Virus record (IMG/VR): IMGVR_UViG_2698536428_000017
Length of the DNA stretch: 40,320 nucleotides
DNA from: a virus
Taxonomy: Duplodnaviria > Heunggongvirae > Uroviricota > Caudoviricetes
Reading direction: 5' to 3' (one strand)
Made by a program: the position numbers and the translations under genes
Shown here: one piece after another, positions 1-40,320 of the stretch
How positions within the stretch are numbered: position 1 is the stretch's first letter
How the letters are laid out: the number at the start of each line of letters is the position of its first letter
Notes under the pieces: model-generated
Told to the model about the DNA's origin: nothing
What the model saw: only the letters and a program-made list of their open reading frames with translations
Databases searched by the model: none

Positions 1-351
1 TTCTCCCAAACCAAGGTTTTCGAGAGCCGTTTTCACCGTGCCATCCGATTTGATATCACCAAACGGATTCTTGCGGCTCAGGTATTCAACAGCAAACCCC
101 GATCCCAGCAATTCAACAAAACCGGGCAGATCACCATTATCAAGCACATCCCGTTGCGTTTTGTCACTTACAAACTGGGCCAGAGCTGCAGCAATAAAGC
201 TGGCCTGCCGAATAACCTTATTGACTTGCGCACTGGATGCTTTCCCTGCTGTAAATCCGGATAAAAGCGCAGGCAACGCTTCCCATTCCTCCTGCGACAT
301 AACATTGGCATTTTTACCCGTTGCGAATGCTTTAAAGTCATTTTTTGCCAT
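1..351 (-). CDS. Tail fibre protein, N-terminal part (partial; continues beyond window start)
   Basis: ATG at 351..349 overlaps stop of upstream gene (ATGA); frame open to position 1 by manual translation ([33 protein letters not shown]...); lies after the baseplate wedge genes. Not in ORF track because no stop in window. Confidence 0.5.
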
Positions 352-1031
352 CAGAGTAATACTCCCCATGCCCCTACATCAAAACCACTGATGAATTCGT
401 TATCCATATCAAAACCAAAAAATTTTGAACCTTCCGATGGGGTTTCCACCGAAGGTGTTTCAATGCCACCCGCCCACACCCCGGCGGCTTTTACTGTGAG
501 ATATCCCTGTTTAATTGCAGCAATTAACTCACGCGATACATCTGAAATATCAGTATCAGGAAAGACCCAGACCGATATCGTCATGTCCTGGTTATCGACA
601 ATCTGCATTCGCAGCCCGGATCCTGCTGTTGCCGCGTCAAGAATTGCCGGAAGCGAATCATTCCGTCCGTCCCAGTTATTAATCGCAATCTTCGCTTTAA
701 GAATGACACGATAAGTTTCATCGCTGAGATACATGTATCCAGAATCAGGATCATATGGCCCCTGCCATACCCCCTGATCATATCCAAGCCCGTCGGTATC
801 CCAGCTGAAATAGACACCTGAGATAGGCTGGCTGACAACACGGCTACGTCCGATCCACAATCCCAGAATGTCAAGTTGCACACCAACCGCAGAGTCAATA
901 TCAAATGCAGTAATCAGCCCTCTGGTGGCAGCCGCAACATCAATAAGCGGCCGGGTCATCAGATCAACATGCGCAAGAAATTTAGGTTTGGTGGCGTGGT
1001 AGTTCGTGATTAGTTCGGTGTATTTGCTCAT
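351..1031 (-). CDS. Baseplate wedge protein (Mu gp48 / P2 gpI-like by position)
   Basis: 226 aa ORF, ATG at 1031..1029 overlapping stop of upstream J-like gene; position between J-like gene and tail fibre. Confidence 0.5.
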
Positions 1032-2227
1032 GACTCCACCGTTATAACGATATTTTCCGGGGTACAGGACGCAGATTCGTTGTATCTGATATCAATGTTT
1101 GATGACGACAAAGCCCCCGGGGATTTCCCAATCGTCAGTTCCTGAATATCGTAATAGCGTGCATTCCCGCCACTCACCACGCCAAGATTGGCCGGTGAGT
1201 AAATGCGACTTAAAAGGACTGAATCACCAATCGTCAGACTATTGATATAGTCGGAAATAGCCTGCTGGATCTGCTGCCCTATCTGTGAGGTATAACCCGT
1301 AAAAACTTTTAATTTAATCCGGGCATAAACAGGTACATCACTGGAACGCGAGAATTTGATTACATGGGGATTGCCGTATTTATCCGGAACCGTAACGGAT
1401 GTTGTACCGTGAGTGGCTGTCCCCTGACCTTTATTCCCTCTGATAGCCTGAGCAATATCCGTCACATCACCGCCATCCACAATTACAGCAACAGAGTGTG
1501 GTGGTAACCCGTTACCGTCCTCCGAACCAGTATCGTTTTCATAGAGTTTGTGGCGGGTTACACCGGTAACATTAGAAACAGCACCATCCAGTGCTTCAAA
1601 TGGGGTTATTGATGGCAATGCAACACTTTGCGACTGGCGGATACGTAACTCCGCGTCAGTTTCTGCCGGAGTGCCCACAGTAGCTGCAGCAGGATTGGTT
1701 ACCGAAACCCAGCCACGGGTTGGCGTATTAATTTCAGTGATAGTTCCAGCCAGCGCCGCCACTGCACCACTGACGGAACATGTTGCGGTCACCATCACTG
1801 TACCATCCACGCCGACCACCACTGAAGCAGGCAAACGCCATATCACATTATTACTGTCTTTCACGCTGCCATTAATGATGGTTGTTCCGGCAGTTCCTGT
1901 AAGAAGCAAATCAACCGTAGAATTCGTCGCGCCTTTACGTGAAATACCATTTATTTTCACGTTACTGGTCAGTGCGGCCCCATAGCCGGTTGCTGGTGAA
2001 AAACAGTTGTAGACAGTTATCGCCATATTATTGGCATCATGAATCGCCAGCGCCATCAGAGCCACCATCTGACCGTCTTTACTGTCCGGTTCGAGGTAGG
2101 CATCACTACCATAAATCTGCTGAAAATAGCTAATCAGGGTGCTGAGTATCGTCTGATAATCAGGCGCACTGATCCCCTCCGCGGTTACCTTTGCAGATAA
2201 ACCGAGAGAATCAAGGTTCAGAGCCAT
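1028..2227 (-). CDS. Baseplate J-like protein
   Basis: 399 aa ORF, translationally coupled to neighbours; size and position typical of baseplate J (Mu gp47-like). Confidence 0.5.
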   Translation of the reverse strand: MALNLDSLGLSAKVTAEGISAPDYQTILSTLISYFQQIYGSDAYLEPDSKDGQMVALMALAIHDANNMAITVYNCFSPATGYGAALTSNVKINGISRKGATNSTVDLLLTGTAGTTIINGSVKDSNNVIWRLPASVVVGVDGTVMVTATCSVSGAVAALAGTITEINTPTRGWVSVTNPAAATVGTPAETDAELRIRQSQSVALPSITPFEALDGAVSNVTGVTRHKLYENDTGSEDGNGLPPHSVAVIVDGGDVTDIAQAIRGNKGQGTATHGTTSVTVPDKYGNPHVIKFSRSSDVPVYARIKLKVFTGYTSQIGQQIQQAISDYINSLTIGDSVLLSRIYSPANLGVVSGGNARYYDIQELTIGKSPGALSSSNIDIRYNESASCTPENIVITVES

Positions 2228-2580
2228 TACGCCTCCGATGTAACAGTCGTTATTCCATAGAGAGTGTCGATTTCAGCGGAAAACATGACACGTCGGGTCG
2301 TGGTATCCACCGTCGTATTGAAAGAGAGGATTGATTTAACGCCCTGCGTTTCGAGGATGCGCTTACGGATCGCCAGGTTGTAAGTTTCTGGTTTTTGCCT
2401 GCCCAGCACGGACTGGATCCACGGTGTTCCCTCTGTGGTATCAAGAAACCATTGCCCATACCACAATTCGAATCGCGTTTTCACAGCCTGCGCTACGGCC
2501 TCAGGCGAGTTAATCAGCCAGGTGTCATCACCGCTGCCAAAGGTGTAATCGCCATCGGCGTCTTCACGTCTGTATCGCAT
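2227..2580 (-). CDS. Small baseplate protein (gp25/W-like by position)
   Basis: 117 aa ORF between spike-like and J-like genes; start and stop overlap neighbours. Confidence 0.4.
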   Translation of the reverse strand: MRYRREDADGDYTFGSGDDTWLINSPEAVAQAVKTRFELWYGQWFLDTTEGTPWIQSVLGRQKPETYNLAIRKRILETQGVKSILSFNTTVDTTTRRVMFSAEIDTLYGITTVTSEA

Positions 2581-3332
2581 CAGTTTACCCCGTCGGTACT
2601 GCTTCCACCACGCTGAACACCACCATGAGTGTGTGTATCATCGATTGGCTTGCCATTAGCCTTCACGCTCCCCAAAAACTCAACAGCACCAGTGATTTTT
2701 GAAGCCACACCAGAAACCACAGACCCCACCATGCCCCCCATCCAGGTTAACAGGCCATGAATGGTTACTTTCTCAGAAAAATCAGCCAGAGGGGCAACCA
2801 CATCAAGACCACCTGGAGCGACAATTTTAATTTTCCTGGTATCAGGATTAAGCTCAAAATAGGTGCTGCCGTCATCACTACGCAACTGTGTGGCACTGGT
2901 ATTAATACCGCTAATCTTCCTTGCCTGCGACTGGGGACCGACAATACAAAACGCATCCGATAAATCATGCATTCTGTCATCGACCGACTCCTGTATCCCG
3001 CCACTCTGCCACCAGAAATCAATACAACGATCGGCAAAAATCACCAAACATTCATCACCGGCTTTAACTGGGAACGTTAGCGTACATCCTCCGCCGCGCG
3101 GGAATACCACTGGCACATCCACCAGCAATGGGTAATTTTTGGTAATGCGGTTGCCGTCATTATCCTTTTCAACCGAACGGATAGCAGGCTGCACAACTGC
3201 CGTCACCGCATCAGGATCGAATGACTGAATAATGCCAGGCAAGGCGACACGGATCTGGTTCTTTGTTGTTTCCCGTTCAGATTTGAATGTTTCGGCAAGG
3301 TCGCCGCTGCGGGTCTGGTCAGATACTGCCAT
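2580..3332 (-). CDS. Baseplate central spike / assembly protein V-like
   Basis: 250 aa; segment GDECLVIFADRCIDFWW resembles the OB-fold region of gpV/gp45-type spikes; Gly-rich C-terminus; GGAG RBS upstream of ATG at 3332. Confidence 0.5.
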   Translation of the reverse strand: MAVSDQTRSGDLAETFKSERETTKNQIRVALPGIIQSFDPDAVTAVVQPAIRSVEKDNDGNRITKNYPLLVDVPVVFPRGGGCTLTFPVKAGDECLVIFADRCIDFWWQSGGIQESVDDRMHDLSDAFCIVGPQSQARKISGINTSATQLRSDDGSTYFELNPDTRKIKIVAPGGLDVVAPLADFSEKVTIHGLLTWMGGMVGSVVSGVASKITGAVEFLGSVKANGKPIDDTHTHGGVQRGGSSTDGVN

Positions 3333-3350
3333 TTAGTAGGCTCCAGAAAG

Positions 3351-3374
3351 CAAAAAACCCGCCGAAGCGGGTTT
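3351..3374 (-). terminator. Rho-independent terminator after the two-gene moron
   Basis: Minus-strand RNA reads CCCGC-UUCG-GCGGG followed by U6; the plus strand has no U-tract after the hairpin, so it is unidirectional. Confidence 0.6.
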
Positions 3375-3391
3375 GATAACGTTAATTTTAT

Positions 3392-3787
3392 TCATGAAAC
3401 TCTAGCAGACTTTAGCTGTTCCCAGCGCTCAAAATAGAGTTCAGCAGCCTCGATTGCATCCTGTCCCATCTCTTTCGAAACAGTCACATTCGTCAGATCA
3501 TAGTCAGCTTCATTTCTAGCATCCCGCCACTGGCGAAGTACGAAAGCTAGGGATTTCAGTGTATTTGTCGGGTATGGCTCTGATTTGCACTCTGAGGGCG
3601 TTGACATATAACCCACAGTATTTTTGTGATGCTCATGGGTAAAATGCGGTATGGCAGTAAGTGAGCTAATAGACTCATGTAACATACTGTAATACGCCCT
3701 TGAGATAGCGCTTCGAAATCCACTCTCAATATTTTCAGACAGACATAATCGAGCGGTATCGAGAATCTGATTGCTAGTTACCGACAT
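3392..3787 (-). CDS. Hypothetical protein (moron gene 2), 131 aa
   Basis: ATG start, overlaps upstream ORF by 14 nt; about 40% GC against about 52% in flanking tail genes; no family recognised. Confidence 0.6.
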   Translation of the reverse strand: MSVTSNQILDTARLCLSENIESGFRSAISRAYYSMLHESISSLTAIPHFTHEHHKNTVGYMSTPSECKSEPYPTNTLKSLAFVLRQWRDARNEADYDLTNVTVSKEMGQDAIEAAELYFERWEQLKSARVS

Positions 3788-4547
3788 GGTAGCTCACCCC
3801 CGTATGCAACTGACGCGGAGAGGTAAATCTAGCTAACAGGGAACAATCATCCAGTTTAGATTCAGCGCAGACTCTATCAGCCAAGTCGAAGTTCATTTTG
3901 GCAATAGTTTTAGGCTCAAGATTTTTAATATCAACAACATAGCAACCGCTTCCACTAAGCTGAACGAAACCTGTCGTAGCCTTGTATTCACTTAGCAAGC
4001 CCCAGATTATGGATGCTAAGGTCTGGAACTGTTCCTTCGAGCACTGTGTGGCGCTATAGAAATTATCCATTTCTGCAAGGAGTTCTTCTTTGTGCTTCAT
4101 AGCATTACTCCTGCCTTCTGATTCAGAAAGAAGCTTAATGTGCTCTTCCATATAAAATTTTAACTGTTCACGCTCGCCGCAACGGTACGCCCAACTGTAT
4201 GCGTTGTGACTAAAGAGTTTTGTCCGATACTTCTTTGCCAGCGGGACATAGACATCCTTGAGTTCATTATAGCTAAATGTATTAATTAAAATGTGATGAT
4301 AGTGCATTGCCAACGTTACATCGTTTACTTCTAGGCTTATCCTGAGATAACGTAACGCGCTTTCAATCTTTCCGGTTATTGCATCCAGATAAGATAGTGC
4401 AATGTTGGTAGCAGGCGTTGGAGAGACAGAAAGTTCCTCTCGAATTTTCTTTTCAGTGAAGGGATCTAAACTTTCCCTATCCAATAGAAGCGCATTGAAT
4501 TGTTCAATATATTTTTGCGCTTTTTCTAATGGGATGCCTGCCGCCAT
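3774..4547 (-). CDS. Hypothetical protein (moron gene 1), 257 aa
   Basis: ATG at 4547..4545; low GC; no recognisable catalytic motif; inserted between baseplate hub and spike genes. Confidence 0.6.
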   Translation of the reverse strand: MAAGIPLEKAQKYIEQFNALLLDRESLDPFTEKKIREELSVSPTPATNIALSYLDAITGKIESALRYLRISLEVNDVTLAMHYHHILINTFSYNELKDVYVPLAKKYRTKLFSHNAYSWAYRCGEREQLKFYMEEHIKLLSESEGRSNAMKHKEELLAEMDNFYSATQCSKEQFQTLASIIWGLLSEYKATTGFVQLSGSGCYVVDIKNLEPKTIAKMNFDLADRVCAESKLDDCSLLARFTSPRQLHTGVSYHVGN

Positions 4548-4576
4548 GGATTATTTCTCTTACTAAAGGGATTGTG

Positions 4577-4605
4577 ATTGTGAACTTTGAACAATATCTC
4601 GTCAA
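4577..4605 (-). promoter_or_regulatory. Candidate sigma70 promoter for the moron pair
   Basis: Minus strand TTGACG (4605..4600), 17 nt spacer, CACAAT (4582..4577), about 30 nt upstream of the 257-aa start; -10 match is weak. Confidence 0.3.
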
Positions 4606-4642
4606 CCTTAAAGCGCTCATCTCGGAAGATTGACATCAAACT

Positions 4643-4990
4643 TTAGCGTAACGCCTTTTTACAAGGGAATGATCCGATGATTTTAGGCGCATCCATGCTG
4701 TTCTGCAGAAGCTGGACGTTCAGGAAAGCTTTTCCGTTACGCTTCACAAACTCAAAGCCGTAATTGTTGCCATCGCGAGAAGGCATCAGGCCCATGTTAG
4801 TTTTAACGTTGTCCCAGTCATCTTTCTTACCAAGAAACGTAATCTTCTGTGATGTTACCTGTTCACCGTTGATTTTTGTCCAACCGTTATCAGCTGCATG
4901 AAGTAGATATCCGCCGCATTGCAAATCAGCAAAAGCTGCTGAACAAGAAAATAATAACGAAATTGTCAAAACTAACTTCATACGCTTCAT
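4643..4990 (-). CDS. Small secreted or lipoprotein, 115 aa
   Basis: N-terminal signal peptide (MKRMKLVLTISLLFSCSAAFA, AFA-D cleavage or lipobox-like LFSC); two Cys in mature part; about 42% GC; start overlaps stop of hub-like gene. Confidence 0.6.
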   Translation of the reverse strand: MKRMKLVLTISLLFSCSAAFADLQCGGYLLHAADNGWTKINGEQVTSQKITFLGKKDDWDNVKTNMGLMPSRDGNNYGFEFVKRNGKAFLNVQLLQNSMDAPKIIGSFPCKKALR

Positions 4991-6054
4991 GAATAAATCC
5001 TTTGCTGCGCTGAGGACGAAAGTAGATCAGCCGCGCCACGTGCTTCACACATCATATCCATGTACCACGCCTGCCCCCTTGTGTCGCCAGTGTACATAAT
5101 CCCACGCACAATATAAACGCCATCCGTTGCGATGCTGGCAGGCTGCGATGTGGTGCCGCTTAGCGTGATATTTCCATCCGTGTTCTGGTCGGTGATCTGA
5201 CCACCAGTCATCGCAATATCGTTGTTCGACAAGGCGGTACGATACACGGAAGCCTGATCCAGCTGAATGAGTCCGTTAACCCGGATGTTAGGATTAATAA
5301 GCGCGCGGACGTTTACGCCGTTACCGATAGTCTGCTGTGGCATGCCAATAAGCCCGGTAGCGCTGTTGAGCACAATCGCTTCATGAACATATTCGTTATT
5401 CGCCACCATCTGGCGTTGACCGTCCACAAATTGCCATGTTGCGCCACATTGACCAGCTACGTTATCCATAAGATGCCGCGTCATGCCAAAGAGTACCCGC
5501 CCCCGGGGGAATACAGTAGCAGGCATTTCAGGCGTCAGGCCTTCGGTCGCGCCTTTGGCTTCGAAGTCTTTCATCAGCGCACGGTTCACATCAGCGACCG
5601 TGTAACCGGCAGCCAGCGTCTGTGAGGTTATACTGGTGGCAAAAGCCAGATCAGTATCTGCTGCCTGAATCAGGACGTAGGTATCAACCGGACTGTCTTT
5701 TCCTGTGACCGAGTAGCGAATTTCACCGCTGAAAATCAGTCCGTAGTTGCGGCCATCTCTCTGGCCCACGTCCGCCGCGTCAACTTCCCGCACGGTCCCT
5801 ACGTCGCTTGCTGACGCCTCCGGCGCGATACCGTCGTAACCGGCAATCAGACGCACTTTCGAAAATTCCTGCCCGGTGATTCGGTTCACAGTATCTGCCG
5901 AGAGGTTATAAATTTTGATAGTCCCTACCCGGGACGCGCTGCTGATGTTGAACCAGTCGATCGTAAAGGTGACTTTGAAATCACTTAGCTCAATTCCCTG
6001 ACCGTTCCCGTCCACAAGCTGCAGCTCGAAATGTCTCATCCAGTTCTGTGACAT
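4987..6054 (-). CDS. Baseplate hub-like protein
   Basis: 355 aa ORF after tape measure and small tail genes; size and position only. Confidence 0.45.
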   Translation of the reverse strand: MSQNWMRHFELQLVDGNGQGIELSDFKVTFTIDWFNISSASRVGTIKIYNLSADTVNRITGQEFSKVRLIAGYDGIAPEASASDVGTVREVDAADVGQRDGRNYGLIFSGEIRYSVTGKDSPVDTYVLIQAADTDLAFATSITSQTLAAGYTVADVNRALMKDFEAKGATEGLTPEMPATVFPRGRVLFGMTRHLMDNVAGQCGATWQFVDGQRQMVANNEYVHEAIVLNSATGLIGMPQQTIGNGVNVRALINPNIRVNGLIQLDQASVYRTALSNNDIAMTGGQITDQNTDGNITLSGTTSQPASIATDGVYIVRGIMYTGDTRGQAWYMDMMCEARGAADLLSSSAQQRIYS

Positions 6055-6056
6055 GC

Positions 6057-6359
6057 TTACTCCGTTGATACCAGTAAATGACTGCGGCCGCCCAGATCAG
6101 TTTTCGTGGGATAATCCTGTGTGTTGTCATCGCAGACCACCACCAGCTTAAAACCAAGCCCCATACAGGCGTACTGCGCCAGCAGATCAGCGCCAGTGAC
6201 GAGAGGAATACCGGAGATTACCGGCTCCCCTCTGTCGTTCTGCAAGTCCATAATCCAGTAAGGATCGCGCCATATGATGCTAATCCGCCAGGTGACACCA
6301 CCCAGGACGATGCTGAACTGCTGGTTGTCCGCTGTCAGCGGAATTTCCTGAATTGTCAT
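6057..6359 (-). CDS. Small tail or baseplate protein
   Basis: 100 aa ORF, ATG at 6359..6357, tightly packed in tail operon. Confidence 0.45.
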   Translation of the reverse strand: MTIQEIPLTADNQQFSIVLGGVTWRISIIWRDPYWIMDLQNDRGEPVISGIPLVTGADLLAQYACMGLGFKLVVVCDDNTQDYPTKTDLGGRSHLLVSTE

Positions 6360-6946
6360 TAGCCGCCTCCCAGTAATGACGCCACGTTACCAGTGATGCT
6401 TTTCAGCAGTGAAGTATCTGGAGGCTTTGTGGTTTTGTTGCCGCTGTTCTGTACCGCCGACGTGCTGGCCCCTTCCTTCATGTTGGTTTTATCCGCGACG
6501 GTAATCTGCTGTGTCCGGGAGATAAGGACCTCCCTCAGGGTAAGGACGGCGGACAGGACATTTTCGGTTGTCTTGTCCGTCGTCACTTCCAGCGCCCGGA
6601 TCAACATGTTGCTGTACAGCCGTTTACCGGTTACCACATCGAAGGGGATACGGCTTTCCTGCAGATCCAGTAGCTCCTGATACGTCTGCTGAGGACTCAG
6701 GCCGAGCAGGCTGGTAGCCGTCAGGTTACTGGCAAAATCCAGCAATGTGCCGCCACCGGCGAAACCAACCTCCATCACCACTTCTGACGGTTTTTTATAG
6801 GCATGATCAGCGACAGCAGCCCCGACCTCTACCGGATGCTCGGTTATTTCAAGCATATCTGTATGCTTCTCTGAAATAACAACACTGGGAACAATCATTC
6901 CTATTTTTCTGCTCTGCTGATGGAAAAGTGTAGAGAGAATATCCAC
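6359..6946 (-). CDS. Tail protein following the tape measure
   Basis: 195 aa; GTG start overlapping tape measure stop with strong upstream Shine-Dalgarno; alternative ATG at 6898. Confidence 0.45.
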   Translation of the reverse strand: MDILSTLFHQQSRKIGMIVPSVVISEKHTDMLEITEHPVEVGAAVADHAYKKPSEVVMEVGFAGGGTLLDFASNLTATSLLGLSPQQTYQELLDLQESRIPFDVVTGKRLYSNMLIRALEVTTDKTTENVLSAVLTLREVLISRTQQITVADKTNMKEGASTSAVQNSGNKTTKPPDTSLLKSITGNVASLLGGG

Positions 6947-8934
6947 TAACCCACCCTCACCTGATTACTTCGCATGACCTGAGCATTTGCAGACTGTTGC
7001 CGACGTGCAACCTCATTACCGACAGCGTGCGGATCTCCGCCACCGTAAATGTGGTAGGTATTTTGCTGGTTAACCTCTGTCATTTTGCCACTAATTCCCG
7101 CCACGGCAGCCTTATTAATCAGCTCTCGAGAATAGATATTTCTTCCATTTTCATGCTGGATAATGCTGCTCATCAATGCTGACATGGTTTTCGGATCGCT
7201 CATATTCAGGGCAGCCCGGGGATCCACTCCCAGTCGTTGCGATACAGCCCTGATATACGCAGTTGTGTTGTTATTATCAGAGGCAGGTGCCCAGGTAGAG
7301 ATAATTTTTTCCACACTGTTTATTCCTCGCCCGGCGTACAACATTAACTGACGAGCAAGAGCCCGTAATCCATCAAAGGCAGTTTCAAATCTGGCAAATC
7401 GCCCGCCCGGGTGTTCAAGAGAAGCCCCCGCCTGACCAGCAAAATTAAGGTTTCCCGGATTGTTATTCCGTTCTCCTCGTTTCGTAGCCTGTGCATGTTG
7501 TTCCGGCTCATCATCACCAAACCAGCCGCGTACCGTCCGGCCCACACTGCGGGGATCGAATCCCCAGTGCTCTTTAATCCAGTCGGCTGTACTGTTAGCG
7601 CTGTCTGTAACCATCGGCATCGCTGACGGATTTTCGCTGCCCTGATTAAGTATCTGTTTGCCGATGCTGACGGCATCAGCCCAGCGTCCATCTTTGATAG
7701 CGTTAAGCAGGTCGGCAATCATGTTCAGCATTTTGCTGAATTCGCCCATCTGGTCGATGAAGTTGCTGAAATCCCACTTCAGGGACCATGATTTGGGGTC
7801 AATATTGAGTAGTTTCGCCAGCGCTTTCGCCAGATCGTTAACGGTCGTTTTAAGGTCACGAACCATCTTCAGCGCGGCATCGACCTCCGGTTTCCACTTG
7901 CCCCAGTCAATCAGGCTGTCGCCGCCTTCCTTCCAGGTCTGATAGTCCTCCCACAGGAGGGCAATCCCCGCCGCCAGCGCGGTAATGAGGCCAACCGGCG
8001 ACATCCAGAACGTACTGTTCAGAATGCGCAGCGCAATCGTCAGTGCGCCAAACAGCGAGATCAACTCCCGCGTTTGCTTATCCAGCGATTGCCACCAGGT
8101 GATAAGGCCTGATGTCCCCTCAATCAGTCTGAAGAACAGCCGCCCGATAATATCCCCGAGCGCCAGAATGCCTTTTATGGCTTTCGTCAAGGTCTGCTCG
8201 ATACGAGGGAAGTTGTCCAGGATATGGCGGCGCAGGGTGTCCAGCGAACCTGCAAGCCCACCCGCAAGATTAGAGCCGATTTTGTCACGGGCCATGCCTG
8301 CCATCGCGCTAAACTCACGCAAGGAGGTCATAAATTTGTTGGAGTTTCTGGCCGCCTCGTCAGCATTGAAGCCGATAGCTTTCGCCATTGCGCTGTACTG
8401 CCCGGAGAAGCCACCCACACCCCGGCGCATCGCCATAAGGGTATTTTCGTCAATGCCCAGCATCTGCGCATACTGGTTAGCCCGGTAATACGGCATGCTG
8501 CTGAGTTTCTGTCCAATACCCGTAAAGATAGCGGCCATGTCACGCATGTTACCGCTGGCATCACGGGTCTGTACGCCCAGGCGATTCAGAAATCCCTCCG
8601 CCCCGGGATTATTACGAATAAACCGGGAGAGGTTTTCCAGAGAAGATCGCGCAGCGTCCACGCTGCCGCCAACCTGCGAAACCGCATAGCCAATAGACTG
8701 AATTCCCTGGACTGTCGCGCCGGTGCGCTGTGACGCCCAGTAAAGATTATCCAGACCAGAGGCGATCTTAGCCGTGAAGGCCACCACGGACAGCGCAGCT
8801 CCTTCGACGGCCAGCCCCATTTTGATGACATTTGCAGTTGTACCGGCGAGGACAGAACCGAATTTTTTCGCTCCTGCATCATCCACACTGAAGCCAAGCG
8901 AGACGAGGAAATCTTTAATAGTCTCGGCGTTCAT
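6946..8934 (-). CDS. Tail tape measure protein
   Basis: 662 aa from ATG at 8934..8932 with GGAGAG RBS (track ORF begins at an upstream TTG); helical Ala/Gly/Ser-rich composition; follows chaperone gene. Confidence 0.7.
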   Translation of the reverse strand: MNAETIKDFLVSLGFSVDDAGAKKFGSVLAGTTANVIKMGLAVEGAALSVVAFTAKIASGLDNLYWASQRTGATVQGIQSIGYAVSQVGGSVDAARSSLENLSRFIRNNPGAEGFLNRLGVQTRDASGNMRDMAAIFTGIGQKLSSMPYYRANQYAQMLGIDENTLMAMRRGVGGFSGQYSAMAKAIGFNADEAARNSNKFMTSLREFSAMAGMARDKIGSNLAGGLAGSLDTLRRHILDNFPRIEQTLTKAIKGILALGDIIGRLFFRLIEGTSGLITWWQSLDKQTRELISLFGALTIALRILNSTFWMSPVGLITALAAGIALLWEDYQTWKEGGDSLIDWGKWKPEVDAALKMVRDLKTTVNDLAKALAKLLNIDPKSWSLKWDFSNFIDQMGEFSKMLNMIADLLNAIKDGRWADAVSIGKQILNQGSENPSAMPMVTDSANSTADWIKEHWGFDPRSVGRTVRGWFGDDEPEQHAQATKRGERNNNPGNLNFAGQAGASLEHPGGRFARFETAFDGLRALARQLMLYAGRGINSVEKIISTWAPASDNNNTTAYIRAVSQRLGVDPRAALNMSDPKTMSALMSSIIQHENGRNIYSRELINKAAVAGISGKMTEVNQQNTYHIYGGGDPHAVGNEVARRQQSANAQVMRSNQVRVG

Positions 8935-9111
8935 TATCCTCTCTCCATTTCTCAATGCGCCGCTGGTTATCCGCTTTTACCGCCAGATGGTCATTCAAGA
9001 GAGCAATGTCGTACAAATCGACAGAGCCATCTTTAAGTGCTGTATAAGGAATTAACCCGGCGTCAACCGGATTGAGAAGGTAGGACAGCCCGTCCGGCAG
9101 GCTGTTAAACG

Positions 9112-9564
9112 TCAGCCCTGTTGCAGGCTCTGCGTCGTGCTGGTAAGGGGTGTAGGCAAAAAATTTCCCAGCGAATCGGCGACCACCCGCGCCACCAGCT
9201 GCAGCATGACCAGCAGGTCAATATCATCAAACATCAGTTCGCCCTGGGTAAATACCGGCACCCATCCGTCCATATGACGCCGCGATACCACCGCAAGACA
9301 GGGATGAATAATCGCATCGGTGTCATCTTCGGTCAGGGAAGACAGTTCCTCAGCGATACGCGGGAGCATGGTTTCAAACACCGGTTTTAACTGCTCGAAT
9401 TTCACGGTGTCGATTTTGCCATCAGCAGGCAAACTGGAGCGAATGCTCCCGAAATCTGACATCATTCCCGCCAGCACCGGAAGAAGTTTACGGGTCACTT
9501 TCAGCTGGTCAAAAACGCTGAGTTTTGCCGCGCGATATTTCACGCCTTTAATTTCGAATTCCAT
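9112..9564 (-). CDS. Tail assembly chaperone (zero-frame product)
   Basis: 150 aa ORF between tube and tape measure genes, the conserved chaperone position. Confidence 0.6.
   Translation of the reverse strand: MEFEIKGVKYRAAKLSVFDQLKVTRKLLPVLAGMMSDFGSIRSSLPADGKIDTVKFEQLKPVFETMLPRIAEELSSLTEDDTDAIIHPCLAVVSRRHMDGWVPVFTQGELMFDDIDLLVMLQLVARVVADSLGNFLPTPLTSTTQSLQQG
9157..9163 (-). other. Predicted -1 programmed frameshift slippery site (T TTT TTG)
   Basis: Heptamer in zero frame (codons AAT TTT TTG) 14 codons before chaperone stop; manual translation shows the -1 frame open for about 80 codons to a TAA at 8917..8915. Confidence 0.45.
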
Positions 9565-9567
9565 ATA

Positions 9568-10008
9568 TTAAAACTCCCCGAGAACCTGGTCAATCTTGCC
9601 GCAGTCAAACACCCACGGCATCGTATTACCGGTTTTAGCGTTGGCGTTATCCGGTTGTTTCTGGAACGCAACACTGCGTGCCGTGATGATGTCGCCGCTG
9701 ACCTTGTTGCGGATCACGATAACGTTATTCCCCCATGTGGCAGAAGACTGGCTCTGTGCGTTATACGCCAGCGACAATTTTTTATTTGTCGGTGATGTCT
9801 TCAGAAGGTTAACGGTAATCGTCCCGCTTTTATCTGCATGGAGGCTGTGCATCACTTCGCCATCAGCACCGATGGTCATGGTGTTTTTAGGACCGCCCAT
9901 CGCAACCACAATCCCCTCCTCAGAACTTGCCGAACCGTACCCGAGGTCAATCGAACCGGTCGGCCCGGTCAGCGTCGCAGTGACATCCATAAAAGAATAG
10001 GTAGACAT
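9568..10008 (-). CDS. Tail tube protein
   Basis: 146 aa ORF immediately after sheath-like gene and before chaperone. Confidence 0.6.
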   Translation of the reverse strand: MSTYSFMDVTATLTGPTGSIDLGYGSASSEEGIVVAMGGPKNTMTIGADGEVMHSLHADKSGTITVNLLKTSPTNKKLSLAYNAQSQSSATWGNNVIVIRNKVSGDIITARSVAFQKQPDNANAKTGNTMPWVFDCGKIDQVLGEF

Positions 10009-10018
10009 TCACTTCCCC

Positions 10019-11164
10019 TTAGCGAACAACGTTAATCTGTACGTCAGCGTAATGAACCGCGCCTGCAAGTTTTATTGCAGCCTGAATCACCGGAGCCTTA
10101 CGGGCTTCACGTTCTGATTGTGCCTGTTCATCCAGCGGCTGGGCGTATACGTAATAACCTTTGGGCAGCGTGTCACCTGATGACAACTGCCCAAGGTCGC
10201 CACCGTTCCATACGCCCGGAGCAATCAGTCCATTCTGAACGGCCTGATCCAGTGATTTTTCTACATTTGATAACAGTCGGGTAATACCGGCTTCAGTCTG
10301 GGGAACTTTCGTGGTGCTGGTATAAAGCAGGTTATAGAGGTTGGTCTGCACATAATTCTGTAACCAGTCCAGGCCGTGGCGTTCATCAAAGAAATCGCCG
10401 TTAGCCATCACTCCCTGCTGGAGGATAGCCGTATCATTCTGGTAGTACACGAACACATTGCAGTTTTTTGCATCAAGTGCCGATGCCTGGCTGACTGTCA
10501 GTGTTTCATACCCGACACCCGGCTCCTGCTTAAACTTGAGCGTAATCGCGGTATTACTGCCATTGAAATTAACCGTGAATGCCCGGCCAAATGCAGATAA
10601 CGCAGCGTATTTATTACCCGATGAATACTGAATAAAACTGCGTGAATATCCGGCGGTTTTCAGTTTTGATGCCAAATCATCTCTGGATGCAGTCTGCAGG
10701 CATTTCTCATCGCTTGTCGTAATCGCCAGAATACGGCTTACAGAAGAGGATTCGATCGCCGCAGCCACTTTCAGCCAGTCTGCATCCGGAATATCTGCAT
10801 CGTCTGCAATCCCCAGCCCATACCATGAAGTATAATCAAGCATGGCATTCACAGCCTGCTCCAGCGTCTCAGGCGTGGCCTGTTCGCTGTCTCCCTTCGT
10901 TTTCACCCAACGACCAACAAAAACCTCCTGAGGTTTCGGTGATTGTGAGAAAAACACCTGCGCAGCTTTATATTCTGGTGATTCCACGCCAAAATCTTTT
11001 CCAATATCTTCCGCGGCAGAATAACGACGAATGCGCTCACTTACCGGAATGATTGTGGACGGGCCGAGAATGAGTAATGCACCAAAATTTCGCCCTGATG
11101 CTGCACGCGGCGACATGATCACATCAACATTAACAACGTTTGATACAGGCAAGCCCTGTGCCAT
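10019..11164 (-). CDS. Tail sheath protein
   Basis: 381 aa ORF, first gene of tail block, followed by tube and chaperone; size and position consistent with a contractile sheath. Confidence 0.6.
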
Positions 11165-11167
11165 AGC

Positions 11168-11731
11168 TTAATCTCCGAAAAAGATGACTGGTGCTTCCAC
11201 CAGCGATTTAATACCGTACTCGCGCACAACCTTCCGGCGCAGGCGTACCGTCATATCGTAGCGGCGGACCCATTGCTGATTAATAAGTTCAGGGAAGGGA
11301 GTCAGACCTGTGTAATCGCCAAGAGACAGCCCCAGCGCATTCAGTGCTGCATTGTTCTGCGGCACAGATATACCGTCACGAAACCGGGACGCATACACCA
11401 TCCCCGCCGGTCCATAAAACGAAGCCATACACTCAATCGTTTCATGCCGCCAGAGCTGAGAGCCATCATCGGTCTGTCTGGTGAATGCCGGACTGTCATC
11501 ACCTGACCATCCGATAACCCCAAACGCACACCAGTTCGTTTCAACCGGTAGCAGTGGCGGCTGCTCTTTCTGCCAGCGCGGGCGAACCATCCCGGCAGAC
11601 AGACCGGAAACGTTACGCATCCACTGGCTTAACAGCCTGTCGAGCGCTTCGTCATAATCCGGATCGCCACTGGTTGGTATTAACCATCCGCGCTCTGTAC
11701 TGGTGTTATTGCTCAACCGGAGTTCCCCCAT
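11168..11731 (-). CDS. Head-tail or tail completion protein
   Basis: ATG at 11731 (track ORF starts one codon earlier at TTG); position between head-tail genes and sheath. Confidence 0.4.
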   Translation of the reverse strand: MGELRLSNNTSTERGWLIPTSGDPDYDEALDRLLSQWMRNVSGLSAGMVRPRWQKEQPPLLPVETNWCAFGVIGWSGDDSPAFTRQTDDGSQLWRHETIECMASFYGPAGMVYASRFRDGISVPQNNAALNALGLSLGDYTGLTPFPELINQQWVRRYDMTVRLRRKVVREYGIKSLVEAPVIFFGD

Positions 11732-12095
11732 CAAACGGCATCAACTCACAATGCGCCTGAACGAATCCGGCCCCATAAGCTGTATACGGGTCGACGAAGG
11801 TCACACGATAATCACGGCCCTGATACGTCACGATATCGGCATCACGGCCAGTCTGTCCCTGCGTCAGTCGCTCAGTCGTCACAATCAGAATTGCACCGCT
11901 GATTACCTGCCCTGCCTGCATACGGCGGTTTTCCAGAGAGCGATCAACAGTTACGACTCCGGCAAACTGCTTTTTAACTTCACTGTCGCTGCCGATCCCG
12001 TCCTCATCCACCGTTTGCACTCGGCGTGTTACCCACAAATTGAAGTCGCAAAAATCGGGGTCAAAAAGCACATCTGTTACATCAAGAGTCGGCAT
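11706..12095 (-). CDS. Head-tail joining protein
   Basis: 129 aa ORF, overlapping neighbours, in head-tail connector block. Confidence 0.4.
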   Translation of the reverse strand: MPTLDVTDVLFDPDFCDFNLWVTRRVQTVDEDGIGSDSEVKKQFAGVVTVDRSLENRRMQAGQVISGAILIVTTERLTQGQTGRDADIVTYQGRDYRVTFVDPYTAYGAGFVQAHCELMPFDGGTPVEQ

Positions 12096-12636
12096 CTTTA
12101 TCCCTCACTACATGGGTAATAGCTCTGCGATATTGCCCGGTGTCAATTAATGGTTTCGCCAGATCGGTTCCGGGAGATTCGCCAGCAACACGCCGGGCAA
12201 GTTCCAGTGTTGCCCCCTTGCGCCCCCGACGAGCCCGGGCTTCAACAGTGCTGTCAGCAAGCGGCGTAAAGTCGGTAATAGTCATGTAACGCCTGACGCC
12301 ATTAGCGGCCAGCGTTCCGGCACGGTTGAGTGCGCGTTCTGCTCCCGCAGCATTACCATCAAGAGCAGCCTGCGCCGCGGTTTTGAGCTGCGGCACCGTC
12401 TGCTCTTCTGCCGATTTAACGCCGGGGACCAGGTGAGGTCGTGGCGGGATGTTCTGCTCTGGTGAGCCGTATTCGTTGAGGTAACCGATGCCCGCATTAC
12501 CAAACGGAACATCATCCCGCTCGCTGTCTTCCGAAGGGATGCCGACCAACACATCTTTTTTGGTTAACGACCTGAGCGCATCCAGAATGGCCTTAGCGTT
12601 ATCCACCCTCGTTGTTACACCGCTTTTGAAACTCAT
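12082..12636 (-). CDS. Head-tail connector or completion protein
   Basis: 184 aa ORF, ATG at 12636..12634, in head-tail block. Confidence 0.4.
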
Positions 12637-13040
12637 AGCTGGCGACCGCCTGCACCGAACATCGTGATCAACTGATAAAATTCAGCGCCATATCGGGTGT
12701 TATTCCAGAAACCTGCATCAGGATTCAGCGTCGCGCTGGTGTCATAGCTGACGCTTACCTTGTCAACGGACTTTGAGGACTGAACACCATTGGTTGAACC
12801 GCCCGGACCACCAGCCAGCATCGCTCTGCTGTCTGCCGCCCAGAGCGTCATGTAGTGCGCAACGAACAATCCGGCAAAGTACGGAAACAACTTTTTGCCG
12901 GTGACGTTTTCACTCAGCAGTTCATCGGCCAGATTCAGACGAAACTGGATTTGCGCTTCGGGATATTTGGCAGGGTCAGCAAACTGCGGGAAGTCGCGGC
13001 GAAAATCACTTACCGCTGGCAGACTTTGATTCTTTGACAT
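12633..13040 (-). CDS. Head-tail adaptor-like protein
   Basis: Start placed at ATG 13040..13038 ([10 protein letters not shown]...); upstream part of track ORF is out-of-frame overlap with the neighbouring gene and begins at TTG. Confidence 0.4.
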
Positions 13041-13374
13041 CTTTAGCCCCATTACCGCCAGTCCGGGCGGCAGTAATCTGCGCCTGCAGGCTGTCGTTCT
13101 GCTCCTGCAGTTTGAGCAATGCATCTTTAAGATCGGCAATCAGCTTATCTTTGTCGGCAATCTGCGCTTGCAGGCCGTCGATAATGGGTTGCAGATCATC
13201 GGTGTCGCTAATCACGCTTTCGGAAAGCTCAGAGTGCGCCTGGGTGAACCAGTGCGACGCGACCTCTTCCGGTACGTTATGCCGTCCCCGGCCAAACTCC
13301 TGTTTTGACTGATCGCCGAGCGTCAGCGTAAACGGGGTGTGAACATGGATGGTAACCAGCTTTTCTTTCGCCAT
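13006..13374 (-). CDS. Coiled-coil head protein (decoration or scaffold-like)
   Basis: Start placed at ATG 13374..13372 ([12 protein letters not shown]...) with AGGAAA RBS; track ORF start at 13605 would overlap the capsid gene; C-terminal heptad-rich segment. Confidence 0.45.
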
Positions 13375-13414
13375 TTCAGTTTCCTTCAGGCCCCTTTCGG
13401 GGCCATTCTGGTTA

Positions 13415-14356
13415 TCAGATACCGTCCACATAGGACAGAGTTTCTTTATACACTGGCTCGACTGCACCCAGCTTGCCGTAGTAAGTGACGATCTGATACA
13501 GGCCGCGATACTGCACCGGCACGCTCTGAAGCGGAACCAGCGGGTAGCGGACGTATTTTTTATCGTTGGTGTACGCAACCATGCGATCCTTATTCCCCAC
13601 ACCACGGCCTTTCAGCCATTTAACCGCGCGGATATTCAGCGGAACACCGTTCTGGTGATAGCTGATGGTGTTGGTCTGAAGGTACGTCAACAGGGACTGG
13701 TTACCCGCAGATGAAACGATGATGCTGGACAACAGAGCAAACTGTTCAGGCGGGATCAGCAAATCACGCGGGACCACAGAGTAACCAGAAGCGGCCCACG
13801 CATCAGACAGCACCTGGTTAATGCTTGCGCGGATTTCGTCCGGTGTTGAGGTTGCCCACGTTTTGGCAGCGTTGTTGACAGGCACGCCGTCCAGGGTAAC
13901 AAGGCCTTTCAGGTTTAATGCGGAATCGCCAACATATACCTGTTCATCGTTATCCATCTGCCATTTCAGTTGCATCCCGTCATACTTCTGCGTATCAATC
14001 GGGCGGCCGACCTGCTGAGCAGCCTGCAATTCTATGACCGTCCAGCCAAGTTCCATCCCCCACAGGTTCAGCGGGTTACCGGATTTGCCGGTATCCACGT
14101 TCACGCCAGCAATAGCGGTTGAGTCTTTGCCTACCCAGTTTTTGCCATTCGGATTTGCACCAGTACCCGCAGCGGCGAAGCTGGTATTCGTCCAGCTGGA
14201 AATGTCATCTGCGATGGAGACATCTTCACGCAGTTGGATATCGCGGGTCCAGGTGTACCCCACCAGTGGCAGGTTCAGCGTCTGGTCGAGTCGCTCCAGC
14301 TCCCCGATGAGAAAGGCACCAGAGCTGTCAACGGTTGCCTGATCAAAAGTAATCAT
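13415..14356 (-). CDS. Major capsid protein
   Basis: 313 aa ORF after scaffold-like and small head protein genes; size and position typical. Confidence 0.55.
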   Translation of the reverse strand: MITFDQATVDSSGAFLIGELERLDQTLNLPLVGYTWTRDIQLREDVSIADDISSWTNTSFAAAGTGANPNGKNWVGKDSTAIAGVNVDTGKSGNPLNLWGMELGWTVIELQAAQQVGRPIDTQKYDGMQLKWQMDNDEQVYVGDSALNLKGLVTLDGVPVNNAAKTWATSTPDEIRASINQVLSDAWAASGYSVVPRDLLIPPEQFALLSSIIVSSAGNQSLLTYLQTNTISYHQNGVPLNIRAVKWLKGRGVGNKDRMVAYTNDKKYVRYPLVPLQSVPVQYRGLYQIVTYYGKLGAVEPVYKETLSYVDGI

Positions 14357-14367
14357 TCGTCTGTTCC

Positions 14368-14874
14368 TTAAATCTTCCAGGAAATTTCTGCATTGCCGTC
14401 AGCATCACCGGCACCTGTGAATTCAGCGTTGGTCAGCACCACGTTTTTGCCACTGACTGACGTGGCCATGAATCCACCCAGCGGCACTTTGATGGATTCA
14501 TCAGTGGAGACGACAACGTATACCGGGTCGCCTTTTTTGATGGTGCTGGCATCAAAATCAGAACCGAGATTAACGGTCACGTAGCCACGCTTCATGGCGT
14601 CGCCCGGGAAGTTCTTGCCACTCCCCACCTGGCGAACCATGTCCGGCTGCGAAGTGGTCGGATAAGGGCGCACGTAGATCCCCTTCACCTTGTCTGCGGT
14701 ATCACCATCTGCCAGCGGCACGAAAAAACCGTCATCATCGTATTTACCAGCCAGCCCATAGGCAGCGAAGGCGTTATCGGATTTAAGGACCACCGGTTCG
14801 ACGGTTAAGTCCTGCGGGCGAGAGACAGCCCCGGCAATGCCAACAGGCATCCGGTACAGAAATACATTATTCAT
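14368..14874 (-). CDS. Head structural or decoration protein
   Basis: 168 aa ORF between scaffold-like and capsid genes. Confidence 0.4.
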   Translation of the reverse strand: MNNVFLYRMPVGIAGAVSRPQDLTVEPVVLKSDNAFAAYGLAGKYDDDGFFVPLADGDTADKVKGIYVRPYPTTSQPDMVRQVGSGKNFPGDAMKRGYVTVNLGSDFDASTIKKGDPVYVVVSTDESIKVPLGGFMATSVSGKNVVLTNAEFTGAGDADGNAEISWKI

Positions 14875-14877
14875 TTT

Positions 14878-16098
14878 TTACCCTTTACGGTTTGCCCAGA
14901 ATTCAGCGTTTTGTTTGTTCAGGGAAGCGATACTGGTCATGCCCATGTTTGGGCGCTGTGCATCGCCGGTGGTGGCGCGGGTGTTTCGCCCTTTGGCAAT
15001 CTCAGACACGGCATTAAACGCCATGTCGACCGATTGTTTCGGCAATTTGCGGATATCCGCATCACCGACTATCTGGCGAACCAACGTTTTGTCAGCAGAA
15101 GACAGAACCTCGCGTTTGAACGCGGTCGGTTTCATCTTACGGCTCAGATCGATACCCGGAACGATAACTTCAGCACGCCAGGCTGAGTCACCAGTAATCG
15201 TGGTTTCCTCTTCATCGTCCTCGCCGTCACCGGTCGGATTATCGTCAGGCTTATTGTCGTTATCGCCCGTGGCATTTCCGTCCAGCTTAGCCAGCAAGGC
15301 TTTCAGTAATGTTTTGAGGTCATCATCACTGTCGCCGGTTGGACCTCCACCCATCTCTGGTGCTTTGTCCGGTAGTGGTTGCTGCGGGGACAGGTTGATG
15401 TTGAGATTAACGCCCTGCGGCAAATCCCCCTCATCTCCTGTAACCGATGCGGGAGCCGACTCCACCAGTTCGTTCATGGTGTCGGCATCTCCTGTCTTGA
15501 TGGCTGCACGCATGCGGTTCCACCAGCTTTTCTTTTGATTTGCCATTGTGTCTCTGTCTCCAATTGCACAACGATTTCCGGCTCTGCCTTTAGGGACAAG
15601 AGCCACATGGTTTCCAGTAATATCGACCTGCTCGGCTTTACCTGGCTCGGTCTGCTCATACTCCGCGTCATAGCCGCACGACACTTCGCGCAGGCCATCT
15701 TCGATAAGCTGAATGGCGCTTTCGTCTTTGACGATAAGGTCAGCCAGCATCAAATCAGACTGCTCACCCGTCCCGCGCCGGACATTCTGGAGGTGCCCGA
15801 CAGCAAGCTCTTTCCAGTTCTCGGGATTTACCAGCCGCACATTCCCGTTTTCATCTTCAGGATGCAGGATCGTGATGCTCATCCCTTCGAATGAGGCAAG
15901 CGTGGCCGGATGGAATACCTGCTCAGGAGAACGTGTGACGACTATTTCACCGAACTTATCGGGTTTCAGTTTTGGCAGGTCATCAGCACCATAGAGCTGC
16001 TTACCTGTTCGTCCTATCGGCACGTCTTTGCACAGCAACGAGCCGTCAGCCAGCTGATAGCGGGTTTCCCCCAGCCGGGTATTGAAAAAATATTTCAT
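14878..16098 (-). CDS. Scaffold or prohead protease-like protein
   Basis: 406 aa; acidic low-complexity linker (TGDSDDDL...GDGEDDEEETT) typical of scaffolds; follows MuF-like gene. Confidence 0.5.
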   Translation of the reverse strand: MKYFFNTRLGETRYQLADGSLLCKDVPIGRTGKQLYGADDLPKLKPDKFGEIVVTRSPEQVFHPATLASFEGMSITILHPEDENGNVRLVNPENWKELAVGHLQNVRRGTGEQSDLMLADLIVKDESAIQLIEDGLREVSCGYDAEYEQTEPGKAEQVDITGNHVALVPKGRAGNRCAIGDRDTMANQKKSWWNRMRAAIKTGDADTMNELVESAPASVTGDEGDLPQGVNLNINLSPQQPLPDKAPEMGGGPTGDSDDDLKTLLKALLAKLDGNATGDNDNKPDDNPTGDGEDDEEETTITGDSAWRAEVIVPGIDLSRKMKPTAFKREVLSSADKTLVRQIVGDADIRKLPKQSVDMAFNAVSEIAKGRNTRATTGDAQRPNMGMTSIASLNKQNAEFWANRKG

Positions 16099-16112
16099 GT
16101 GTTACCTGCGAT

Positions 16113-16886
16113 TCAGGCGGGATAAGAATGGGAGGAGGGAAAAACGATTTCTTTATAACAGCGACAATTCGGGAGCTCGCCAGCGTGACCGGTCATGCCA
16201 TCAAGCGTTGGAGGTTTGCCCCATTCGACAAATTTACCTTCCATTTCCCGATGAGAATGCCTGACATCACCATCTTCGGCTGTACGCCAGATATAACCAT
16301 TCGAACCAATTGACAGCGCACGTGCCTGATCCAGCGCGCCGGTTGCACGTCCAAGTTCAGTACGGGCAATCAGGTCAGCTCTGGACTTTGCTATATCACC
16401 CGATGCGGCTATTTCTTTAGCAAAATGTTCTGCTCTCCCACCGGTCACAACAGCTTCTATCGCCCGATTCTGGATGTCGTACACCCTGTCAGCCGCCTCG
16501 AGGGGGAGCGATTTGATGTACTTGACCTGTTCGGCGATGATGGATTGCATCACCTGGCCCACAGGAGCGCTTTCCACAAGATTGCGGAGCTCGCGACTGA
16601 TGTTCTTGCTGTGTTGCCGCCAAACTTTCTCGTTCTGCCGGGTTAGGTCCGCAGTAAAGTTTTCCGCGACCTTTGTCGCCCAGGGGGTGATGATTTCACT
16701 GTAGCGTTCCAGCGCCTCAATAATTTCCGTGATACTGTCATTTGAACCATCGTAGCGACCATTTACGATGTCTCCGACCGCCCGCGCTATCCTGCGTAGG
16801 CTGGTTCGATAGCGGATTTCCGCCTGACGGTTCCTGCGGTTCGTCATCAGGTTCGCCGATGCCGGGCGGCGCTTCATCTTCGGCAT
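16113..16886 (-). CDS. Head morphogenesis protein (MuF / SPP1 gp7 family)
   Basis: 257 aa; C-terminal GELPNCRCYKEIVFP resembles the conserved MuF-family motif; ATG at 16886 with GAGGA RBS; overlaps portal 3' end by about 149 nt. Confidence 0.6.
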   Translation of the reverse strand: MPKMKRRPASANLMTNRRNRQAEIRYRTSLRRIARAVGDIVNGRYDGSNDSITEIIEALERYSEIITPWATKVAENFTADLTRQNEKVWRQHSKNISRELRNLVESAPVGQVMQSIIAEQVKYIKSLPLEAADRVYDIQNRAIEAVVTGGRAEHFAKEIAASGDIAKSRADLIARTELGRATGALDQARALSIGSNGYIWRTAEDGDVRHSHREMEGKFVEWGKPPTLDGMTGHAGELPNCRCYKEIVFPSSHSYPA

Positions 16887-18204
16887 TCTCGATGTCCTCG
16901 TCGGTAATGGATGCCCCGATGCCGGTTACGTCAGAATTTTCGCGCAAATCAGTCATAGCGGCTTTCAGTGTCATCAGACCATCACCCAGCGCTGTACTGA
17001 TTGCGTTGGTGGTATTTAACGCCACCGTTGAACGATCGACATCAGACATTTGCCAGAGCGGGTTAAACTCAAACGTGAAATCATCCGGGAGCGGCTTGCC
17101 AAGTTCCGAACGATGCATGATGTCCAGTATCCGCCGCACCGGAAGACGTAAACGTCTCTCCTGCAACGAACTGATGCGGTCGTAATAGTTGGCAAGGTCT
17201 GCATCACCGGTAGAAAATCCTTTCGGGGACTGTCCAAACAGCCGCACCAGTGGGATACCAACAGCGCCACTAATCTGTTCTGCAAACTGTGAAAGGATGT
17301 CATCCAGACCACTGAAGCTGTACTGATGAGTTTCAAACTTATCCCGCGAGTCCATGAGCGTCATGCCTTCATTGCTCTGGAACTGTCGAATCAGGTCAAT
17401 ATTCTTCAGCAACGCTTCATACGCAGGACCACCAAGTGCGATAAGCTCGCGTAGCTTCTCCACGCTGTAGGTGCGCAAATGCGCTTTGTAGACCAGCTGC
17501 GCCGCGCCGACAGTAGCGCTGTCGAACGCGGTAAGACGATCCCAGATACGCTCTACAACCGACATTCCCCATTCGTTCTCGGTCATCTTCTGCTGAAATG
17601 GCAGCGTGACGCCATCAAAGCGAATCAGTCGACTGTGATGAATGCGCCAGGCAGGAATTCCCGTTGCTGTGGTCACCACATCGTAAAACTCAGGTTTACC
17701 CAGGTCCGGCCCCATATCTTTAATGCGGCGGGTCAGTACCGGGTCAATCATCCAGCGGTCGAGCGGGAGAATCCCCTTAAACTTGCCCTTACCGATGGTT
17801 TCGGGTCGCAGCGGGGTCATTGGTGCCTGCCCCTCAATCATGATGAAACCCACCGCGCCGCCGTAGAGGCGCGACCATTTCAGCACGTCATTCAGCGCAT
17901 CCCAGATTTGCAACTCATCCAGTTGTGATTCGAGAATGCCACGATCTTTTGCATCAATTTCCGACGTGATGCGAATGCCTTTGCGGGTCATATCATCCGG
18001 GATAGCATCGACCGCTTCGCCGATGATCCAGGACGAACGATAGGACCATTCCACCAGCATGCGGTTACGACTGGTGAAATTAGCCCGGTAGGTGGATGCT
18101 GAGTGCTGGTTAGGTGTCTGCATCCCTACGCGGGCAATAAAATTCTCATAACCATCAGCTGTGGCCTGCGCAGTTCGCCGCAGGGCTTGTTTGTTTCGTG
18201 CCAT
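16738..18204 (-). CDS. Portal protein
   Basis: 488 aa ORF between terminase large subunit and MuF-like gene; acidic disordered C-terminal tail. Confidence 0.65.
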   Translation of the reverse strand: MARNKQALRRTAQATADGYENFIARVGMQTPNQHSASTYRANFTSRNRMLVEWSYRSSWIIGEAVDAIPDDMTRKGIRITSEIDAKDRGILESQLDELQIWDALNDVLKWSRLYGGAVGFIMIEGQAPMTPLRPETIGKGKFKGILPLDRWMIDPVLTRRIKDMGPDLGKPEFYDVVTTATGIPAWRIHHSRLIRFDGVTLPFQQKMTENEWGMSVVERIWDRLTAFDSATVGAAQLVYKAHLRTYSVEKLRELIALGGPAYEALLKNIDLIRQFQSNEGMTLMDSRDKFETHQYSFSGLDDILSQFAEQISGAVGIPLVRLFGQSPKGFSTGDADLANYYDRISSLQERRLRLPVRRILDIMHRSELGKPLPDDFTFEFNPLWQMSDVDRSTVALNTTNAISTALGDGLMTLKAAMTDLRENSDVTGIGASITDEDIENAEDEAPPGIGEPDDEPQEPSGGNPLSNQPTQDSAGGRRHRKWSLRWFK

Positions 18205-19826
18205 CAGGCCTGTCTCCCTAGCAGCTCCCAGATGTTCAGGGCTGAATTCATTGGGGCATAGTTGATCATCACCGAGTCGGCAAGGTTTGGCGACCGGGTT
18301 CCATCAGGCTGTTTATCAATAACGATTTTTCCCACACCATTAATGGAATAGGTCGGCTGCGAAAGCTCGATGATGAGTTTATCTTTGAGTGCCATGCTAC
18401 TGCTGATTGAGATGATTTCGTCCGGGTTGTAAGCCATACCTTCAACCACGGCGCGCCAGGTATTCTGAAAAAGTTTACGTAACCGCCACCAGCTCTGGGC
18501 TTTGGCGTTAGCGAAGAAGTCCTTGTTAAGACGTGCGGCTTGCCCGTTGTCCCCGCGAACAGCTTCATCATCCGGATCAAATACCGCGCCACTACCTCGA
18601 AACGGTGTGGCGAGTATTGACGGTCGGCGCGCAGCGTTACGCAGTTCGTTGATAGCGCGTGCATCGCCGCGAACGCCAGCGCCCAGCCCGTCCTCGTCAA
18701 AGCGAAACTCTTCGAGGTTGTCCTGTTCGCAAAAACCGAAGACCTTCTCGACGGACTGATAAATGTCGCTGCCCACACCAGACCATTCCCGCACATTTTC
18801 CAGGAGGAAGCCATGACGGGTGGAAAAGGCATTTTTGTCCCTGCCTTCATCAGCGACATCCATCGCGCCAAGTCGTTTGCCTGTTGGCTGGATACCCAGT
18901 TTGATATGTGCATCAACGGCAGCCTGTACCCATTCGGATGGAATCAGGACGCCTTCCGCTGATGCGCTGTAGTTCAGATCAAGTTCCTGTGCCACCACCA
19001 CCGGATTATCGATTTTCTCGCATTCCCTGCGATACCACTCTTCATCCTTGCGAGGATCATCCCGCCAGTGGAATGTGAATACCGGTATCTTCCCGCCATG
19101 ACGCTTCTGAGCGAACGGGTTAGCCATGCCGTTAACTGAACTCAGGTCGATACGGCAACGCGTCGTTTGTGACAACGCCGCATCAATCAGCAGAGGACGC
19201 TGAAGGAATGCAGCCTCATCAACCAGATAAAGCGTGGTACGGTCACCACGACCAATATTATCGCCAGCCTCGCCTTTGATAACGGCACCAGTTTCAGGAA
19301 ACTCAACACGCATATATGGCGCGTGCTTCTTCTCGCTCCACGAACCGCGAAACTCTACAGGTAGCGTTTCCACGAACTTGCGTGCCTTCCAGAACAATGC
19401 TTTCGGGTCACCAGTGCTGTCGACGTATTCCTCTTTACGGGAGCCGAAACCGATAACCATTTCTTTGTTGAAGAGACAAAGCGAGCAGGCCAGTCCGATC
19501 GCGGTCCAACTGAGCCCCATTTCACGGGATTTTTCGGTAATACCATTCTCCCGATTGCTCCAGCGTTCCATAATCCAGTGGATCCACTCCTCCTGCTTAG
19601 GGAAGAGTAAAAACGGAATGGTCACCGGCAGGCCATAATCAATATTACGCGGGTCCGTTGTCATGCCCCAGTCGATGATGAACTGAGCCGGATTGGTTCG
19701 GTAAAACTGTTTTAGTGCTGGCAATATTTCAGGGTTCTGGCGAATGCGCTGTAAGCGTTCCATCCGCCATTCAAAAACCATCTGGTAATCAGGATGTTTA
19801 AAATCGAAGTGAAATGGTAACGGCAT
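18204..19826 (-). CDS. Terminase large subunit
   Basis: 540 aa ORF directly after small subunit and coupled to portal gene; size and position. Confidence 0.7.
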
Positions 19827-19828
19827 AC

Positions 19829-20401
19829 TTAGCCCATCATTTTTTTATACGCTTCTGCAGCCTGCTCCGGCGTTAAGTTGGTAATTTCTGTTCTGACTGG
19901 TCCTCCGTCAGCACCAGTCACTTCATTTTTGACGTTGTCTTTAAACGCCTGAACAGAAACATGACGCCCAAGCAACTCCAGGTTTTTAACCTTATCAGGC
20001 CACTTAATCTTTTTAAGGATCCCGACCATTTCTCTGTCATCTCCTCGCCCCTCAAACATTTCAGCGAGGTTAAATCCACTCAGGTACCGACGCCACGATT
20101 CCGGCCACGCAGACAGAGGCTTAATACTTAAATCGTCCTCCAGGATGTCAGCCACATCGAGCCTGTCGATCTCAACCAGTCGCATCAGCACATAATTCGC
20201 ATCAATGCCCAGTTGATCAATACGCTCCTGCTTTAGCTCGTTAATACGGGCGCGTATCTCAGGTTTACCGTATAGTTCAGCCCCCGTAACATGTGCTCGC
20301 CTGGAGACGTAGCCTGCGCGAATAGCTGCTTGTGTAGCATTCAGATCGACAAGAAACTCGCGACAAAACACCTCGTGTTTTGCTTTCAGCTTCTTAGTCA
20401 T
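19829..20401 (-). CDS. Terminase small subunit
   Basis: 190 aa; N-terminal HTH-like segment ([23 protein letters not shown]) typical of small terminase subunits; precedes large subunit. Confidence 0.6.
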
Positions 20402-20462
20402 TTTATTTTCCAGTTATCAGGTCATTATCGAAGCCCCTCCTGGAAGAGCTTCTGTAATGCTA

Positions 20463-20987
20463 TTACCGGGACTGTTCTATTTGTCGGACACCAGCCAACT
20501 GGTTATTCGCCTTCTCGATGGCCGCCAACAGTGGGTTAATCCACAGAACAGCCTGGCAATATGTCAACGTTCTGGTGGTAGTGGCACGATCACCGGCTGA
20601 GTCAATGTCCCCGGAATCGGCGTGCAATGCGCTGGCGCGTAAACGGTTCGCGTAGTTGAGCAACCCGACAGCAATATCAACAGGAACAGGGAAATCACAG
20701 TTCTTTTCACGGAGCAGAACCTCACGGTATTTGATGACTGTCTTCTCGTGACCGATGTCGACCAGAGAATTTAATCGGCTTGCGTTTTCTGCTATCTGGT
20801 TAAAACGATTGAAGTTTAATGCCTGATTAGCTATCACTTTCCCTTGATATTCAGCTTCACCTTCCGCTTTATCAGCCCGCAACTTTTCTGCCTGATACTT
20901 GCTGTGGTAATGGTTTGCAGACCAGACGAGCGCCCCAAAGGCAGAGAAGAAAAATGCCGCGATGACAATCTTATAAGTCAGCTTCAT
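20463..20987 (-). CDS. Rz-like i-spanin
   Basis: 174 aa; N-terminal TM helix ending WSANHY, matching lambda Rz (WAVNHY); coiled-coil periplasmic part; follows endolysin. Confidence 0.6.
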   Translation of the reverse strand: MKLTYKIVIAAFFFSAFGALVWSANHYHSKYQAEKLRADKAEGEAEYQGKVIANQALNFNRFNQIAENASRLNSLVDIGHEKTVIKYREVLLREKNCDFPVPVDIAVGLLNYANRLRASALHADSGDIDSAGDRATTTRTLTYCQAVLWINPLLAAIEKANNQLAGVRQIEQSR

Positions 20988-21447
20988 TTACCACCCCACC
21001 AGCATCTTTAAACCTGGAAATCAGGTCACCGATTTTATGTTCATACTGACCGTAACCTGCACCAGGTAACGACGCCCAGATATTGCTGCAACGGTCGATT
21101 GCCTGACGAATATCGCCACGGTCAATCATCGGTAAAGCGCCACGCTCTTTAATCTGCTGCAGCGCCACAGCGTCCTGACTTTCTGGCGAAAAATCTTTCA
21201 GGCCAAGCTGCTTACGGTAGGCATCCCACCAGCGTGAAAGAAGCTGATACCGTCCTGCGGCTGTTGATTTAAGCTTCGGGTTTAGCGTGACAAGTTTGCG
21301 AGGGTGATCGGAGTAATCAGTGAACAACTCACCTCCGACGATAACGTCATAACCGTGATTACGTGTCGGTTGTCGCCCGTTATCCGTTCCTTCTGACCAT
21401 GCCACCATATCCAGGAAAGCTTTACGTTGGGAATTTAGTGTCTGCAT
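20971..21447 (-). CDS. Endolysin, lambda R-like lytic transglycosylase
   Basis: 158 aa; near-identical over most of its length to lambda R as recalled (NSQRKAFLDMVAWSEGTDNGRQPTRNHGYDVIVGGELFTDYSDHPRKL...). Confidence 0.8.
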   Translation of the reverse strand: MQTLNSQRKAFLDMVAWSEGTDNGRQPTRNHGYDVIVGGELFTDYSDHPRKLVTLNPKLKSTAAGRYQLLSRWWDAYRKQLGLKDFSPESQDAVALQQIKERGALPMIDRGDIRQAIDRCSNIWASLPGAGYGQYEHKIGDLISRFKDAGGVVNEADL

Positions 21448-21450
21448 GAA

Positions 21451-21792
21451 TTACTCCTTAGAGCCACCAAACTTGTTACCGATTACTCGCATTGCAGCCC
21501 CACGAATAGCATCCACACCGATCAGCCCAACACCACCACCAATGGCAACAGAAAGCGATTTAGGCCATCCAACATACTCAAGAGCGGATGCAAAGGTCAG
21601 CGTCAGAGCACCACAGAGCAAAATCTCAAGCGTTTTTCGTTTCCAGCCGCCGCCACCGCCAAAATAGGCAATGCGCAAGCCAGCCATAACAATTGACATA
21701 ACCACTGCGCCCAACGGCGTATCTCCACGCCACCAACTTTGTAAGAGTTCCAGTAAGTCAGGCCAGGAATGAGGAGCATTGTGCATTTTCAT
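21451..21792 (-). CDS. Holin, lambda S-like with dual-start MKM motif
   Basis: Start placed at ATG 21792 (MKMHNAP...) preceded by GGAGGTG; track ORF start at 21810 lies inside the RBS; hydrophobic helices. Confidence 0.6.
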   Translation of the reverse strand: MKMHNAPHSWPDLLELLQSWWRGDTPLGAVVMSIVMAGLRIAYFGGGGGWKRKTLEILLCGALTLTFASALEYVGWPKSLSVAIGGGVGLIGVDAIRGAAMRVIGNKFGGSKE

Positions 21793-21893
21793 ACTTCCCA
21801 CCTCCGCCATTACGGGGTGTTGTTGAAAGGCGGGCCCTGCGTATACGCCCGTAGGATTGGGTTATGAGCCGTCCTTCGGTGGGCCCTGAATAC

Positions 21894-21916
21894 AAAAAAA
21901 GTTCGCCATAGCGAAC
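21894..21916 (-). terminator. tR'-like intrinsic terminator between Q and the lysis genes
   Basis: Hairpin GTTCGC-CATA-GCGAAC (21901..21916) followed on the minus strand by U7 (21900..21894). Confidence 0.65.
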
Positions 21917-22195
21917 CTTGTTAAATTTGTTAAAAAAGGAAGTTATTTAACATAATGTATGTTATAGGAACCACACGATCACCGCTCGCAATAGATTTGC
22001 GATGAAAGGCCTATTTAATCAACTTAAGTGGTCCAGAATGACGAAATTCGAGTGAATAAGAGGTGCATAAAAAAGGGCAAAAACTGCATAGCGTTTTTTC
22101 GCGACGAAAACCCTGTTTTATTAACTTTTACTGAGAATAGAGCATTAAAAAAGCCCCAATGATTTGGAGCTCTTCGTTGAGGTCAGAAATTCAAC
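21917..22195 (-). promoter_or_regulatory. Expected late promoter and Q-utilisation region (not resolved)
   Basis: Inferred from lambdoid architecture: about 280 bp non-coding between Q stop and the terminator; no convincing -35/-10 pair found by eye. Confidence 0.3.
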
Positions 22196-22630
22196 TCATA
22201 CCAGCGTAGCGCAGTTTTTGCGTAGCGCACTAATACTTTTTTCATCCCTTTGAATTTCGACCTCAGGATCCATCTGAAGGCTCACACCCAGCATGCAGAG
22301 ACACCCCTCAATGAATCCCTCTGCTACCTGCAACTGCTGGCGGATAAATCCTTCAGAACAGCGACGCCGCCGCCCTATCTCACGTTTGCTTAACCCGTAG
22401 ACGTAGTACAGCATAATGACGTCCAGTTCCTCAGGCTTACGGACCTGCTGCAGCCGACAGACGCAAGCATCGATAATCAGGCCATCGTCGTCACAGCAAC
22501 TCAGCCTGCCAGGCGAGCTGCTGACTACCAGCCCTTTAAATCCCGTCGCTATTGGAGCCCAGCTCACTGTGGTGTTGCTATCGGCAGCCCATCCACCCCA
22601 GCGCTCTAAAACCTGTTGAATATTACGCAT
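22196..22630 (-). CDS. Late antiterminator Q (QuuD-like)
   Basis: 144 aa; N-terminus MRNIQQVLERWGGWAA...GFKGL...CCDDD matches recalled QuuD-type Q proteins of E. coli lambdoid prophages. Confidence 0.75.
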   Translation of the reverse strand: MRNIQQVLERWGGWAADSNTTVSWAPIATGFKGLVVSSSPGRLSCCDDDGLIIDACVCRLQQVRKPEELDVIMLYYVYGLSKREIGRRRRCSEGFIRQQLQVAEGFIEGCLCMLGVSLQMDPEVEIQRDEKSISALRKNCATLV

Positions 22631-22694
22631 AGCTCTGACCTCTACGTTTTGCTACGAAAAATTTTTCTGAGAACTACGTCTGTTTATCCGTGGG

Positions 22695-22703
22695 TGTGGA
22701 TAA
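22695..22703 (-). promoter_or_regulatory. DnaA box (TTATCCACA)
   Basis: Plus strand TGTGGATAA is the reverse complement of the DnaA consensus; sits inside inverted repeat TTATCC-N8-GGATAA next to the iterons. Confidence 0.5.
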
Positions 22704-22755
22704 CGCAGTTCCGATCCGCATATTGCATGTATCAACATGCAAAAAGTTGCTAATT

Positions 22756-22948
22756 CGGAGTGGAACCACCTGCCCCCACCTGGAACCACCTTTTCCTAAC
22801 CTTTCCCTCAATCGACTTATATATATATGGGGTTTCTAGTAGAAAGGCGGTTCCAGTGGTTCCAGTAGTTCCGCCCCGCTTGCCACAAGGTCTGCAAGGT
22901 GGAACCACCTTCTCTTCTAGGTGGTTCCGCGTGGTTCCAGCGGTTCCC
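22756..22948. repeat. Iteron array of replication origin (core GGAACC / GGTTCC)
   Basis: TGGAACCACC at 22761 and 22781; GGTGGAACCACC at 22898; reverse copies at 22849, 22858, 22867 (9 bp period) and 22920, 22931, 22941 (10 bp period); AT-rich TTATATATATAT at 22818..22829. Confidence 0.6.
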
Positions 22949-25103
22949 AAACCTTGCATTTTTTCCCCCCAATTCGCCTTTGGGCACGCTTATACCCGCA
23001 ATTTTGCAAAACATTACTAATTCGCATTTCTTCGCGTTTTCCGATGCGGTCAGGATTTAGCCCAATCGCATCACGCAAAACATCACTTGCGCGTAAAAAT
23101 TCGCAATTTCGCGGAAGTTCATTAGTCATCAGGTCGGGCGTGTCGAGCCATTTCTCTACCGTTTCAAGCCAAGCATCCTTGATGGTGTACTGTTCATGGA
23201 CACTCGCTGCCAGTTGTTCAGCCTCACGGAACTGGATACCCCCCAGACGCTGAAACACCTCACGAGCCTCAGCCCAAAGTAAAAGGAGATCTCTTTTTAT
23301 CGCTTTCACGTCGACTTTCGACACTTCCACGGGGAGCCAGCGACGGTTACCAGTCTTGTCCGCAAGGAATTCGTCCTCATTAGTGGTACCAACGAACACC
23401 AGGCGACGAGGAAACTGGGTGGCGAACTCCCGGTATTTCGGGATCCAGTTTTCGTGAGTACGCGTCACAAACGCTTTGATTGACTCCAGCTCTTTGGTAT
23501 TAAGTCCGCGCAGTTCACCAATCTCTGCCACCAGCCGACCACGCATTTTTCGAGCGAGATCATCGTCTTTTTCGGCAAAAGAGATTTCAGTAAAAAACGC
23601 AGGATCAGGGCTCAGTGCCTCCACTCCGGAAGACTTACCGCAGCCCTGCGGACCAACGAGGATCGGCACCATATCCGCTTTGATGCCTGGCTCCAGTACT
23701 CGCCCCGCCAACGCGGTCCACATGTACATAGACACCGCACGGGTATAAGGCGTGTCGGCGGTACCGAAGTGCGTATGGTAGAAACATTCGATGCGCGGCA
23801 CGCCATCCCACTCCAGTCCGTTCAGCCAGGTGATCGCTGAATCGAATGGTTGTTCATCGGCTGCAAGTAACACCACATCGCGAATAAGTTCACGGCCAAC
23901 AGGTTTAAATCCCCGCTTTTCCATCGTGATGCGCAGGCGCGCATAATCCGCATCGGTGAATGCCCGCCATTGTCCGGATCCTGCCGGGGCAAACATGATT
24001 TCGTCGCGGAACTGGTCAAAGCGAATATCGATGTCCACAAAATCAGAGCGTACTACTGCTTTGGCTGCATTGCTGATGGTTGCCTCGATACGCCCCCATT
24101 TATCACGCTCGAAAGCAGGCAGCGGTAAAGGTTCCGCCACTTCGATGCTGGTCAGATCTTCGAAATCGTCGTTGCGGATCCCGATGGCATTCAGGAAATC
24201 TCCGTCATCACGATGCGCGCAACTGGCATGCAGGCATTTAAAATGCCCCTGCTCAAAGCCTGCGGTTCCCGCAGGAAAATAAACTGTGCTTGTTGGATCG
24301 CCTCCGCTACTGTGGCCGTCTTCAAACGGACAGCGGATATATCGTTCACCGTTTGCGCCATCCAGCAGCGTCCAGCCATTGGCATCAAGATATTCAGCTG
24401 TATCATCCGTCGCGCCGGGCGTGAATGCTGAACGGTCGCGCATCTTCGTGTTGCCCGCTTCGGTGGTTACCGACACAGGGAGTTGTTCAGCCAGGCGCTG
24501 CCACAGCGTTTCAAGCTGCTCACCTGTAATAGCCGGAGGTTCATCCGGCAAACCACCGTCCCATTCAATACGCGCGCCGCTGCTGTGCGTACCACAGGCA
24601 ACGAACTGCTGCCCGTTCGCCAGCAACTCGATAATGCCCATATCCCCCGCCAGGCGATGGATACGCTTACGGAAATCACCATCAACGGCCAGCAGATACA
24701 GACACTTATTACTGTTTGCTCGCCAGCGTCGCGGCGGCGACTCACCCAGAAGTTGCACAAGTGTTTTGCGAATATCTGCCTGAATGTCTTCATCTTCGCT
24801 ATCGCAGTCCAGCGCCAGCCAGCCATGGCCTGTACGCACGCAGATGCCATAATCCGGTTCATTCGACCAGCGGGCAAAATCATGCTCAGTAACAACATGC
24901 CCGGTCCATTGAGCAATACCTGTGACCTGGCGGTCCCGGTTATAGCGACTCGGCGTCTTACCCAACGCTTTCAATTTACTATCAGGGGATATGGTCGCAC
25001 TGGGGTTACATACAACTGGGAGAAGATGAGCAGTCCGCCCCAATACCAGGTCGAAATGAAACCACTCATCAGGCGTAGCTCCCCATGGTTTGCTATCGGA
25101 CAT
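22917..25103 (-). CDS. Primase-helicase (N-terminal primase-polymerase-like domain, C-terminal P-loop NTPase)
   Basis: 728 aa; Walker A in ILVGPQGCGKSSG; domain order resembles P4 alpha / VirE-type replication proteins; last 10 codons overlap the iterons. Confidence 0.75.
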   Translation of the reverse strand: MSDSKPWGATPDEWFHFDLVLGRTAHLLPVVCNPSATISPDSKLKALGKTPSRYNRDRQVTGIAQWTGHVVTEHDFARWSNEPDYGICVRTGHGWLALDCDSEDEDIQADIRKTLVQLLGESPPRRWRANSNKCLYLLAVDGDFRKRIHRLAGDMGIIELLANGQQFVACGTHSSGARIEWDGGLPDEPPAITGEQLETLWQRLAEQLPVSVTTEAGNTKMRDRSAFTPGATDDTAEYLDANGWTLLDGANGERYIRCPFEDGHSSGGDPTSTVYFPAGTAGFEQGHFKCLHASCAHRDDGDFLNAIGIRNDDFEDLTSIEVAEPLPLPAFERDKWGRIEATISNAAKAVVRSDFVDIDIRFDQFRDEIMFAPAGSGQWRAFTDADYARLRITMEKRGFKPVGRELIRDVVLLAADEQPFDSAITWLNGLEWDGVPRIECFYHTHFGTADTPYTRAVSMYMWTALAGRVLEPGIKADMVPILVGPQGCGKSSGVEALSPDPAFFTEISFAEKDDDLARKMRGRLVAEIGELRGLNTKELESIKAFVTRTHENWIPKYREFATQFPRRLVFVGTTNEDEFLADKTGNRRWLPVEVSKVDVKAIKRDLLLLWAEAREVFQRLGGIQFREAEQLAASVHEQYTIKDAWLETVEKWLDTPDLMTNELPRNCEFLRASDVLRDAIGLNPDRIGKREEMRISNVLQNCGYKRAQRRIGGKKCKVWEPLEPRGTT

Positions 25104-25106
25104 GGG

Positions 25107-25307
25107 TTACACCTTTTGTCTAGCTGTCACTTCCTGAAAAAGTTTTTCTATCGCACGTACTGTAGAAAAGCGAGGGTCAGAATGAACCCCGGTAAGAAGC
25201 CGACTAATAGAAGACTGCTTCACGCCTGCAATTTCGGCAATTTGGTTTTGGGTATACCCTGAATCAATCAAGCTTTTGACCATCTCTTGTGGTGTTAGTC
25301 CGGACAT
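25107..25307 (-). CDS. Cro-like HTH regulator
   Basis: 66 aa; HTH (YTQNQIAEIAGVKQSSISRLLTG); GGAGA RBS; divergent from repressor and first gene of the leftward operon. Confidence 0.6.
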   Translation of the reverse strand: MSGLTPQEMVKSLIDSGYTQNQIAEIAGVKQSSISRLLTGVHSDPRFSTVRAIEKLFQEVTARQKV

Positions 25308-25448
25308 ATTTAAGTCTCCACTTTCGTCTATAGCGCAAATTTATACGAAAACGGATTACTCAGCAATACAGCAATTCTATGTCATCCTAGATTAAAATAT
25401 CCGATAACGCATAATCACCGTCCCTGTATACAACATGGATGAATCCAA
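25308..25448. promoter_or_regulatory. Immunity switch region with divergent promoters and operators
   Basis: 141 bp between divergent Cro-like and CI-like genes; candidate leftward -10 TATAAA (25345..25340); motifs ATAGCGCAAAT and ATAACGCATAAT; operators not resolved. Confidence 0.45.
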
Positions 25449-26123
25449 ATGATTGATACTACCGATATCCTTTCTCAAAACATCAAGTACCTGATGGACA
25501 AAGCCAAGATAAGCTCGATAACTGAGCTGGCACGTCGGTTACAGCTGAACCAACCAACGCTACACAGGCTGGTATCAGGAGAGGTGAAAGATCCGAAATA
25601 CGCAACGTTAAAGCAGATCGCCGACTACTTCCACGTGTCACCAATAGACTTGGCAGAAAGGAGCCTTCAAGAAATGGAGAAAGAGGACGCGACAGGTATA
25701 AAAACGTATATTTCTCTTAGGTTTAATAAAGTACCTGTTTTGGGAAACACTCAGCTAGGCGTTGGAGGACTTTGGAGCGACACCCAATATTCAGTAGGTA
25801 GCAGTGATGGTTTCATATACTGGCCGACAAAGGATGAAGATGCATACGCCCTGAAATGTGTTGGTGATTCAATGATGCCTAGAATCAAAGAGGGGGAGTT
25901 CGTAATCGTCGAACCCAACCACGACTACACTCCTGGTGATGAAGTACTTGTGGTTACCCGGGAAGGTGAGGTCATGGTTAAAACCTTCTTGTTCGAACGC
26001 GATGGCCTGTTCCATCTAATGTCTGTAAATGAAGATCATCCACCAGTCAGAGTACCACGCGAAAACATTGAAAAAATCCATTACGTGGCGGGGATCGCCA
26101 AATCCGCGCTACGTATGTACTAA
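25449..26123 (+). CDS. CI-like repressor (N-terminal HTH, C-terminal S24 LexA-like peptidase)
   Basis: 224 aa; HTH region (SITELARRLQLNQPTLHRLVSG); S24 catalytic motifs GDSM and downstream Lys (VMVKTF). Confidence 0.8.
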   Translation: MIDTTDILSQNIKYLMDKAKISSITELARRLQLNQPTLHRLVSGEVKDPKYATLKQIADYFHVSPIDLAERSLQEMEKEDATGIKTYISLRFNKVPVLGNTQLGVGGLWSDTQYSVGSSDGFIYWPTKDEDAYALKCVGDSMMPRIKEGEFVIVEPNHDYTPGDEVLVVTREGEVMVKTFLFERDGLFHLMSVNEDHPPVRVPRENIEKIHYVAGIAKSALRMY

Positions 26124-26153
26124 CCTTTACAGTCTGATAACTTACTTCTGATC

Positions 26154-26185
26154 AAACCGCTCTCCACAAGGGCGGTTTTCTTATT
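26154..26185 (+). terminator. Candidate terminator after the repressor gene
   Basis: AAACCGC...GCGGTTT 7-bp stem followed by TTCTTATTT; the loop is long (11 nt), so weak. Confidence 0.35.
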
Positions 26186-26206
26186 TGCAAAATAATTCAT
26201 TTTCGT

Positions 26207-26235
26207 ATTGACACAAAATCCCATAACGCATATAA
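26207..26235 (+). promoter_or_regulatory. Near-consensus sigma70 promoter (TTGACA-17-TATAAA)
   Basis: TTGACA at 26207..26212, 17 nt spacer, TATAAA at 26230..26235; followed by palindrome CGCATAATTAATGCG at 26244..26258. Confidence 0.4.
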
Positions 26236-26429
26236 ATACGATATCGCATAATTAATGCGTTTTTTAATACTGGCTCTTTAACAAACTGAACCGCGTGACA
26301 GGTAAGCCGCAGTACTCCTGGCAAAACGAAATAGCACCCGATGGGATCGAGGTAAGCGCCGAGTCCGTATGCGTACGGTAAGCGTAGAGGACAACACCGC
26401 GACAAACTGATAAGTCACGCAAGTTGAAA

Positions 26430-26460
26430 CGCCCCGACGATGGGGCGCTTAGTTCCTTTT
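26430..26460. terminator. Hairpin CGCCCC-GACGAT-GGGGCG with U-rich flanks
   Basis: 6-bp GC stem; U-rich sequence on both strands; probably the ancestral terminator of the 174-aa gene, now separated from it by IS2. Confidence 0.4.
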
Positions 26461-26613
26461 GGGGTGGGGTGAAGATCAGTCCATTGAGTCAATCCGAAGT
26501 TCAGCATCTACCACTACACCACTAGACTGGCCCCCTGAATCTCCAGACAACCAGTATCACTTATTTAAGTGATAGTCTTAATACTAGTTTTTAGACTAGT
26601 CATTGGAGAACAG

Positions 26614-26979
26614 ATGATTGATGTCTTAGGGCCGGAGAAACGCAGACGGCGTACCACACAGGAAAAGATCGCAATTGTTCAGCAGAGCTTTGAACCGGGG
26701 ATGACGGTCTCCCTCGTTGCCCGGCAACATGGTGTAGCAGCCAGCCAGTTATTTCTCTGGCGTAAGCAATACCAGGAAGGAAGTCTTACTGCTGTCGCCG
26801 CCGGAGAACAGGTTGTTCCTGCCTCTGAACTTGCTGCCGCCATGAAGCAGATTAAAGAACTCCAGCGCCTGCTCGGCAAGAAAACGATGGAAAATGAACT
26901 CCTCAAAGAAGCCGTTGAATATGGACGGGCAAAAAAGTGGATAGCGCACGCGCCCTTATTGCCCGGGGATGGGGAGTAA
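26614..26979 (+). CDS. insC: IS2 transposase OrfA (InsC)
   Basis: Translation [41 protein letters not shown]... matches IS2 InsC; true ATG at 26614 (track ORF begins upstream). Confidence 0.9.
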
Positions 26980-27842
26980 GCTTAGTCAGCCGTTGTCTCC
27001 GGGTGTCGCGTGCGCAGTTGCACGTCATTCTCAGACGAACCGATGACTGGATGGATGGCCGCCGCAGTCGTCACACTGATGATACGGATGTGCTTCTCCG
27101 TATACACCATGTTATCGGAGAGCTGCCCACGTATGGTTATCGTCGGGTATGGGCGCTGCTTCGCAGACAGGCAGAACTTGATGGTATGCCTGCGATCAAT
27201 GCCAAACGTGTTTACCGGATCATGCGCCAGAATGCGCTGTTGCTTGAGCGAAAACCTGCTGTACCGCCATCGAAACGGGCACATACAGGCAGAGTGGCCG
27301 TGAAAGAAAGCAATCAGCGATGGTGCTCTGACGGGTTCGAGTTCTGCTGTGATAACGGAGAGAGACTGCGTGTCACGTTCGCGCTGGACTGCTGTGATCG
27401 TGAGGCACTGCACTGGGCGGTCACTACCGGCGGCTTCAACAGTGAAACAGTACAGGACGTCATGCTGGGAGCGGTGGAACGCCGCTTCGGCAACGATCTT
27501 CCGTCGTCTCCAGTGGAGTGGCTGACGGATAATGGTTCATGCTACCGGGCTAATGAAACACGCCAGTTCGCCCGGATGTTGGGACTTGAACCGAAGAACA
27601 CGGCGGTGCGGAGTCCGGAGAGTAACGGAATAGCAGAGAGCTTCGTGAAAACGATAAAGCGTGACTACATCAGTATCATGCCCAAACCAGACGGGTTAAC
27701 GGCAGCAAAGAACTTTGCAGAGGCGTTCGAGCATTATAACGAATGGCATCCGCATAGTGCGCTGGGTTATCGCTCGCCACGGGAATATCTGCGGCAGCGG
27801 GCTTGTAATGGGTTAAGTGATAACAGATGTCTGGAAATATAG
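26937..27842 (+). CDS. insD: IS2 transposase OrfB (InsD), DDE catalytic domain
   Basis: 301 aa matching IS2 InsD as recalled; overlaps insC in -1 frame, A6G slippery run present. Confidence 0.9.
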
Positions 27843-27877
27843 GGGCAAATCCAACCACCACCAAAGAGAACTGCTAA

Positions 27878-28402
27878 TCATCTGGCAGGTTGTAACGGTG
27901 CAGGAGTTTTGCCACTGACTTCTATATTTCGGGGAAATTTATATTCAGCGGAGCATTTATGACACTTGAGAATTTTATAAGCGGCATTAGAAGTATGGTA
28001 TTGAAGTATAGACTTCATACCCGACTCATAGCATGTAGTACAAAGATAATGAGGCTTGAACTCAGGATCGTCAGTAGGCTTCAGTACATAGACCACCGTA
28101 TTGGTAATCGGGTGGTACATTTCATAGTTCATTTTCTCACTATCCCAATCCTGTTTCTTTTCCAGAAGGGATTCGAGTTCAACAATGCGCTGTTTAGCTT
28201 CGTTCAAAAGCTCCGTTAGTGCGAATTGTCCAGTACGCGCATCAATTAGTTTATCAAGTAGATCGATAGTTTTACTTTTAACATTGTAATCCACCTGCAA
28301 CGCATTAACTTCTTTTGCTAAATCAACAGCACCTTTCAAAGCACCACCAGCACTAGTGGCCGCCTCAGTTATACGCCGTACAAGTCCTTTTTCTTCAGAC
28401 AT
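27878..28402 (-). CDS. Hypothetical coiled-coil plus zinc-ribbon protein, 174 aa
   Basis: ATG at 28402; C-terminal CxxC (CTTC) and CxxC (CHKC) pairs about 20 residues apart; about 42% GC; convergent with repressor gene. Confidence 0.6.
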   Translation of the reverse strand: MSEEKGLVRRITEAATSAGGALKGAVDLAKEVNALQVDYNVKSKTIDLLDKLIDARTGQFALTELLNEAKQRIVELESLLEKKQDWDSEKMNYEMYHPITNTVVYVLKPTDDPEFKPHYLCTTCYESGMKSILQYHTSNAAYKILKCHKCSAEYKFPRNIEVSGKTPAPLQPAR

Positions 28403-28419
28403 CTTAATTCTCTCTAAAA

Positions 28420-28470
28420 CTATAGGGGTAAAGAGATATTAGCCGAATTCTCGCTGTAGGGGTACAGAGA
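28420..28470. repeat. Two 17-bp direct repeats (CTATAGGGGTAAAGAGA / CTGTAGGGGTACAGAGA)
   Basis: 15 of 17 identical, 34 bp apart (28420..28436 and 28454..28470), in the divergent control region between the 174-aa gene and the rightward operon. Confidence 0.4.
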
Positions 28471-28541
28471 GAGCCATCTCGTCTGACGTGGTTAAAAGCA
28501 GGCATTCGCTGACATCCAAGTAATTGCTGTGTGTAGCCTTT

Positions 28542-28567
28542 GCCCGCCTCAAGTGACGGGCTTTTTT
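28542..28567 (+). terminator. Intrinsic terminator or attenuator upstream of the replication operon
   Basis: GCCCG...CGGGC stem (28542..28546 / 28557..28561) followed by T6 (28562..28567) on plus strand. Confidence 0.45.
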
Positions 28568-28626
28568 ATGTCTGAAAGCGCACTCGCAACAGCGTGCTCC
28601 CCGATATGAAAAAAGGAATACAACCG

Positions 28627-28776
28627 ATGAAACCTGAATACCTCCATCGACTGACGGGGCGCGATGTTCTCCGTTATCGCCGTAAAAACTTCGATTTGAT
28701 GACCGGTCTGGCCGTTGCCACTGCGCTCGGTCTGATCATCACTTTCATTCTCCTTGTAGCGAGGACCACAGTATGA
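28627..28776 (+). CDS. Small membrane protein, about 49 aa
   Basis: ATG at 28627 with AAAGGAA RBS (track ORF begins at an upstream GTG); C-terminal TM helix; stop overlaps next start (ATGA). Confidence 0.35.
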   Translation: MKPEYLHRLTGRDVLRYRRKNFDLMTGLAVATALGLIITFILLVARTTV

Positions 28777-29675
28777 GTTTAGAAACCAGTCTCGAACTTA
28801 ATAATCAACTTCTGGCACAACATAATGCGCTGCTTGAACGTCTTATCCGCACAATGGCATCAGGCATTGTTATGCATCCTGACACGATTTCACGAGTGCA
28901 GGAATGTCGGGATACAGCAACTGAAACTGAAAATATGTCAGCGGCAATGACACTGGATGATCTGGAGTTCAGCGACGTTATCGCACTGGCTGGTTTCTAC
29001 CCGGTAGCCACCCCTATCACAGAAGACATGCTGCAACGTGCTGTTGCCTACCGTGATGCTGAAGGCGATAAACGAGTAGTTCAGATTGATGCTCTCGACA
29101 GCGCATTGCAGGGCGTCAAACGAGCCAGGGCGCTGCTTAAACCTGCTCTCCTGGACCTGTCCCGTAACATCCTTAAGTTCTGGGACGACCTGCCAACCAT
29201 CGGCGAGCGACGTGTTTTTGCCGAGCAGCTACTTGATGCACCTGCGGATGGGCGTGATGAAGTTAAGCCGAAAAAGGCCAGTAACAAAGATGGAGAACGC
29301 ACGGGGCCGTTTTACGTCAAAAATGTATCCGGCACAGCAGCCAGTGAACTCCACACCTTACGCAAGTTGAACGAGATGCTGAAAAAAGGCCATATCGAGA
29401 TCAACCGTGTTGAGTACCTTCAGCTGCAAGAAGAATTTGCACGCAGAGACGCAGCAAATTCCAGCCAGAATCATGACGCCAAAGATGACCATACAATTGA
29501 TTTCGCGGCACTACGCAAACAAGCTGAAGGGTTGATCCTCCAGTTAGCAAAAGGGGGTTACCGGGCAGAAGCTATTGCAATTCTGGAAAAACAGGGAGCC
29601 AGGAAACTTGGTGAAGTAACGGATGAAAATCTCGCTGAAGTAATCACCCTGGCTGAAAAAGCACTGGAGGGTTAA
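28773..29675 (+). CDS. Hypothetical protein, 300 aa
   Basis: ATG with GAGGA RBS; normal GC; no family recognised. Confidence 0.55.
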
Positions 29676-29677
29676 TC

Positions 29678-30979
29678 ATGCCAGACGTTCATGCACAACT
29701 TTCTCCATCATCAGCGCATCGATGGATGCGCTGCCCAGGAAGTCTGGCGCTGGAGGCCACACAACCGGATAAAGAAACAACTTTTGCAATCGAGGGCACT
29801 GCAGCGCACGCGCTTGCTGAAAAAGTTCTACGAAACAGGCAAAGCTACCCGGAACACTACGCCGGATGCAATGTTTCTATGTTTCTCGGCTCATACCCCC
29901 TTCGCGAAAATCCTGATGATACATCTGGCCCACAGGTGGATGATGAAATGGTCGAAGCCGTTGGCCGGTATGTTGATACGGTCTGGACTCTTGCACAGAA
30001 TAATGAACTATTGGTTGAACAACGTGTTGATTTCTCACATATAACGGGTGTGGAAGAATCTTTCGGAACTGCCGACGGCATAATCATTGCTGGTAGCGAA
30101 TTACAAATCCACGACCTGAAATATGGCAAAGGCGTCCGCATTGATGCAGAACAAAATGAGCAACTACAACTGTATGCTCTGGGTGCGCTCGAACAATTCA
30201 GCATGCTGTATGACTTTGAGACTGTAAGATTATTTATTCACCAGCCAAGGCTCAACCACGTTTCAGAATGGTCGTTAACCGTACAGGAACTTCAGTCTTT
30301 CGGTGAACGGGCACTGGAGGCCGCAACCAGTGCGATCCTTGTTCTCAATATTGCTGAATGCGAAGGCATTGAGACACTACCGCTGGAAAACTTCATACCT
30401 GGAGAAAAACAGTGCCGCTTCTGTAAAGCAAAAGCTATTTGCACTGCCCAGAAAATGCAGCATTTACAAACAGCGGCCAGCGATTTTGAAGATCTGACAA
30501 AGCCTGTCAGCGAAATAATCTCCAATGCCAGCGCACGTGTACCTCTGTTAACCATTGAGCAGCTTGCGGAGATCTATAGCCAGGCCGACTTTATTGAATC
30601 CTGGCTAAAGGCAGTACGAGACCGGGTTCACAATGAACTCAATGCCGGACATCCGGTACCGGGGTTTAAACTGGTAACAGGAAAACAAGGTAACCGGGCC
30701 TGGAGTGATGAAGAGGCAGCTCGCGCACTTCTGAAGGACCAGTTCAGGTACAAAACTGAAGAAGTATTCGACTTTAAACTTATTAGCCCCACAAAAGCCG
30801 AAAAACTTATCAAAAAGGCCAGTCCGCGCCGTTGGTCAAAAGTCGAGGCACTGATAACACGAGCTGATGGTAAACCCACCATCGTTCCCGAGTCAGACCC
30901 ACGCCCCGCACTCAATATCAACCCTGTAAATGATTTCGACGACGTATCCGACGATACGCTAACCGCAGACCTCATCTGA
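29678..30979 (+). CDS. PD-(D/E)XK nuclease, Cas4/RecB-like with Fe-S cysteines
   Basis: 433 aa; N-terminal [15 protein letters not shown]; C-terminal C-x2-C-x5-C ([10 protein letters not shown]) with the N-terminal Cys gives the four-Cys pattern of Cas4-like nucleases. Confidence 0.65.
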
Positions 30980-30994
30980 TTTAAGGAAATACCC

Positions 30995-31543
30995 ATGAAA
31001 CTGAAGCTGAACAATGTTCGTCTGGCCTTCCCGTCTCTGTTTGAAGCTAAAACTGTAAACGGCGAAGGCGATCCACGTTTCTCCGCAGTATTTTTAATGT
31101 CACCCAAACACCCACAACTGGAAGAAATCCGTAAAGCTATGAAGCAGGTAGCGAAGGAAAAATGGGGAGAGAAGTGGGAGCCCATTTATAACCAACTGGA
31201 GAAAAAACTCAATCTGTGCCTGCATGATGGTGATGAAAAAGCAGAGTATGAAGGCTTCCCCGGCAATTTCTTCCTGAATGCTGCTAACAAAGCGCGCCCA
31301 GCTGTTCTTGATCGCGATCGTTCGCCACTTATTCAGGCTGATGGACGTCCCTATGCAGGGTGCTATGTAAACGCCGTTATCGATATCTGGGCACAGGACA
31401 ATAATTTCGGTAAACGCATTAATGCCTCACTCGGCGGAGTCCAGTTCCTGCGAGACGGCGATGCATTCGCTGGCGGCGGAGTGGCAAGCGCTGACGATTT
31501 CGACGATATCAGCGAAGGTGCTGATGCTGAAGCACTGATTTAA
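30995..31543 (+). CDS. ssDNA-binding-like protein (DUF2815-like by recollection)
   Basis: 182 aa; N-terminus MKLKLNNVRLAFPSLFEAK; acidic C-terminal tail (DDFDDISEGADAEALI) as in SSB proteins. Confidence 0.5.
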   Translation: MKLKLNNVRLAFPSLFEAKTVNGEGDPRFSAVFLMSPKHPQLEEIRKAMKQVAKEKWGEKWEPIYNQLEKKLNLCLHDGDEKAEYEGFPGNFFLNAANKARPAVLDRDRSPLIQADGRPYAGCYVNAVIDIWAQDNNFGKRINASLGGVQFLRDGDAFAGGGVASADDFDDISEGADAEALI

Positions 31544-31559
31544 CCCTACTTCATAGACG

Positions 31560-31577
31560 CCCGGTTAAATACCGGGC
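31560..31577. other. Stable hairpin between convergent genes
   Basis: GCCCGG-N7-CCGGGC; no clean U-tract on either strand, so not a canonical terminator. Confidence 0.3.
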
Positions 31578-31595
31578 TGCTGATTAGGCGTATAA

Positions 31596-32225
31596 TCACT
31601 CAGGAATCTTAATCTTCCTCAATTCTTTATTTAGTTCACAGATCTTCTTCTTAGACGGGAAAGTATCATACATCCAAAAACCAACAGTCTCTAAAACTAT
31701 TGTCATAACCATATACACAAGATAATTTAAAAGGCCTTCATTTTGCCCTATGGAAATAATGCAGATAATAGAAAAAAGGATAAACAGCACAAAACACAGA
31801 AAGGAAAACAGACGACTAATAATAAATAAAAAACCTGAAAAATTAACATTGATGAAAAACACTCCGTTATCTTTCTCTATATAATTCTGAAGCTTAATCA
31901 CCTGATTTATATACTGTCTTTTTTCTAATCTATTGCAAATGTAAATAACATCACTTCGGTTATAAGAAGATTGCAATTTCAGCGCATCACGAATAATTTT
32001 ATCATTTATTCTTTTTTCTATGGCACTCTTATCCTCCTTATCCAGATAACGTTCATACTTAACTAAATATAAAATTAACTTCTTGACATATTTAGGCTCT
32101 TTATACTTATAATTAAAAATGATCTTTCTTATCCAGACTCCCATAACAATCAAACATGAAAAAATATATCCAGCTATTTTCTCCAGATGCTCTGTATGGT
32201 CAATCAAGTATTGGATCATATGCAT
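31596..32225 (-). CDS. Hypothetical multi-pass membrane protein, 209 aa, strongly AT-rich
   Basis: About 23-35% GC in sampled 60-nt lines against about 52% flanking; predicted TM near residues 18-38 and two C-terminal TM helices; antisense to the replication operon. Confidence 0.6.
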   Translation of the reverse strand: MHMIQYLIDHTEHLEKIAGYIFSCLIVMGVWIRKIIFNYKYKEPKYVKKLILYLVKYERYLDKEDKSAIEKRINDKIIRDALKLQSSYNRSDVIYICNRLEKRQYINQVIKLQNYIEKDNGVFFINVNFSGFLFIISRLFSFLCFVLFILFSIICIISIGQNEGLLNYLVYMVMTIVLETVGFWMYDTFPSKKKICELNKELRKIKIPE

Positions 32226-32271
32226 AATTAATCTTTTAATCAGTTAATAGAATAAAAACCAAGGTAAACAC

Positions 32272-34335
32272 ATGTCCAATATACTATGGGGCGACCTGGA
32301 AACCTATTGCGAAATCCCTATTACGAACGGTACCCATGCGTATGCCGAAGGCGTTGAAGTGATGCTGTTCGCATGGGCTATCAACGACGGGCCAGTAAAC
32401 GTATGGGATATCACTGCCGGTGGTGGTATTCCACACGGCTTATACGAAGCAATCGCAGCCCCTGAAACCCTGCTTTATTTTCATAACTCTCACTTCGACC
32501 GCACCGTCCTGCGTTATGCAATGCCGCGACTGGCACCGCCAGTCGAACGTTGGCGCGACACGATGGTGCAGGCGCTGGCGCACGGTCTCCCGGGGTCTCT
32601 GGGGGAACTCTGCGAAGTACTAGGCGTCCCGCAAGACAAAGCGAAGGACAAAGAAGGTAAAGCGCTGATCCAGCTGTTCTGTAAGCCACGCCCGAAAAAC
32701 AGCAAACTGCGCCGGGCCACCAGCAAAACCCACCCGGAAGAATGGCGGCGCTTTGTTGCTTACGCCGGACTGGATATCGAGGCAATGCGCGAAGTCTATA
32801 AACGTCTGCCGAAGTGGAATTATCAGGGGACAGAACTGGCGCTCTGGCATCGTGATCAGCAGATCAATGACCGGGGCGTCTGCATGGACGTGGAACTCGC
32901 ACGCGCTGCGATCGACGCGGTAGACCAGGAACAAAAGCGCCTGGCAAAGCGTACACAGGAAATGACTGATGGCGAAGTGCAGGCAGCCACACAACGAGAC
33001 GCGTTGATTAAGCACATTGTTGAATCCTACGGTGTGGAGCTACCAGACATGCAACGCAGTACTCTGGAACGTCGTATTGCCGACCCCGATTTACCATCTG
33101 CCGTGAAAGAACTGCTGGCTATCCGCCTGCAGGCCAGTACTACCAGCACCAGTAAATACAAGGCACTGATGAAAGGCGTAAGCCACGACGGGCGCTTACG
33201 CGGTACGCTACAGTTCTGCGGGGCGTCACGTACCGGTCGTTGGGCCGGACGGCTATTCCAGCCCCAGAACCTTCCCCGCCCTTCACTAAAACAGGAACAA
33301 ATAGACGAAGGCATCGAAGCACTGAAAGCCGGATGTGCAGACCTGCTGTTTGACAATATCATGGAACTAACCAGTTCAGCGTTACGTGGCTGCATTATCG
33401 CGCCAACAGGCAAAAAGCTGGTGGTAAGTGACTTGTCGAACATTGAAGGCCGTATGCTGGCATGGCTGGCGGGAGAAGAATGGAAACTGAATGCATTCAG
33501 AGAGTACGACGCCGGAACGGGTCCGGACTTATATAAACTGGCGTATGCAAAAGCTTTCGATATTGCACCAGATGATGTTGATAAACACATGCGTCAGATC
33601 GGTAAAGTCATGGAACTCGGTCTGGGTTATGGAGGAGGTGTATCGGCTTTCATCACTTTTGCTCTGGTTTACGGTCTCGATCTCGACGGGCTGGCGAACG
33701 CCGCACTGCCAAACATTCCCCGCGATGTTATCCGCGAGGCGAAAAGCTGGTACGACGAATCGGTTAAACGTAAATCGACCTACGGGCTTTCTGAACGGGT
33801 ATTTATCGCCTGCGACTCACTTAAACGTCTCTGGCGCCGGGCGCATCCCGCGACCTGTGATTTCTGGTACGAACTGGAGTGCACCGTCCGCACAGCAATC
33901 GCCACACCGCAAAAAACATTGTATTGCGGTTATCTTAAAATCCGCCGCGATGGCGCGTGGCTGCGCATACAGCTACCATCCGGACGCGCTGTATGCTACC
34001 CGTCTCCGGTTATCGAACAAGGGAATATCACCTACATGGGTGTTAACTCTTATTCGCGTAAATGGCAACGACTCAAAACCTACGGCGGAAAGCTGGTGGA
34101 GAACGTCACCCAGGCGGCCGCCCGCGACGTTCTGGCCGGAAACATGCCGCTTATCGAAGATGCCGGTTACAGCATTGTGCTGACGGTACACGACGAGGTG
34201 ATCACCGAATCACCTGACACAGAAGATTTCAACGATAAAGCGCTTTCCGCGCTTCTCTCCACTAACCCCGAATGGGCGCCAGATATCCCACTGAACGCTG
34301 GCGGTTTTGAGGCGTACCACTACCGTAAGGATTAA
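32272..34335 (+). CDS. DNA polymerase, family A with 3'-5' exonuclease domain
   Basis: 687 aa; exo motif DLETY near N-terminus; Pol motif A (DLSNIEGR), motif B ([16 protein letters not shown]), motif C (VHDEV). Confidence 0.85.
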
Positions 34336-34340
34336 CTCCT

Positions 34341-34556
34341 ATGTCATTTAAATACCGGGACAATCCACTTTATTACAGGGCTGCAAGGGAGGCTTTGCGA
34401 CTTGAACAATCCGGCGAATATGACCGGGCAGCGAAGGTCTGGGCAAAAGCCAACCGCGAATCACATCACGAACTGAATCAGGAATGGAGTGAACGCAGAT
34501 CTGATTTTTGCCTGATGCAGAATATGCGTGAAAAGCGTAAGGCGGTCGAAGAATGA
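34341..34556 (+). CDS. Small PerC/ANR-like regulator (tentative)
   Basis: 71 aa; pattern A..LE..G.Y..AA..W...N..W..R..FC resembles small PerC/ANR-type regulators as recalled; AAGGA RBS. Confidence 0.35.
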   Translation: MSFKYRDNPLYYRAAREALRLEQSGEYDRAAKVWAKANRESHHELNQEWSERRSDFCLMQNMREKRKAVEE

Positions 34557-34852
34557 TCGTTTACGTTGCCGGGCCGATGAGCGGTTACGAGCAATTTAAC
34601 CGCCCGGCTTTTCATTCCGCAGCAAAGAGGCTAACGGACAAGGGATATGTTGTGCTTAACCCCGCAACTTTACCCAATGGTTTGACACAGGCTCAGTATA
34701 TGGACATCTGCCTCGCAATGCTTCGCTGTGCCGATACGATTTATATGCTCAAAGAGTGGGAGTACTCTGCTGGCGCACGTGCAGAAAACGCGTTGGCAGA
34801 GAAACTGGAATTGAATGTGCTTTTTGAAGAGTGGGATTCAGATGGCCTATGA
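34553..34852 (+). CDS. Nucleoside 2-deoxyribosyltransferase-like protein (DUF4406-like)
   Basis: 99 aa; N-terminal IVYVAGPMSG and downstream EWEYSAGA fit the NDT-like signature as recalled. Confidence 0.55.
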   Translation: MIVYVAGPMSGYEQFNRPAFHSAAKRLTDKGYVVLNPATLPNGLTQAQYMDICLAMLRCADTIYMLKEWEYSAGARAENALAEKLELNVLFEEWDSDGL

Positions 34853-35111
34853 ACGTGAAAGCCTTATCGAAAAGCACCTCGTCGCTGAAGTGAAAAAAGC
34901 TGGCGGAGTGGCCTTTAAGTTTGTATCTCCCGGTCACCGCTCGGTACCGGATCGCATTGTCCTGCTACCAGGTGGTCGTATCGTTTTCGTTGAATGTAAA
35001 TCTCCCGGCAAGCCACCACGGCCTGACCAATTGCGCGAACATGAACGTCTGCGAAAACTGGGCTTTACCGTAGTGGTGCTGGATAGCAAGAACCTAGAGA
35101 GGATATTATAA
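34815..35111 (+). CDS. VRR-NUC domain nuclease
   Basis: Motif PDRIVLLPGGRIVFVECK is a PD-(D/E)xK signature typical of VRR-NUC; true start may be the ATG at 34842. Confidence 0.55.
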   Translation: MCFLKSGIQMAYERESLIEKHLVAEVKKAGGVAFKFVSPGHRSVPDRIVLLPGGRIVFVECKSPGKPPRPDQLREHERLRKLGFTVVVLDSKNLERIL

Positions 35112-35115
35112 AAAT

Positions 35116-35685
35116 TTAGTCAATGCCTTTTTGATTGAACTTCTGATTCTCCAGTATGCTTTGCAGCTCAATATTATCATTTGCAGCGGTTTGTTTATGC
35201 TCATGATATTTTTCTTGCGTATAATTTCTTTCTCTTAGTTTCTGTGCGTAATTATTAGAAATAATATCATGACGATCTTGTAATACTTGTTCAAGTTGAC
35301 TTTTAAAGTCCTCTATCTTTTCATTAGAAATAACATTTTTGTACTTTTCAATATCACGGCGAAGTTCTTTTTCTTTCTTCTTATTAATGCTTAATAACTG
35401 TCGATTAACGCTACCTAAGGACCATTTAAACCCAATCGACTTTATCCAATGCGCCAGAAACATAGCGCAACTGGGAAGCATTAATAAAAGAAATGGCTTT
35501 ATTGTATTTAAATCAGAACCAATATACGGAAAACGACCGTCCCACGAGGACACCAGTAATGTTAAAAAACCAGTGATGCCACCAGCAGCAACATTAGAAA
35601 TCAGAGGGACTTTTTCGTAGCTATCAGGTTTAGAAGCGCTACTCAAACGTCCCTCCTTTGACTGATCTTCCAGCACGAATGGCAT
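35116..35685 (-). CDS. Cassette gene 3: membrane protein with two TM helices and a charged coiled-coil C-terminus, 189 aa
   Basis: ATG at 35685 with weak RBS, overlapping the previous ORF by 47 nt; low GC; convergent with VRR-NUC, 4 bp between stops. Confidence 0.5.
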   Translation of the reverse strand: MPFVLEDQSKEGRLSSASKPDSYEKVPLISNVAAGGITGFLTLLVSSWDGRFPYIGSDLNTIKPFLLLMLPSCAMFLAHWIKSIGFKWSLGSVNRQLLSINKKKEKELRRDIEKYKNVISNEKIEDFKSQLEQVLQDRHDIISNNYAQKLRERNYTQEKYHEHKQTAANDNIELQSILENQKFNQKGID

Positions 35686-35887
35686 TCATTGCAATTTTGT
35701 AAAATTCATCATCAGAAGAGACATCAACGACATCGCGACGGACAACTCCTTCTGAGTCAACACATTCAAGAACAAGATGATGTTTAGGCATAAGCGCAAA
35801 GCGTAACCGGTCAAACCCCATCTTAAGAACCCAATATAGTACGGGAAGCAGGCTAAAAAAAGCCAGCCAAAAAGCAAAAGCAATCAT
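35639..35887 (-). CDS. Cassette gene 2: small membrane protein, 82 aa
   Basis: ATG at 35887 with GGGGAGGGGG RBS; N-terminal TM helix (IAFAFWLAFFSLLPVLYWVL); competing 65-aa ORF in another frame starts with TTG and was not preferred. Confidence 0.5.
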   Translation of the reverse strand: MIAFAFWLAFFSLLPVLYWVLKMGFDRLRFALMPKHHLVLECVDSEGVVRRDVVDVSSDDEFYKIAMNAIRAGRSVKGGTFE

Positions 35888-35910
35888 AGCCCCCTCCCCA
35901 TGTGAATCTA

Positions 35911-36789
35911 CTATAAGATGCCGTGTACTTTAACAACTATGTACGTTTTGTCCAGCGAATTCAAGTTCTCACGGACGAGCAAATCAACGCAGTAAGCATC
36001 ACTAAAAACACCAGGTTCTCTTCCCGTACTAACACGTTGTAAGAACTCAGTATCTTCTATAGACACGCTGATTGTGTCATCGCCATAGTTGACTCGCCAG
36101 CCTGTGTTTTTATCCTTATGAATAGTCAAAAATGTGATTAGAGCCTCTTCAATCACCCTTTCAGACAAGGACTGCACTACAGGAACGCGCCTATATCTGA
36201 ACGGTTCAATATTATCTTCGTGCACCTTAATCAGCTCAACCCCCTGTTGAGTTGAAATTTTAAGCGATTCGTATCCTTCCTTTTGCAAAGGATTATGAAT
36301 TAACTTCGATAAGGATTTGCGTATGCTTGGTGAGGCAAGTAAAGGCCGGAAATATGACGGGGCTATAATTTCCTCACCATCATCCATAACTATTTTACAG
36401 TCTCCTTCCGCTGTTAAAGTCAACCGTTTTATTTGCCTACCATTGATCTGACGAATTAAGTCAATGAGAGTATTTCCTGCTGCGAGTGCAGTTGTACCTC
36501 CAAGCCCAATAATGCTTAATATATTCAAATGGTCAAGTGGATTTTGAATAACATCAATCAAATACTCAAATGAGCCTTCCTTAAAAGGCTCAACCTCAAC
36601 ATTAATACACTCACTAGTGCCATTGACAACCAAATTAACTTCTTTAAGCAAGTTGTTTAGTCCATTCAATGACTCAGTTAAAACATCCAAATCTATTTTA
36701 TGATCTGCTAGTGCGGGACCATCATATTTAACAACTAATTTATCAGTAATATTTTCTTCTTGCTGGACATCTGTATAAGCTGAGGTCAT
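35911..36789 (-). CDS. Cassette gene 1: hypothetical soluble protein, 292 aa
   Basis: ATG at 36789 with AAGGA RBS; about 33-38% GC; no recognisable motif; divergent from SNF2 gene with 67 bp between starts. Confidence 0.6.
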   Translation of the reverse strand: MTSAYTDVQQEENITDKLVVKYDGPALADHKIDLDVLTESLNGLNNLLKEVNLVVNGTSECINVEVEPFKEGSFEYLIDVIQNPLDHLNILSIIGLGGTTALAAGNTLIDLIRQINGRQIKRLTLTAEGDCKIVMDDGEEIIAPSYFRPLLASPSIRKSLSKLIHNPLQKEGYESLKISTQQGVELIKVHEDNIEPFRYRRVPVVQSLSERVIEEALITFLTIHKDKNTGWRVNYGDDTISVSIEDTEFLQRVSTGREPGVFSDAYCVDLLVRENLNSLDKTYIVVKVHGIL

Positions 36790-36856
36790 AACTGTTCCTT
36801 TCGAAATAAATAATTAAGCTATTACTACATAAGTTCATTCATGGAGATACAATACC

Positions 36857-38254
36857 ATGGACTATGCTATATTTTCACCTCACCCCTACCAAGATCTCAT
36901 CATCAATCATCAAATCGACATTATGCGCTGCAACATCTGGGCAGGTATGGGAATGGGTAAAACCGTGGCAACGCTCACTGCGCTGGAAGATCTTTTTATG
37001 GCAGGGGCAGAAACACGCCCCGCACTGGTCCTCGCGCCGCTACGTGTTGCAGCAAACACCTGGCCGGATGAAGCAGTGAAGTGGGGGCATTTGCGCAATA
37101 TCGAGGTGCAGCCGATTGTTGGTAATGCCAAAGCGCGCTCTACGGCGCTGGCGAACAGCAACGCAAGCGTGTTCACCATCAACTACGATAACCTTGTCTG
37201 GCTGGTTGAAGAATTGGGAGAACGATGGCCGTTCGGTATTGTCATTCCAGATGAAAGCACCCGGCTAAAATCCTTCCGGCTGCGAGGTGGTGGTAAGCGC
37301 GCGGCGGCACTGGGCAAAGTGGCGCATAAGTATGTCCGGCGCTGGATAAATCTCACCGGTACGCCAGCACCGAACGGCCTGGTAGATTTGTGGGGACAAT
37401 CGTGGTTTGTGGACCAAGGGCAACGTCTCGGGCGCACTTACGGTGCGTTTACCTCACGCTGGTTCAACTCGATACAGTTTCCGGGACAGAGCTGGACTAA
37501 ACTGGAGCCTTTTGCTCACTCACAGGGTGAAATACAGCGAGCATTAGCCGATGTGACCCTCTCGCTAGATGCGGCCGACTGGTTCGATATCAAAGACCCC
37601 ATCCATAACGTAATCCGCGTGGATATGCCGCCGAAGGCCCGTCAGCAGTATCGTGAAATGGAAAAGGAAATGTTCCTCGAGCTGAATGGCGAAGGCATCG
37701 AAGCACCGAACGCCGCGGCAAAGACACTGAAGTGTCTTCAAATCGCCAGTGGCGCAGTATACACAGACGACACCGGAAGTTGGTCAGAACTGCATGACAC
37801 CAAACTACAGGCGCTGGACAGCATACTGACCGAAGCAGCTGGCGCACCTGTGCTGGTTGCTTATCACTGGAAACACGATCTTGAACGCTTGCTTAAAGCA
37901 TTCCCTCGCGGTCGTCACCTCGACCAGGATCCACAGACACTGCGCGACTGGAATTCCGGAAAGATTCCTGTTCTCTTTGCACACCCAGCCAGCGCGGGCC
38001 ACGGCCTGAACATGCAGGACGGCGGAAATATACTGGTATTTTTCTCACACTGGTGGGACCTGGAGCAATATCAGCAAATTATTGAACGTATCGGCCCCAC
38101 CAGGCAGATACAGGCCGGACACAATCGTCCGGTATTTATTCACCACATTATTGCTGCCGACACTATGGACGAAATGGTGATGGAGCGGCGCAACTCAAAA
38201 CGAACAGTGCAGGACATCCTGCTCGATGCCATGAAAAAGAGAGGTATAGCATGA
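36857..38254 (+). CDS. SNF2-family helicase
   Basis: 465 aa; Walker A AGMGMGKT; motif II DEST (IPDESTRLK); C-terminal helicase lobe. Confidence 0.8.
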   Translation: MDYAIFSPHPYQDLIINHQIDIMRCNIWAGMGMGKTVATLTALEDLFMAGAETRPALVLAPLRVAANTWPDEAVKWGHLRNIEVQPIVGNAKARSTALANSNASVFTINYDNLVWLVEELGERWPFGIVIPDESTRLKSFRLRGGGKRAAALGKVAHKYVRRWINLTGTPAPNGLVDLWGQSWFVDQGQRLGRTYGAFTSRWFNSIQFPGQSWTKLEPFAHSQGEIQRALADVTLSLDAADWFDIKDPIHNVIRVDMPPKARQQYREMEKEMFLELNGEGIEAPNAAAKTLKCLQIASGAVYTDDTGSWSELHDTKLQALDSILTEAAGAPVLVAYHWKHDLERLLKAFPRGRHLDQDPQTLRDWNSGKIPVLFAHPASAGHGLNMQDGGNILVFFSHWWDLEQYQQIIERIGPTRQIQAGHNRPVFIHHIIAADTMDEMVMERRNSKRTVQDILLDAMKKRGIA

Positions 38255-38451
38255 GCGAGAAACCCGACGATTTACTCACCCCGGATGAAGTATGCCAAAA
38301 GTTAGGTATTACACAGAAAACGCTATGTGAGTGGAATATTAAGCATCGTCATCGGGCTATCCTGGCACCAATTCGTTTCAGTGCAAAAGTAGTTCGTTAT
38401 GAGCGCCGCAATGTCGACGCTTTTATTCAAAAGTGTCGCAGCCGGTATTAA
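38251..38451 (+). CDS. AlpA-like small HTH protein (candidate excisionase or regulator)
   Basis: 66 aa; LLTPDEVCQKLGITQKTLCEW then ...VVRYERRNVDAFI fits the AlpA/Xis-type winged HTH pattern; coupled (ATGA) to the helicase stop. Confidence 0.5.
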   Translation: MSEKPDDLLTPDEVCQKLGITQKTLCEWNIKHRHRAILAPIRFSAKVVRYERRNVDAFIQKCRSRY

Positions 38452-39845
38452 CCTCGCCGCCGTAGCAATGCCACCTGCGCAAGTATGCTCCGCTCGTGAG
38501 CCTCGAAAGCTTCGCGCTTTAACGCAATCTCTTCCTGCAAAATCTCATCAGAAAAGTCGTAATGTTCTGCCATCGGGTCATCTGACTTGCTGGAGTGGTG
38601 AAGGCAAAGGAGGCTGATTTCCCTTCGGTCTGATCGGGAATAGCCTCTTTCCTTCATCAAGGCAATAACATTGCTCTTAAGGAATTTACGGCACATCGTA
38701 TTAAATGCACCGTCTTTCCCTTTAACAGTCCCATCATGTTTTATTCCTTTTACAGCCCCATCCGGGCTGTATGTTTTCACTAGCTTATCCAGTGATCGTT
38801 TTGAAAATGGCTGCATTGGATCACGCGGCTGCAAAAATACATAATCCCTGTTGCACTCAGGAACTGAATCACGCCATGCTTTCTGCTCGTCGATAATCCG
38901 CCGGATCTCCGGCGTTATTGGCAGGCGGAAAGCCTTTTGTGTTTTCATAGCCCCTCGCATGCCGATAACCCCTTCAGGATAAACAATTTCGCCAGTCTCC
39001 TCGTGAACGTAGTCCCAGCGCAGGTTATGGACATTAATCGGACGAACGCCGGTGATGATCATGAAGCGAACAGCATTCTTCTGGTGTACAGAGGTGCAGG
39101 CGGCAACATTGAGCCAGAGCCGGGCGATTGACTCAATATCGGTAAAAAGCCGTGTGGGGGTGGGTTTCTGTACGCGGGAGGAAACATAATCATCTGGCAG
39201 ACTGGCAGCAACATTGCGACCGTTACAAAGAGTAGGTGCGCAGAACTTCCAGAACCGACGGAGCTCGGCAAACAACTCCAGGGCGTTATTGTTCGAGCGA
39301 GTGGCGATCCACTCGTCCAGCACTTCCACCAGCCGATTGTATGTTACGTCGCTGAACACCTCACGCTCGCCGAACGTTGCTTTAATCCGGTCGATACGCA
39401 CCCCGTAGGTTGTGAAACTGTCCGGGCTCAGCTTCTGCCGGGCGACTTTGGCTTTGAGGTCATCCCGGTACATTTCCAGCGCTGCATGTACGGACTCTGC
39501 CCGCAAGCCACCGTCAGCCATACCTAGCGCTTTTTCGCGCGCCAGCTGGATAGCGAGCTCCGGCCACTCGCCGAGCTTTTTACCCTTGAGGCCCATCTTT
39601 TTTGGAAACTCGGCGTAAAATGTAACCTTACCGGCTTTGCTGAAATCGATACGGAGATAGTTCTCTTTTTCGTATTTGGAACGGCGAGCCACGCCGGAAG
39701 CAGCGAGGATGATTTTGGCGGCAGCAACACAGATTTTCATGTGTGCGCTGGTATAGGGGGGTTTACAGGCGTCCCATTTTTCAGATGCGGCTAAAACATC
39801 GTCATTATTGGGGCTATCCGGATTATGTGTTACAGTGCGCGGCAT
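38448..39845 (-). CDS. Tyrosine integrase
   Basis: C-terminal half carries recombinase-like residues (TGVRPINV, LHH, EHY); adjacent to host gene; first ATG at 39845 (track ORF begins at TTG 39851), true start may be further in. Confidence 0.7.
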   Translation of the reverse strand: MPRTVTHNPDSPNNDDVLAASEKWDACKPPYTSAHMKICVAAAKIILAASGVARRSKYEKENYLRIDFSKAGKVTFYAEFPKKMGLKGKKLGEWPELAIQLAREKALGMADGGLRAESVHAALEMYRDDLKAKVARQKLSPDSFTTYGVRIDRIKATFGEREVFSDVTYNRLVEVLDEWIATRSNNNALELFAELRRFWKFCAPTLCNGRNVAASLPDDYVSSRVQKPTPTRLFTDIESIARLWLNVAACTSVHQKNAVRFMIITGVRPINVHNLRWDYVHEETGEIVYPEGVIGMRGAMKTQKAFRLPITPEIRRIIDEQKAWRDSVPECNRDYVFLQPRDPMQPFSKRSLDKLVKTYSPDGAVKGIKHDGTVKGKDGAFNTMCRKFLKSNVIALMKERGYSRSDRREISLLCLHHSSKSDDPMAEHYDFSDEILQEEIALKREAFEAHERSILAQVALLRRRG

Positions 39846-40050
39846 TCTCAATCCTTATCTGCGTAGGCGCAGAAAACAAGCTCACACATACAAGTCTTTT
39901 CTACGGGACAAAATGCAATGTGTTGCGGTTTTGTGTTGCTGGACTGAGTTTATCAAGGTTAAATACACTGGATCAACATACAGTAAGTTAATGACAGTAA
40001 AGCATACAAACTCGATACAACTTACTGATTTTAAAATGATTTAACGGTAA

Positions 40051-40320
<270 letters not shown>

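Follow-up and report, generated by a model that had tools for sequence, protein, structure and literature searches.

Abortive-infection genes carried by prophages pose the question of how self-killing is avoided when the prophage is induced. We explored this question at one locus of a prophage sequence of 40,320 nucleotides (Caudoviricetes; IMG/VR record IMGVR_UViG_2698536428_000017, hereafter the window), in which a low-GC gene lies beside the immunity region, behind two nearly identical direct repeats. The original prediction, made from the sequence alone, had proposed that the gene product is an anti-repressor, an exclusion factor or a nucleic-acid-binding defence protein, and that the repeats are operator sites for a regulator. 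The whole reading to which our analysis led, and which we consider probable, is that of a lysogen-expressed Rip1 homologue placed behind a sieB-type promoter, with a putative sas-like antisense RNA serving as its off-switch.

Consistently with the original prediction, the gene encodes a low-GC protein of 174 aa (ORF174, Table 1), with 41% GC (a fraction of 0.41 vs 0.50 over the whole 40-kb window). The helical N-terminal region that had been proposed was seen in an AlphaFold2 model of the protein (mean pLDDT 76.6), with helices at residues 3-16, 21-34 and 39-92 followed by a beta-rich C-terminal domain (residues 93-157). The CxxC...CxxC motif was likewise borne out, since its four cysteines (C121, C124, C147 and C150) were invariant, together with Y93, in an alignment of 48 distant homologues in which Y105 and H118 were nearly invariant. 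The architecture of ORF174 is that of an amphipathic N-terminal helix and a long helical region, followed C-terminally by a four-cysteine zinc-ribbon domain; residues 5-26 form its strongest amphipathic segment, as they do in the Rip1 protein of phage HK446, and no transmembrane segment was predicted in ORF174.

In a comparison with solved structures, residues 3-159 of ORF174 matched residues 3-160 of 9oox_L (E = 8.4e-45), which is 'ring interacting pore 1 (Rip1)' of phage HK446, and a profile built from the ORF174 family matched the same chain with E = 4e-49. ORF174 and HK446 Rip1 (HK446_037) are 47% identical in a full-length alignment, and share their size, the helical N-terminal half, the four-cysteine domain, the genomic slot and the upstream cassette. 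They differ in that the C-terminal tail of ORF174 is 10 residues longer, in that an RprA-like terminator follows the cassette of the window, and in the prophage backbone, the replication module of the window prophage (VapE primase, DUF2800, DUF2815) being distinct from the classical lambdoid early region. An exhaustive profile search was needed to reveal the family, which numbered 2669 cluster representatives with lengths almost always between 150 and 175 aa, a word-indexed search having returned just 17 close relatives. No match above threshold was obtained for ORF174 in Pfam, NCBIfam or PADLOC (PADLOC-DB 2.0.0 dates from 2023 and predates the description of Rip1); PHROG 1244 was matched, with the annotation 'unknown function', and a BFVD structure search gave one unnamed match. 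ORF174 has the amphipathic N-terminal helix and the ring-contacting type of C-terminal domain found in Rip1, and its flanking genes (CI/Cro-like, VapE primase, DUF2800, DUF2815 and Q antiterminator) place it in a prophage. It is by homology a Rip1-family ('ring interacting pore') anti-phage protein, a further member of that family carried by the prophage as a moron. The 'hypothetical protein' of 174 aa in E. coli prophages (ETEC H10407, O103:H2 12009, IAI1 and others) can be named as a putative pore-forming defence protein of the Rip1 type.

The Rip1 family was reportedly described by Patel et al., Nature 651:1060 (2026). A 2026 review (PMC13434031; also PMC12908700) presents it as a prophage defence that consists of one protein, harmless alone. 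In E. coli phages, 12 copies of Rip1 surround the 11-mer small-terminase ring of the invading phage, as they do in the cryo-EM entry of HK446 Rip1 (PDB 9oox), and in Pseudomonas phages Rip1 assembles around the portal instead; its C-terminal half touches the ring and its N-terminal amphipathic helices form a pore, which leads to premature rupture of the cell (PMC13434031). By analogy with the HK446 and Pseudomonas proteins, for which alone this behaviour is known, ORF174 would be made in the lysogen from its sieB-type promoter and would stay inert until late in a superinfection, when the small-terminase or portal ring of the incoming phage is built. The four-cysteine C-terminal half would dock around this ring, and the N-terminal amphipathic helices would then open a pore in the inner membrane and lyse the cell before progeny mature. 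Likely targets are phages with terminase or portal rings open to docking.

This homology also bears on the idea of ORF174 as an anti-repressor, or as a zinc-ribbon protein that binds nucleic acid, with a part in the lysis-lysogeny switch; this idea fits the CxxC...CxxC motif, the nearby immunity region and a few weak, sub-threshold matches to Pfam zinc fingers. We regard it as very improbable. The protein is a full-length homologue of a solved defence protein whose four-cysteine C-terminal half contacts a protein ring, not nucleic acid (PMC13434031), nothing was found at the curated cut-offs of Pfam or NCBIfam, and position and strand fit sieB-type morons and not ant-type genes; the anti-repressor and nucleic-acid-binding suggestions are thus both left unsupported. 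The remaining suggestion, an exclusion factor or defence protein beside the immunity region, was right in kind, the gene being of the Rip1 family and lying in the sieB slot. As regards the SieB superinfection exclusion protein itself, SieB and ORF174 are unrelated (14-17% identity in an alignment), and the hydrophobic, apparently membrane-spanning stretches that we read in the N-terminal part of SieB in that alignment are absent from ORF174; an assignment to SieB was rejected on these grounds.

In lambda and P22, sieB lies antisense at the end of N, and HK446_037 and hkaP of HK620 lie antisense just past N in the early-left operon, with hkaQ intervening in HK620. ORF174 is antisense within the early-left operon, which is the position of sieB in lambda and P22. 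The founding Rip1 of Pseudomonas sits between terminase genes, outside any sieB slot (PMC13434031), and a 189-aa paralogue with 45% identity to ORF174 is found at the equivalent locus of a sequenced phage, vB_EcoM-606R2. The gene order in the window is a CI-like gene, a terminator, a pL-like promoter, a leader, rip1 on the opposite strand and the early genes. The pL-like promoter, which a strict consensus scan did not call, is overlapped by two operators of the CI type, and antisense transcription across rip1 probably starts from it.

The gene had also been described as convergent with the repressor gene, which holds for the strands, but an IS2 insertion of 1331 bp between the two genes had been missed. 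The same element is annotated as IS2 in NZ_AP045181; it is inserted 24 bp beyond the stop codon of ORF174, with the early-left promoter on one side and rip1, the cassette and the early genes on the other. Positions 25000-29700 were matched over at least 80% of their length in only one of 5426 complete E. coli genomes, while the listed relatives (among them ETEC H10407, O103:H2 12009 and IAI1) matched in two pieces covering 72% of this stretch, as expected if the 1331-bp element is absent there. In this strain, IS2 may block the proposed antisense read-through into rip1.

Table 1 Features of the rip1 locus and its surroundings (positions in the window).
Feature	Position	Strand	Remarks
CI/Cro-type operators, ATAACGCATA-type / AATATCCGATAACGCATA family	25396-25413, 26215-26232, 26233-26250		cro-cI gap and early-left promoter
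CI-like repressor gene	25449-26123	+	
Early-left (pL-like) promoter	26208-26250	+	TTGACA, 17 nt, TATAAA (26208-26236), from our own reading of the sequence
IS2 insertion, 1331 bp	26523-27853	+	junctions, 5-bp target duplication ACCAC, InsC/InsD-type ORFs
rip1 homologue ORF174	27878-28402	-	ATG start, 174 aa
Hairpin HP1 (predicted, less certain)	about 28409-28436	+	poorly defined in the window
Repeat 1, CTATAGGGGTAAAGAGA	28420-28436		apex and 3' arm of HP1 on the + strand RNA (less certain)
Predicted sieB-type rip1 promoter	28436-28466	-	-10 TAATAT at 28441-28436; weak -35 overlapping repeat 2
Hairpin HP2	28449-28472	+	lower stem UCUC/GAGA, upper stem CUGUA/UACAG, GGGG tetraloop at 28459-28462
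Repeat 2, CTGTAGGGGTACAGAGA	28454-28470		within hairpin HP2, overlaps the -35 region
H-type pseudoknot (predicted)	28472-28503	+	S1 28472-28477/28488-28493, S2 28481-28485/28499-28503, A-rich loop 3 28494-28498
RprA-like 3' module and intrinsic terminator	28518-28571	+	stem 28542-28546/28557-28561, U-tract 28562-28567

The two 17-bp direct repeats that had been noted upstream of the gene were recovered as described, identical at 15 of their 17 positions and 34 bp apart from start to start. A degenerate 17-mer allowing up to two mismatches matched the 40-kb window at 28420 and 28454 only, and the further copies for which a search had been suggested were not found there; shuffled sequences gave 0.01 matches on average, with two or more matches in none of 100 shuffles. 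The stretch 28420-28505 is about 82% identical, by BLAST, to the DNA upstream of sieB in 122 phage records. In the P22 record (NC_002371), the start of the sieB RNA is annotated inside the first repeat and its promoter across the second. Transferred from P22 by alignment, the predicted rip1 +1 falls at 28429 on the - strand, inside repeat 1, and transcription would depend on a TAATAT -10 between the repeats and a -35 overlapping repeat 2. A consensus promoter scan found no sigma-70 promoter in the cassette region, the sieB-type one included. Across 63 distinct two-repeat cassettes of several repeat types, a -10-like hexamer was present between the repeats in every type examined, with a mean score of 5.0 on the cargo strand vs 4.1 on the opposite strand (6.5-point scale), and in 46 of these cassettes the best match stopped 6-9 nt short of repeat 1. 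Two further elements were considered by eye and rejected, namely a LexA box (CTGT-N8-ACAG) in repeat 2, which has the wrong spacing, and a second promoter with repeat 1 as its -35, which is not conserved.

The view of the repeats as operators stood in part, in that they flank a promoter, near -35 and +1. A function as CI/Cro operators was rejected, since those of this prophage have different sequences. A broader version of this view is that the repeats are DNA operators at -35 and +1 through which some sequence-specific host or phage protein represses or activates the rip1 promoter. In about 350 related loci gathered by three pattern scans, the spacing of the repeats was indeed nearly constant, at 34 bp in the type of the window and 32-35 bp overall. 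The repeats fell into several types (TGTAGGGGT in lambda, P22, HK620 and this window, and GTTGGGGAA, GACTGTGGAA, GCTGGGGAG and TGTGGGGG), both copies agreed within any one cassette, and the two switched together between cassette types, which is the outcome expected from one protein recognising both sites. Nevertheless, one repeat type is shared by phages whose CI, Cro and N proteins, like their cargo genes, are unrelated, and the same repeats occur in phages of differing immunity specificity (lambda, P22, HK620 and HK446); no gene travels with the cassette, so that there is no candidate for the regulator, and the 17-mer occurs nowhere else in a window whose own operators differ from it. Moreover, the arms of the inverted repeat around repeat 2 covary and contain G-U pairs that work solely as + strand RNA, and single-hairpin forms of the cassette exist without any repeat. 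Operator function of this kind is therefore unlikely. We conclude that the repeats are functional and not due to chance, and that they probably serve a portable cassette as elements of its promoter and its RNA.

The + strand of this cassette would encode a homologue of the sas RNA of P22, in which an H-type pseudoknot is preceded by two tandem hairpins, each with the repeat motif in or close to its apex. Of the two hairpins, HP2 is firm and HP1 less certain; a palindrome (28409-28425/28420-28436) involves repeat 1. The stem of HP2 covaries, one of its pairs being UA in 15, AU in 14, UG in 2 and GC in 2 cases, and another UA in 26 and CG in 6. The hairpin was more stable as + strand than as - strand RNA in 72 of 86 distinct variants (mean -7.9 vs -6.0 kcal/mol), which is due to G-U pairs.

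The conserved block that follows HP2 is predicted, from covariation of its stems, to form an H-type pseudoknot, loop 3 of which reads AAAAG in the window. In sequences gathered without constraining this block, stem S1 occurred as CCAC/GUGG, CGCG/CGCG, UCACG/CGUGA, CGGG/CCCG, CCUC/GAGG and CCGC/GCGG, and stem S2 as GCCUG/CAGGC, GCCGGG/CCCGGC and GCCUU/AAGGC, i.e. with compensatory variation in both. Perfect S1 and S2 stems were present in 42 of 44 distinct variants, whereas at least 9 pairs were reached in 1.7% of shuffles. In a structure-blind MAFFT alignment, 80.8% of the pseudoknot cells paired, vs 24-43% when the partners were slid, and the covariation score exceeded that of all 500 shuffles; since MAFFT misregisters S1 in rows with an extra loop base, the stems were counted by a separate search as well. 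By our own reading of the block sequences, the three stem substitutions specific to the window all yield G-U pairs on the + strand. In Rfam, no family matched the cassette of repeats, hairpins and pseudoknot.

These structures have to be weighed against a simpler view, which reduces the cassette to a strong, portable promoter and leader for morons, acting on the cargo strand, the block being an UP/-35 element or an upstream promoter and the repeats relics of a tandem duplication, without antisense control of Rip1. Read by ourselves on the cargo strand, the block of the single-hairpin form could plausibly be an extended -10 promoter, of the approximate form TTCACC, 16 nt, TGgTATnnT, and at least 24 unrelated cargo families follow the cassette (by a crude ORF call), as expected for a generic expression module. 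The single-sequence folding energy of 28403-28572 also points in this direction, the - strand folding better than shuffles (z = -2.7) and the + strand no better than shuffles (z = 0.03) with a tool that cannot score pseudoknots. On the other side, the block of the two-repeat types is almost invariant and yet has no -10 by our own reading, and a promoter does not require compensatory variation in two interleaved stems. G-U cells outnumber A-C cells in the pseudoknot by 26 to 8, which favours + strand RNA. Finally, an RNA of matching extent on the corresponding strand accumulates during P22 infection: sequencing of RNA from cells infected with P22 recovered a 127-nt sas RNA that spans the pseudoknot block and the two copies of CUGUAGGGGU, in the orientation that corresponds to the + strand here (PMC13397905, Table 2). 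A role as promoter and leader alone is unlikely, and the promoter is better read together with a structured antisense RNA. The region upstream of ORF174 is homologous to the promoter, the mRNA start region and the antisense-RNA region of the sieB/esc/sas system of P22 and of lambda sieB, both repeats and the conserved block included, and has the same antisense position in the early-left operon; by homology it is a member of the P22/lambda sieB/sas cassette.

The sieB/esc/sas system of P22 was reportedly described by Ranade and Poteete 1993. At the locus studied here, transcription of the early-left operon, upon induction or from a related infecting phage, would produce a structured antisense RNA across the cassette, which would cover or pair with the 5' UTR, the ribosome-binding site and the start codon of rip1 and thereby turn Rip1 synthesis off. 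By lowering Rip1, the antisense RNA would spare the phage its own defence, in the way that sas protects P22 from SieB. Since no sigma-70 consensus was found for the + strand RNA, it may arise solely by processing of early-left read-through. In the account given by later papers that cite Ranade and Poteete 1993, sas of P22 acts by redirecting translation to Esc, which is an internal product. In Rip1, neither a conserved internal start nor an Esc-like product was evident, so this translational-switch part of the P22 system may not apply. Because the cassette in front of rip1 is the one by which P22 becomes immune to its own SieB, the question of self-avoidance becomes directly testable for Rip1.

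A possible course of the pairing is suggested by the RNA-OUT/RNA-IN pair of IS10, in which a hairpin loop pairs with the 5' end of the mRNA. As in that pair, which serves here as an analogy only, the 5' end of the target mRNA lies opposite the apex of an antisense hairpin; the two systems have no sequence relationship, and the window differs in having two look-alike hairpins and a pseudoknot. With the 5' end of the rip1 mRNA opposite the apex of the proximal hairpin, pairing could begin between the loop and the free 5' end, and this geometry could explain why the tops of both hairpins match one and the same mRNA end.

The cassette extends well beyond this prophage. HK446 rip1 has the same cassette upstream, and the combination of Rip1 with the cassette is thus not unique to the window. 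Among the gathered loci, the commonest cargo was SieB (100 loci), followed by a 148-aa family (64) and Rip1 (42); nine other cargo families were tested, of which a GhoS-like one alone reached the Pfam cut-off. Some part of the 191-bp intergenic stretch 28403-28593, mostly the sas-like core, had a match in 1073 of 5426 E. coli genomes (~20%). The cassette looks like a conserved RNA with a pseudoknot, which is found in many enterobacterial prophages and marks a hotspot of exchangeable, mostly uncharacterised cargo. We tentatively propose, as a possibility that we would still rate below an even chance, that the sas region of P22 represents one instance of a structured RNA module of wide distribution, made up of an H-type pseudoknot with an A-rich loop 3 and, before it, a single hairpin or two, usually with a GGGG cap. 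Together with a sieB-type promoter, this module would form a portable unit and act as a general self-immunity switch: lytic transcription of the early-left operon would give rise to an antisense RNA that resists nucleases and silences the defence gene of the prophage, which would in this way escape abortion by its own weapon. The structure of the cassette and its many differing cargo genes are the more novel part of these findings, rather than the gene itself. No description of the hairpin-plus-pseudoknot architecture, the repeat types or the breadth of cargo was found in the searchable literature, the coverage of which is limited; we therefore present the novelty of the cassette as a lead and make no claim of priority.

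Downstream of the cassette on the + strand, positions 28458-28571 matched the RprA family of Rfam (RF00034) with 45.5 bits (E = 3.2e-4), against a gathering score of 70. In the Rfam alignment, the last ~50 nt of the match (AAUUGCUGUGUGUAGCCUUUGCCCG...CGGGCUUUUUU) closely resemble the 3' domain and terminator of RprA, whereas the 5' part of the match is the sas-like cassette; by our own reading of this alignment, the rpoS-pairing stretch of RprA is not conserved. Membership in the RprA sRNA family was rejected, given the score and the good alignment of the 3' 50 nt only. The terminator was missed by a consensus terminator scan, its 10-nt loop exceeding the limit of the tool. The same RprA-like module lies downstream of another, + strand gene in a related prophage; the module ends + strand transcripts that have crossed the cassette, and is a part of the phage backbone and not of the cassette.

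The survey of about 350 fetched comparison loci showed that the sas-type cassette (two 17-bp repeats with a promoter and antisense-RNA region, as in P22 sieB) is a carrier of diverse genes. Leaving aside SieB and the defence homologue Rip1, no fewer than 24 unrelated cargo families lie behind it (loci L013–L356). Among them are a 148-aa family, present at 64 loci, a GhoS-like family of 94 aa (Pfam PF11080, E 1.5e-7) and small zinc-ribbon proteins. Most cargo families in these loci had no Pfam match. The cassette cargo supplies candidates for new accessory or defence genes of prophages. In some annotations and gene calls, the start of sieB or rip1 is placed upstream, through the cassette, as in phage As3 (L002, 1401–2048) and in the compared protein P0009. 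The 'MYPYSEKS...' N-terminus that results is the repeat region (TGTACCCCTACAGCGAGAAA) read as protein, and probably an artefact of annotation.

The nearly invariant 32-nt block that accompanies the repeats is consistent with an H-type pseudoknot whose loop 3 is A-rich, and both stems show compensatory changes; the block had no match in Rfam. Further 3', the final ~50 nt of an intrinsic terminator are very similar to the 3' domain of RprA, a host sRNA, with a score below the Rfam threshold. The same RprA-like module follows a small + strand zinc-ribbon ORF in the related prophage L357 (NZ_AP045179), which lacks an antisense moron (accessory prophage gene), and the module is therefore part of the phage backbone. 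The terminator could release an Hfq-binding, RprA-like 3' fragment.

Features of the window outside the rip1 coding region.
Feature	Position	Strand	Remark
18-bp operator copy, third	25396-25413		cro-cI gap
Early-left promoter, TTGACA-17-TATAAA	26208-26265 region	+	two overlapping 18-bp operator copies
Short hairpin, then T6	26245-26265		directly downstream of early-left promoter
Conserved leader	~26270-26420	+	3' of early-left promoter; three GGTAAGC repeats
Complete IS2, 1331 bp	26523-27853		5-bp target duplication ACCAC
32-nt block	28472-28503	+	3' of second repeat; nearly invariant in window and ~350 fetched loci
Intrinsic terminator, RprA-like 3' module	28518-28571	+	Rfam 45.5 bits, threshold 70
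Small ORF, 60 aa from GTG start	28594-28776	+	directly 3' of terminator
209-aa ORF	31596-32225	-	antisense between DUF2815 and DNA polymerase genes
Low-GC islands	4001-5000, 35001-37000

At the early-left promoter, the hairpin and T6 resemble a promoter-proximal terminator, which would require antitermination. The leader is also present in L357 (1040–1170), a heteroimmune relative, and gave no Rfam match. In the window, IS2 is inserted 24 bp 3' of the rip1 stop codon and separates the early-left promoter from the early genes. The insertion may exert polarity on the early-left operon and thereby cripple induction, or it may block any antisense control of rip1. Of 5426 complete E. coli genomes, a single one (NZ_AP045181) matched the whole stretch including IS2.

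The small ORF behind the terminator, annotated in RefSeq as a 49-aa version in relatives, has a hydrophobic, membrane-helix-like stretch near its C-terminus and overlaps the start of a 300-aa early gene by 4 bp. Elsewhere, the 209-aa ORF looks like another moron, with a local GC of 0.33–0.38 and long hydrophobic segments of membrane-spanning appearance; two more low-GC islands are present in the window.

Follow-up and report, generated by a model that had tools for sequence, protein, structure and literature searches.

A probable T7-style replication module divided across the repressor switch of an Escherichia coli prophage

The prophage in the window (the whole stretch of 40,320 nucleotides analysed here, IMG/VR record IMGVR_UViG_2698536428_000017) carries two physically separated and divergently transcribed sets of replication genes, as a preliminary description had correctly recognised. 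That description took the set at 28594-38451 to be a second replication system. The locus thus raises the question of whether the prophage encodes two systems or a single one in two parts. We favour the latter with a probability of about 0.85: the right arm would be the polymerase and DNA-processing half of one conserved T7-style phage module, whose other half, a Prim-Pol/VapE protein with its iterons, lies across the switch.

Gene content of the two arms

The left arm, the repressor switch and the element that follows it comprise:
22761-22939, both orientations: iteron cluster TGGAACCAC at the 3' end of the primase-helicase gene, candidate origin
22917-25103, minus strand: Prim-Pol + VapE primase-helicase, the proposed left half of the replisome module
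25107-25307, minus strand: Cro-like HTH regulator (phrog_6831; RefSeq HTH regulator)
25449-26123, plus strand: CI-type repressor with HTH and S24 peptidase domains (PF00717, PF13443)
26523-27853, plus strand: IS2 insertion of 1331 bp (orfA 26569-26979, orfB 26937-27842)

The primase-helicase (primase/helicase in PHROG) matches PF05272 with 204 bits, the Prim-Pol family PF09250 at its N-terminus with 39 bits, and the vapE-like PDB entry 7pds with an E-value of 7.5e-34. It adjoins cro, with cI between it and the right arm, and is separated from gene 1 of that arm by 3.5 kb, or by about 2.2 kb if IS2 is left out. The iteron is present in five exact and two one-mismatch copies within 179 bp; about 0.3 exact copies are expected by chance per whole window, and no shuffle reached the window total. 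No polymerase was found among the Pfam and PHROG assignments of the left arm.

The right arm, on the cI side, runs through xis and int to attR:
28627-28776, plus strand: small hydrophobic protein of 49 aa, right-arm gene 1 (RefSeq CDS; phrog_11981)
28773-29675, plus strand: 300-aa conserved protein (phrog_6784)
29678-30979, plus strand: predicted DUF2800 exonuclease of the Cas4/RecB-like PD-(D/E)XK type, with four clustered Cys and an acidic tail at its C-terminus
30995-31543, plus strand: DUF2815, SSB and annealing protein of the T7 gp2.5 (Enc34) type, also ending in an acidic tail
31596-32225, minus strand: antisense insert of 209 aa in a variable slot between SSB and polymerase (phrog_10579; GC 0.415)
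32272-34335, plus strand: family A DNA polymerase with a 3'-5' exonuclease domain
34341-34556, plus strand: ANR/PerC-like small regulator
34553-34852, plus strand: DUF4406 nucleoside 2-deoxyribosyltransferase-like protein
34815-35111, plus strand: VRR-NUC nuclease (RefSeq start 34842)
35116-36789, minus strand: antisense low-GC insert of three genes (189/176, 82 and 292 aa; GC 0.39)
36857-38254, plus strand: SNF2-family helicase
38251-38451, plus strand: HTH_17 excisionase-like DNA-binding protein, last gene of the span
38448-39851, minus strand: tyrosine integrase
40070-40107, plus strand: attR core, 38-bp repeat of the yfhL 5' end (perfect repeat with 2320-2357 of L002; yfhL is annotated in L001)

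All the right-arm genes of the preliminary description are present where it had placed them, and its Cas4-like nuclease, SSB-like protein, family A polymerase, VRR-NUC and SNF2 assignments are confirmed by Pfam, PHROG and RefSeq; the first gene starts in RefSeq at ATG 28627, giving 49 aa, as against the earlier GTG 28594. The nuclease matches PF10926 with 369 bits and PF12705 with 38.6 bits, and its translation has the PD-(D/E)XK core together with a Cas4-type C...CX2CX5C pattern (C19 and C245-x2-C248-x5-C254), which predicts a Cas4/RecB-like enzyme; sequence search recovered no solved homologue. The SSB gives a full-length match of 150 bits to PF10991, the Pfam family built on the Enc34 protein, and has the features of the T7 gp2.5 type, including an acidic C-terminal tail (...DDFDDISEGADAEALI). 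The acidic tails of nuclease and SSB co-vary, as would be expected if both are clients of one replisome partner.

The polymerase matches PHROG 17 with 424 bits and PF00476 with just 51 bits, above the cut-off of 34.3; its PDB matches are weak (best E-value 1.4e-5), and homologues occur in 1651 phage records. Inspection of its translation reveals intact ExoI-III motifs (DxE, NxxxFD and YxxxD, at D8/E10, F75-D76 and Y164/D168), motif A (DxSxxE; D387/E392), motif B (RxxxKxxxxxxxYG; R441/K445/Y453) and motif C (HDE; H640-D641-E642). These residues are invariant in four distant homologues, save for D76, which was read from the window sequence alone. The VRR-NUC protein, so named in RefSeq, scores 114 bits against PHROG 93 and 19.5 bits in Pfam, the latter under the gathering score. 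The 300-aa protein has 587 homologues from enterobacterial prophages, each named 'hypothetical', and an AF2 model of pLDDT 53; replication roles for it, for the SNF2 protein and for the DUF4406 protein are putative.

Two low-GC inserts on the minus strand, 31596-32225 and 35116-36789, interrupt the right-arm 'operon'. The 292-aa protein of the latter is a PADLOC candidate (PDC-S42, 135.6 bits) and matches NCBIfam LAPAL_fam (NF053583) with 194 bits, and in relatives TIR-like, Dcm or Nmad5 genes occupy the same slot. Pfam and PHROG assignments and an iteron scan of the right arm yielded no primase, replicative or hexameric helicase, initiator or iterons. Each arm is therefore incomplete, the right without primase and helicase and the left without polymerase, which argues for complementary halves rather than two systems.

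The gene set in related loci and known phages

The census comprised 80 loci of IMG/VR whose PolA is related to that of the window. As these are the query's nearest relatives, several of them almost identical E. coli prophages, the counts are not independent. Custom profiles for the right-arm families, which recovered all five in the window, found all five genes in 57 of the 80 loci, with the order and strand of the window in 55 of these 57: nuclease, SSB, polymerase, VRR-NUC and SNF2 on one strand. When the count was restricted to the 46 loci that extend 9 kb or more upstream, one primase-helicase gene lay within reach of the polymerase set in 41, and none within 10 kb in the other five. These 41 partners belong to different families (18 of the VapE type, 18 of the PriCT_2+AAA_25 type and 5 of the Prim-Pol+D5_N type), and in 33 of them the gene is upstream and on the opposite strand, divergent as in the window. 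A single partner slot filled by varied families implies that the polymerase set needs exactly one primase-helicase. Further, the order primase-helicase, cI, nuclease-SSB-pol-nuc-SNF2 and int is common to more than 15 related contigs.

The preliminary description regarded the combination of genes as a mosaic that no single classical family would predict. This is not supported, as the temperate podophage Xfas53 of Xylella (NC_013599) has the same whole-genome layout of regulatory and replication genes. Its cI side carries an exonuclease (DUF2800), a gp2.5-like SSB, a polymerase 56% identical to that of the prophage, a VRR-NUC-type nuclease, an SNF2-type helicase, xis and int, and its other side a primase (undetected by the VapE profile), a Q-like antiterminator, holin, endolysin, Rz/Rz1 and terminase; even its SSB/polymerase slot holds an accessory gene (Ant), like the 209-aa insert of the prophage. 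The two differ in the virion, which is P22-like podoviral in Xfas53 as opposed to one with a contractile tail, and in int, which is co-directional with the operon in Xfas53. The divergent core also recurs in the Jersey-like Guernseyvirinae, e.g., Serratia phage vB_SmaM-Otaku, where a VapE-type primase-helicase and a small lambda-repressor-like HTH protein read leftward and DUF2800, SSB, PolA (42% identical), nuclease and SNF2 genes read rightward; however, these phages lack an S24-domain CI and an integrase and carry other accessory genes.

Bacteriophage T7 replicates with a PolA (gp5), a primase-helicase (gp4), an SSB (gp2.5), an exonuclease (gp6) and an endonuclease (gp3). The prophage resembles it in having a polymerase of family A, a single bifunctional primase-helicase, an acidic-tailed SSB of the gp2.5 fold (PMC5686142), an exonuclease and a junction-cutting nuclease. 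It differs in that its primase-helicase joins Prim-Pol and VapE (AEP primase and SF3-like helicase) as opposed to the Toprim and DnaB-like domains of T7, in that its nucleases belong to other families, and in its extra SNF2 helicase.

The module of Enc34 has been described as comprising a primase, a transcription factor, a polymerase, VRR-NUC, a helicase and hypothetical proteins, with the SSB as its sole characterised protein, and in Enc34/Chi-like ('Nazgul-like') phages its families, including the DUF2815 SSB, are conserved as one unit, as in the prophage (PMC5686142). These are, however, virulent siphophages without a CI/Cro switch or integrase, and the polymerase of the Chi-like Salmonella and Klebsiella phages is only about 30% identical to that of the prophage. 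Likewise, a 'duf2800-gp2.5-polA module' is described for phages of both Gram-positive and Gram-negative hosts, and temperate Staphylococcus and Streptococcus phages (phiSa2wa_st30, Triavirus) have the same six families, i.e., Cas4-like nuclease, DUF2815, PolA, VapE (virE), VRR-NUC and SNF2 (PMC8093625). In Staphylococcus phiSa2wa, by contrast, all the genes are co-directional, with VapE between PolA and VRR-NUC, and PolA is 32% identical. Judged by its sequence, the prophage displays what marks an Enc34/Xfas53-type module: the five families, their order and strand, and one nearby primase-helicase.

The early leader of the right arm

The stretch between cI and the first right-arm gene contains:
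26205-26252, plus strand: PL-like promoter TTGACA-N17-TATAAA; the OR motif CGATAACGCATAAT overlaps it in two copies
26273-26447, plus strand: leader cassette of an exact rrn-type boxA and ~160 nt of structured non-coding sequence that is highly conserved and has a GC hairpin at its end
27878-28402, minus strand: antisense accessory gene of 174 aa, placed where P22 and lambda-like phages have sieB (phrog_1244)
28420-28505, plus strand: 85-bp segment with about 82% identity to the sieB-ral intergenic region of P22/lambda-like phages
28522-28573, plus strand: RprA-sRNA-like 3' end, AATTGCTGTGTGTAGCCTTTGCCC, followed by a terminator hairpin (28542-28567) and T6

The promoter directly follows cI, about 1 kb from the right-arm operon or about 2.3 kb counting IS2. 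Sites of the OR motif lie at 25402 (exact), 26239 (one mismatch) and 26221 (three mismatches), and the promoter likely drives the right arm under CI control. A generic promoter scan returned no promoter in 28403-28594, and its -10 hexamer rule left the PL candidate unlisted. The sole exact boxA of the window (GCTCTTTAACAA, 26273-26284) lies about 35 nt past the predicted PL start. The homology edges of the cassette are sharp in L012, L014, L015 and L028 despite differing flanks, and it has no match in Rfam. No plus-strand ORF of at least 40 aa, and hence no N-like gene of that size, lies between PL and IS2; of the components of an N/nut system only boxA was detected, with neither an N-family or gene-24 homologue nor a recognisable boxB hairpin. 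The 85-bp segment contains direct repeats CTRTAGGGGTA, and the 174-aa protein has no BLASTP similarity to P22 SieB. In all, the arrangement resembles the PL operon of lambda and P22 in its repressor gene, operator-overlapped strong promoter facing away, boxA leader, antisense gene at the sieB position, recombination-type genes, xis and int; it departs from that operon in its boxA, which is the rrn consensus as opposed to the lambda variant, and in its cargo, a polymerase module in place of exo/bet/gam.

The RprA-like element scores 45.5 bits against Rfam RF00034 (E-value 7e-5) and 48-55 bits in relatives, none of which reaches the gathering score of 70 over the full model; clear homology is limited to the 3' 46-50 nt. 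It is 82.6% identical over 46 nt to annotated rprA, in matches from 5420 of 5426 E. coli genomes, and all 11 sampled non-prophage matches carry the rprA annotation. Relatives keep the element, with compensating changes in the stem. The rpoS-pairing seed (UCCCCUGAGU...) persists as a seed-like CCCCTGAGT in relatives L087 and L016 and is degenerate in the window (TTCGCTGAC).

The preliminary description was right that a terminator precedes the first right-arm gene, but the attenuation control that it proposed is less well favoured: the hairpin is, by its sequence similarity, the terminator of the RprA-like 3' end, and the upstream PL and exact boxA point to processive antitermination instead. 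A more elaborate proposal, which we regard as tentative and rather doubtful, is that the leader might be a previously undescribed compound RNA control device: a CI-repressed PL, a mobile 175-nt cassette of boxA and ultra-conserved structured RNA without an N-like gene, and a terminator that would be a captured and selectively maintained RprA 3' half. Terminated transcripts might then free an RprA-mimic Hfq-type sRNA, acting on host targets or titrating Hfq, and an RNA- or Nus-modified polymerase might read on past the terminator and the antisense inserts as far as the replication genes.

Alternative readings and proposed replication

Many temperate phages replicate with an initiator or helicase loader alone and host Pol III. 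The two gene sets might accordingly be independent and possibly redundant, with an origin-dependent primase-helicase recruiting the host polymerase and a self-contained polymerase system beside it, a reading in keeping with their physical separation and opposite transcription. We consider this very improbable: the right arm has none of the primase, replicative helicase, initiator or iterons of a self-contained system, exactly one primase-helicase, of whatever family, accompanies the polymerase set in 41 of the 46 relatives, the Staphylococcus phages have VapE within the same co-directional block, and the literature treats the genes as one module (PMC5686142). Somewhat less improbable, if still unlikely, is that the right arm serves chiefly in recombination, repair and anti-defence, as an operon analogous to the lambda PL genes exo, bet and gam. 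On this view the primase-helicase would recruit host Pol III for bulk replication, and the phage polymerase would be used in recombination-dependent or translesion synthesis. The position of the arm in a PL operon, the 85 bp shared with sieB-ral, the repair-type activities of VRR-NUC and SNF2, the accessory or defence-like inserts, and the resemblance of the DUF2800 nuclease and annealing-type SSB to an exo/bet pair are in its favour; DUF2815 is indeed classed among single-strand annealing proteins (PMC8093625). However, strictly virulent phages (Guernseyvirinae and Chi/Enc34-like) carry the set as their only polymerase-containing module, annotated as replication (PMC5686142), and the polymerase has the architecture of a complete proofreading replicative enzyme.

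That the right arm comes from another, neighbouring mobile element, for instance a satellite or a fused second prophage, has a negligible probability. An rve-domain transposase between cI and the right arm and a patchy base composition would be compatible with such an origin, but the transposase belongs to IS2 (Pfam HTH_Tnp_1 and rve; RefSeq 'IS3-like element IS2 family transposase'; features of the IS3 family), flanked by a 5-bp target duplication (26518-26522 and 27854-27858). The insertion is missing from strain P4 and from prophages that are otherwise almost identical (about 99%), and is at this site in one of 5426 genomes. A second integrase or att site between the gene sets was sought and none was found, with only IS2 intervening; the prophage has a single integrase and a single att core, at yfhL, where the phage supplies a replacement start (MSLL in place of MALL), and the same gene order is seen in the related contigs. 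Both sets thus belong to one prophage, as originally described. Of 5426 complete E. coli genomes, 161 carry this prophage, which is already deposited as vB_EcoM-606R2.

Under the single-module reading, the right arm would occupy the PL-equivalent early operon of a lambda-like chassis, and the primase-helicase and iterons the PR-equivalent operon by cro. Cleavage of CI would derepress both divergent early promoters together; the primase-helicase would open the iteron origin and prime synthesis, PolA would extend the primers, and SSB would coat the displaced strand. The exonuclease and annealing SSB, together with VRR-NUC and SNF2, could then process ends and branches, leading to recombination-dependent replication and concatemer maturation. 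With the RprA-like terminator and the antisense inserts in the path of the boxA-led PL transcript, expression of the arm would probably depend on processive antitermination. In the studied strain, IS2 lies between PL and the right-arm operon, and this copy of the prophage may differ in expression or be defective. The module itself is widespread and already described, and the finding is in this sense an ordinary one. The proteins of the module, as judged from their families and arrangement, would act together in phage DNA replication.

Replication genes on either side of the repressor switch

Pfam, PHROG and RefSeq assignments bear out the presence of every gene which the preliminary description placed in the right arm (28594-38451), on the cI side of the repressor switch. 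On the far side of cI and cro, the left arm carries a primase-helicase with a tight cluster of TGGAACCAC iterons at the 3' end of its gene. The principal features of the two arms and of the adjoining prophage end are as follows:

22761-22939: seven iterons of the TGGAACCAC type, lying in either orientation across the primase-helicase stop codon
22917-25103 (-): Prim-Pol + VapE primase-helicase, 728 aa, assigned by profile
29678-30979: DUF2800/PD-(D/E)XK nuclease (369 bits) with a Cas4-like C...CX2CX5C pattern
30995-31543: DUF2815 protein, an Enc34/T7 gp2.5-type SSB (150 bits)
32272-34335: family A polymerase, 687 aa, with ExoI-III and motifs A, B and C complete
Within the right arm: VRR-NUC, a small protein (PHROG 114 bits; same name in RefSeq; Pfam match sub-threshold)
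Within the right arm: SNF2 helicase, assigned by profile
38448-39851 (-): tyrosine integrase, marking the right end of the prophage
40070-40107: 38-bp att core, a repeat of the yfhL 5' end (duplicate in the 2310-2357 region of sequence L002)

The right-arm genes had been proposed to constitute a second replication system. However, the two arms are complementary, each missing what the other has: the right arm, with its polymerase, SSB and nucleases, contains no primase, replicative helicase, initiator or iterons, and the left arm, with its primase-helicase and iterons, contains no polymerase. The iteron cluster at 22761-22939 is likely to be the origin. The ORFs of 80 viral contigs encoding a related polymerase were scored with profiles derived from three named phages and the window. 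As these contigs are the nearest relatives, and several of them are E. coli prophages that are almost identical, the following locus counts are indicative and not independent: all five right-arm families occur in 57 of the 80 loci, with the exact gene order and strand of the window in 55 of these; one primase-helicase gene lies within reach in 41 of the 46 loci for which 9 kb or more of upstream sequence was available, and it is placed upstream on the opposite strand, like in the window, in 33 of the 41. The family of this primase-helicase varies across the 41 loci (VapE in 18, PriCT_2+AAA_25 in 18 and Prim-Pol+D5_N in 5), and the filling of one partner slot by differing families argues for one bipartite module as opposed to two independent systems. 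Further, both arms belong to one element: the sole "integrase-like" gene between them is the IS2 transposase, and over 15 related contigs share the order primase-helicase, cI, right arm, int. The two arms together make up a bipartite phage replisome module of a known and common kind, laid out in the way usual for it.

The combination had also been regarded as a mosaic not to be predicted from any single classical phage family, yet it is already established in named phages. Xylella phage Xfas53 shares the whole-genome plan, with a polymerase 56% identical to that of the window: cI, exonuclease, gp2.5-like SSB, an inserted Ant gene, polymerase, nuclease, helicase, xis and int lie on one side, and primase, a Q-like antiterminator, holin, endolysin, Rz/Rz1 and terminase on the other. 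The divergent core is also found in Serratia phage Otaku (Guernseyvirinae), and Staphylococcus phage phiSa2wa carries all six families co-directionally with VapE within the block. The polymerase, which has a homologue in 1651 phage records, is divergent from solved structures (best PDB match E 1.4e-5), and most of its ExoI-III, A, B and C residues are invariant in the homologues of Xylella, Serratia and Staphylococcus phages. The structural paper on Enc34 describes primase, transcription factor, polymerase, VRR-NUC, helicase and hypotheticals as one replication module (PMC5686142), and a survey of annealing proteins recognizes a "duf2800-gp2.5-polA module" in phages of both Gram-positive and Gram-negative hosts (PMC8093625). 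A functional parallel is offered by gp5, gp4, gp2.5, gp6 and gp3 of T7, although the primase-helicase and nuclease roles are held by different families in the window.

The window itself is a contractile-tailed prophage of E. coli that has integrated at yfhL, where the phage end supplies a replacement start (MSLL vs MALL; 40060-40107) such that the ferredoxin gene stays intact. The right-arm span is matched at 100% identity in E. coli strain P4, and related DNA is found in 161 of 5426 complete E. coli genomes, chromosomal in every case. Three deposited phages (vB_EcoM-606R2, -689R2 and -611R5) show 97% identity across 75% of that span, and most of its genes have already been named by RefSeq; E. 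coli commonly carries this type of prophage, which had previously been deposited and annotated. A literature search on vB_EcoM-606R2 and its deposited relatives returned nothing relevant.

Variable slots and shared acidic tails in the right arm

The preliminary description treated the right arm as one operon; its genes stand as listed, but their continuity does not, being broken at 31596-32225 and 35116-36789 by four minus-strand low-GC genes. Both break points are fixed variable slots for antisense accessory or defence-candidate genes. The Ant gene of Xfas53 fills the SSB-polymerase slot, corresponding to 31596-32225, and in relatives the slot at 35116-36789 is filled by TIR-like, Dcm or Nmad5 genes; there the window encodes a 292-aa protein (35911-36789) matching the PADLOC candidate PDC-S42 and NCBIfam LAPAL_fam. 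PADLOC gave 0 matches for the 209-aa, 189-aa, 82-aa and 174-aa proteins, and no report of slots collecting such genes was found in the literature searched. The PADLOC matches of the SNF2 helicase to DpdE, ZorD and DrmD, generic helicase-domain matches of at most 40 bits, were not counted towards a defence role. Between the polymerase and VRR-NUC genes (34341-34852, +) are encoded an ANR/PerC-like 71-aa regulator and a DUF4406 nucleoside 2-deoxyribosyltransferase-like protein.

The operon's first large gene (28773-29675, +) specifies an all-helical 300-aa protein that is conserved in enterobacterial relatives; none of its 587 homologues is named, and it has no match in Pfam, NCBIfam or PADLOC. 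Its AlphaFold model, built on a 19-sequence alignment, was of too low a quality for a fold search (mean pLDDT 53.5, pTM 0.33).

Sequence searches recovered no solved homologue of the DUF2800 nuclease. Its C-terminus and that of the SSB have an acidic tail in common, of the form DFDD[VI]S...A[DE]LI (30920-30976 in the nuclease gene and 31490-31540 in the SSB gene, the SSB ending in ...DDFDDISEGADAEALI), which PolA, SNF2, VRR-NUC and the primase-helicase lack at their C-termini. Across diverse loci both proteins recurrently bear related tails, whose last residues tend to co-vary. The acidic tail of T7 gp2.5 has been implicated in contacting the T7 polymerase and primase-helicase (PMC5686142), and by analogy with it the paired tails suggest a shared replisome docking site. 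No report of a co-varying nuclease/SSB tail was found in the literature searched.

RNA elements of the early leader

The region between cI and the polymerase operon contains the following:

26205-26233: TTGACA-N17-TATAAA candidate promoter, directly after cI and the cI terminator
26273-26447 (+): 175-nt cassette, starting ~35 nt downstream of the promoter
26523-27853: IS2, 1331 bp, with a 5-bp target duplication
27878-28402 (-): antisense gene for a 174-aa protein
28420-28505: 85-bp segment with two CTRTAGGGGTA repeats and ~82% identity to the region between sieB and ral in P22, HK620 and lambda-like phages
28522-28573 (+): RprA-like 3' half (seed-proximal single strand and terminator), just upstream of the polymerase operon

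Two copies of a motif that is also present between cI and cro (CGATAACGCATAAT, at 25402) overlap the candidate promoter, one at 26239 with 1 mismatch and one at 26221 with 3 mismatches, and the region is read as the equivalent of the PL promoter and OL operators of lambda. In the immediate leader (28395-28630), CI operator copies are matched at chance level only. A generic promoter/terminator scan did not rise above shuffles, and on account of its fixed rules listed neither the PL candidate nor the hairpin at 28542.

An exact rrn-type boxA (GCTCTTTAACAA), of which the window has no other exact copy, heads the cassette and is followed by ~160 nt of nearly invariant, strongly structured sequence; the homology boundaries of the cassette are sharp in relatives with differing flanks. 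No N-like ORF was found for the cassette or PL leader, and Rfam returned nothing credible on that leader; the cassette may serve as a site of antitermination based on RNA or on Nus factors. The literature searched likewise gave no report of a conserved, boxA-led RNA cassette in an early leader. In compact relatives, e.g., L014, the cassette is followed within ~50 bp by the terminator and first operon genes, and in the window IS2, the 174-aa antisense gene and the 85-bp segment are inserted between them. This IS2, absent from strain P4 and present at the site in 1 of 5426 complete E. coli genomes, separates the cassette from the remaining early operon and may exert a polar effect on the polymerase operon in the strain of the window. 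The 174-aa gene occupies the sieB position, but was rejected as a SieB homologue as BLASTP gave no meaningful alignment with P22 SieB; likeness to the sieB region is limited to the 85 bp upstream of it.

The hairpin and T-run at 28542-28567, previously termed a terminator, do exist and by sequence comparison are the 3' end of an RprA-like element. Rfam aligned 28458-28571 to RF00034 (RprA) at 45.5 bits, under the gathering score of 70, and found nothing in the whole window at gathering thresholds. The 46 nt at 28522-28567 show 82.6% identity to annotated chromosomal rprA, the annotation having been read in records sampled from matches covering 5420 of 5426 E. coli genomes. The 3' half recurs in L014 (6369-6417), L028 (4357-4406), L087 (6876-6925) and L016 (~6330-6380); diverged relatives keep a single-stranded TTGCTGTGTGTAG(T/C)CTTTGCCC with compensating changes in the stem, and a seed-like CCCCTGAGT stretch is kept in two relatives and degenerate in the window. 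Pairing of the RprA-like AATTGCTGTG with the cI-cro spacer was dropped, being at chance level (~2 matches expected). Literature searches for RprA-like prophage elements, or an RprA-like sRNA 3' end in an early leader, returned nothing relevant.

Of the attenuation control proposed earlier, the terminator before the first gene holds, but the leader does not look like classical attenuation: with its boxA, long untranslated stretch, terminator and antisense inserts, it looks designed for processive antitermination. Its RNA elements might be the sole part of the locus that is new, and together with the paired acidic tails and the two accessory slots they are by-products that may be worth follow-up. 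The framing as a second system is of little importance, the gene set being a standard, widespread phage replisome module, and the divergence of primase-helicase and polymerase sets around the immunity switch is the majority layout for this polymerase lineage and not a pair of systems.

What the first reader, a model, noticed from the sequence alone, without database searches (positions are those of the whole stretch)
31596..32225. Very AT-rich single membrane-protein gene inserted antisense between the SSB-like gene and the DNA polymerase
This 209-aa ORF is about 30% GC, the lowest in the window. It lies on the opposite strand to the flanking operon, 46 bp from the polymerase start, and encodes one N-terminal and two C-terminal TM helices around a Lys/Tyr-rich middle region. 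Composition indicates recent horizontal acquisition; AT-rich DNA of this kind is a typical target of H-NS silencing. Single-gene membrane Abi or exclusion proteins have this layout.
Basis: partly seen in the sequence, partly recalled or inferred. Interest (0 to 1): 0.65.

Follow-up and report, generated by a model that had tools for sequence, protein, structure and literature searches.

The report
Prophage cargo gene: small membrane protein
An E. coli prophage carries, backwards between its DNA-binding and DNA-polymerase genes, a swappable AT-rich gene for a small three-helix inner-membrane protein of an uncharacterised family, laid out like known phage-exclusion genes but with no tested function.

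Summary
ORF 31596-32225 (-) is 209 aa and 29.5% GC, the lowest in the window. It lies antisense, 46 nt from polA, and has an N-terminal TM helix, a K/Y-rich middle and a C-terminal TM hairpin.

It is a real gene. dN/dS is about 0.3, and homologues at 17-43% identity keep the same layout.

It is cargo in a polymorphic slot of an inducible E. coli myovirus prophage integrated at yfhL.
- Of 159 complete genomes matching the flanking region, 67 carry this allele.
- 13 carry a 199-aa remote homologue (hhalign 98%).
- The rest carry unrelated genes (Nmad5, BRO-N, AntA, other small membrane proteins).
- No empty slot was found.

Relatives sit as single genes in other accessory slots: the P2 S-V/orf30 slot, next to Q in a lambdoid prophage, an ICE-like contig, and Xenorhabdus chromosomes.

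"Recent acquisition" is not supported. The gene's dS equals that of its flanks, and low GC is a family trait.

There is no match to any Pfam, PADLOC or NCBIfam family, or to a specific solved fold. The closest analogue is P22 SieA, which shares the topology, AT-richness and antisense placement, but homology was tested and not found.

Superinfection exclusion or abortive infection is the best guess, not a result. The gene is a new member of a known kind, of moderate interest.

The parts
31596..32225 (-). CDS of the 209-aa cargo protein (WP_000551021 in RefSeq genomes), GC 0.295
   Evidence: purifying selection; family
32115..32177 (-). codons 17-37: N-terminal TM helix. It is preceded by a 16-aa acidic peptide predicted to be periplasmic
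   Evidence: hydropathy; AF2 helix 11-37; charge bias
31842..32114 (-). codons 38-128: K/Y-rich helical middle domain, predicted cytoplasmic (+20/-12). It carries the conserved motif YL.kY..YL..eDK..i...In.EI
31665..31841 (-). codons 129-187: TM2-loop-TM3 hairpin with a 4-aa loop. E179 in TM3 is conserved in 13 of 14 sequences
31614..31661 (-). codons 189-204: conserved cytoplasmic tail motif FP....I..[IL]N.EL.K. N199 and L202 are invariant
32226..32278 (-). 46-nt divergent gap plus the first polA codons. The only promoter-like match upstream of the gene is here (TGGACA-18-TATTCT, 9/12), and there is no clear Shine-Dalgarno. The polA RBS lies on the other strand. This stretch is swapped together with the cassette
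   Evidence: weak evidence
31544..31595 (.). 52-nt spacer between the SSB stop and the cargo stop. It holds a GC-rich hairpin at 31559-31577 with no U-run, and marks the left edge of the cassette
   Evidence: RNA fold -24 kcal/mol, z -4.6; no terminator call
30995..31543 (+). left anchor of the slot: DUF2815/Enc34-type ssDNA-binding protein
   Evidence: PF10991, 7.6e-44
32272..34335 (+). right anchor of the slot: family A DNA polymerase

Best explanation
The gene is a moron-type accessory cassette in a cargo slot of a temperate E. coli myovirus. That slot runs from the SSB stop codon to the polA start codon.

The product is a small inner-membrane protein. Its predicted topology is N-out and C-in: a 16-aa acidic periplasmic tip, TM1, a roughly 90-aa basic helical cytoplasmic domain, a TM2-TM3 hairpin, and a conserved basic cytoplasmic tail.

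Because it points against the replication operon, it is most likely transcribed on its own in the lysogen, when that operon is silent. My best guess for function is that it protects the lysogen from other phages at the inner membrane. The more likely mode is blocking genome entry, in the manner of P22 SieA. The alternative mode is collapsing the membrane on infection (Abi).

Shown: gene reality, membrane architecture, slot polymorphism, an allelic series within one family, and mobility between different mobile elements.

Inferred: topology, expression in the lysogen, and the whole anti-phage function. The confidence figure refers to the anti-phage function. The structural and genomic description I hold at about 0.9.
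For: 1. Variable slot. 159 E. coli genomes match the 2.1-kb query spanning the slot, a few on one flank only. 67 have this gene and it is always at this place. 13 have a 199-aa antisense gene that is a remote homologue (hhalign probability 98.1%, E 6.7e-14, 190 columns, 17% identity). Others have Nmad5, BRO-N, AntA, or 89-, 166- and 229-aa antisense ORFs. Homology between cassettes breaks at the SSB stop and the polA ATG.

2. Single-gene mobility into accessory slots of unrelated elements:
- the P2-like S-V slot, which is the orf30 region known for horizontally acquired genes (PMC3091744, PMC6823313);
- a lambdoid prophage next to Q, beside GAPS4-type PDDEXK, MTase+HNH and HD genes;
- antisense between PAPS reductase and RecT;
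- an ICE-like contig;
- the same slot in a K. aerogenes prophage.
No partner gene is conserved across these contexts.

3. Same design as proven exclusion genes. P22 sieA is AT-rich (0.337 against 0.471), lies antisense after a lytic operon with its own promoter, and encodes a 3-TM inner-membrane protein. It comes in three types below 30% identity that share a C-tail motif. P22 sieB lies antisense inside the early-left operon.

4. A second antisense AT-rich block in the same operon carries a PADLOC defence candidate, PDC-S42 (6e-40). This prophage therefore does place defence-type cargo in this way.

5. omega of about 0.3 is higher than the flanks (0.03-0.18), and alleles are deeply divergent. 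This fits accessory genes shaped by conflict.
Against: - No member matches any known defence family. The only exception is one weak partial hit, P0010 against PDC-S47 at 4e-4.
- No alternative cargo of this particular slot is a known defence gene.
- Homology to SieA and SieB was tested and not found (probability 0.2-0.4%).
- Promoter evidence is weak and no terminator-like site was found.
- Orientation is not antisense in every context. In the P2-like and lambdoid cases the gene is co-directional with its neighbours.
- Several Xenorhabdus species encode close homologues. In the one examined it sits between housekeeping genes (SLT and thrS), which would also fit a host-physiology role.
- Two natural alleles are broken: a nonsense codon in DEC5B and a 93-bp in-frame deletion in F1022.
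- Fold searches gave only generic helical matches.
Confidence: 0.4

Rival explanations
1. It is a membrane abortive-infection effector rather than an entry block. The cytoplasmic domain senses an infection cue, and the TM hairpin (with the conserved E179) oligomerises to depolarise the membrane, killing the infected cell before phage release.
Confidence: 0.2
2. It is an orphan immunity protein against a membrane-acting bacteriocin or contact-dependent effector, such as a pore-forming colicin or a CDI or T6SS ionophore. The prophage would carry it as lysogenic conversion.
For: From established knowledge, immunity genes for pore-forming colicins encode small 3-4-TM inner-membrane proteins and are typically transcribed against the colicin operon from their own promoter. 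The family occurs in Xenorhabdus chromosomes, where it is the bulk of the named homologues and in one case lies outside any recognisable phage. One member lies near a Tlde1-domain gene.
Against: No Pfam colicin-immunity family was hit by any of 15 members, even at E<=1. A 90-aa cytoplasmic domain is atypical for such immunity proteins. No toxin gene is a conserved neighbour.
Confidence: 0.1
3. It serves the phage's own lytic cycle. Possible roles are lysis timing (holin or antiholin-like), or tethering replication to the membrane, given its place between SSB and polymerase.
For: It sits in the replication operon. There is a weak PHROG holin hit over 138-177 (E 0.066). Induced phages vB_EcoM-606R2, 689R2 and 611R5 retain the gene.
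Against: The slot holds unrelated genes in most relatives, so no occupant is needed for replication. The lysis cassette (holin, GH24 endolysin) is elsewhere. Family members occur outside phages and at unrelated phage positions. The holin hit is not significant. The gene is antisense to the operon it would serve.
Confidence: 0.07
4. It is decaying, selfish or neutral cargo with no current function. AT-rich DNA would simply be tolerated in a recombination-prone intergenic slot.
For: omega is three to ten times higher than in the flanks. Two of seven sampled alleles are disrupted, although both were picked because they looked odd. No functional annotation exists anywhere.
Against: omega of about 0.3 is significantly below 1 (p=0.0066). 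A 209-codon open frame at 29.5% GC needs selection to persist. Architecture and motifs are conserved down to 17% identity across genera and element types. 65 or more of 67 E. coli copies are annotated as intact.
Confidence: 0.08

Closest known systems
P22 SieA superinfection-exclusion protein (Pfam PF26849; PMC10883804)
   Same: Both are small inner-membrane proteins with the same predicted plan: a short N-terminus, TM1, a charged cytoplasmic middle, a TM hairpin and a short basic tail with a conserved aromatic-Pro...hydrophobic-Asn-Lys motif. Both genes are AT-rich relative to the phage (0.337 against 0.471 for sieA, 0.295 against 0.499 here). Both lie antisense, abutting a lytic operon. Both come in several sequence types below 30% identity at one locus.
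   Different: There is no detectable homology by profile-profile comparison (probability 0.2-0.4%), and no PF26849 hit. This protein is about 45 aa longer, with a larger structured middle domain. The tail-motif spacing differs by two residues. It sits in a different phage type and a different genome position. SieA's injection block is demonstrated by experiment, whereas nothing is demonstrated here.
P22/lambda SieB (abortive-infection gene inside the early-left operon)
   Same: Both are single genes of about 190-210 aa, on the strand opposite to an early operon (sieB has its own mapped promoter), with lower GC than the phage (0.392).
   Different: There is no homology. SieB has only an N-terminal hydrophobic region by the same hydropathy test. 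No internal Esc-like start has been shown here.
Morons, and the variable regions of P2-like phages (orf30, Z/fun, TO regions; PMC3091744, PMC6823313)
   Same: An extra gene of deviant composition sits between two genes that are conserved neighbours. One homologue (P0005, 38% identity) sits exactly in the P2 S-V/orf30 slot.
   Different: No empty version of the SSB-polA slot was found, so the pattern is cassette replacement rather than presence or absence. An autonomous promoter and terminator were not demonstrated.
PHROG 10579 (unknown function)
   Same: The query matches at 2e-109, and 10 of 11 family members tested match.
   Different: The PHROG carries no function, and its members are annotated from M28, which drops the N-terminal TM helix.

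Membership tests
P22 SieA family (PF26849) | Sequence or profile homology to SieA | tested here: not met
   hhalign of A4 against the SieA profile A9 gives probability 0.2%, and A5 against A9 gives 0.4%. The comparison with single-sequence SieA gives 0.2%. PF26849 was not among the Pfam hits of 15 members at E<=1.
P22 SieA family (PF26849) | Three-TM inner-membrane protein with a conserved C-terminal juxtamembrane motif | tested here: met
   Prediction only. Hydropathy and AF2 give TM segments at 17-37, 129-160 and 165-187. The conserved tail is FP....I..[IL]N.EL.K. It resembles, but is not superposable on, the SieA motif FxRYPxEAxxFNK.
P22 SieA family (PF26849) | Expressed from the prophage and blocks DNA injection of superinfecting phage | not testable with these tools
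   This needs plating, K+ efflux and DNA-entry assays.
SieB (P22/lambda Abi) | Homology to SieB | tested here: not met
   hhalign of A4 against P22 SieB gives probability 0.2%.
Known or candidate defence systems in PADLOC-DB 2.0 | HMM match to a system protein | tested here: not met
   The query has 0 hits at E<=1. Among 15 members, only P0010 residues 18-94 match PDC-S47, at 4e-4. The 199-aa subfamily representative has no hit.
Moron (Hendrix-type accessory cassette) | Lies between genes that are adjacent or conserved neighbours in related phages, and is variable among relatives | tested here: met
   67 of 159 genomes carry it and the others carry different cargo at the same junction. The cassette edges are at the SSB stop and the polA ATG. 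No empty junction was found.
Moron (Hendrix-type accessory cassette) | Nucleotide composition deviates from the phage backbone | tested here: met
   GC is 0.295 against 0.499, and it is also 0.28-0.31 in homologues in other hosts.
Moron (Hendrix-type accessory cassette) | Own promoter and terminator, and expression from the repressed prophage | tested here: inconclusive
   There is one 9/12 sigma-70-like match overlapping the polA start, which is not above the shuffle expectation, and no terminator-like site. A stable 3' hairpin without a U-run is present. No expression data were available.
Pore-forming colicin immunity proteins | Match to Pfam immunity families and an adjacent or cognate toxin | tested here: not met
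   There were no such Pfam hits, and no toxin neighbour in 11 contexts.
Holins | Significant match to a holin family and a location in the lysis cassette | tested here: not met
   The only hit is PHROG 2508 at E 0.066. The phage holin and endolysin lie elsewhere.
H-NS-silenced xenogeneic DNA | H-NS occupancy in vivo | not testable with these tools
   AT-richness is met. The ETEC H10407 ChIP-seq paper holds no chromosomal H-NS peak table among its stored supplements.

The most novel reading that the evidence does not exclude
The 209-aa and 199-aa proteins and their relatives form a new family of single-protein, inner-membrane anti-phage exclusion or Abi factors. The family is restricted to Enterobacterales and is convergent in design with SieA but unrelated in sequence. 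It hops as a one-gene AT-rich cassette between accessory slots of myovirus, P2-like and lambdoid prophages and ICEs. The deeply diverged alleles at one slot would then record an arms race with the targeted phages.
Probability: 0.35. Interest if true: 0.6.

Novelty: new member of a known kind. Interest (0 to 1): 0.42.

Why it matters
If the protein does exclude phages, it adds a compact one-gene defence family that current defence-finder libraries miss. It is present in about 1.5% of complete E. coli genomes (80 of 5426), including O103:H2 and O45:H2 isolates, ETEC H10407 and the commensal IAI1.

It would also mark the SSB-polA junction of this prophage type as a cargo hotspot worth mining. The other antisense small membrane proteins in that slot are equally uncharacterised.

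The finding also shows that low GC in such cassettes is a stable family property and not a sign of recent arrival. That matters when composition is used to date horizontal transfer.

Tried and rejected
Searches for a known family:
- Pfam, NCBIfam, PADLOC and PHROGs scans of the query and of all family members gave nothing beyond PHROG 10579, which has no known function.
- A profile search against PDB sequences gave only E>1 noise.
- AF2 from the single sequence was poor (pLDDT 56). AF2 with the family alignment was usable (pLDDT 76.7, pTM 0.59).

Homology tests that failed:
- SieA and SieB homology was tested with profiles and rejected.
- The weak hits to TraS (E 0.1, one member) and holin (E 0.066) were rejected as noise.

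Searches that returned nothing:
- The search for related loci with the family alignment failed, because no stretch was conserved enough.
- tblastn against plasmids found no match. tblastn against phages found only the three vB_EcoM isolates.
- Literature searches for the accessions, the PHROG id, the phage names and the PDC ids found no papers.
- H-NS ChIP data for H10407 were sought but are not held.
- The terminator scan found none.
- The search for an empty SSB-polA junction found none in 110 loci.

Interpretation rejected:
- 'Recent acquisition' was rejected on dS parity with the flanks.

Full report
**What is there**

It runs 31596..32225 on the minus strand, starts with ATG and encodes 209 aa. 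Its GC content is 0.295 against 0.499 for the window, and the lowest-GC 630-bp windows of the whole sequence all fall on it. It lies between a DUF2815/Enc34-type ssDNA-binding protein gene (30995-31543, PF10991 7.6e-44) and a family A DNA polymerase gene (32272-34335). Both of these are on the plus strand, as is the DUF2800 PD-(D/E)XK nuclease gene upstream. The gap to the polA ATG is 46 nt and the gap to the SSB stop is 52 nt.

Hydropathy gives one N-terminal hydrophobic helix (about 17-37) and a C-terminal pair (about 129-160 and 165-187) around a middle region rich in K (10.5%) and Y (7.2%). AlphaFold2 with a family alignment (pLDDT 76.7, pTM 0.59) places helices at 11-37, 132-160 and 165-188. 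It models a helical middle domain with a short beta-hairpin.

**It is a real gene**

At this composition about 8% of random codons are stops, so 209 open codons are expected with a probability of about 3e-8 (my arithmetic).

Seven alleles from E. coli genomes show 12 synonymous and 18 non-synonymous changes, on 120 synonymous and 507 non-synonymous sites. That gives omega of about 0.35, with p = 0.0066 against neutrality. For the intact alleles compared with the window, omega is 0.26-0.29. The SSB and polA flanks give 0.03-0.18.

An exhaustive phmmer scan of 1.84 billion representative proteins found only ten relatives. A profile search added Xenorhabdus, Klebsiella aerogenes and Enterobacter proteins. 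All are about 200-218 aa with the same three hydrophobic segments and share these motifs:
- YL.kY..YL..eDK..i...In.EI in the middle domain;
- E179 in the last TM helix;
- FP....I..[IL]N.EL.K in the tail, with N199 and L202 invariant.

The N-terminal peptide is conserved at the protein level. This supports the M1 start rather than M28, which PHROG 10579 members use.

**Topology (inferred)**

Charge distribution is consistent across 15 members. The first 16 residues are net negative, the middle domain is +20/-12, the inter-helix loop is four residues, and the tail is +7/-3. By the positive-inside rule the protein is N-out and C-in. Nearly all of its soluble mass is then cytoplasmic, with only about 20 residues in the periplasm.

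**Genomic setting**

The window is a prophage integrated next to yfhL. It is identical over the 2.1-kb query spanning the slot to prophages of several E. coli strains, such as KOr019. It is nearly identical (99.4% or more) to those of O103:H2 12009 and ETEC H10407, and about 98.7% identical to that of IAI1. It is 98% identical to the isolated phages vB_EcoM-606R2, 689R2 and 611R5, so the prophage type is inducible.

The replication operon on the plus strand runs: two hypothetical genes, DUF2800, SSB, [this gene, antisense], polA, ANR, DUF4406, VRR-NUC, [three antisense genes], DEAD helicase. The integrase gene follows.

**The junction is a cargo slot**

Of 5426 complete E. coli genomes, 159 match the 2.1-kb query spanning the slot, a few on one flank only. 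Only 67 carry this gene, and it is always at this place. The others carry one of the following:
- a 199-aa antisense ORF (13 genomes);
- a 166-aa antisense protein with an N-terminal TM helix;
- Nmad5 plus an 89-aa two-TM antisense ORF;
- Nmad5 plus a 229-aa antisense ORF;
- BRO-N;
- AntA/AntB.

In 80 IMG/VR relatives of the SSB, 10 carry this gene by an exact 30-mer. Three of the more divergent loci that I read hold Nmad5+HNH, an SPFH-like lipoprotein, and a 174-aa N-TM protein.

Alignments show that homology between cassette types stops at the SSB stop codon, or just after its hairpin, and resumes at the polA ATG. Each cassette therefore brings its own polA ribosome-binding region. No junction with 61 nt or fewer between the two anchors was found in 110 loci. 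The pattern is replacement, not presence or absence.

**An allelic series**

The 199-aa alternative has the same architecture as the 209-aa protein. In a profile-profile comparison, with profiles built independently, it matches the 209-aa family at 98.1% probability and E 6.7e-14, over 190 columns at 17% identity. So 80 of the 159 E. coli prophages carry some member of this family in the slot, in two types that are almost unrecognisable to each other. A K. aerogenes prophage has the 199-aa type in the same slot.

**Mobility**

Other members are single genes with no conserved partner:
- between tail genes S and V of a P2-like Rahnella prophage, which is the orf30 region recognised as one of three regions of P2-like phages that collect horizontally acquired genes (PMC3091744; PMC6823313);
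- just upstream of Q in a lambdoid prophage, beside GAPS4-type PDDEXK, MTase+HNH and HD genes;
- antisense between PAPS reductase and RecT on a phage contig;
- next to an integrase;
- near TraG on an ICE-like contig;
- at the end of a CP4-57-like island;
- between SLT and thrS, or near Tn3/HicA remnants, in Xenorhabdus chromosomes.

**Composition and age**

The gene's synonymous divergence from other alleles (0.04-0.07) equals that of the flanking SSB (0.03-0.08) and polA (0.035-0.047). It has therefore travelled with this prophage lineage for as long as the lineage has been diverging.

Relatives at 25-43% identity are also 0.28-0.31 GC, in hosts or elements of 0.42-0.58 GC. One exception is at 0.40. 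Low GC is thus a maintained property of the family.

**Function**

The closest known analogue is P22 SieA. [quoted passage not shown] It comes in three types below 30% identity that share a C-terminal motif (PMC10883804). In P22, sieA lies antisense right after the late gene 16 with its own promoter, and its GC is 0.337 against 0.471 for the genome. sieB lies antisense inside the early-left operon.

The plan of SieA (TM1, charged middle, TM hairpin, basic tail ...YPGEANGFNKEFIKTIK) mirrors that of the present protein (...FPSKKKICELNKELRKIKIPE). However, profile-profile tests find no homology (probability 0.2-0.4%). I therefore file the protein as working like a SieA-type moron product, not as a member of that family.

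A second antisense AT-rich block in the same operon (35116-36789) contains a PADLOC candidate, PDC-S42 (6e-40). This shows that the prophage does carry defence-type cargo in the same manner.

Several points weigh against a defence role:
- No alternative cargo of this slot matches a known defence gene.
- Promoter evidence is a single 9/12 match overlapping the polA start, and no terminator-like site was found. There is only a stable hairpin without a U-run.
- The gene is not antisense in every context.
- Xenorhabdus keeps it among housekeeping genes.
- Two natural alleles are broken.

**Verdict**

- Accessory, variable, membrane-protein cargo: yes.
- Recent acquisition: no.
- H-NS silencing: untested.
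- Abi or exclusion function: plausible by analogy only.

The most likely mechanism is a lysogen-expressed inner-membrane protein that interferes with superinfecting phage at the membrane. I hold this at about 0.4 for any anti-phage role, with an entry block slightly favoured over Abi. The gene is a new, uncharacterised member of a familiar kind of element. It is of moderate interest, mainly as a well-defined candidate for experiment and as a marker of a cargo hotspot.

Noticed in passing
window 35116-36789 (-): A second AT-rich antisense block (GC 0.35-0.42) lies between VRR-NUC and the DEAD helicase. It has three genes: a 292-aa protein matching the PADLOC candidate PDC-S42 (6e-40; weak DUF7946), an 82-aa ORF and a 189-aa ORF (PHROGs 15510 and 15878, unknown function). 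O103:H2 12009 has a cytosine methyltransferase plus a hypothetical gene at the same place, so this is a second variable slot.
   Followed up: partly
window about 26527-27857: An IS3-family (IS2-like) element is present, with a 301-aa orfB at 26937-27842 and terminal inverted repeats at 26532-26563 and 27814-27845. It is inserted between the cI-like gene (25449-26123) and the antisense ORF 27878-28402. It is absent from the KOr019 prophage, whose annotated gene order downstream of this point matches the window. It could be polar on the rightward operon.
   Followed up: partly
window 27878-28402 (-): A third antisense ORF lies in the rightward region. It is 174 aa, has a coiled-coil-like N-terminal half and a C-terminal CxxC...CxxC pair, and sits in a dip to GC of about 0.41. 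RefSeq annotates it as hypothetical.
   Followed up: no
L003 5699-5810 and L008 5477-5588 (related E. coli prophages): In some relatives a TIR-domain protein gene follows polA directly, where this window has the ANR-family gene. This is another variable position, and its cargo is probably a defence gene.
   Followed up: no
L021 (DEC5B) and L022 (F1022), cargo gene: Natural loss-of-function variants exist. DEC5B has a nonsense codon at codon 63 (GAT TAG), and the gene is not annotated there. F1022 has an in-frame 93-bp deletion that removes 31 codons of the middle domain.
   Followed up: yes
window 31559-31577 and the same position in L002-L008: Every cassette type keeps a GC-rich hairpin just after the SSB stop, although the hairpin sequences differ. 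The BRO-N and AntA versions share the window's hairpin and add a T-run (GTGTTTTTG). In the window the T-run is missing.
   Followed up: partly
window 31614-31661 (-) compared with P22 sieA (L030 13336-13830): The conserved tail of this family (FP....I..LNKEL.K.K) looks like the conserved SieA tail (YPGEANGFNKEFIKTIK), but the spacing differs by two residues. No statistical support could be obtained. It may be convergence or chance.
   Followed up: partly
L005, L003 and L075 (SSB-polA slot): Nmad5, a nucleotide-modification-associated domain, is a frequent plus-strand occupant of the same slot. In strain A34 it is split into two ORFs. In Dhillonvirus phages a point mutation in nmad5 allows escape from the Tmn defence (PMC11846954).
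   Followed up: partly

Follow-up and report, generated by a model that had tools for sequence, protein, structure and literature searches.

Three genes on the minus strand of an Escherichia coli prophage (positions 35116-36789) form one operon that is inherited together across hosts and across two virus realms, and profile matches place the product of the first gene in a family that had already been predicted to be a defence candidate. We put the chances at about even that this trio is a horizontally mobile accessory operon (a 'moron') lodged in a variable slot, where it would protect the lysogen from other phages in a Rex-like manner.

The element that hosts the cassette is a vB_EcoM-606R2-like prophage of E. 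coli integrated at yfhL. In the window (the whole stretch of DNA analysed, 40,320 nucleotides) the ORF list places three co-directional minus-strand ORFs, at 35911-36789, 35639-35887 and 35116-35685, between a gene for a VRR-NUC (PD-(D/E)XK) nuclease on the left (34842..35111, plus strand, as annotated in the identical locus L001) and a gene for a SNF2-family helicase of the prophage replication module on the right (36857..38254, plus strand), both outside the cassette. These coordinates confirm the arrangement given in the first-pass annotation, which also had the cassette running opposite to every flanking gene; the latter is correct for the immediate neighbours but not for the integrase gene (38448-39851) or for a low-GC ORF at 31596-32225, which also lie on the minus strand. 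The window also holds a repressor gene at 25449-26123, away from the cassette, and a putative lysis-type gene cluster that can be read from the ORFs at 20463-21810. The low GC content first reported for the cassette is borne out by a scan in 300-nt windows, with values of 0.29-0.43 in the cassette against 0.50-0.58 in its flanks. Gene by gene, the values are 0.388, 0.426 and 0.348 for genes 1, 2 and 3, whereas the DNA polymerase and SNF2 genes have 0.543 and 0.536, and the window as a whole 0.499. Likeness to related prophages stops at the VRR-NUC gene, the matches of the relatives spanning query positions 1-65 only. A search for direct or inverted repeats bordering the cassette, as marks of insertion, returned only short matches at chance level, and no Rfam family was detected in the window.

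Comparison with orthologues that are 85-92% identical reveals purifying selection on all three genes, with dN/dS values of 0.06-0.07 for genes 1 and 3 and of 0.12 for gene 2. Because dN/dS is low and the trio recurs in 34 loci, the genes are real and not chance ORFs. They constitute one operon, with spacings of 23 nt and -8 nt and strong Shine-Dalgarno sequences. The spacer between genes 1 and 2 (35888..35910, minus strand), as read from the sequence, holds the gene-2 Shine-Dalgarno GGGGAGGGGG, and the start of gene 3 and the stop of gene 2 share 8 nt (35639-35646), an overlap that implies translational coupling. The divergent intergenic region, from the ATG of gene 1 to the ATG of the SNF2 gene, is 67 nt long (36790..36856) and contains both ribosome-binding sites; the promoter of the cassette must lie within it or within the 5' end of the SNF2 gene. 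No sigma-70-like site was found on the minus strand of this spacer, counts of such sites were no higher than in shuffled sequences, and no sequence upstream of the trio is conserved between contexts. Likewise, no terminator was found behind gene 3, whose stop codon is separated by 4 nt from that of the converging nuclease gene.

The co-inheritance of the three genes is best seen in the 34 loci where gene 1 shares 43% protein identity or more with ours. In every one of them gene 1 is followed directly by a gene-2 homologue, and in 33 of the 34 an ORF of the gene-3 type (161-176 aa, with hydrophobic segments and a charged tail) overlaps the end of gene 2; in a decayed copy (L004) gene 3 is frameshifted. 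Identities of the three products drop in parallel (78/62/67, 65/61/48 and 48/44/39% for genes 1/2/3), and the architecture of gene 3 is retained in loci whose sequence has diverged beyond the reach of tblastn. The trio is found in at least seven unrelated contexts. These include the slot between VRR-NUC and SNF2 in the prophage of this window and in the identical locus; a position adjacent to the integrase in lambdoid prophages of E. coli and Klebsiella; a position directly behind an S24 CI-type repressor, and co-directional with it, in two independent lineages (Serratia loci L040/L041, with a gap of 86 nt, and loci L037/L038, with a gap of 29 nt and no terminator); a non-prophage island of Aeromonas, beside the type I R-M gene HsdR with Mrr_N and Fic, or beside T6SS genes; the tail-gene block of a Pantoea prophage; and a position beside the integrase of a non-tailed, PM2-like Vinavirales virus of Vibrio. 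In all contexts the GC content of the trio stays at 0.37-0.40, against 0.46-0.58 for the host flanks. The nuclease-helicase slot is itself variable, being occupied in related prophages by Arc/Arc/Rha genes or by two other hypothetical genes, and the cassette is missing from close relatives of this prophage. Few E. coli strains carry the trio, which is present in 19 of 5,426 complete genomes. Taken together, the variable slot, the number of contexts and a GC content of its own strongly support the earlier proposal that the cassette is accessory cargo. It may have replaced the usual contents of the slot in a vB_EcoM-606R2-like prophage.

Gene 1 (35911..36789, minus strand) encodes a soluble, acidic protein of 292 aa with a net charge of -15. 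It had at first been described as lacking any recognisable motif, but it matches NCBIfam NF053583 (193.7 bits, with a cutoff of 60, over residues 19-290), phrog_3243 (E 1.4e-100) and the PADLOC PDC-S42 model PDLC05015 (E 6.1e-40, residues 17-288). NF053583, named 'LAPAL motif-containing putative phage structural protein', phrog_3243 and PDC-S42 are the same family, which comprises 4,598 cluster representatives and has a weak match to Pfam DUF7946. Residues G24, L41, R157, W231-R232, D246 and F249 are invariant across gene 1 and the family. The position of the LAPAL motif reads LTESL (LTESLNGL) in gene 1 and in all relatives that are at least 48% identical, and DLAPALLA in distant members. Since the literal L-A-P-A-L motif is absent, we place gene 1 in a divergent subfamily, related by homology to the other members but not bearing the motif.

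The predicted structure of the gene-1 protein consists of an N-terminal alpha+beta domain (residues ~14-200) followed by a C-terminal OB fold (~205-292), the latter meeting the definition of this fold, a five-stranded beta-barrel with an alpha-helix between strands 3 and 4. A structure search with the N-terminal 200 residues gave no close or informative neighbour, and neither gene 1 nor its family profile has a sequence match among PDB chains. OB folds are present in the ssDNA-binding proteins RPA, SSB, PriB, Teb1 and RMI1, but the identity of gene 1 to these is only 5-13%. Conserved aromatic and basic residues (W231-R232, F249) do occur in its OB domain; the domain as a whole, however, has an excess of acidic residues (14 D+E, 9 K+R). 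Such acidity, in the domain as in the whole protein, speaks against simple DNA binding; other ligands of OB folds are proteins and sugars.

PDC-S42 is a single-gene phage defence candidate, one of 145 PDC systems, and the PDC candidates were derived by guilt-by-embedding in R-M (type I), BREX and DISARM loci. Homology between PDC-S42 and gene 1 is full-length, but the former is defined as a single gene, whereas the gamma-proteobacterial clade of gene 1 (at least 43% identity) adds two genes for membrane proteins. Members of the wider family, like gene 1, are found in prophages and beside R-M or methylase genes. Most of them have no membrane partners, and therefore gene 1 must be able to act without them.

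The NCBIfam name raises the question of whether gene 1 encodes a virion or morphogenesis protein, with genes 2 and 3 as helpers of assembly or lysis. The Pantoea trio, which lies inside a tail/baseplate block and is co-directional with it, would agree with this, as would a distant member of the gene-1 family found just upstream of terminase genes. Despite the name, searches of the PDB and of a viral structure library gave no fold match of gene 1 to capsid, tail, portal or baseplate proteins, and the homology to a structural or replication protein that would have contradicted a defence role did not appear. In addition, the cassette is antisense within a replication module, and close prophage relatives do without gene 1. 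The trio keeps no fixed position in a structural module, occurring in replication, int, cI, R-M island and tail-block settings and in the PM2-like virus, and the same three genes are shared by tailed prophages, a tailless virus and non-phage islands. As for a part in lysis, the putative lysis-type cluster of this prophage is located elsewhere. We regard a structural role as largely refuted and very improbable.

Gene 2 (35639..35887, minus strand) encodes 82 aa with a single hydrophobic segment at the N-terminus (residues 2-20, Kyte-Doolittle value of 2.06) and a C-terminal domain of ~60 aa carrying the conserved motif VDVSxDxEFYxxAMxAIRxG; both the transmembrane segment and the strong ribosome-binding site of the original description hold. 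Four K/R residues right behind this segment predict, by the positive-inside rule, that the C-terminal domain is cytoplasmic. For gene 3, the most likely start, judged from the sequence, is the TTG at 35646 (35116..35646, minus strand), which yields a protein of 176 aa and not the 189 aa initially given: AGGAGG stands 4 nt before this codon, RefSeq WP_000093032.1 starts there (176 aa), and the phrog_15878 profile aligns with the longer ORF over residues 14-189, that is, from the same TTG onwards. The protein has two moderately hydrophobic segments (residues ~15-33 and 46-71, Kyte-Doolittle values of 1.5-1.65), in accordance with the two transmembrane helices proposed earlier, and a proline-free tail of ~100 aa rich in K, E, Q and N. 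The coiled coil proposed for this tail does not stand up, as 293 of 500 shuffled sequences reached the observed heptad score. K/R-rich stretches behind the transmembrane segments predict that the tail is cytoplasmic. Gene 2 matches phrog_15510 (E 2.4e-55), and the gene-3 family is small (21 clusters, all from Enterobacterales). Scans of genes 2 and 3 against Pfam, NCBIfam and PADLOC returned nothing significant and no known effector family.

Two small proteins predicted to reside in the inner membrane and coupled to gene 1 throughout the clade could also mediate non-lethal superinfection exclusion, with genes 2 and 3 keeping phage DNA out or halting infection at another early stage at the membrane, gene 1 as a cytoplasmic accessory and survival of the cell. 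Envelope proteins of this kind are known from T4 (Imm and Sp) and P22 (SieA), and gene 2, with its 82 aa and one N-terminal transmembrane segment, presumably resembles T4 Sp in size and layout. Placement beside cI or int, as seen in several contexts, is also typical of exclusion genes expressed in the lysogen. Nevertheless, prediction puts the soluble portions of genes 2 and 3 in the cytoplasm and not in the periplasm; known entry blockers need no conserved cytoplasmic OB-fold protein of 292 aa; and members of the wider gene-1 family manage without membrane partners. We consider this reading unlikely, if well worth keeping in mind.

Protection of a lambda Rex type agrees better with the organisation of the trio. 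In lambda, RexA is a soluble DNA-binding protein and RexB, a four-TM protein, is the effector that damages the membrane, both being encoded downstream of cI (PMC12894663 for RexB). As in lambda RexAB and in RexABpp of Pseudomonas putida, a soluble protein of ~280-290 aa is followed in one operon by one or more small inner-membrane proteins. The position downstream of CI is matched by the L040/L041 and L037/L038 trios but not in this window, and the four TM segments of RexB compare with one hydrophobic segment in gene 2 and two in gene 3. The likeness is one of organisation: homology to RexA or RexB was considered and rejected, with no sequence or profile match (BLASTP of gene 3 against RexB gave E 3.4) and with gene 1 lacking the RexA fold, which is split into globular and dimerisation (RdgC-like) parts. 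Likewise, a PADLOC v2 scan of the three proteins at E<=1 returned PDC-S42 models only, for gene 1, leaving genes 2 and 3 unmatched; homology to Kiwa, Zorya or the CBASS/Pycsar/retron TM effectors represented there is thus not detectable. Kiwa, made up of the membrane protein KwaA and the soluble protein KwaB, resembles the trio in broad outline, in that a compact operon encodes one or more membrane proteins beside a soluble protein of ~300 aa. Support for a defence or exclusion module, as suggested in the first-pass annotation, is indirect and comes from the match to the PDC-S42 candidate and from the trios located directly behind a CI-type repressor in two lineages.

Genes placed next to cI or int may also be regulatory or conversion genes, and the trio might act outside phage defence altogether, as a regulator of lysis-lysogeny or induction, an addiction or toxin-antitoxin-like stabiliser, or an envelope-altering factor of lysogenic conversion. 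RexA itself is reported to bias the lambda switch without any need for RexB. Some toxins are small membrane proteins, and an E. coli copy in which gene 3 is frameshifted and which adjoins an IS66 element is what would be expected of a costly gene. On the other hand, the viruses that carry the trio differ widely and have unrelated regulatory circuits, the PM2-like virus being one of them, and the trio is also found in a non-prophage R-M island, a distribution that fits self-contained protection of the host better, and the gene-1 family was independently picked up by its embedding in defence loci. We find a role of this sort quite improbable.

The cassette had also been proposed to be an undescribed system. 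This does not apply to the gene-1 family, which is catalogued under the three names given above, but the three-gene form with membrane partners was not found described. A search of the literature yielded no mention of PDC-S42, DUF7946, the LAPAL protein motif or the RefSeq accessions of the trio, and nothing relevant on phage 606R2. DUF7946 does not appear among the validated systems in the main text of the DefensePredictor study, which excluded PDCs as unvalidated.

Returning to Rex-like protection of the lysogen, we propose how the trio could work, assuming by analogy with lambda Rex a division into a sensor (gene 1) and an effector (genes 2 and 3). The operon would, we infer, be expressed in the lysogen of this prophage, where gene 1 would serve as a cytoplasmic sensor. 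Its OB fold, with W231-R232, D246 and F249, may recognise a cue of infection as its ligand, either a nucleic-acid intermediate or a protein of the incoming phage. Once activated, gene 1 would act on genes 2 and 3, which would form a complex in the membrane with their soluble parts, by prediction, on the cytoplasmic side. This complex could then permeabilise or depolarise the inner membrane, as in abortive infection, or stop the infection at a step that depends on the membrane; we infer both the interaction of gene 1 with genes 2 and 3 and the effect on the membrane. When the prophage is induced, lytic transcripts of the replication operon would traverse the cassette in antisense and could silence it. 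More tentatively, and with less than even confidence, we suggest that the trio is an uncharacterised three-component anti-phage system that evolved the logic of Rex independently, with an OB-fold sensor of otherwise novel fold and a heteromeric effector of one 1-TM and one 2-TM protein, that it is exchanged among Caudoviricetes, PM2-like Vinavirales and chromosomal defence islands, and that its antisense placement lets the carrier prophage shut it off by transcriptional interference upon its own induction.

If the cassette does defend against phages, PDC-S42, with its ~4,600 cluster representatives, would turn from a database candidate into a validated defence family, one clade of which would have recruited a dedicated two-protein membrane module. 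The trigger and mechanism of lambda Rex are still debated, and a second, evolutionarily independent design that joins a soluble sensor to a membrane effector would allow a comparison that could show which features are essential. A compact cargo of 1.7 kb common to tailed and non-tailed temperate viruses would also bear on the passage of defence genes from one mobile element to another and, since the trio is found in clinical isolates of E. coli, it may matter for host range in phage therapy.

The prophage lies in a segment of an E. coli chromosome, integrated beside yfhL (integrase gene at 38448-39851, yfhL from 40060), and several complete genomes, NZ_CP024826.1 among them, carry its cassette region with 100% identity. 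Between the VRR-NUC/PD-(D/E)XK nuclease gene, which ends at 35111, and the SNF2 helicase gene, which starts at 36857, we found three co-directional minus-strand ORFs in a GC trough (0.29-0.43 against 0.50-0.58 in the flanks, in 300-nt windows); the GC of genes 1, 2 and 3 is 0.388, 0.426 and 0.348, and that of the polymerase and helicase genes 0.54. The ORFs and the trough bear out the low-GC, three-gene antisense cassette described in the first-pass annotation, with minor corrections. Gene 1 (36789-35911) has a ribosome-binding site of the AGGA type, and gene 2 (35887-35639) starts 23 nt past the gene-1 stop, preceded by GGGGAGGGGG. Gene 3 (to 35116) most plausibly starts at TTG 35646, with AGGAGG 4 nt before it and an 8-nt overlap with the gene-2 stop. 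This gives 176 aa, the form annotated in RefSeq, with the same start as the PHROG profile, rather than the 189 aa originally assigned, since the upstream ATG of that version lacks a ribosome-binding site. Between the gene-3 stop and the converging stop of the nuclease gene there are only 4 nt, and between the start codons of gene 1 and SNF2 only 67. No promoter for the cassette was identified in the window.

Over the replication module the prophage backbone shares 97.5% identity with Escherichia phage vB_EcoM-606R2, in which the same slot holds two unrelated plus-strand genes. In other yfhL prophages the slot is filled by Arc, Arc, hypothetical and Rha genes; in two related ones (L002, 6059-7623; L003, 6059-7692) these are Arc (+), Arc (-), a 58-aa hypothetical gene and a Rha-family regulator, an arrangement resembling the P22 immI arc/mnt/ant antirepressor region, so that the cassette in the window replaces a possible secondary immunity module. 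Homology between the window and its relatives ends exactly at the nuclease stop codon, and the cassette is found in 19 of 5,426 complete E. coli genomes.

Elsewhere the trio adjoins the integrase in lambdoid prophages of E. coli and Klebsiella, lies within the tail/baseplate block of a Pantoea prophage (L017), and in Aeromonas neighbours either type I R-M HsdR, Mrr_N and Fic or T6SS genes. It stands directly behind an S24 CI-type repressor in Serratia, and behind another CI-type repressor in loci L037 and L038, where the 29-nt gap consists of a ribosome-binding site only and holds no terminator; in the window it is not adjacent to cI, the repressor gene being at 25449-26123. Vibrio phage 10N.286.45.F8_PE001 (PQ189332.1; locus L045, 6989-8593) also carries the trio next to an integrase (284, 83 and 161 aa, the gene-1 protein 43% identical). 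This phage is a temperate PM2-like virus of 14.4 kb (Vinavirales, realm Varidnaviria), and it is a case of identical accessory cargo common to tailed and non-tailed viruses. In every context the trio keeps a GC of 0.37-0.40 against a host background of 0.46-0.58. Upstream sequences are not conserved between contexts, which places the start of the mobile unit about 50-70 nt before gene 1. The variable slot, the different genes of relatives, the many contexts and the constant GC firmly establish the cassette as accessory cargo, as had been proposed.

A second low-GC (0.295) antisense gene occupies 31596-32225 (-) in the replication module, between the DUF2815 and DNA polymerase genes. Its 209-aa product has several hydrophobic segments, belongs to phrog_10579 (no assigned function) and matches nothing in Pfam or PADLOC; phage 606R2 has a same-size gene at this position and other yfhL prophages a 199-aa hypothetical gene, and the position is probably one more moron slot. 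Phage 606R2 has, between its DNA polymerase and nuclease genes (8701-9462 in its fetched locus), a gene annotated as 'TIR-like domain-containing protein' that the window lacks, which again indicates that variable accessory genes are numerous in the replication operon of such phages. Just downstream of the CI-type repressor gene, where 606R2 has small hypothetical genes, the window carries an IS3-family insertion sequence (26569-27842, +; HTH_Tnp_1 orfA overlapping rve-integrase orfB). Finally, two ORFs of lower GC (0.41-0.43; 257 and 131 aa) at 3392-4547 (-), with no Pfam or PADLOC match, lie in the tail/baseplate block, in the slot that holds the trio in the related Pantoea prophage; this may be another cargo slot with different, uncharacterised cargo.

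The three ORFs are genuine genes that go together as a unit. Against orthologues 85-92% identical, dN/dS is 0.06-0.07 for genes 1 and 3 and 0.12 for gene 2. Among 34 fetched loci with a gene-1 homologue (43-100% identical), a gene-2 homologue lies immediately downstream in all 34 (tblastn E <= 2e-11), and an ORF of 161-176 aa overlaps its end in 33; this ORF matches gene 3 except in Aeromonas, L037/L038 and the Vibrio virus, where it keeps the layout of hydrophobic segments plus charged tail. The identities of the three proteins fall in parallel across loci, and the tiny gene-3 family (21 clusters, Enterobacterales only) mirrors the gene-1 clade. The one locus of the 34 without such an overlapping ORF is that of E. 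coli O157:H16 (CP062876.1), where gene 3 is frameshifted. In that locus (L004, 6061-6652) it is in two pieces of 120 and 51 aa, with an IS66 element just downstream; this trio has decayed naturally, and it could point to a fitness cost.

Neither gene 2 nor gene 3 matches Pfam, NCBIfam or PADLOC models. At its N-terminus gene 2 has a single strongly hydrophobic segment with four K/R residues behind it, and further on a conserved domain of ~60 aa with the motif VDVSxDxEFYxxAMxAIRxG. In gene 3, two moderately hydrophobic segments are followed by seven K/R residues and a proline-free K/E/Q/N-rich tail; a crude heptad test gave no support for the canonical coiled coil that had been read there. By the positive-inside rule, the soluble parts of both proteins would face the cytoplasm, the compartment of gene 1.

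Gene 1, initially thought to lack any recognisable motif, belongs to a known family. Its matches are PADLOC PDC-S42 (E 6e-40), phrog_3243 (E 1e-100), NCBIfam NF053583 'LAPAL motif-containing putative phage structural protein' (193.7 bits against a cutoff of 60) and, weakly over its N-terminal 60 residues, Pfam DUF7946. 'Undescribed' therefore holds for the three-gene form and not for this family, which in an exhaustive profile search (E <= 1e-3) numbers 4,598 cluster representatives, mostly of 300-310 aa; the DLAPALLA of distant members, from which the family takes its name, aligns with LTESLNGL in the gene-1 clade. PDC-S42 is one of 145 PADLOC entries that their authors explicitly present as candidates only, chosen because the genes were found inside BREX, DISARM and type I R-M loci. 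We found no paper on PDC-S42, DUF7946, the LAPAL protein motif or the RefSeq accessions. The distant relatives inspected lack genes 2 and 3: one is behind a CI-type repressor beside HicAB, one upstream of terminase, others adjoin DNA methyltransferases, one is in an island with C5-methylase, HATPase, HNH and SNF2 proteins, and one is inside a polysaccharide gene cluster. In two alphaproteobacterial-type contigs with different flanking chromosomal genes (L014, 5546-7207; L044, 5516-7208), the ~305-aa family member lies between two small ORFs. The one before it (152-162 aa) overlaps it by 4 nt and aligns with the N6_N4 DNA-methylase profile over positions 1-74 of 221, its first third, and nowhere else; the one behind it (93-109 aa) has no Pfam match. 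A methylase may be split here, or the three genes may form a distinct arrangement.

The AlphaFold2 model of gene 1 (60-sequence alignment) has a mean pLDDT of 83 and a pTM of 0.65. Searches of the PDB and a viral library returned no capsid, tail, portal or baseplate fold; the suggested check for homology to a phage structural protein thus came out negative, the 'structural protein' label of NF053583 is unsupported, and a role of the trio in the virion is very improbable. The label may stem from members adjoining terminase or tail genes. The protein is acidic (net -15), and its predicted C-terminal OB domain (about residues 205-292) has 9 K+R against 14 D+E; a protein, and not nucleic acid, may well be its ligand. 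The model is least confident (pLDDT 45-75) at residues ~83-110 (36460-36545), a fairly hydrophobic stretch rich in Gly and Ala, NILSIIGLGGTTALAAGNTLIDLI. The matching Vibrio segment passes a TM-like hydropathy threshold (KD 1.58); the stretch may be a flexible loop, or else an element with a latent capacity to interact with the membrane.

The closest functional analogue appears to be lambda RexA/RexB, whose genes lie immediately behind cI, are expressed in lysogens and code for a soluble protein and a membrane effector; once activated, the latter causes membrane damage and abortive infection. The layout is common to both systems, as is, in two lineages, the exact position behind a CI-type repressor; the membrane part differs, a 1-TM plus a 2-TM protein against the single 4-TM RexB. 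Membership of the Rex family was rejected (hhalign probability of gene 1 against RexA 0.2%; no similarity to RexB). We propose by analogy that the trio is an independent, Rex-like defence module, in which gene 1 would sense infection via its OB domain and activate a gene 2/gene 3 membrane complex; every step beyond joint production of the three proteins is what we infer. The sensor/effector split is an assumption, because most members of the gene-1 family work with no membrane partner. As for the outcome, abortive infection is our best guess, at about even confidence, and non-lethal exclusion, in which the cell would survive, is unlikely. The lack of an identified promoter and of cI adjacency in the window, and the acidic OB domain, weigh against the proposal; roles outside defence seem more doubtful still than exclusion. 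As the cassette is antisense, transcription of the replication operon in the lytic phase has to run through it before reaching SNF2, which, speculatively, could silence it during the prophage's own induction. The first-pass reading as an exclusion or defence system is borne out in part: the accessory cargo stands, and defence itself we reasonably infer, as the PADLOC candidate list independently suggests.

The cassette would be a new three-gene version of an established design, in which a prophage brings together a soluble sensor and a membrane effector. It is compact, easily cloned and able to move between virus realms, and it provides an independent system to set against Rex, whose mechanism has long been unresolved.
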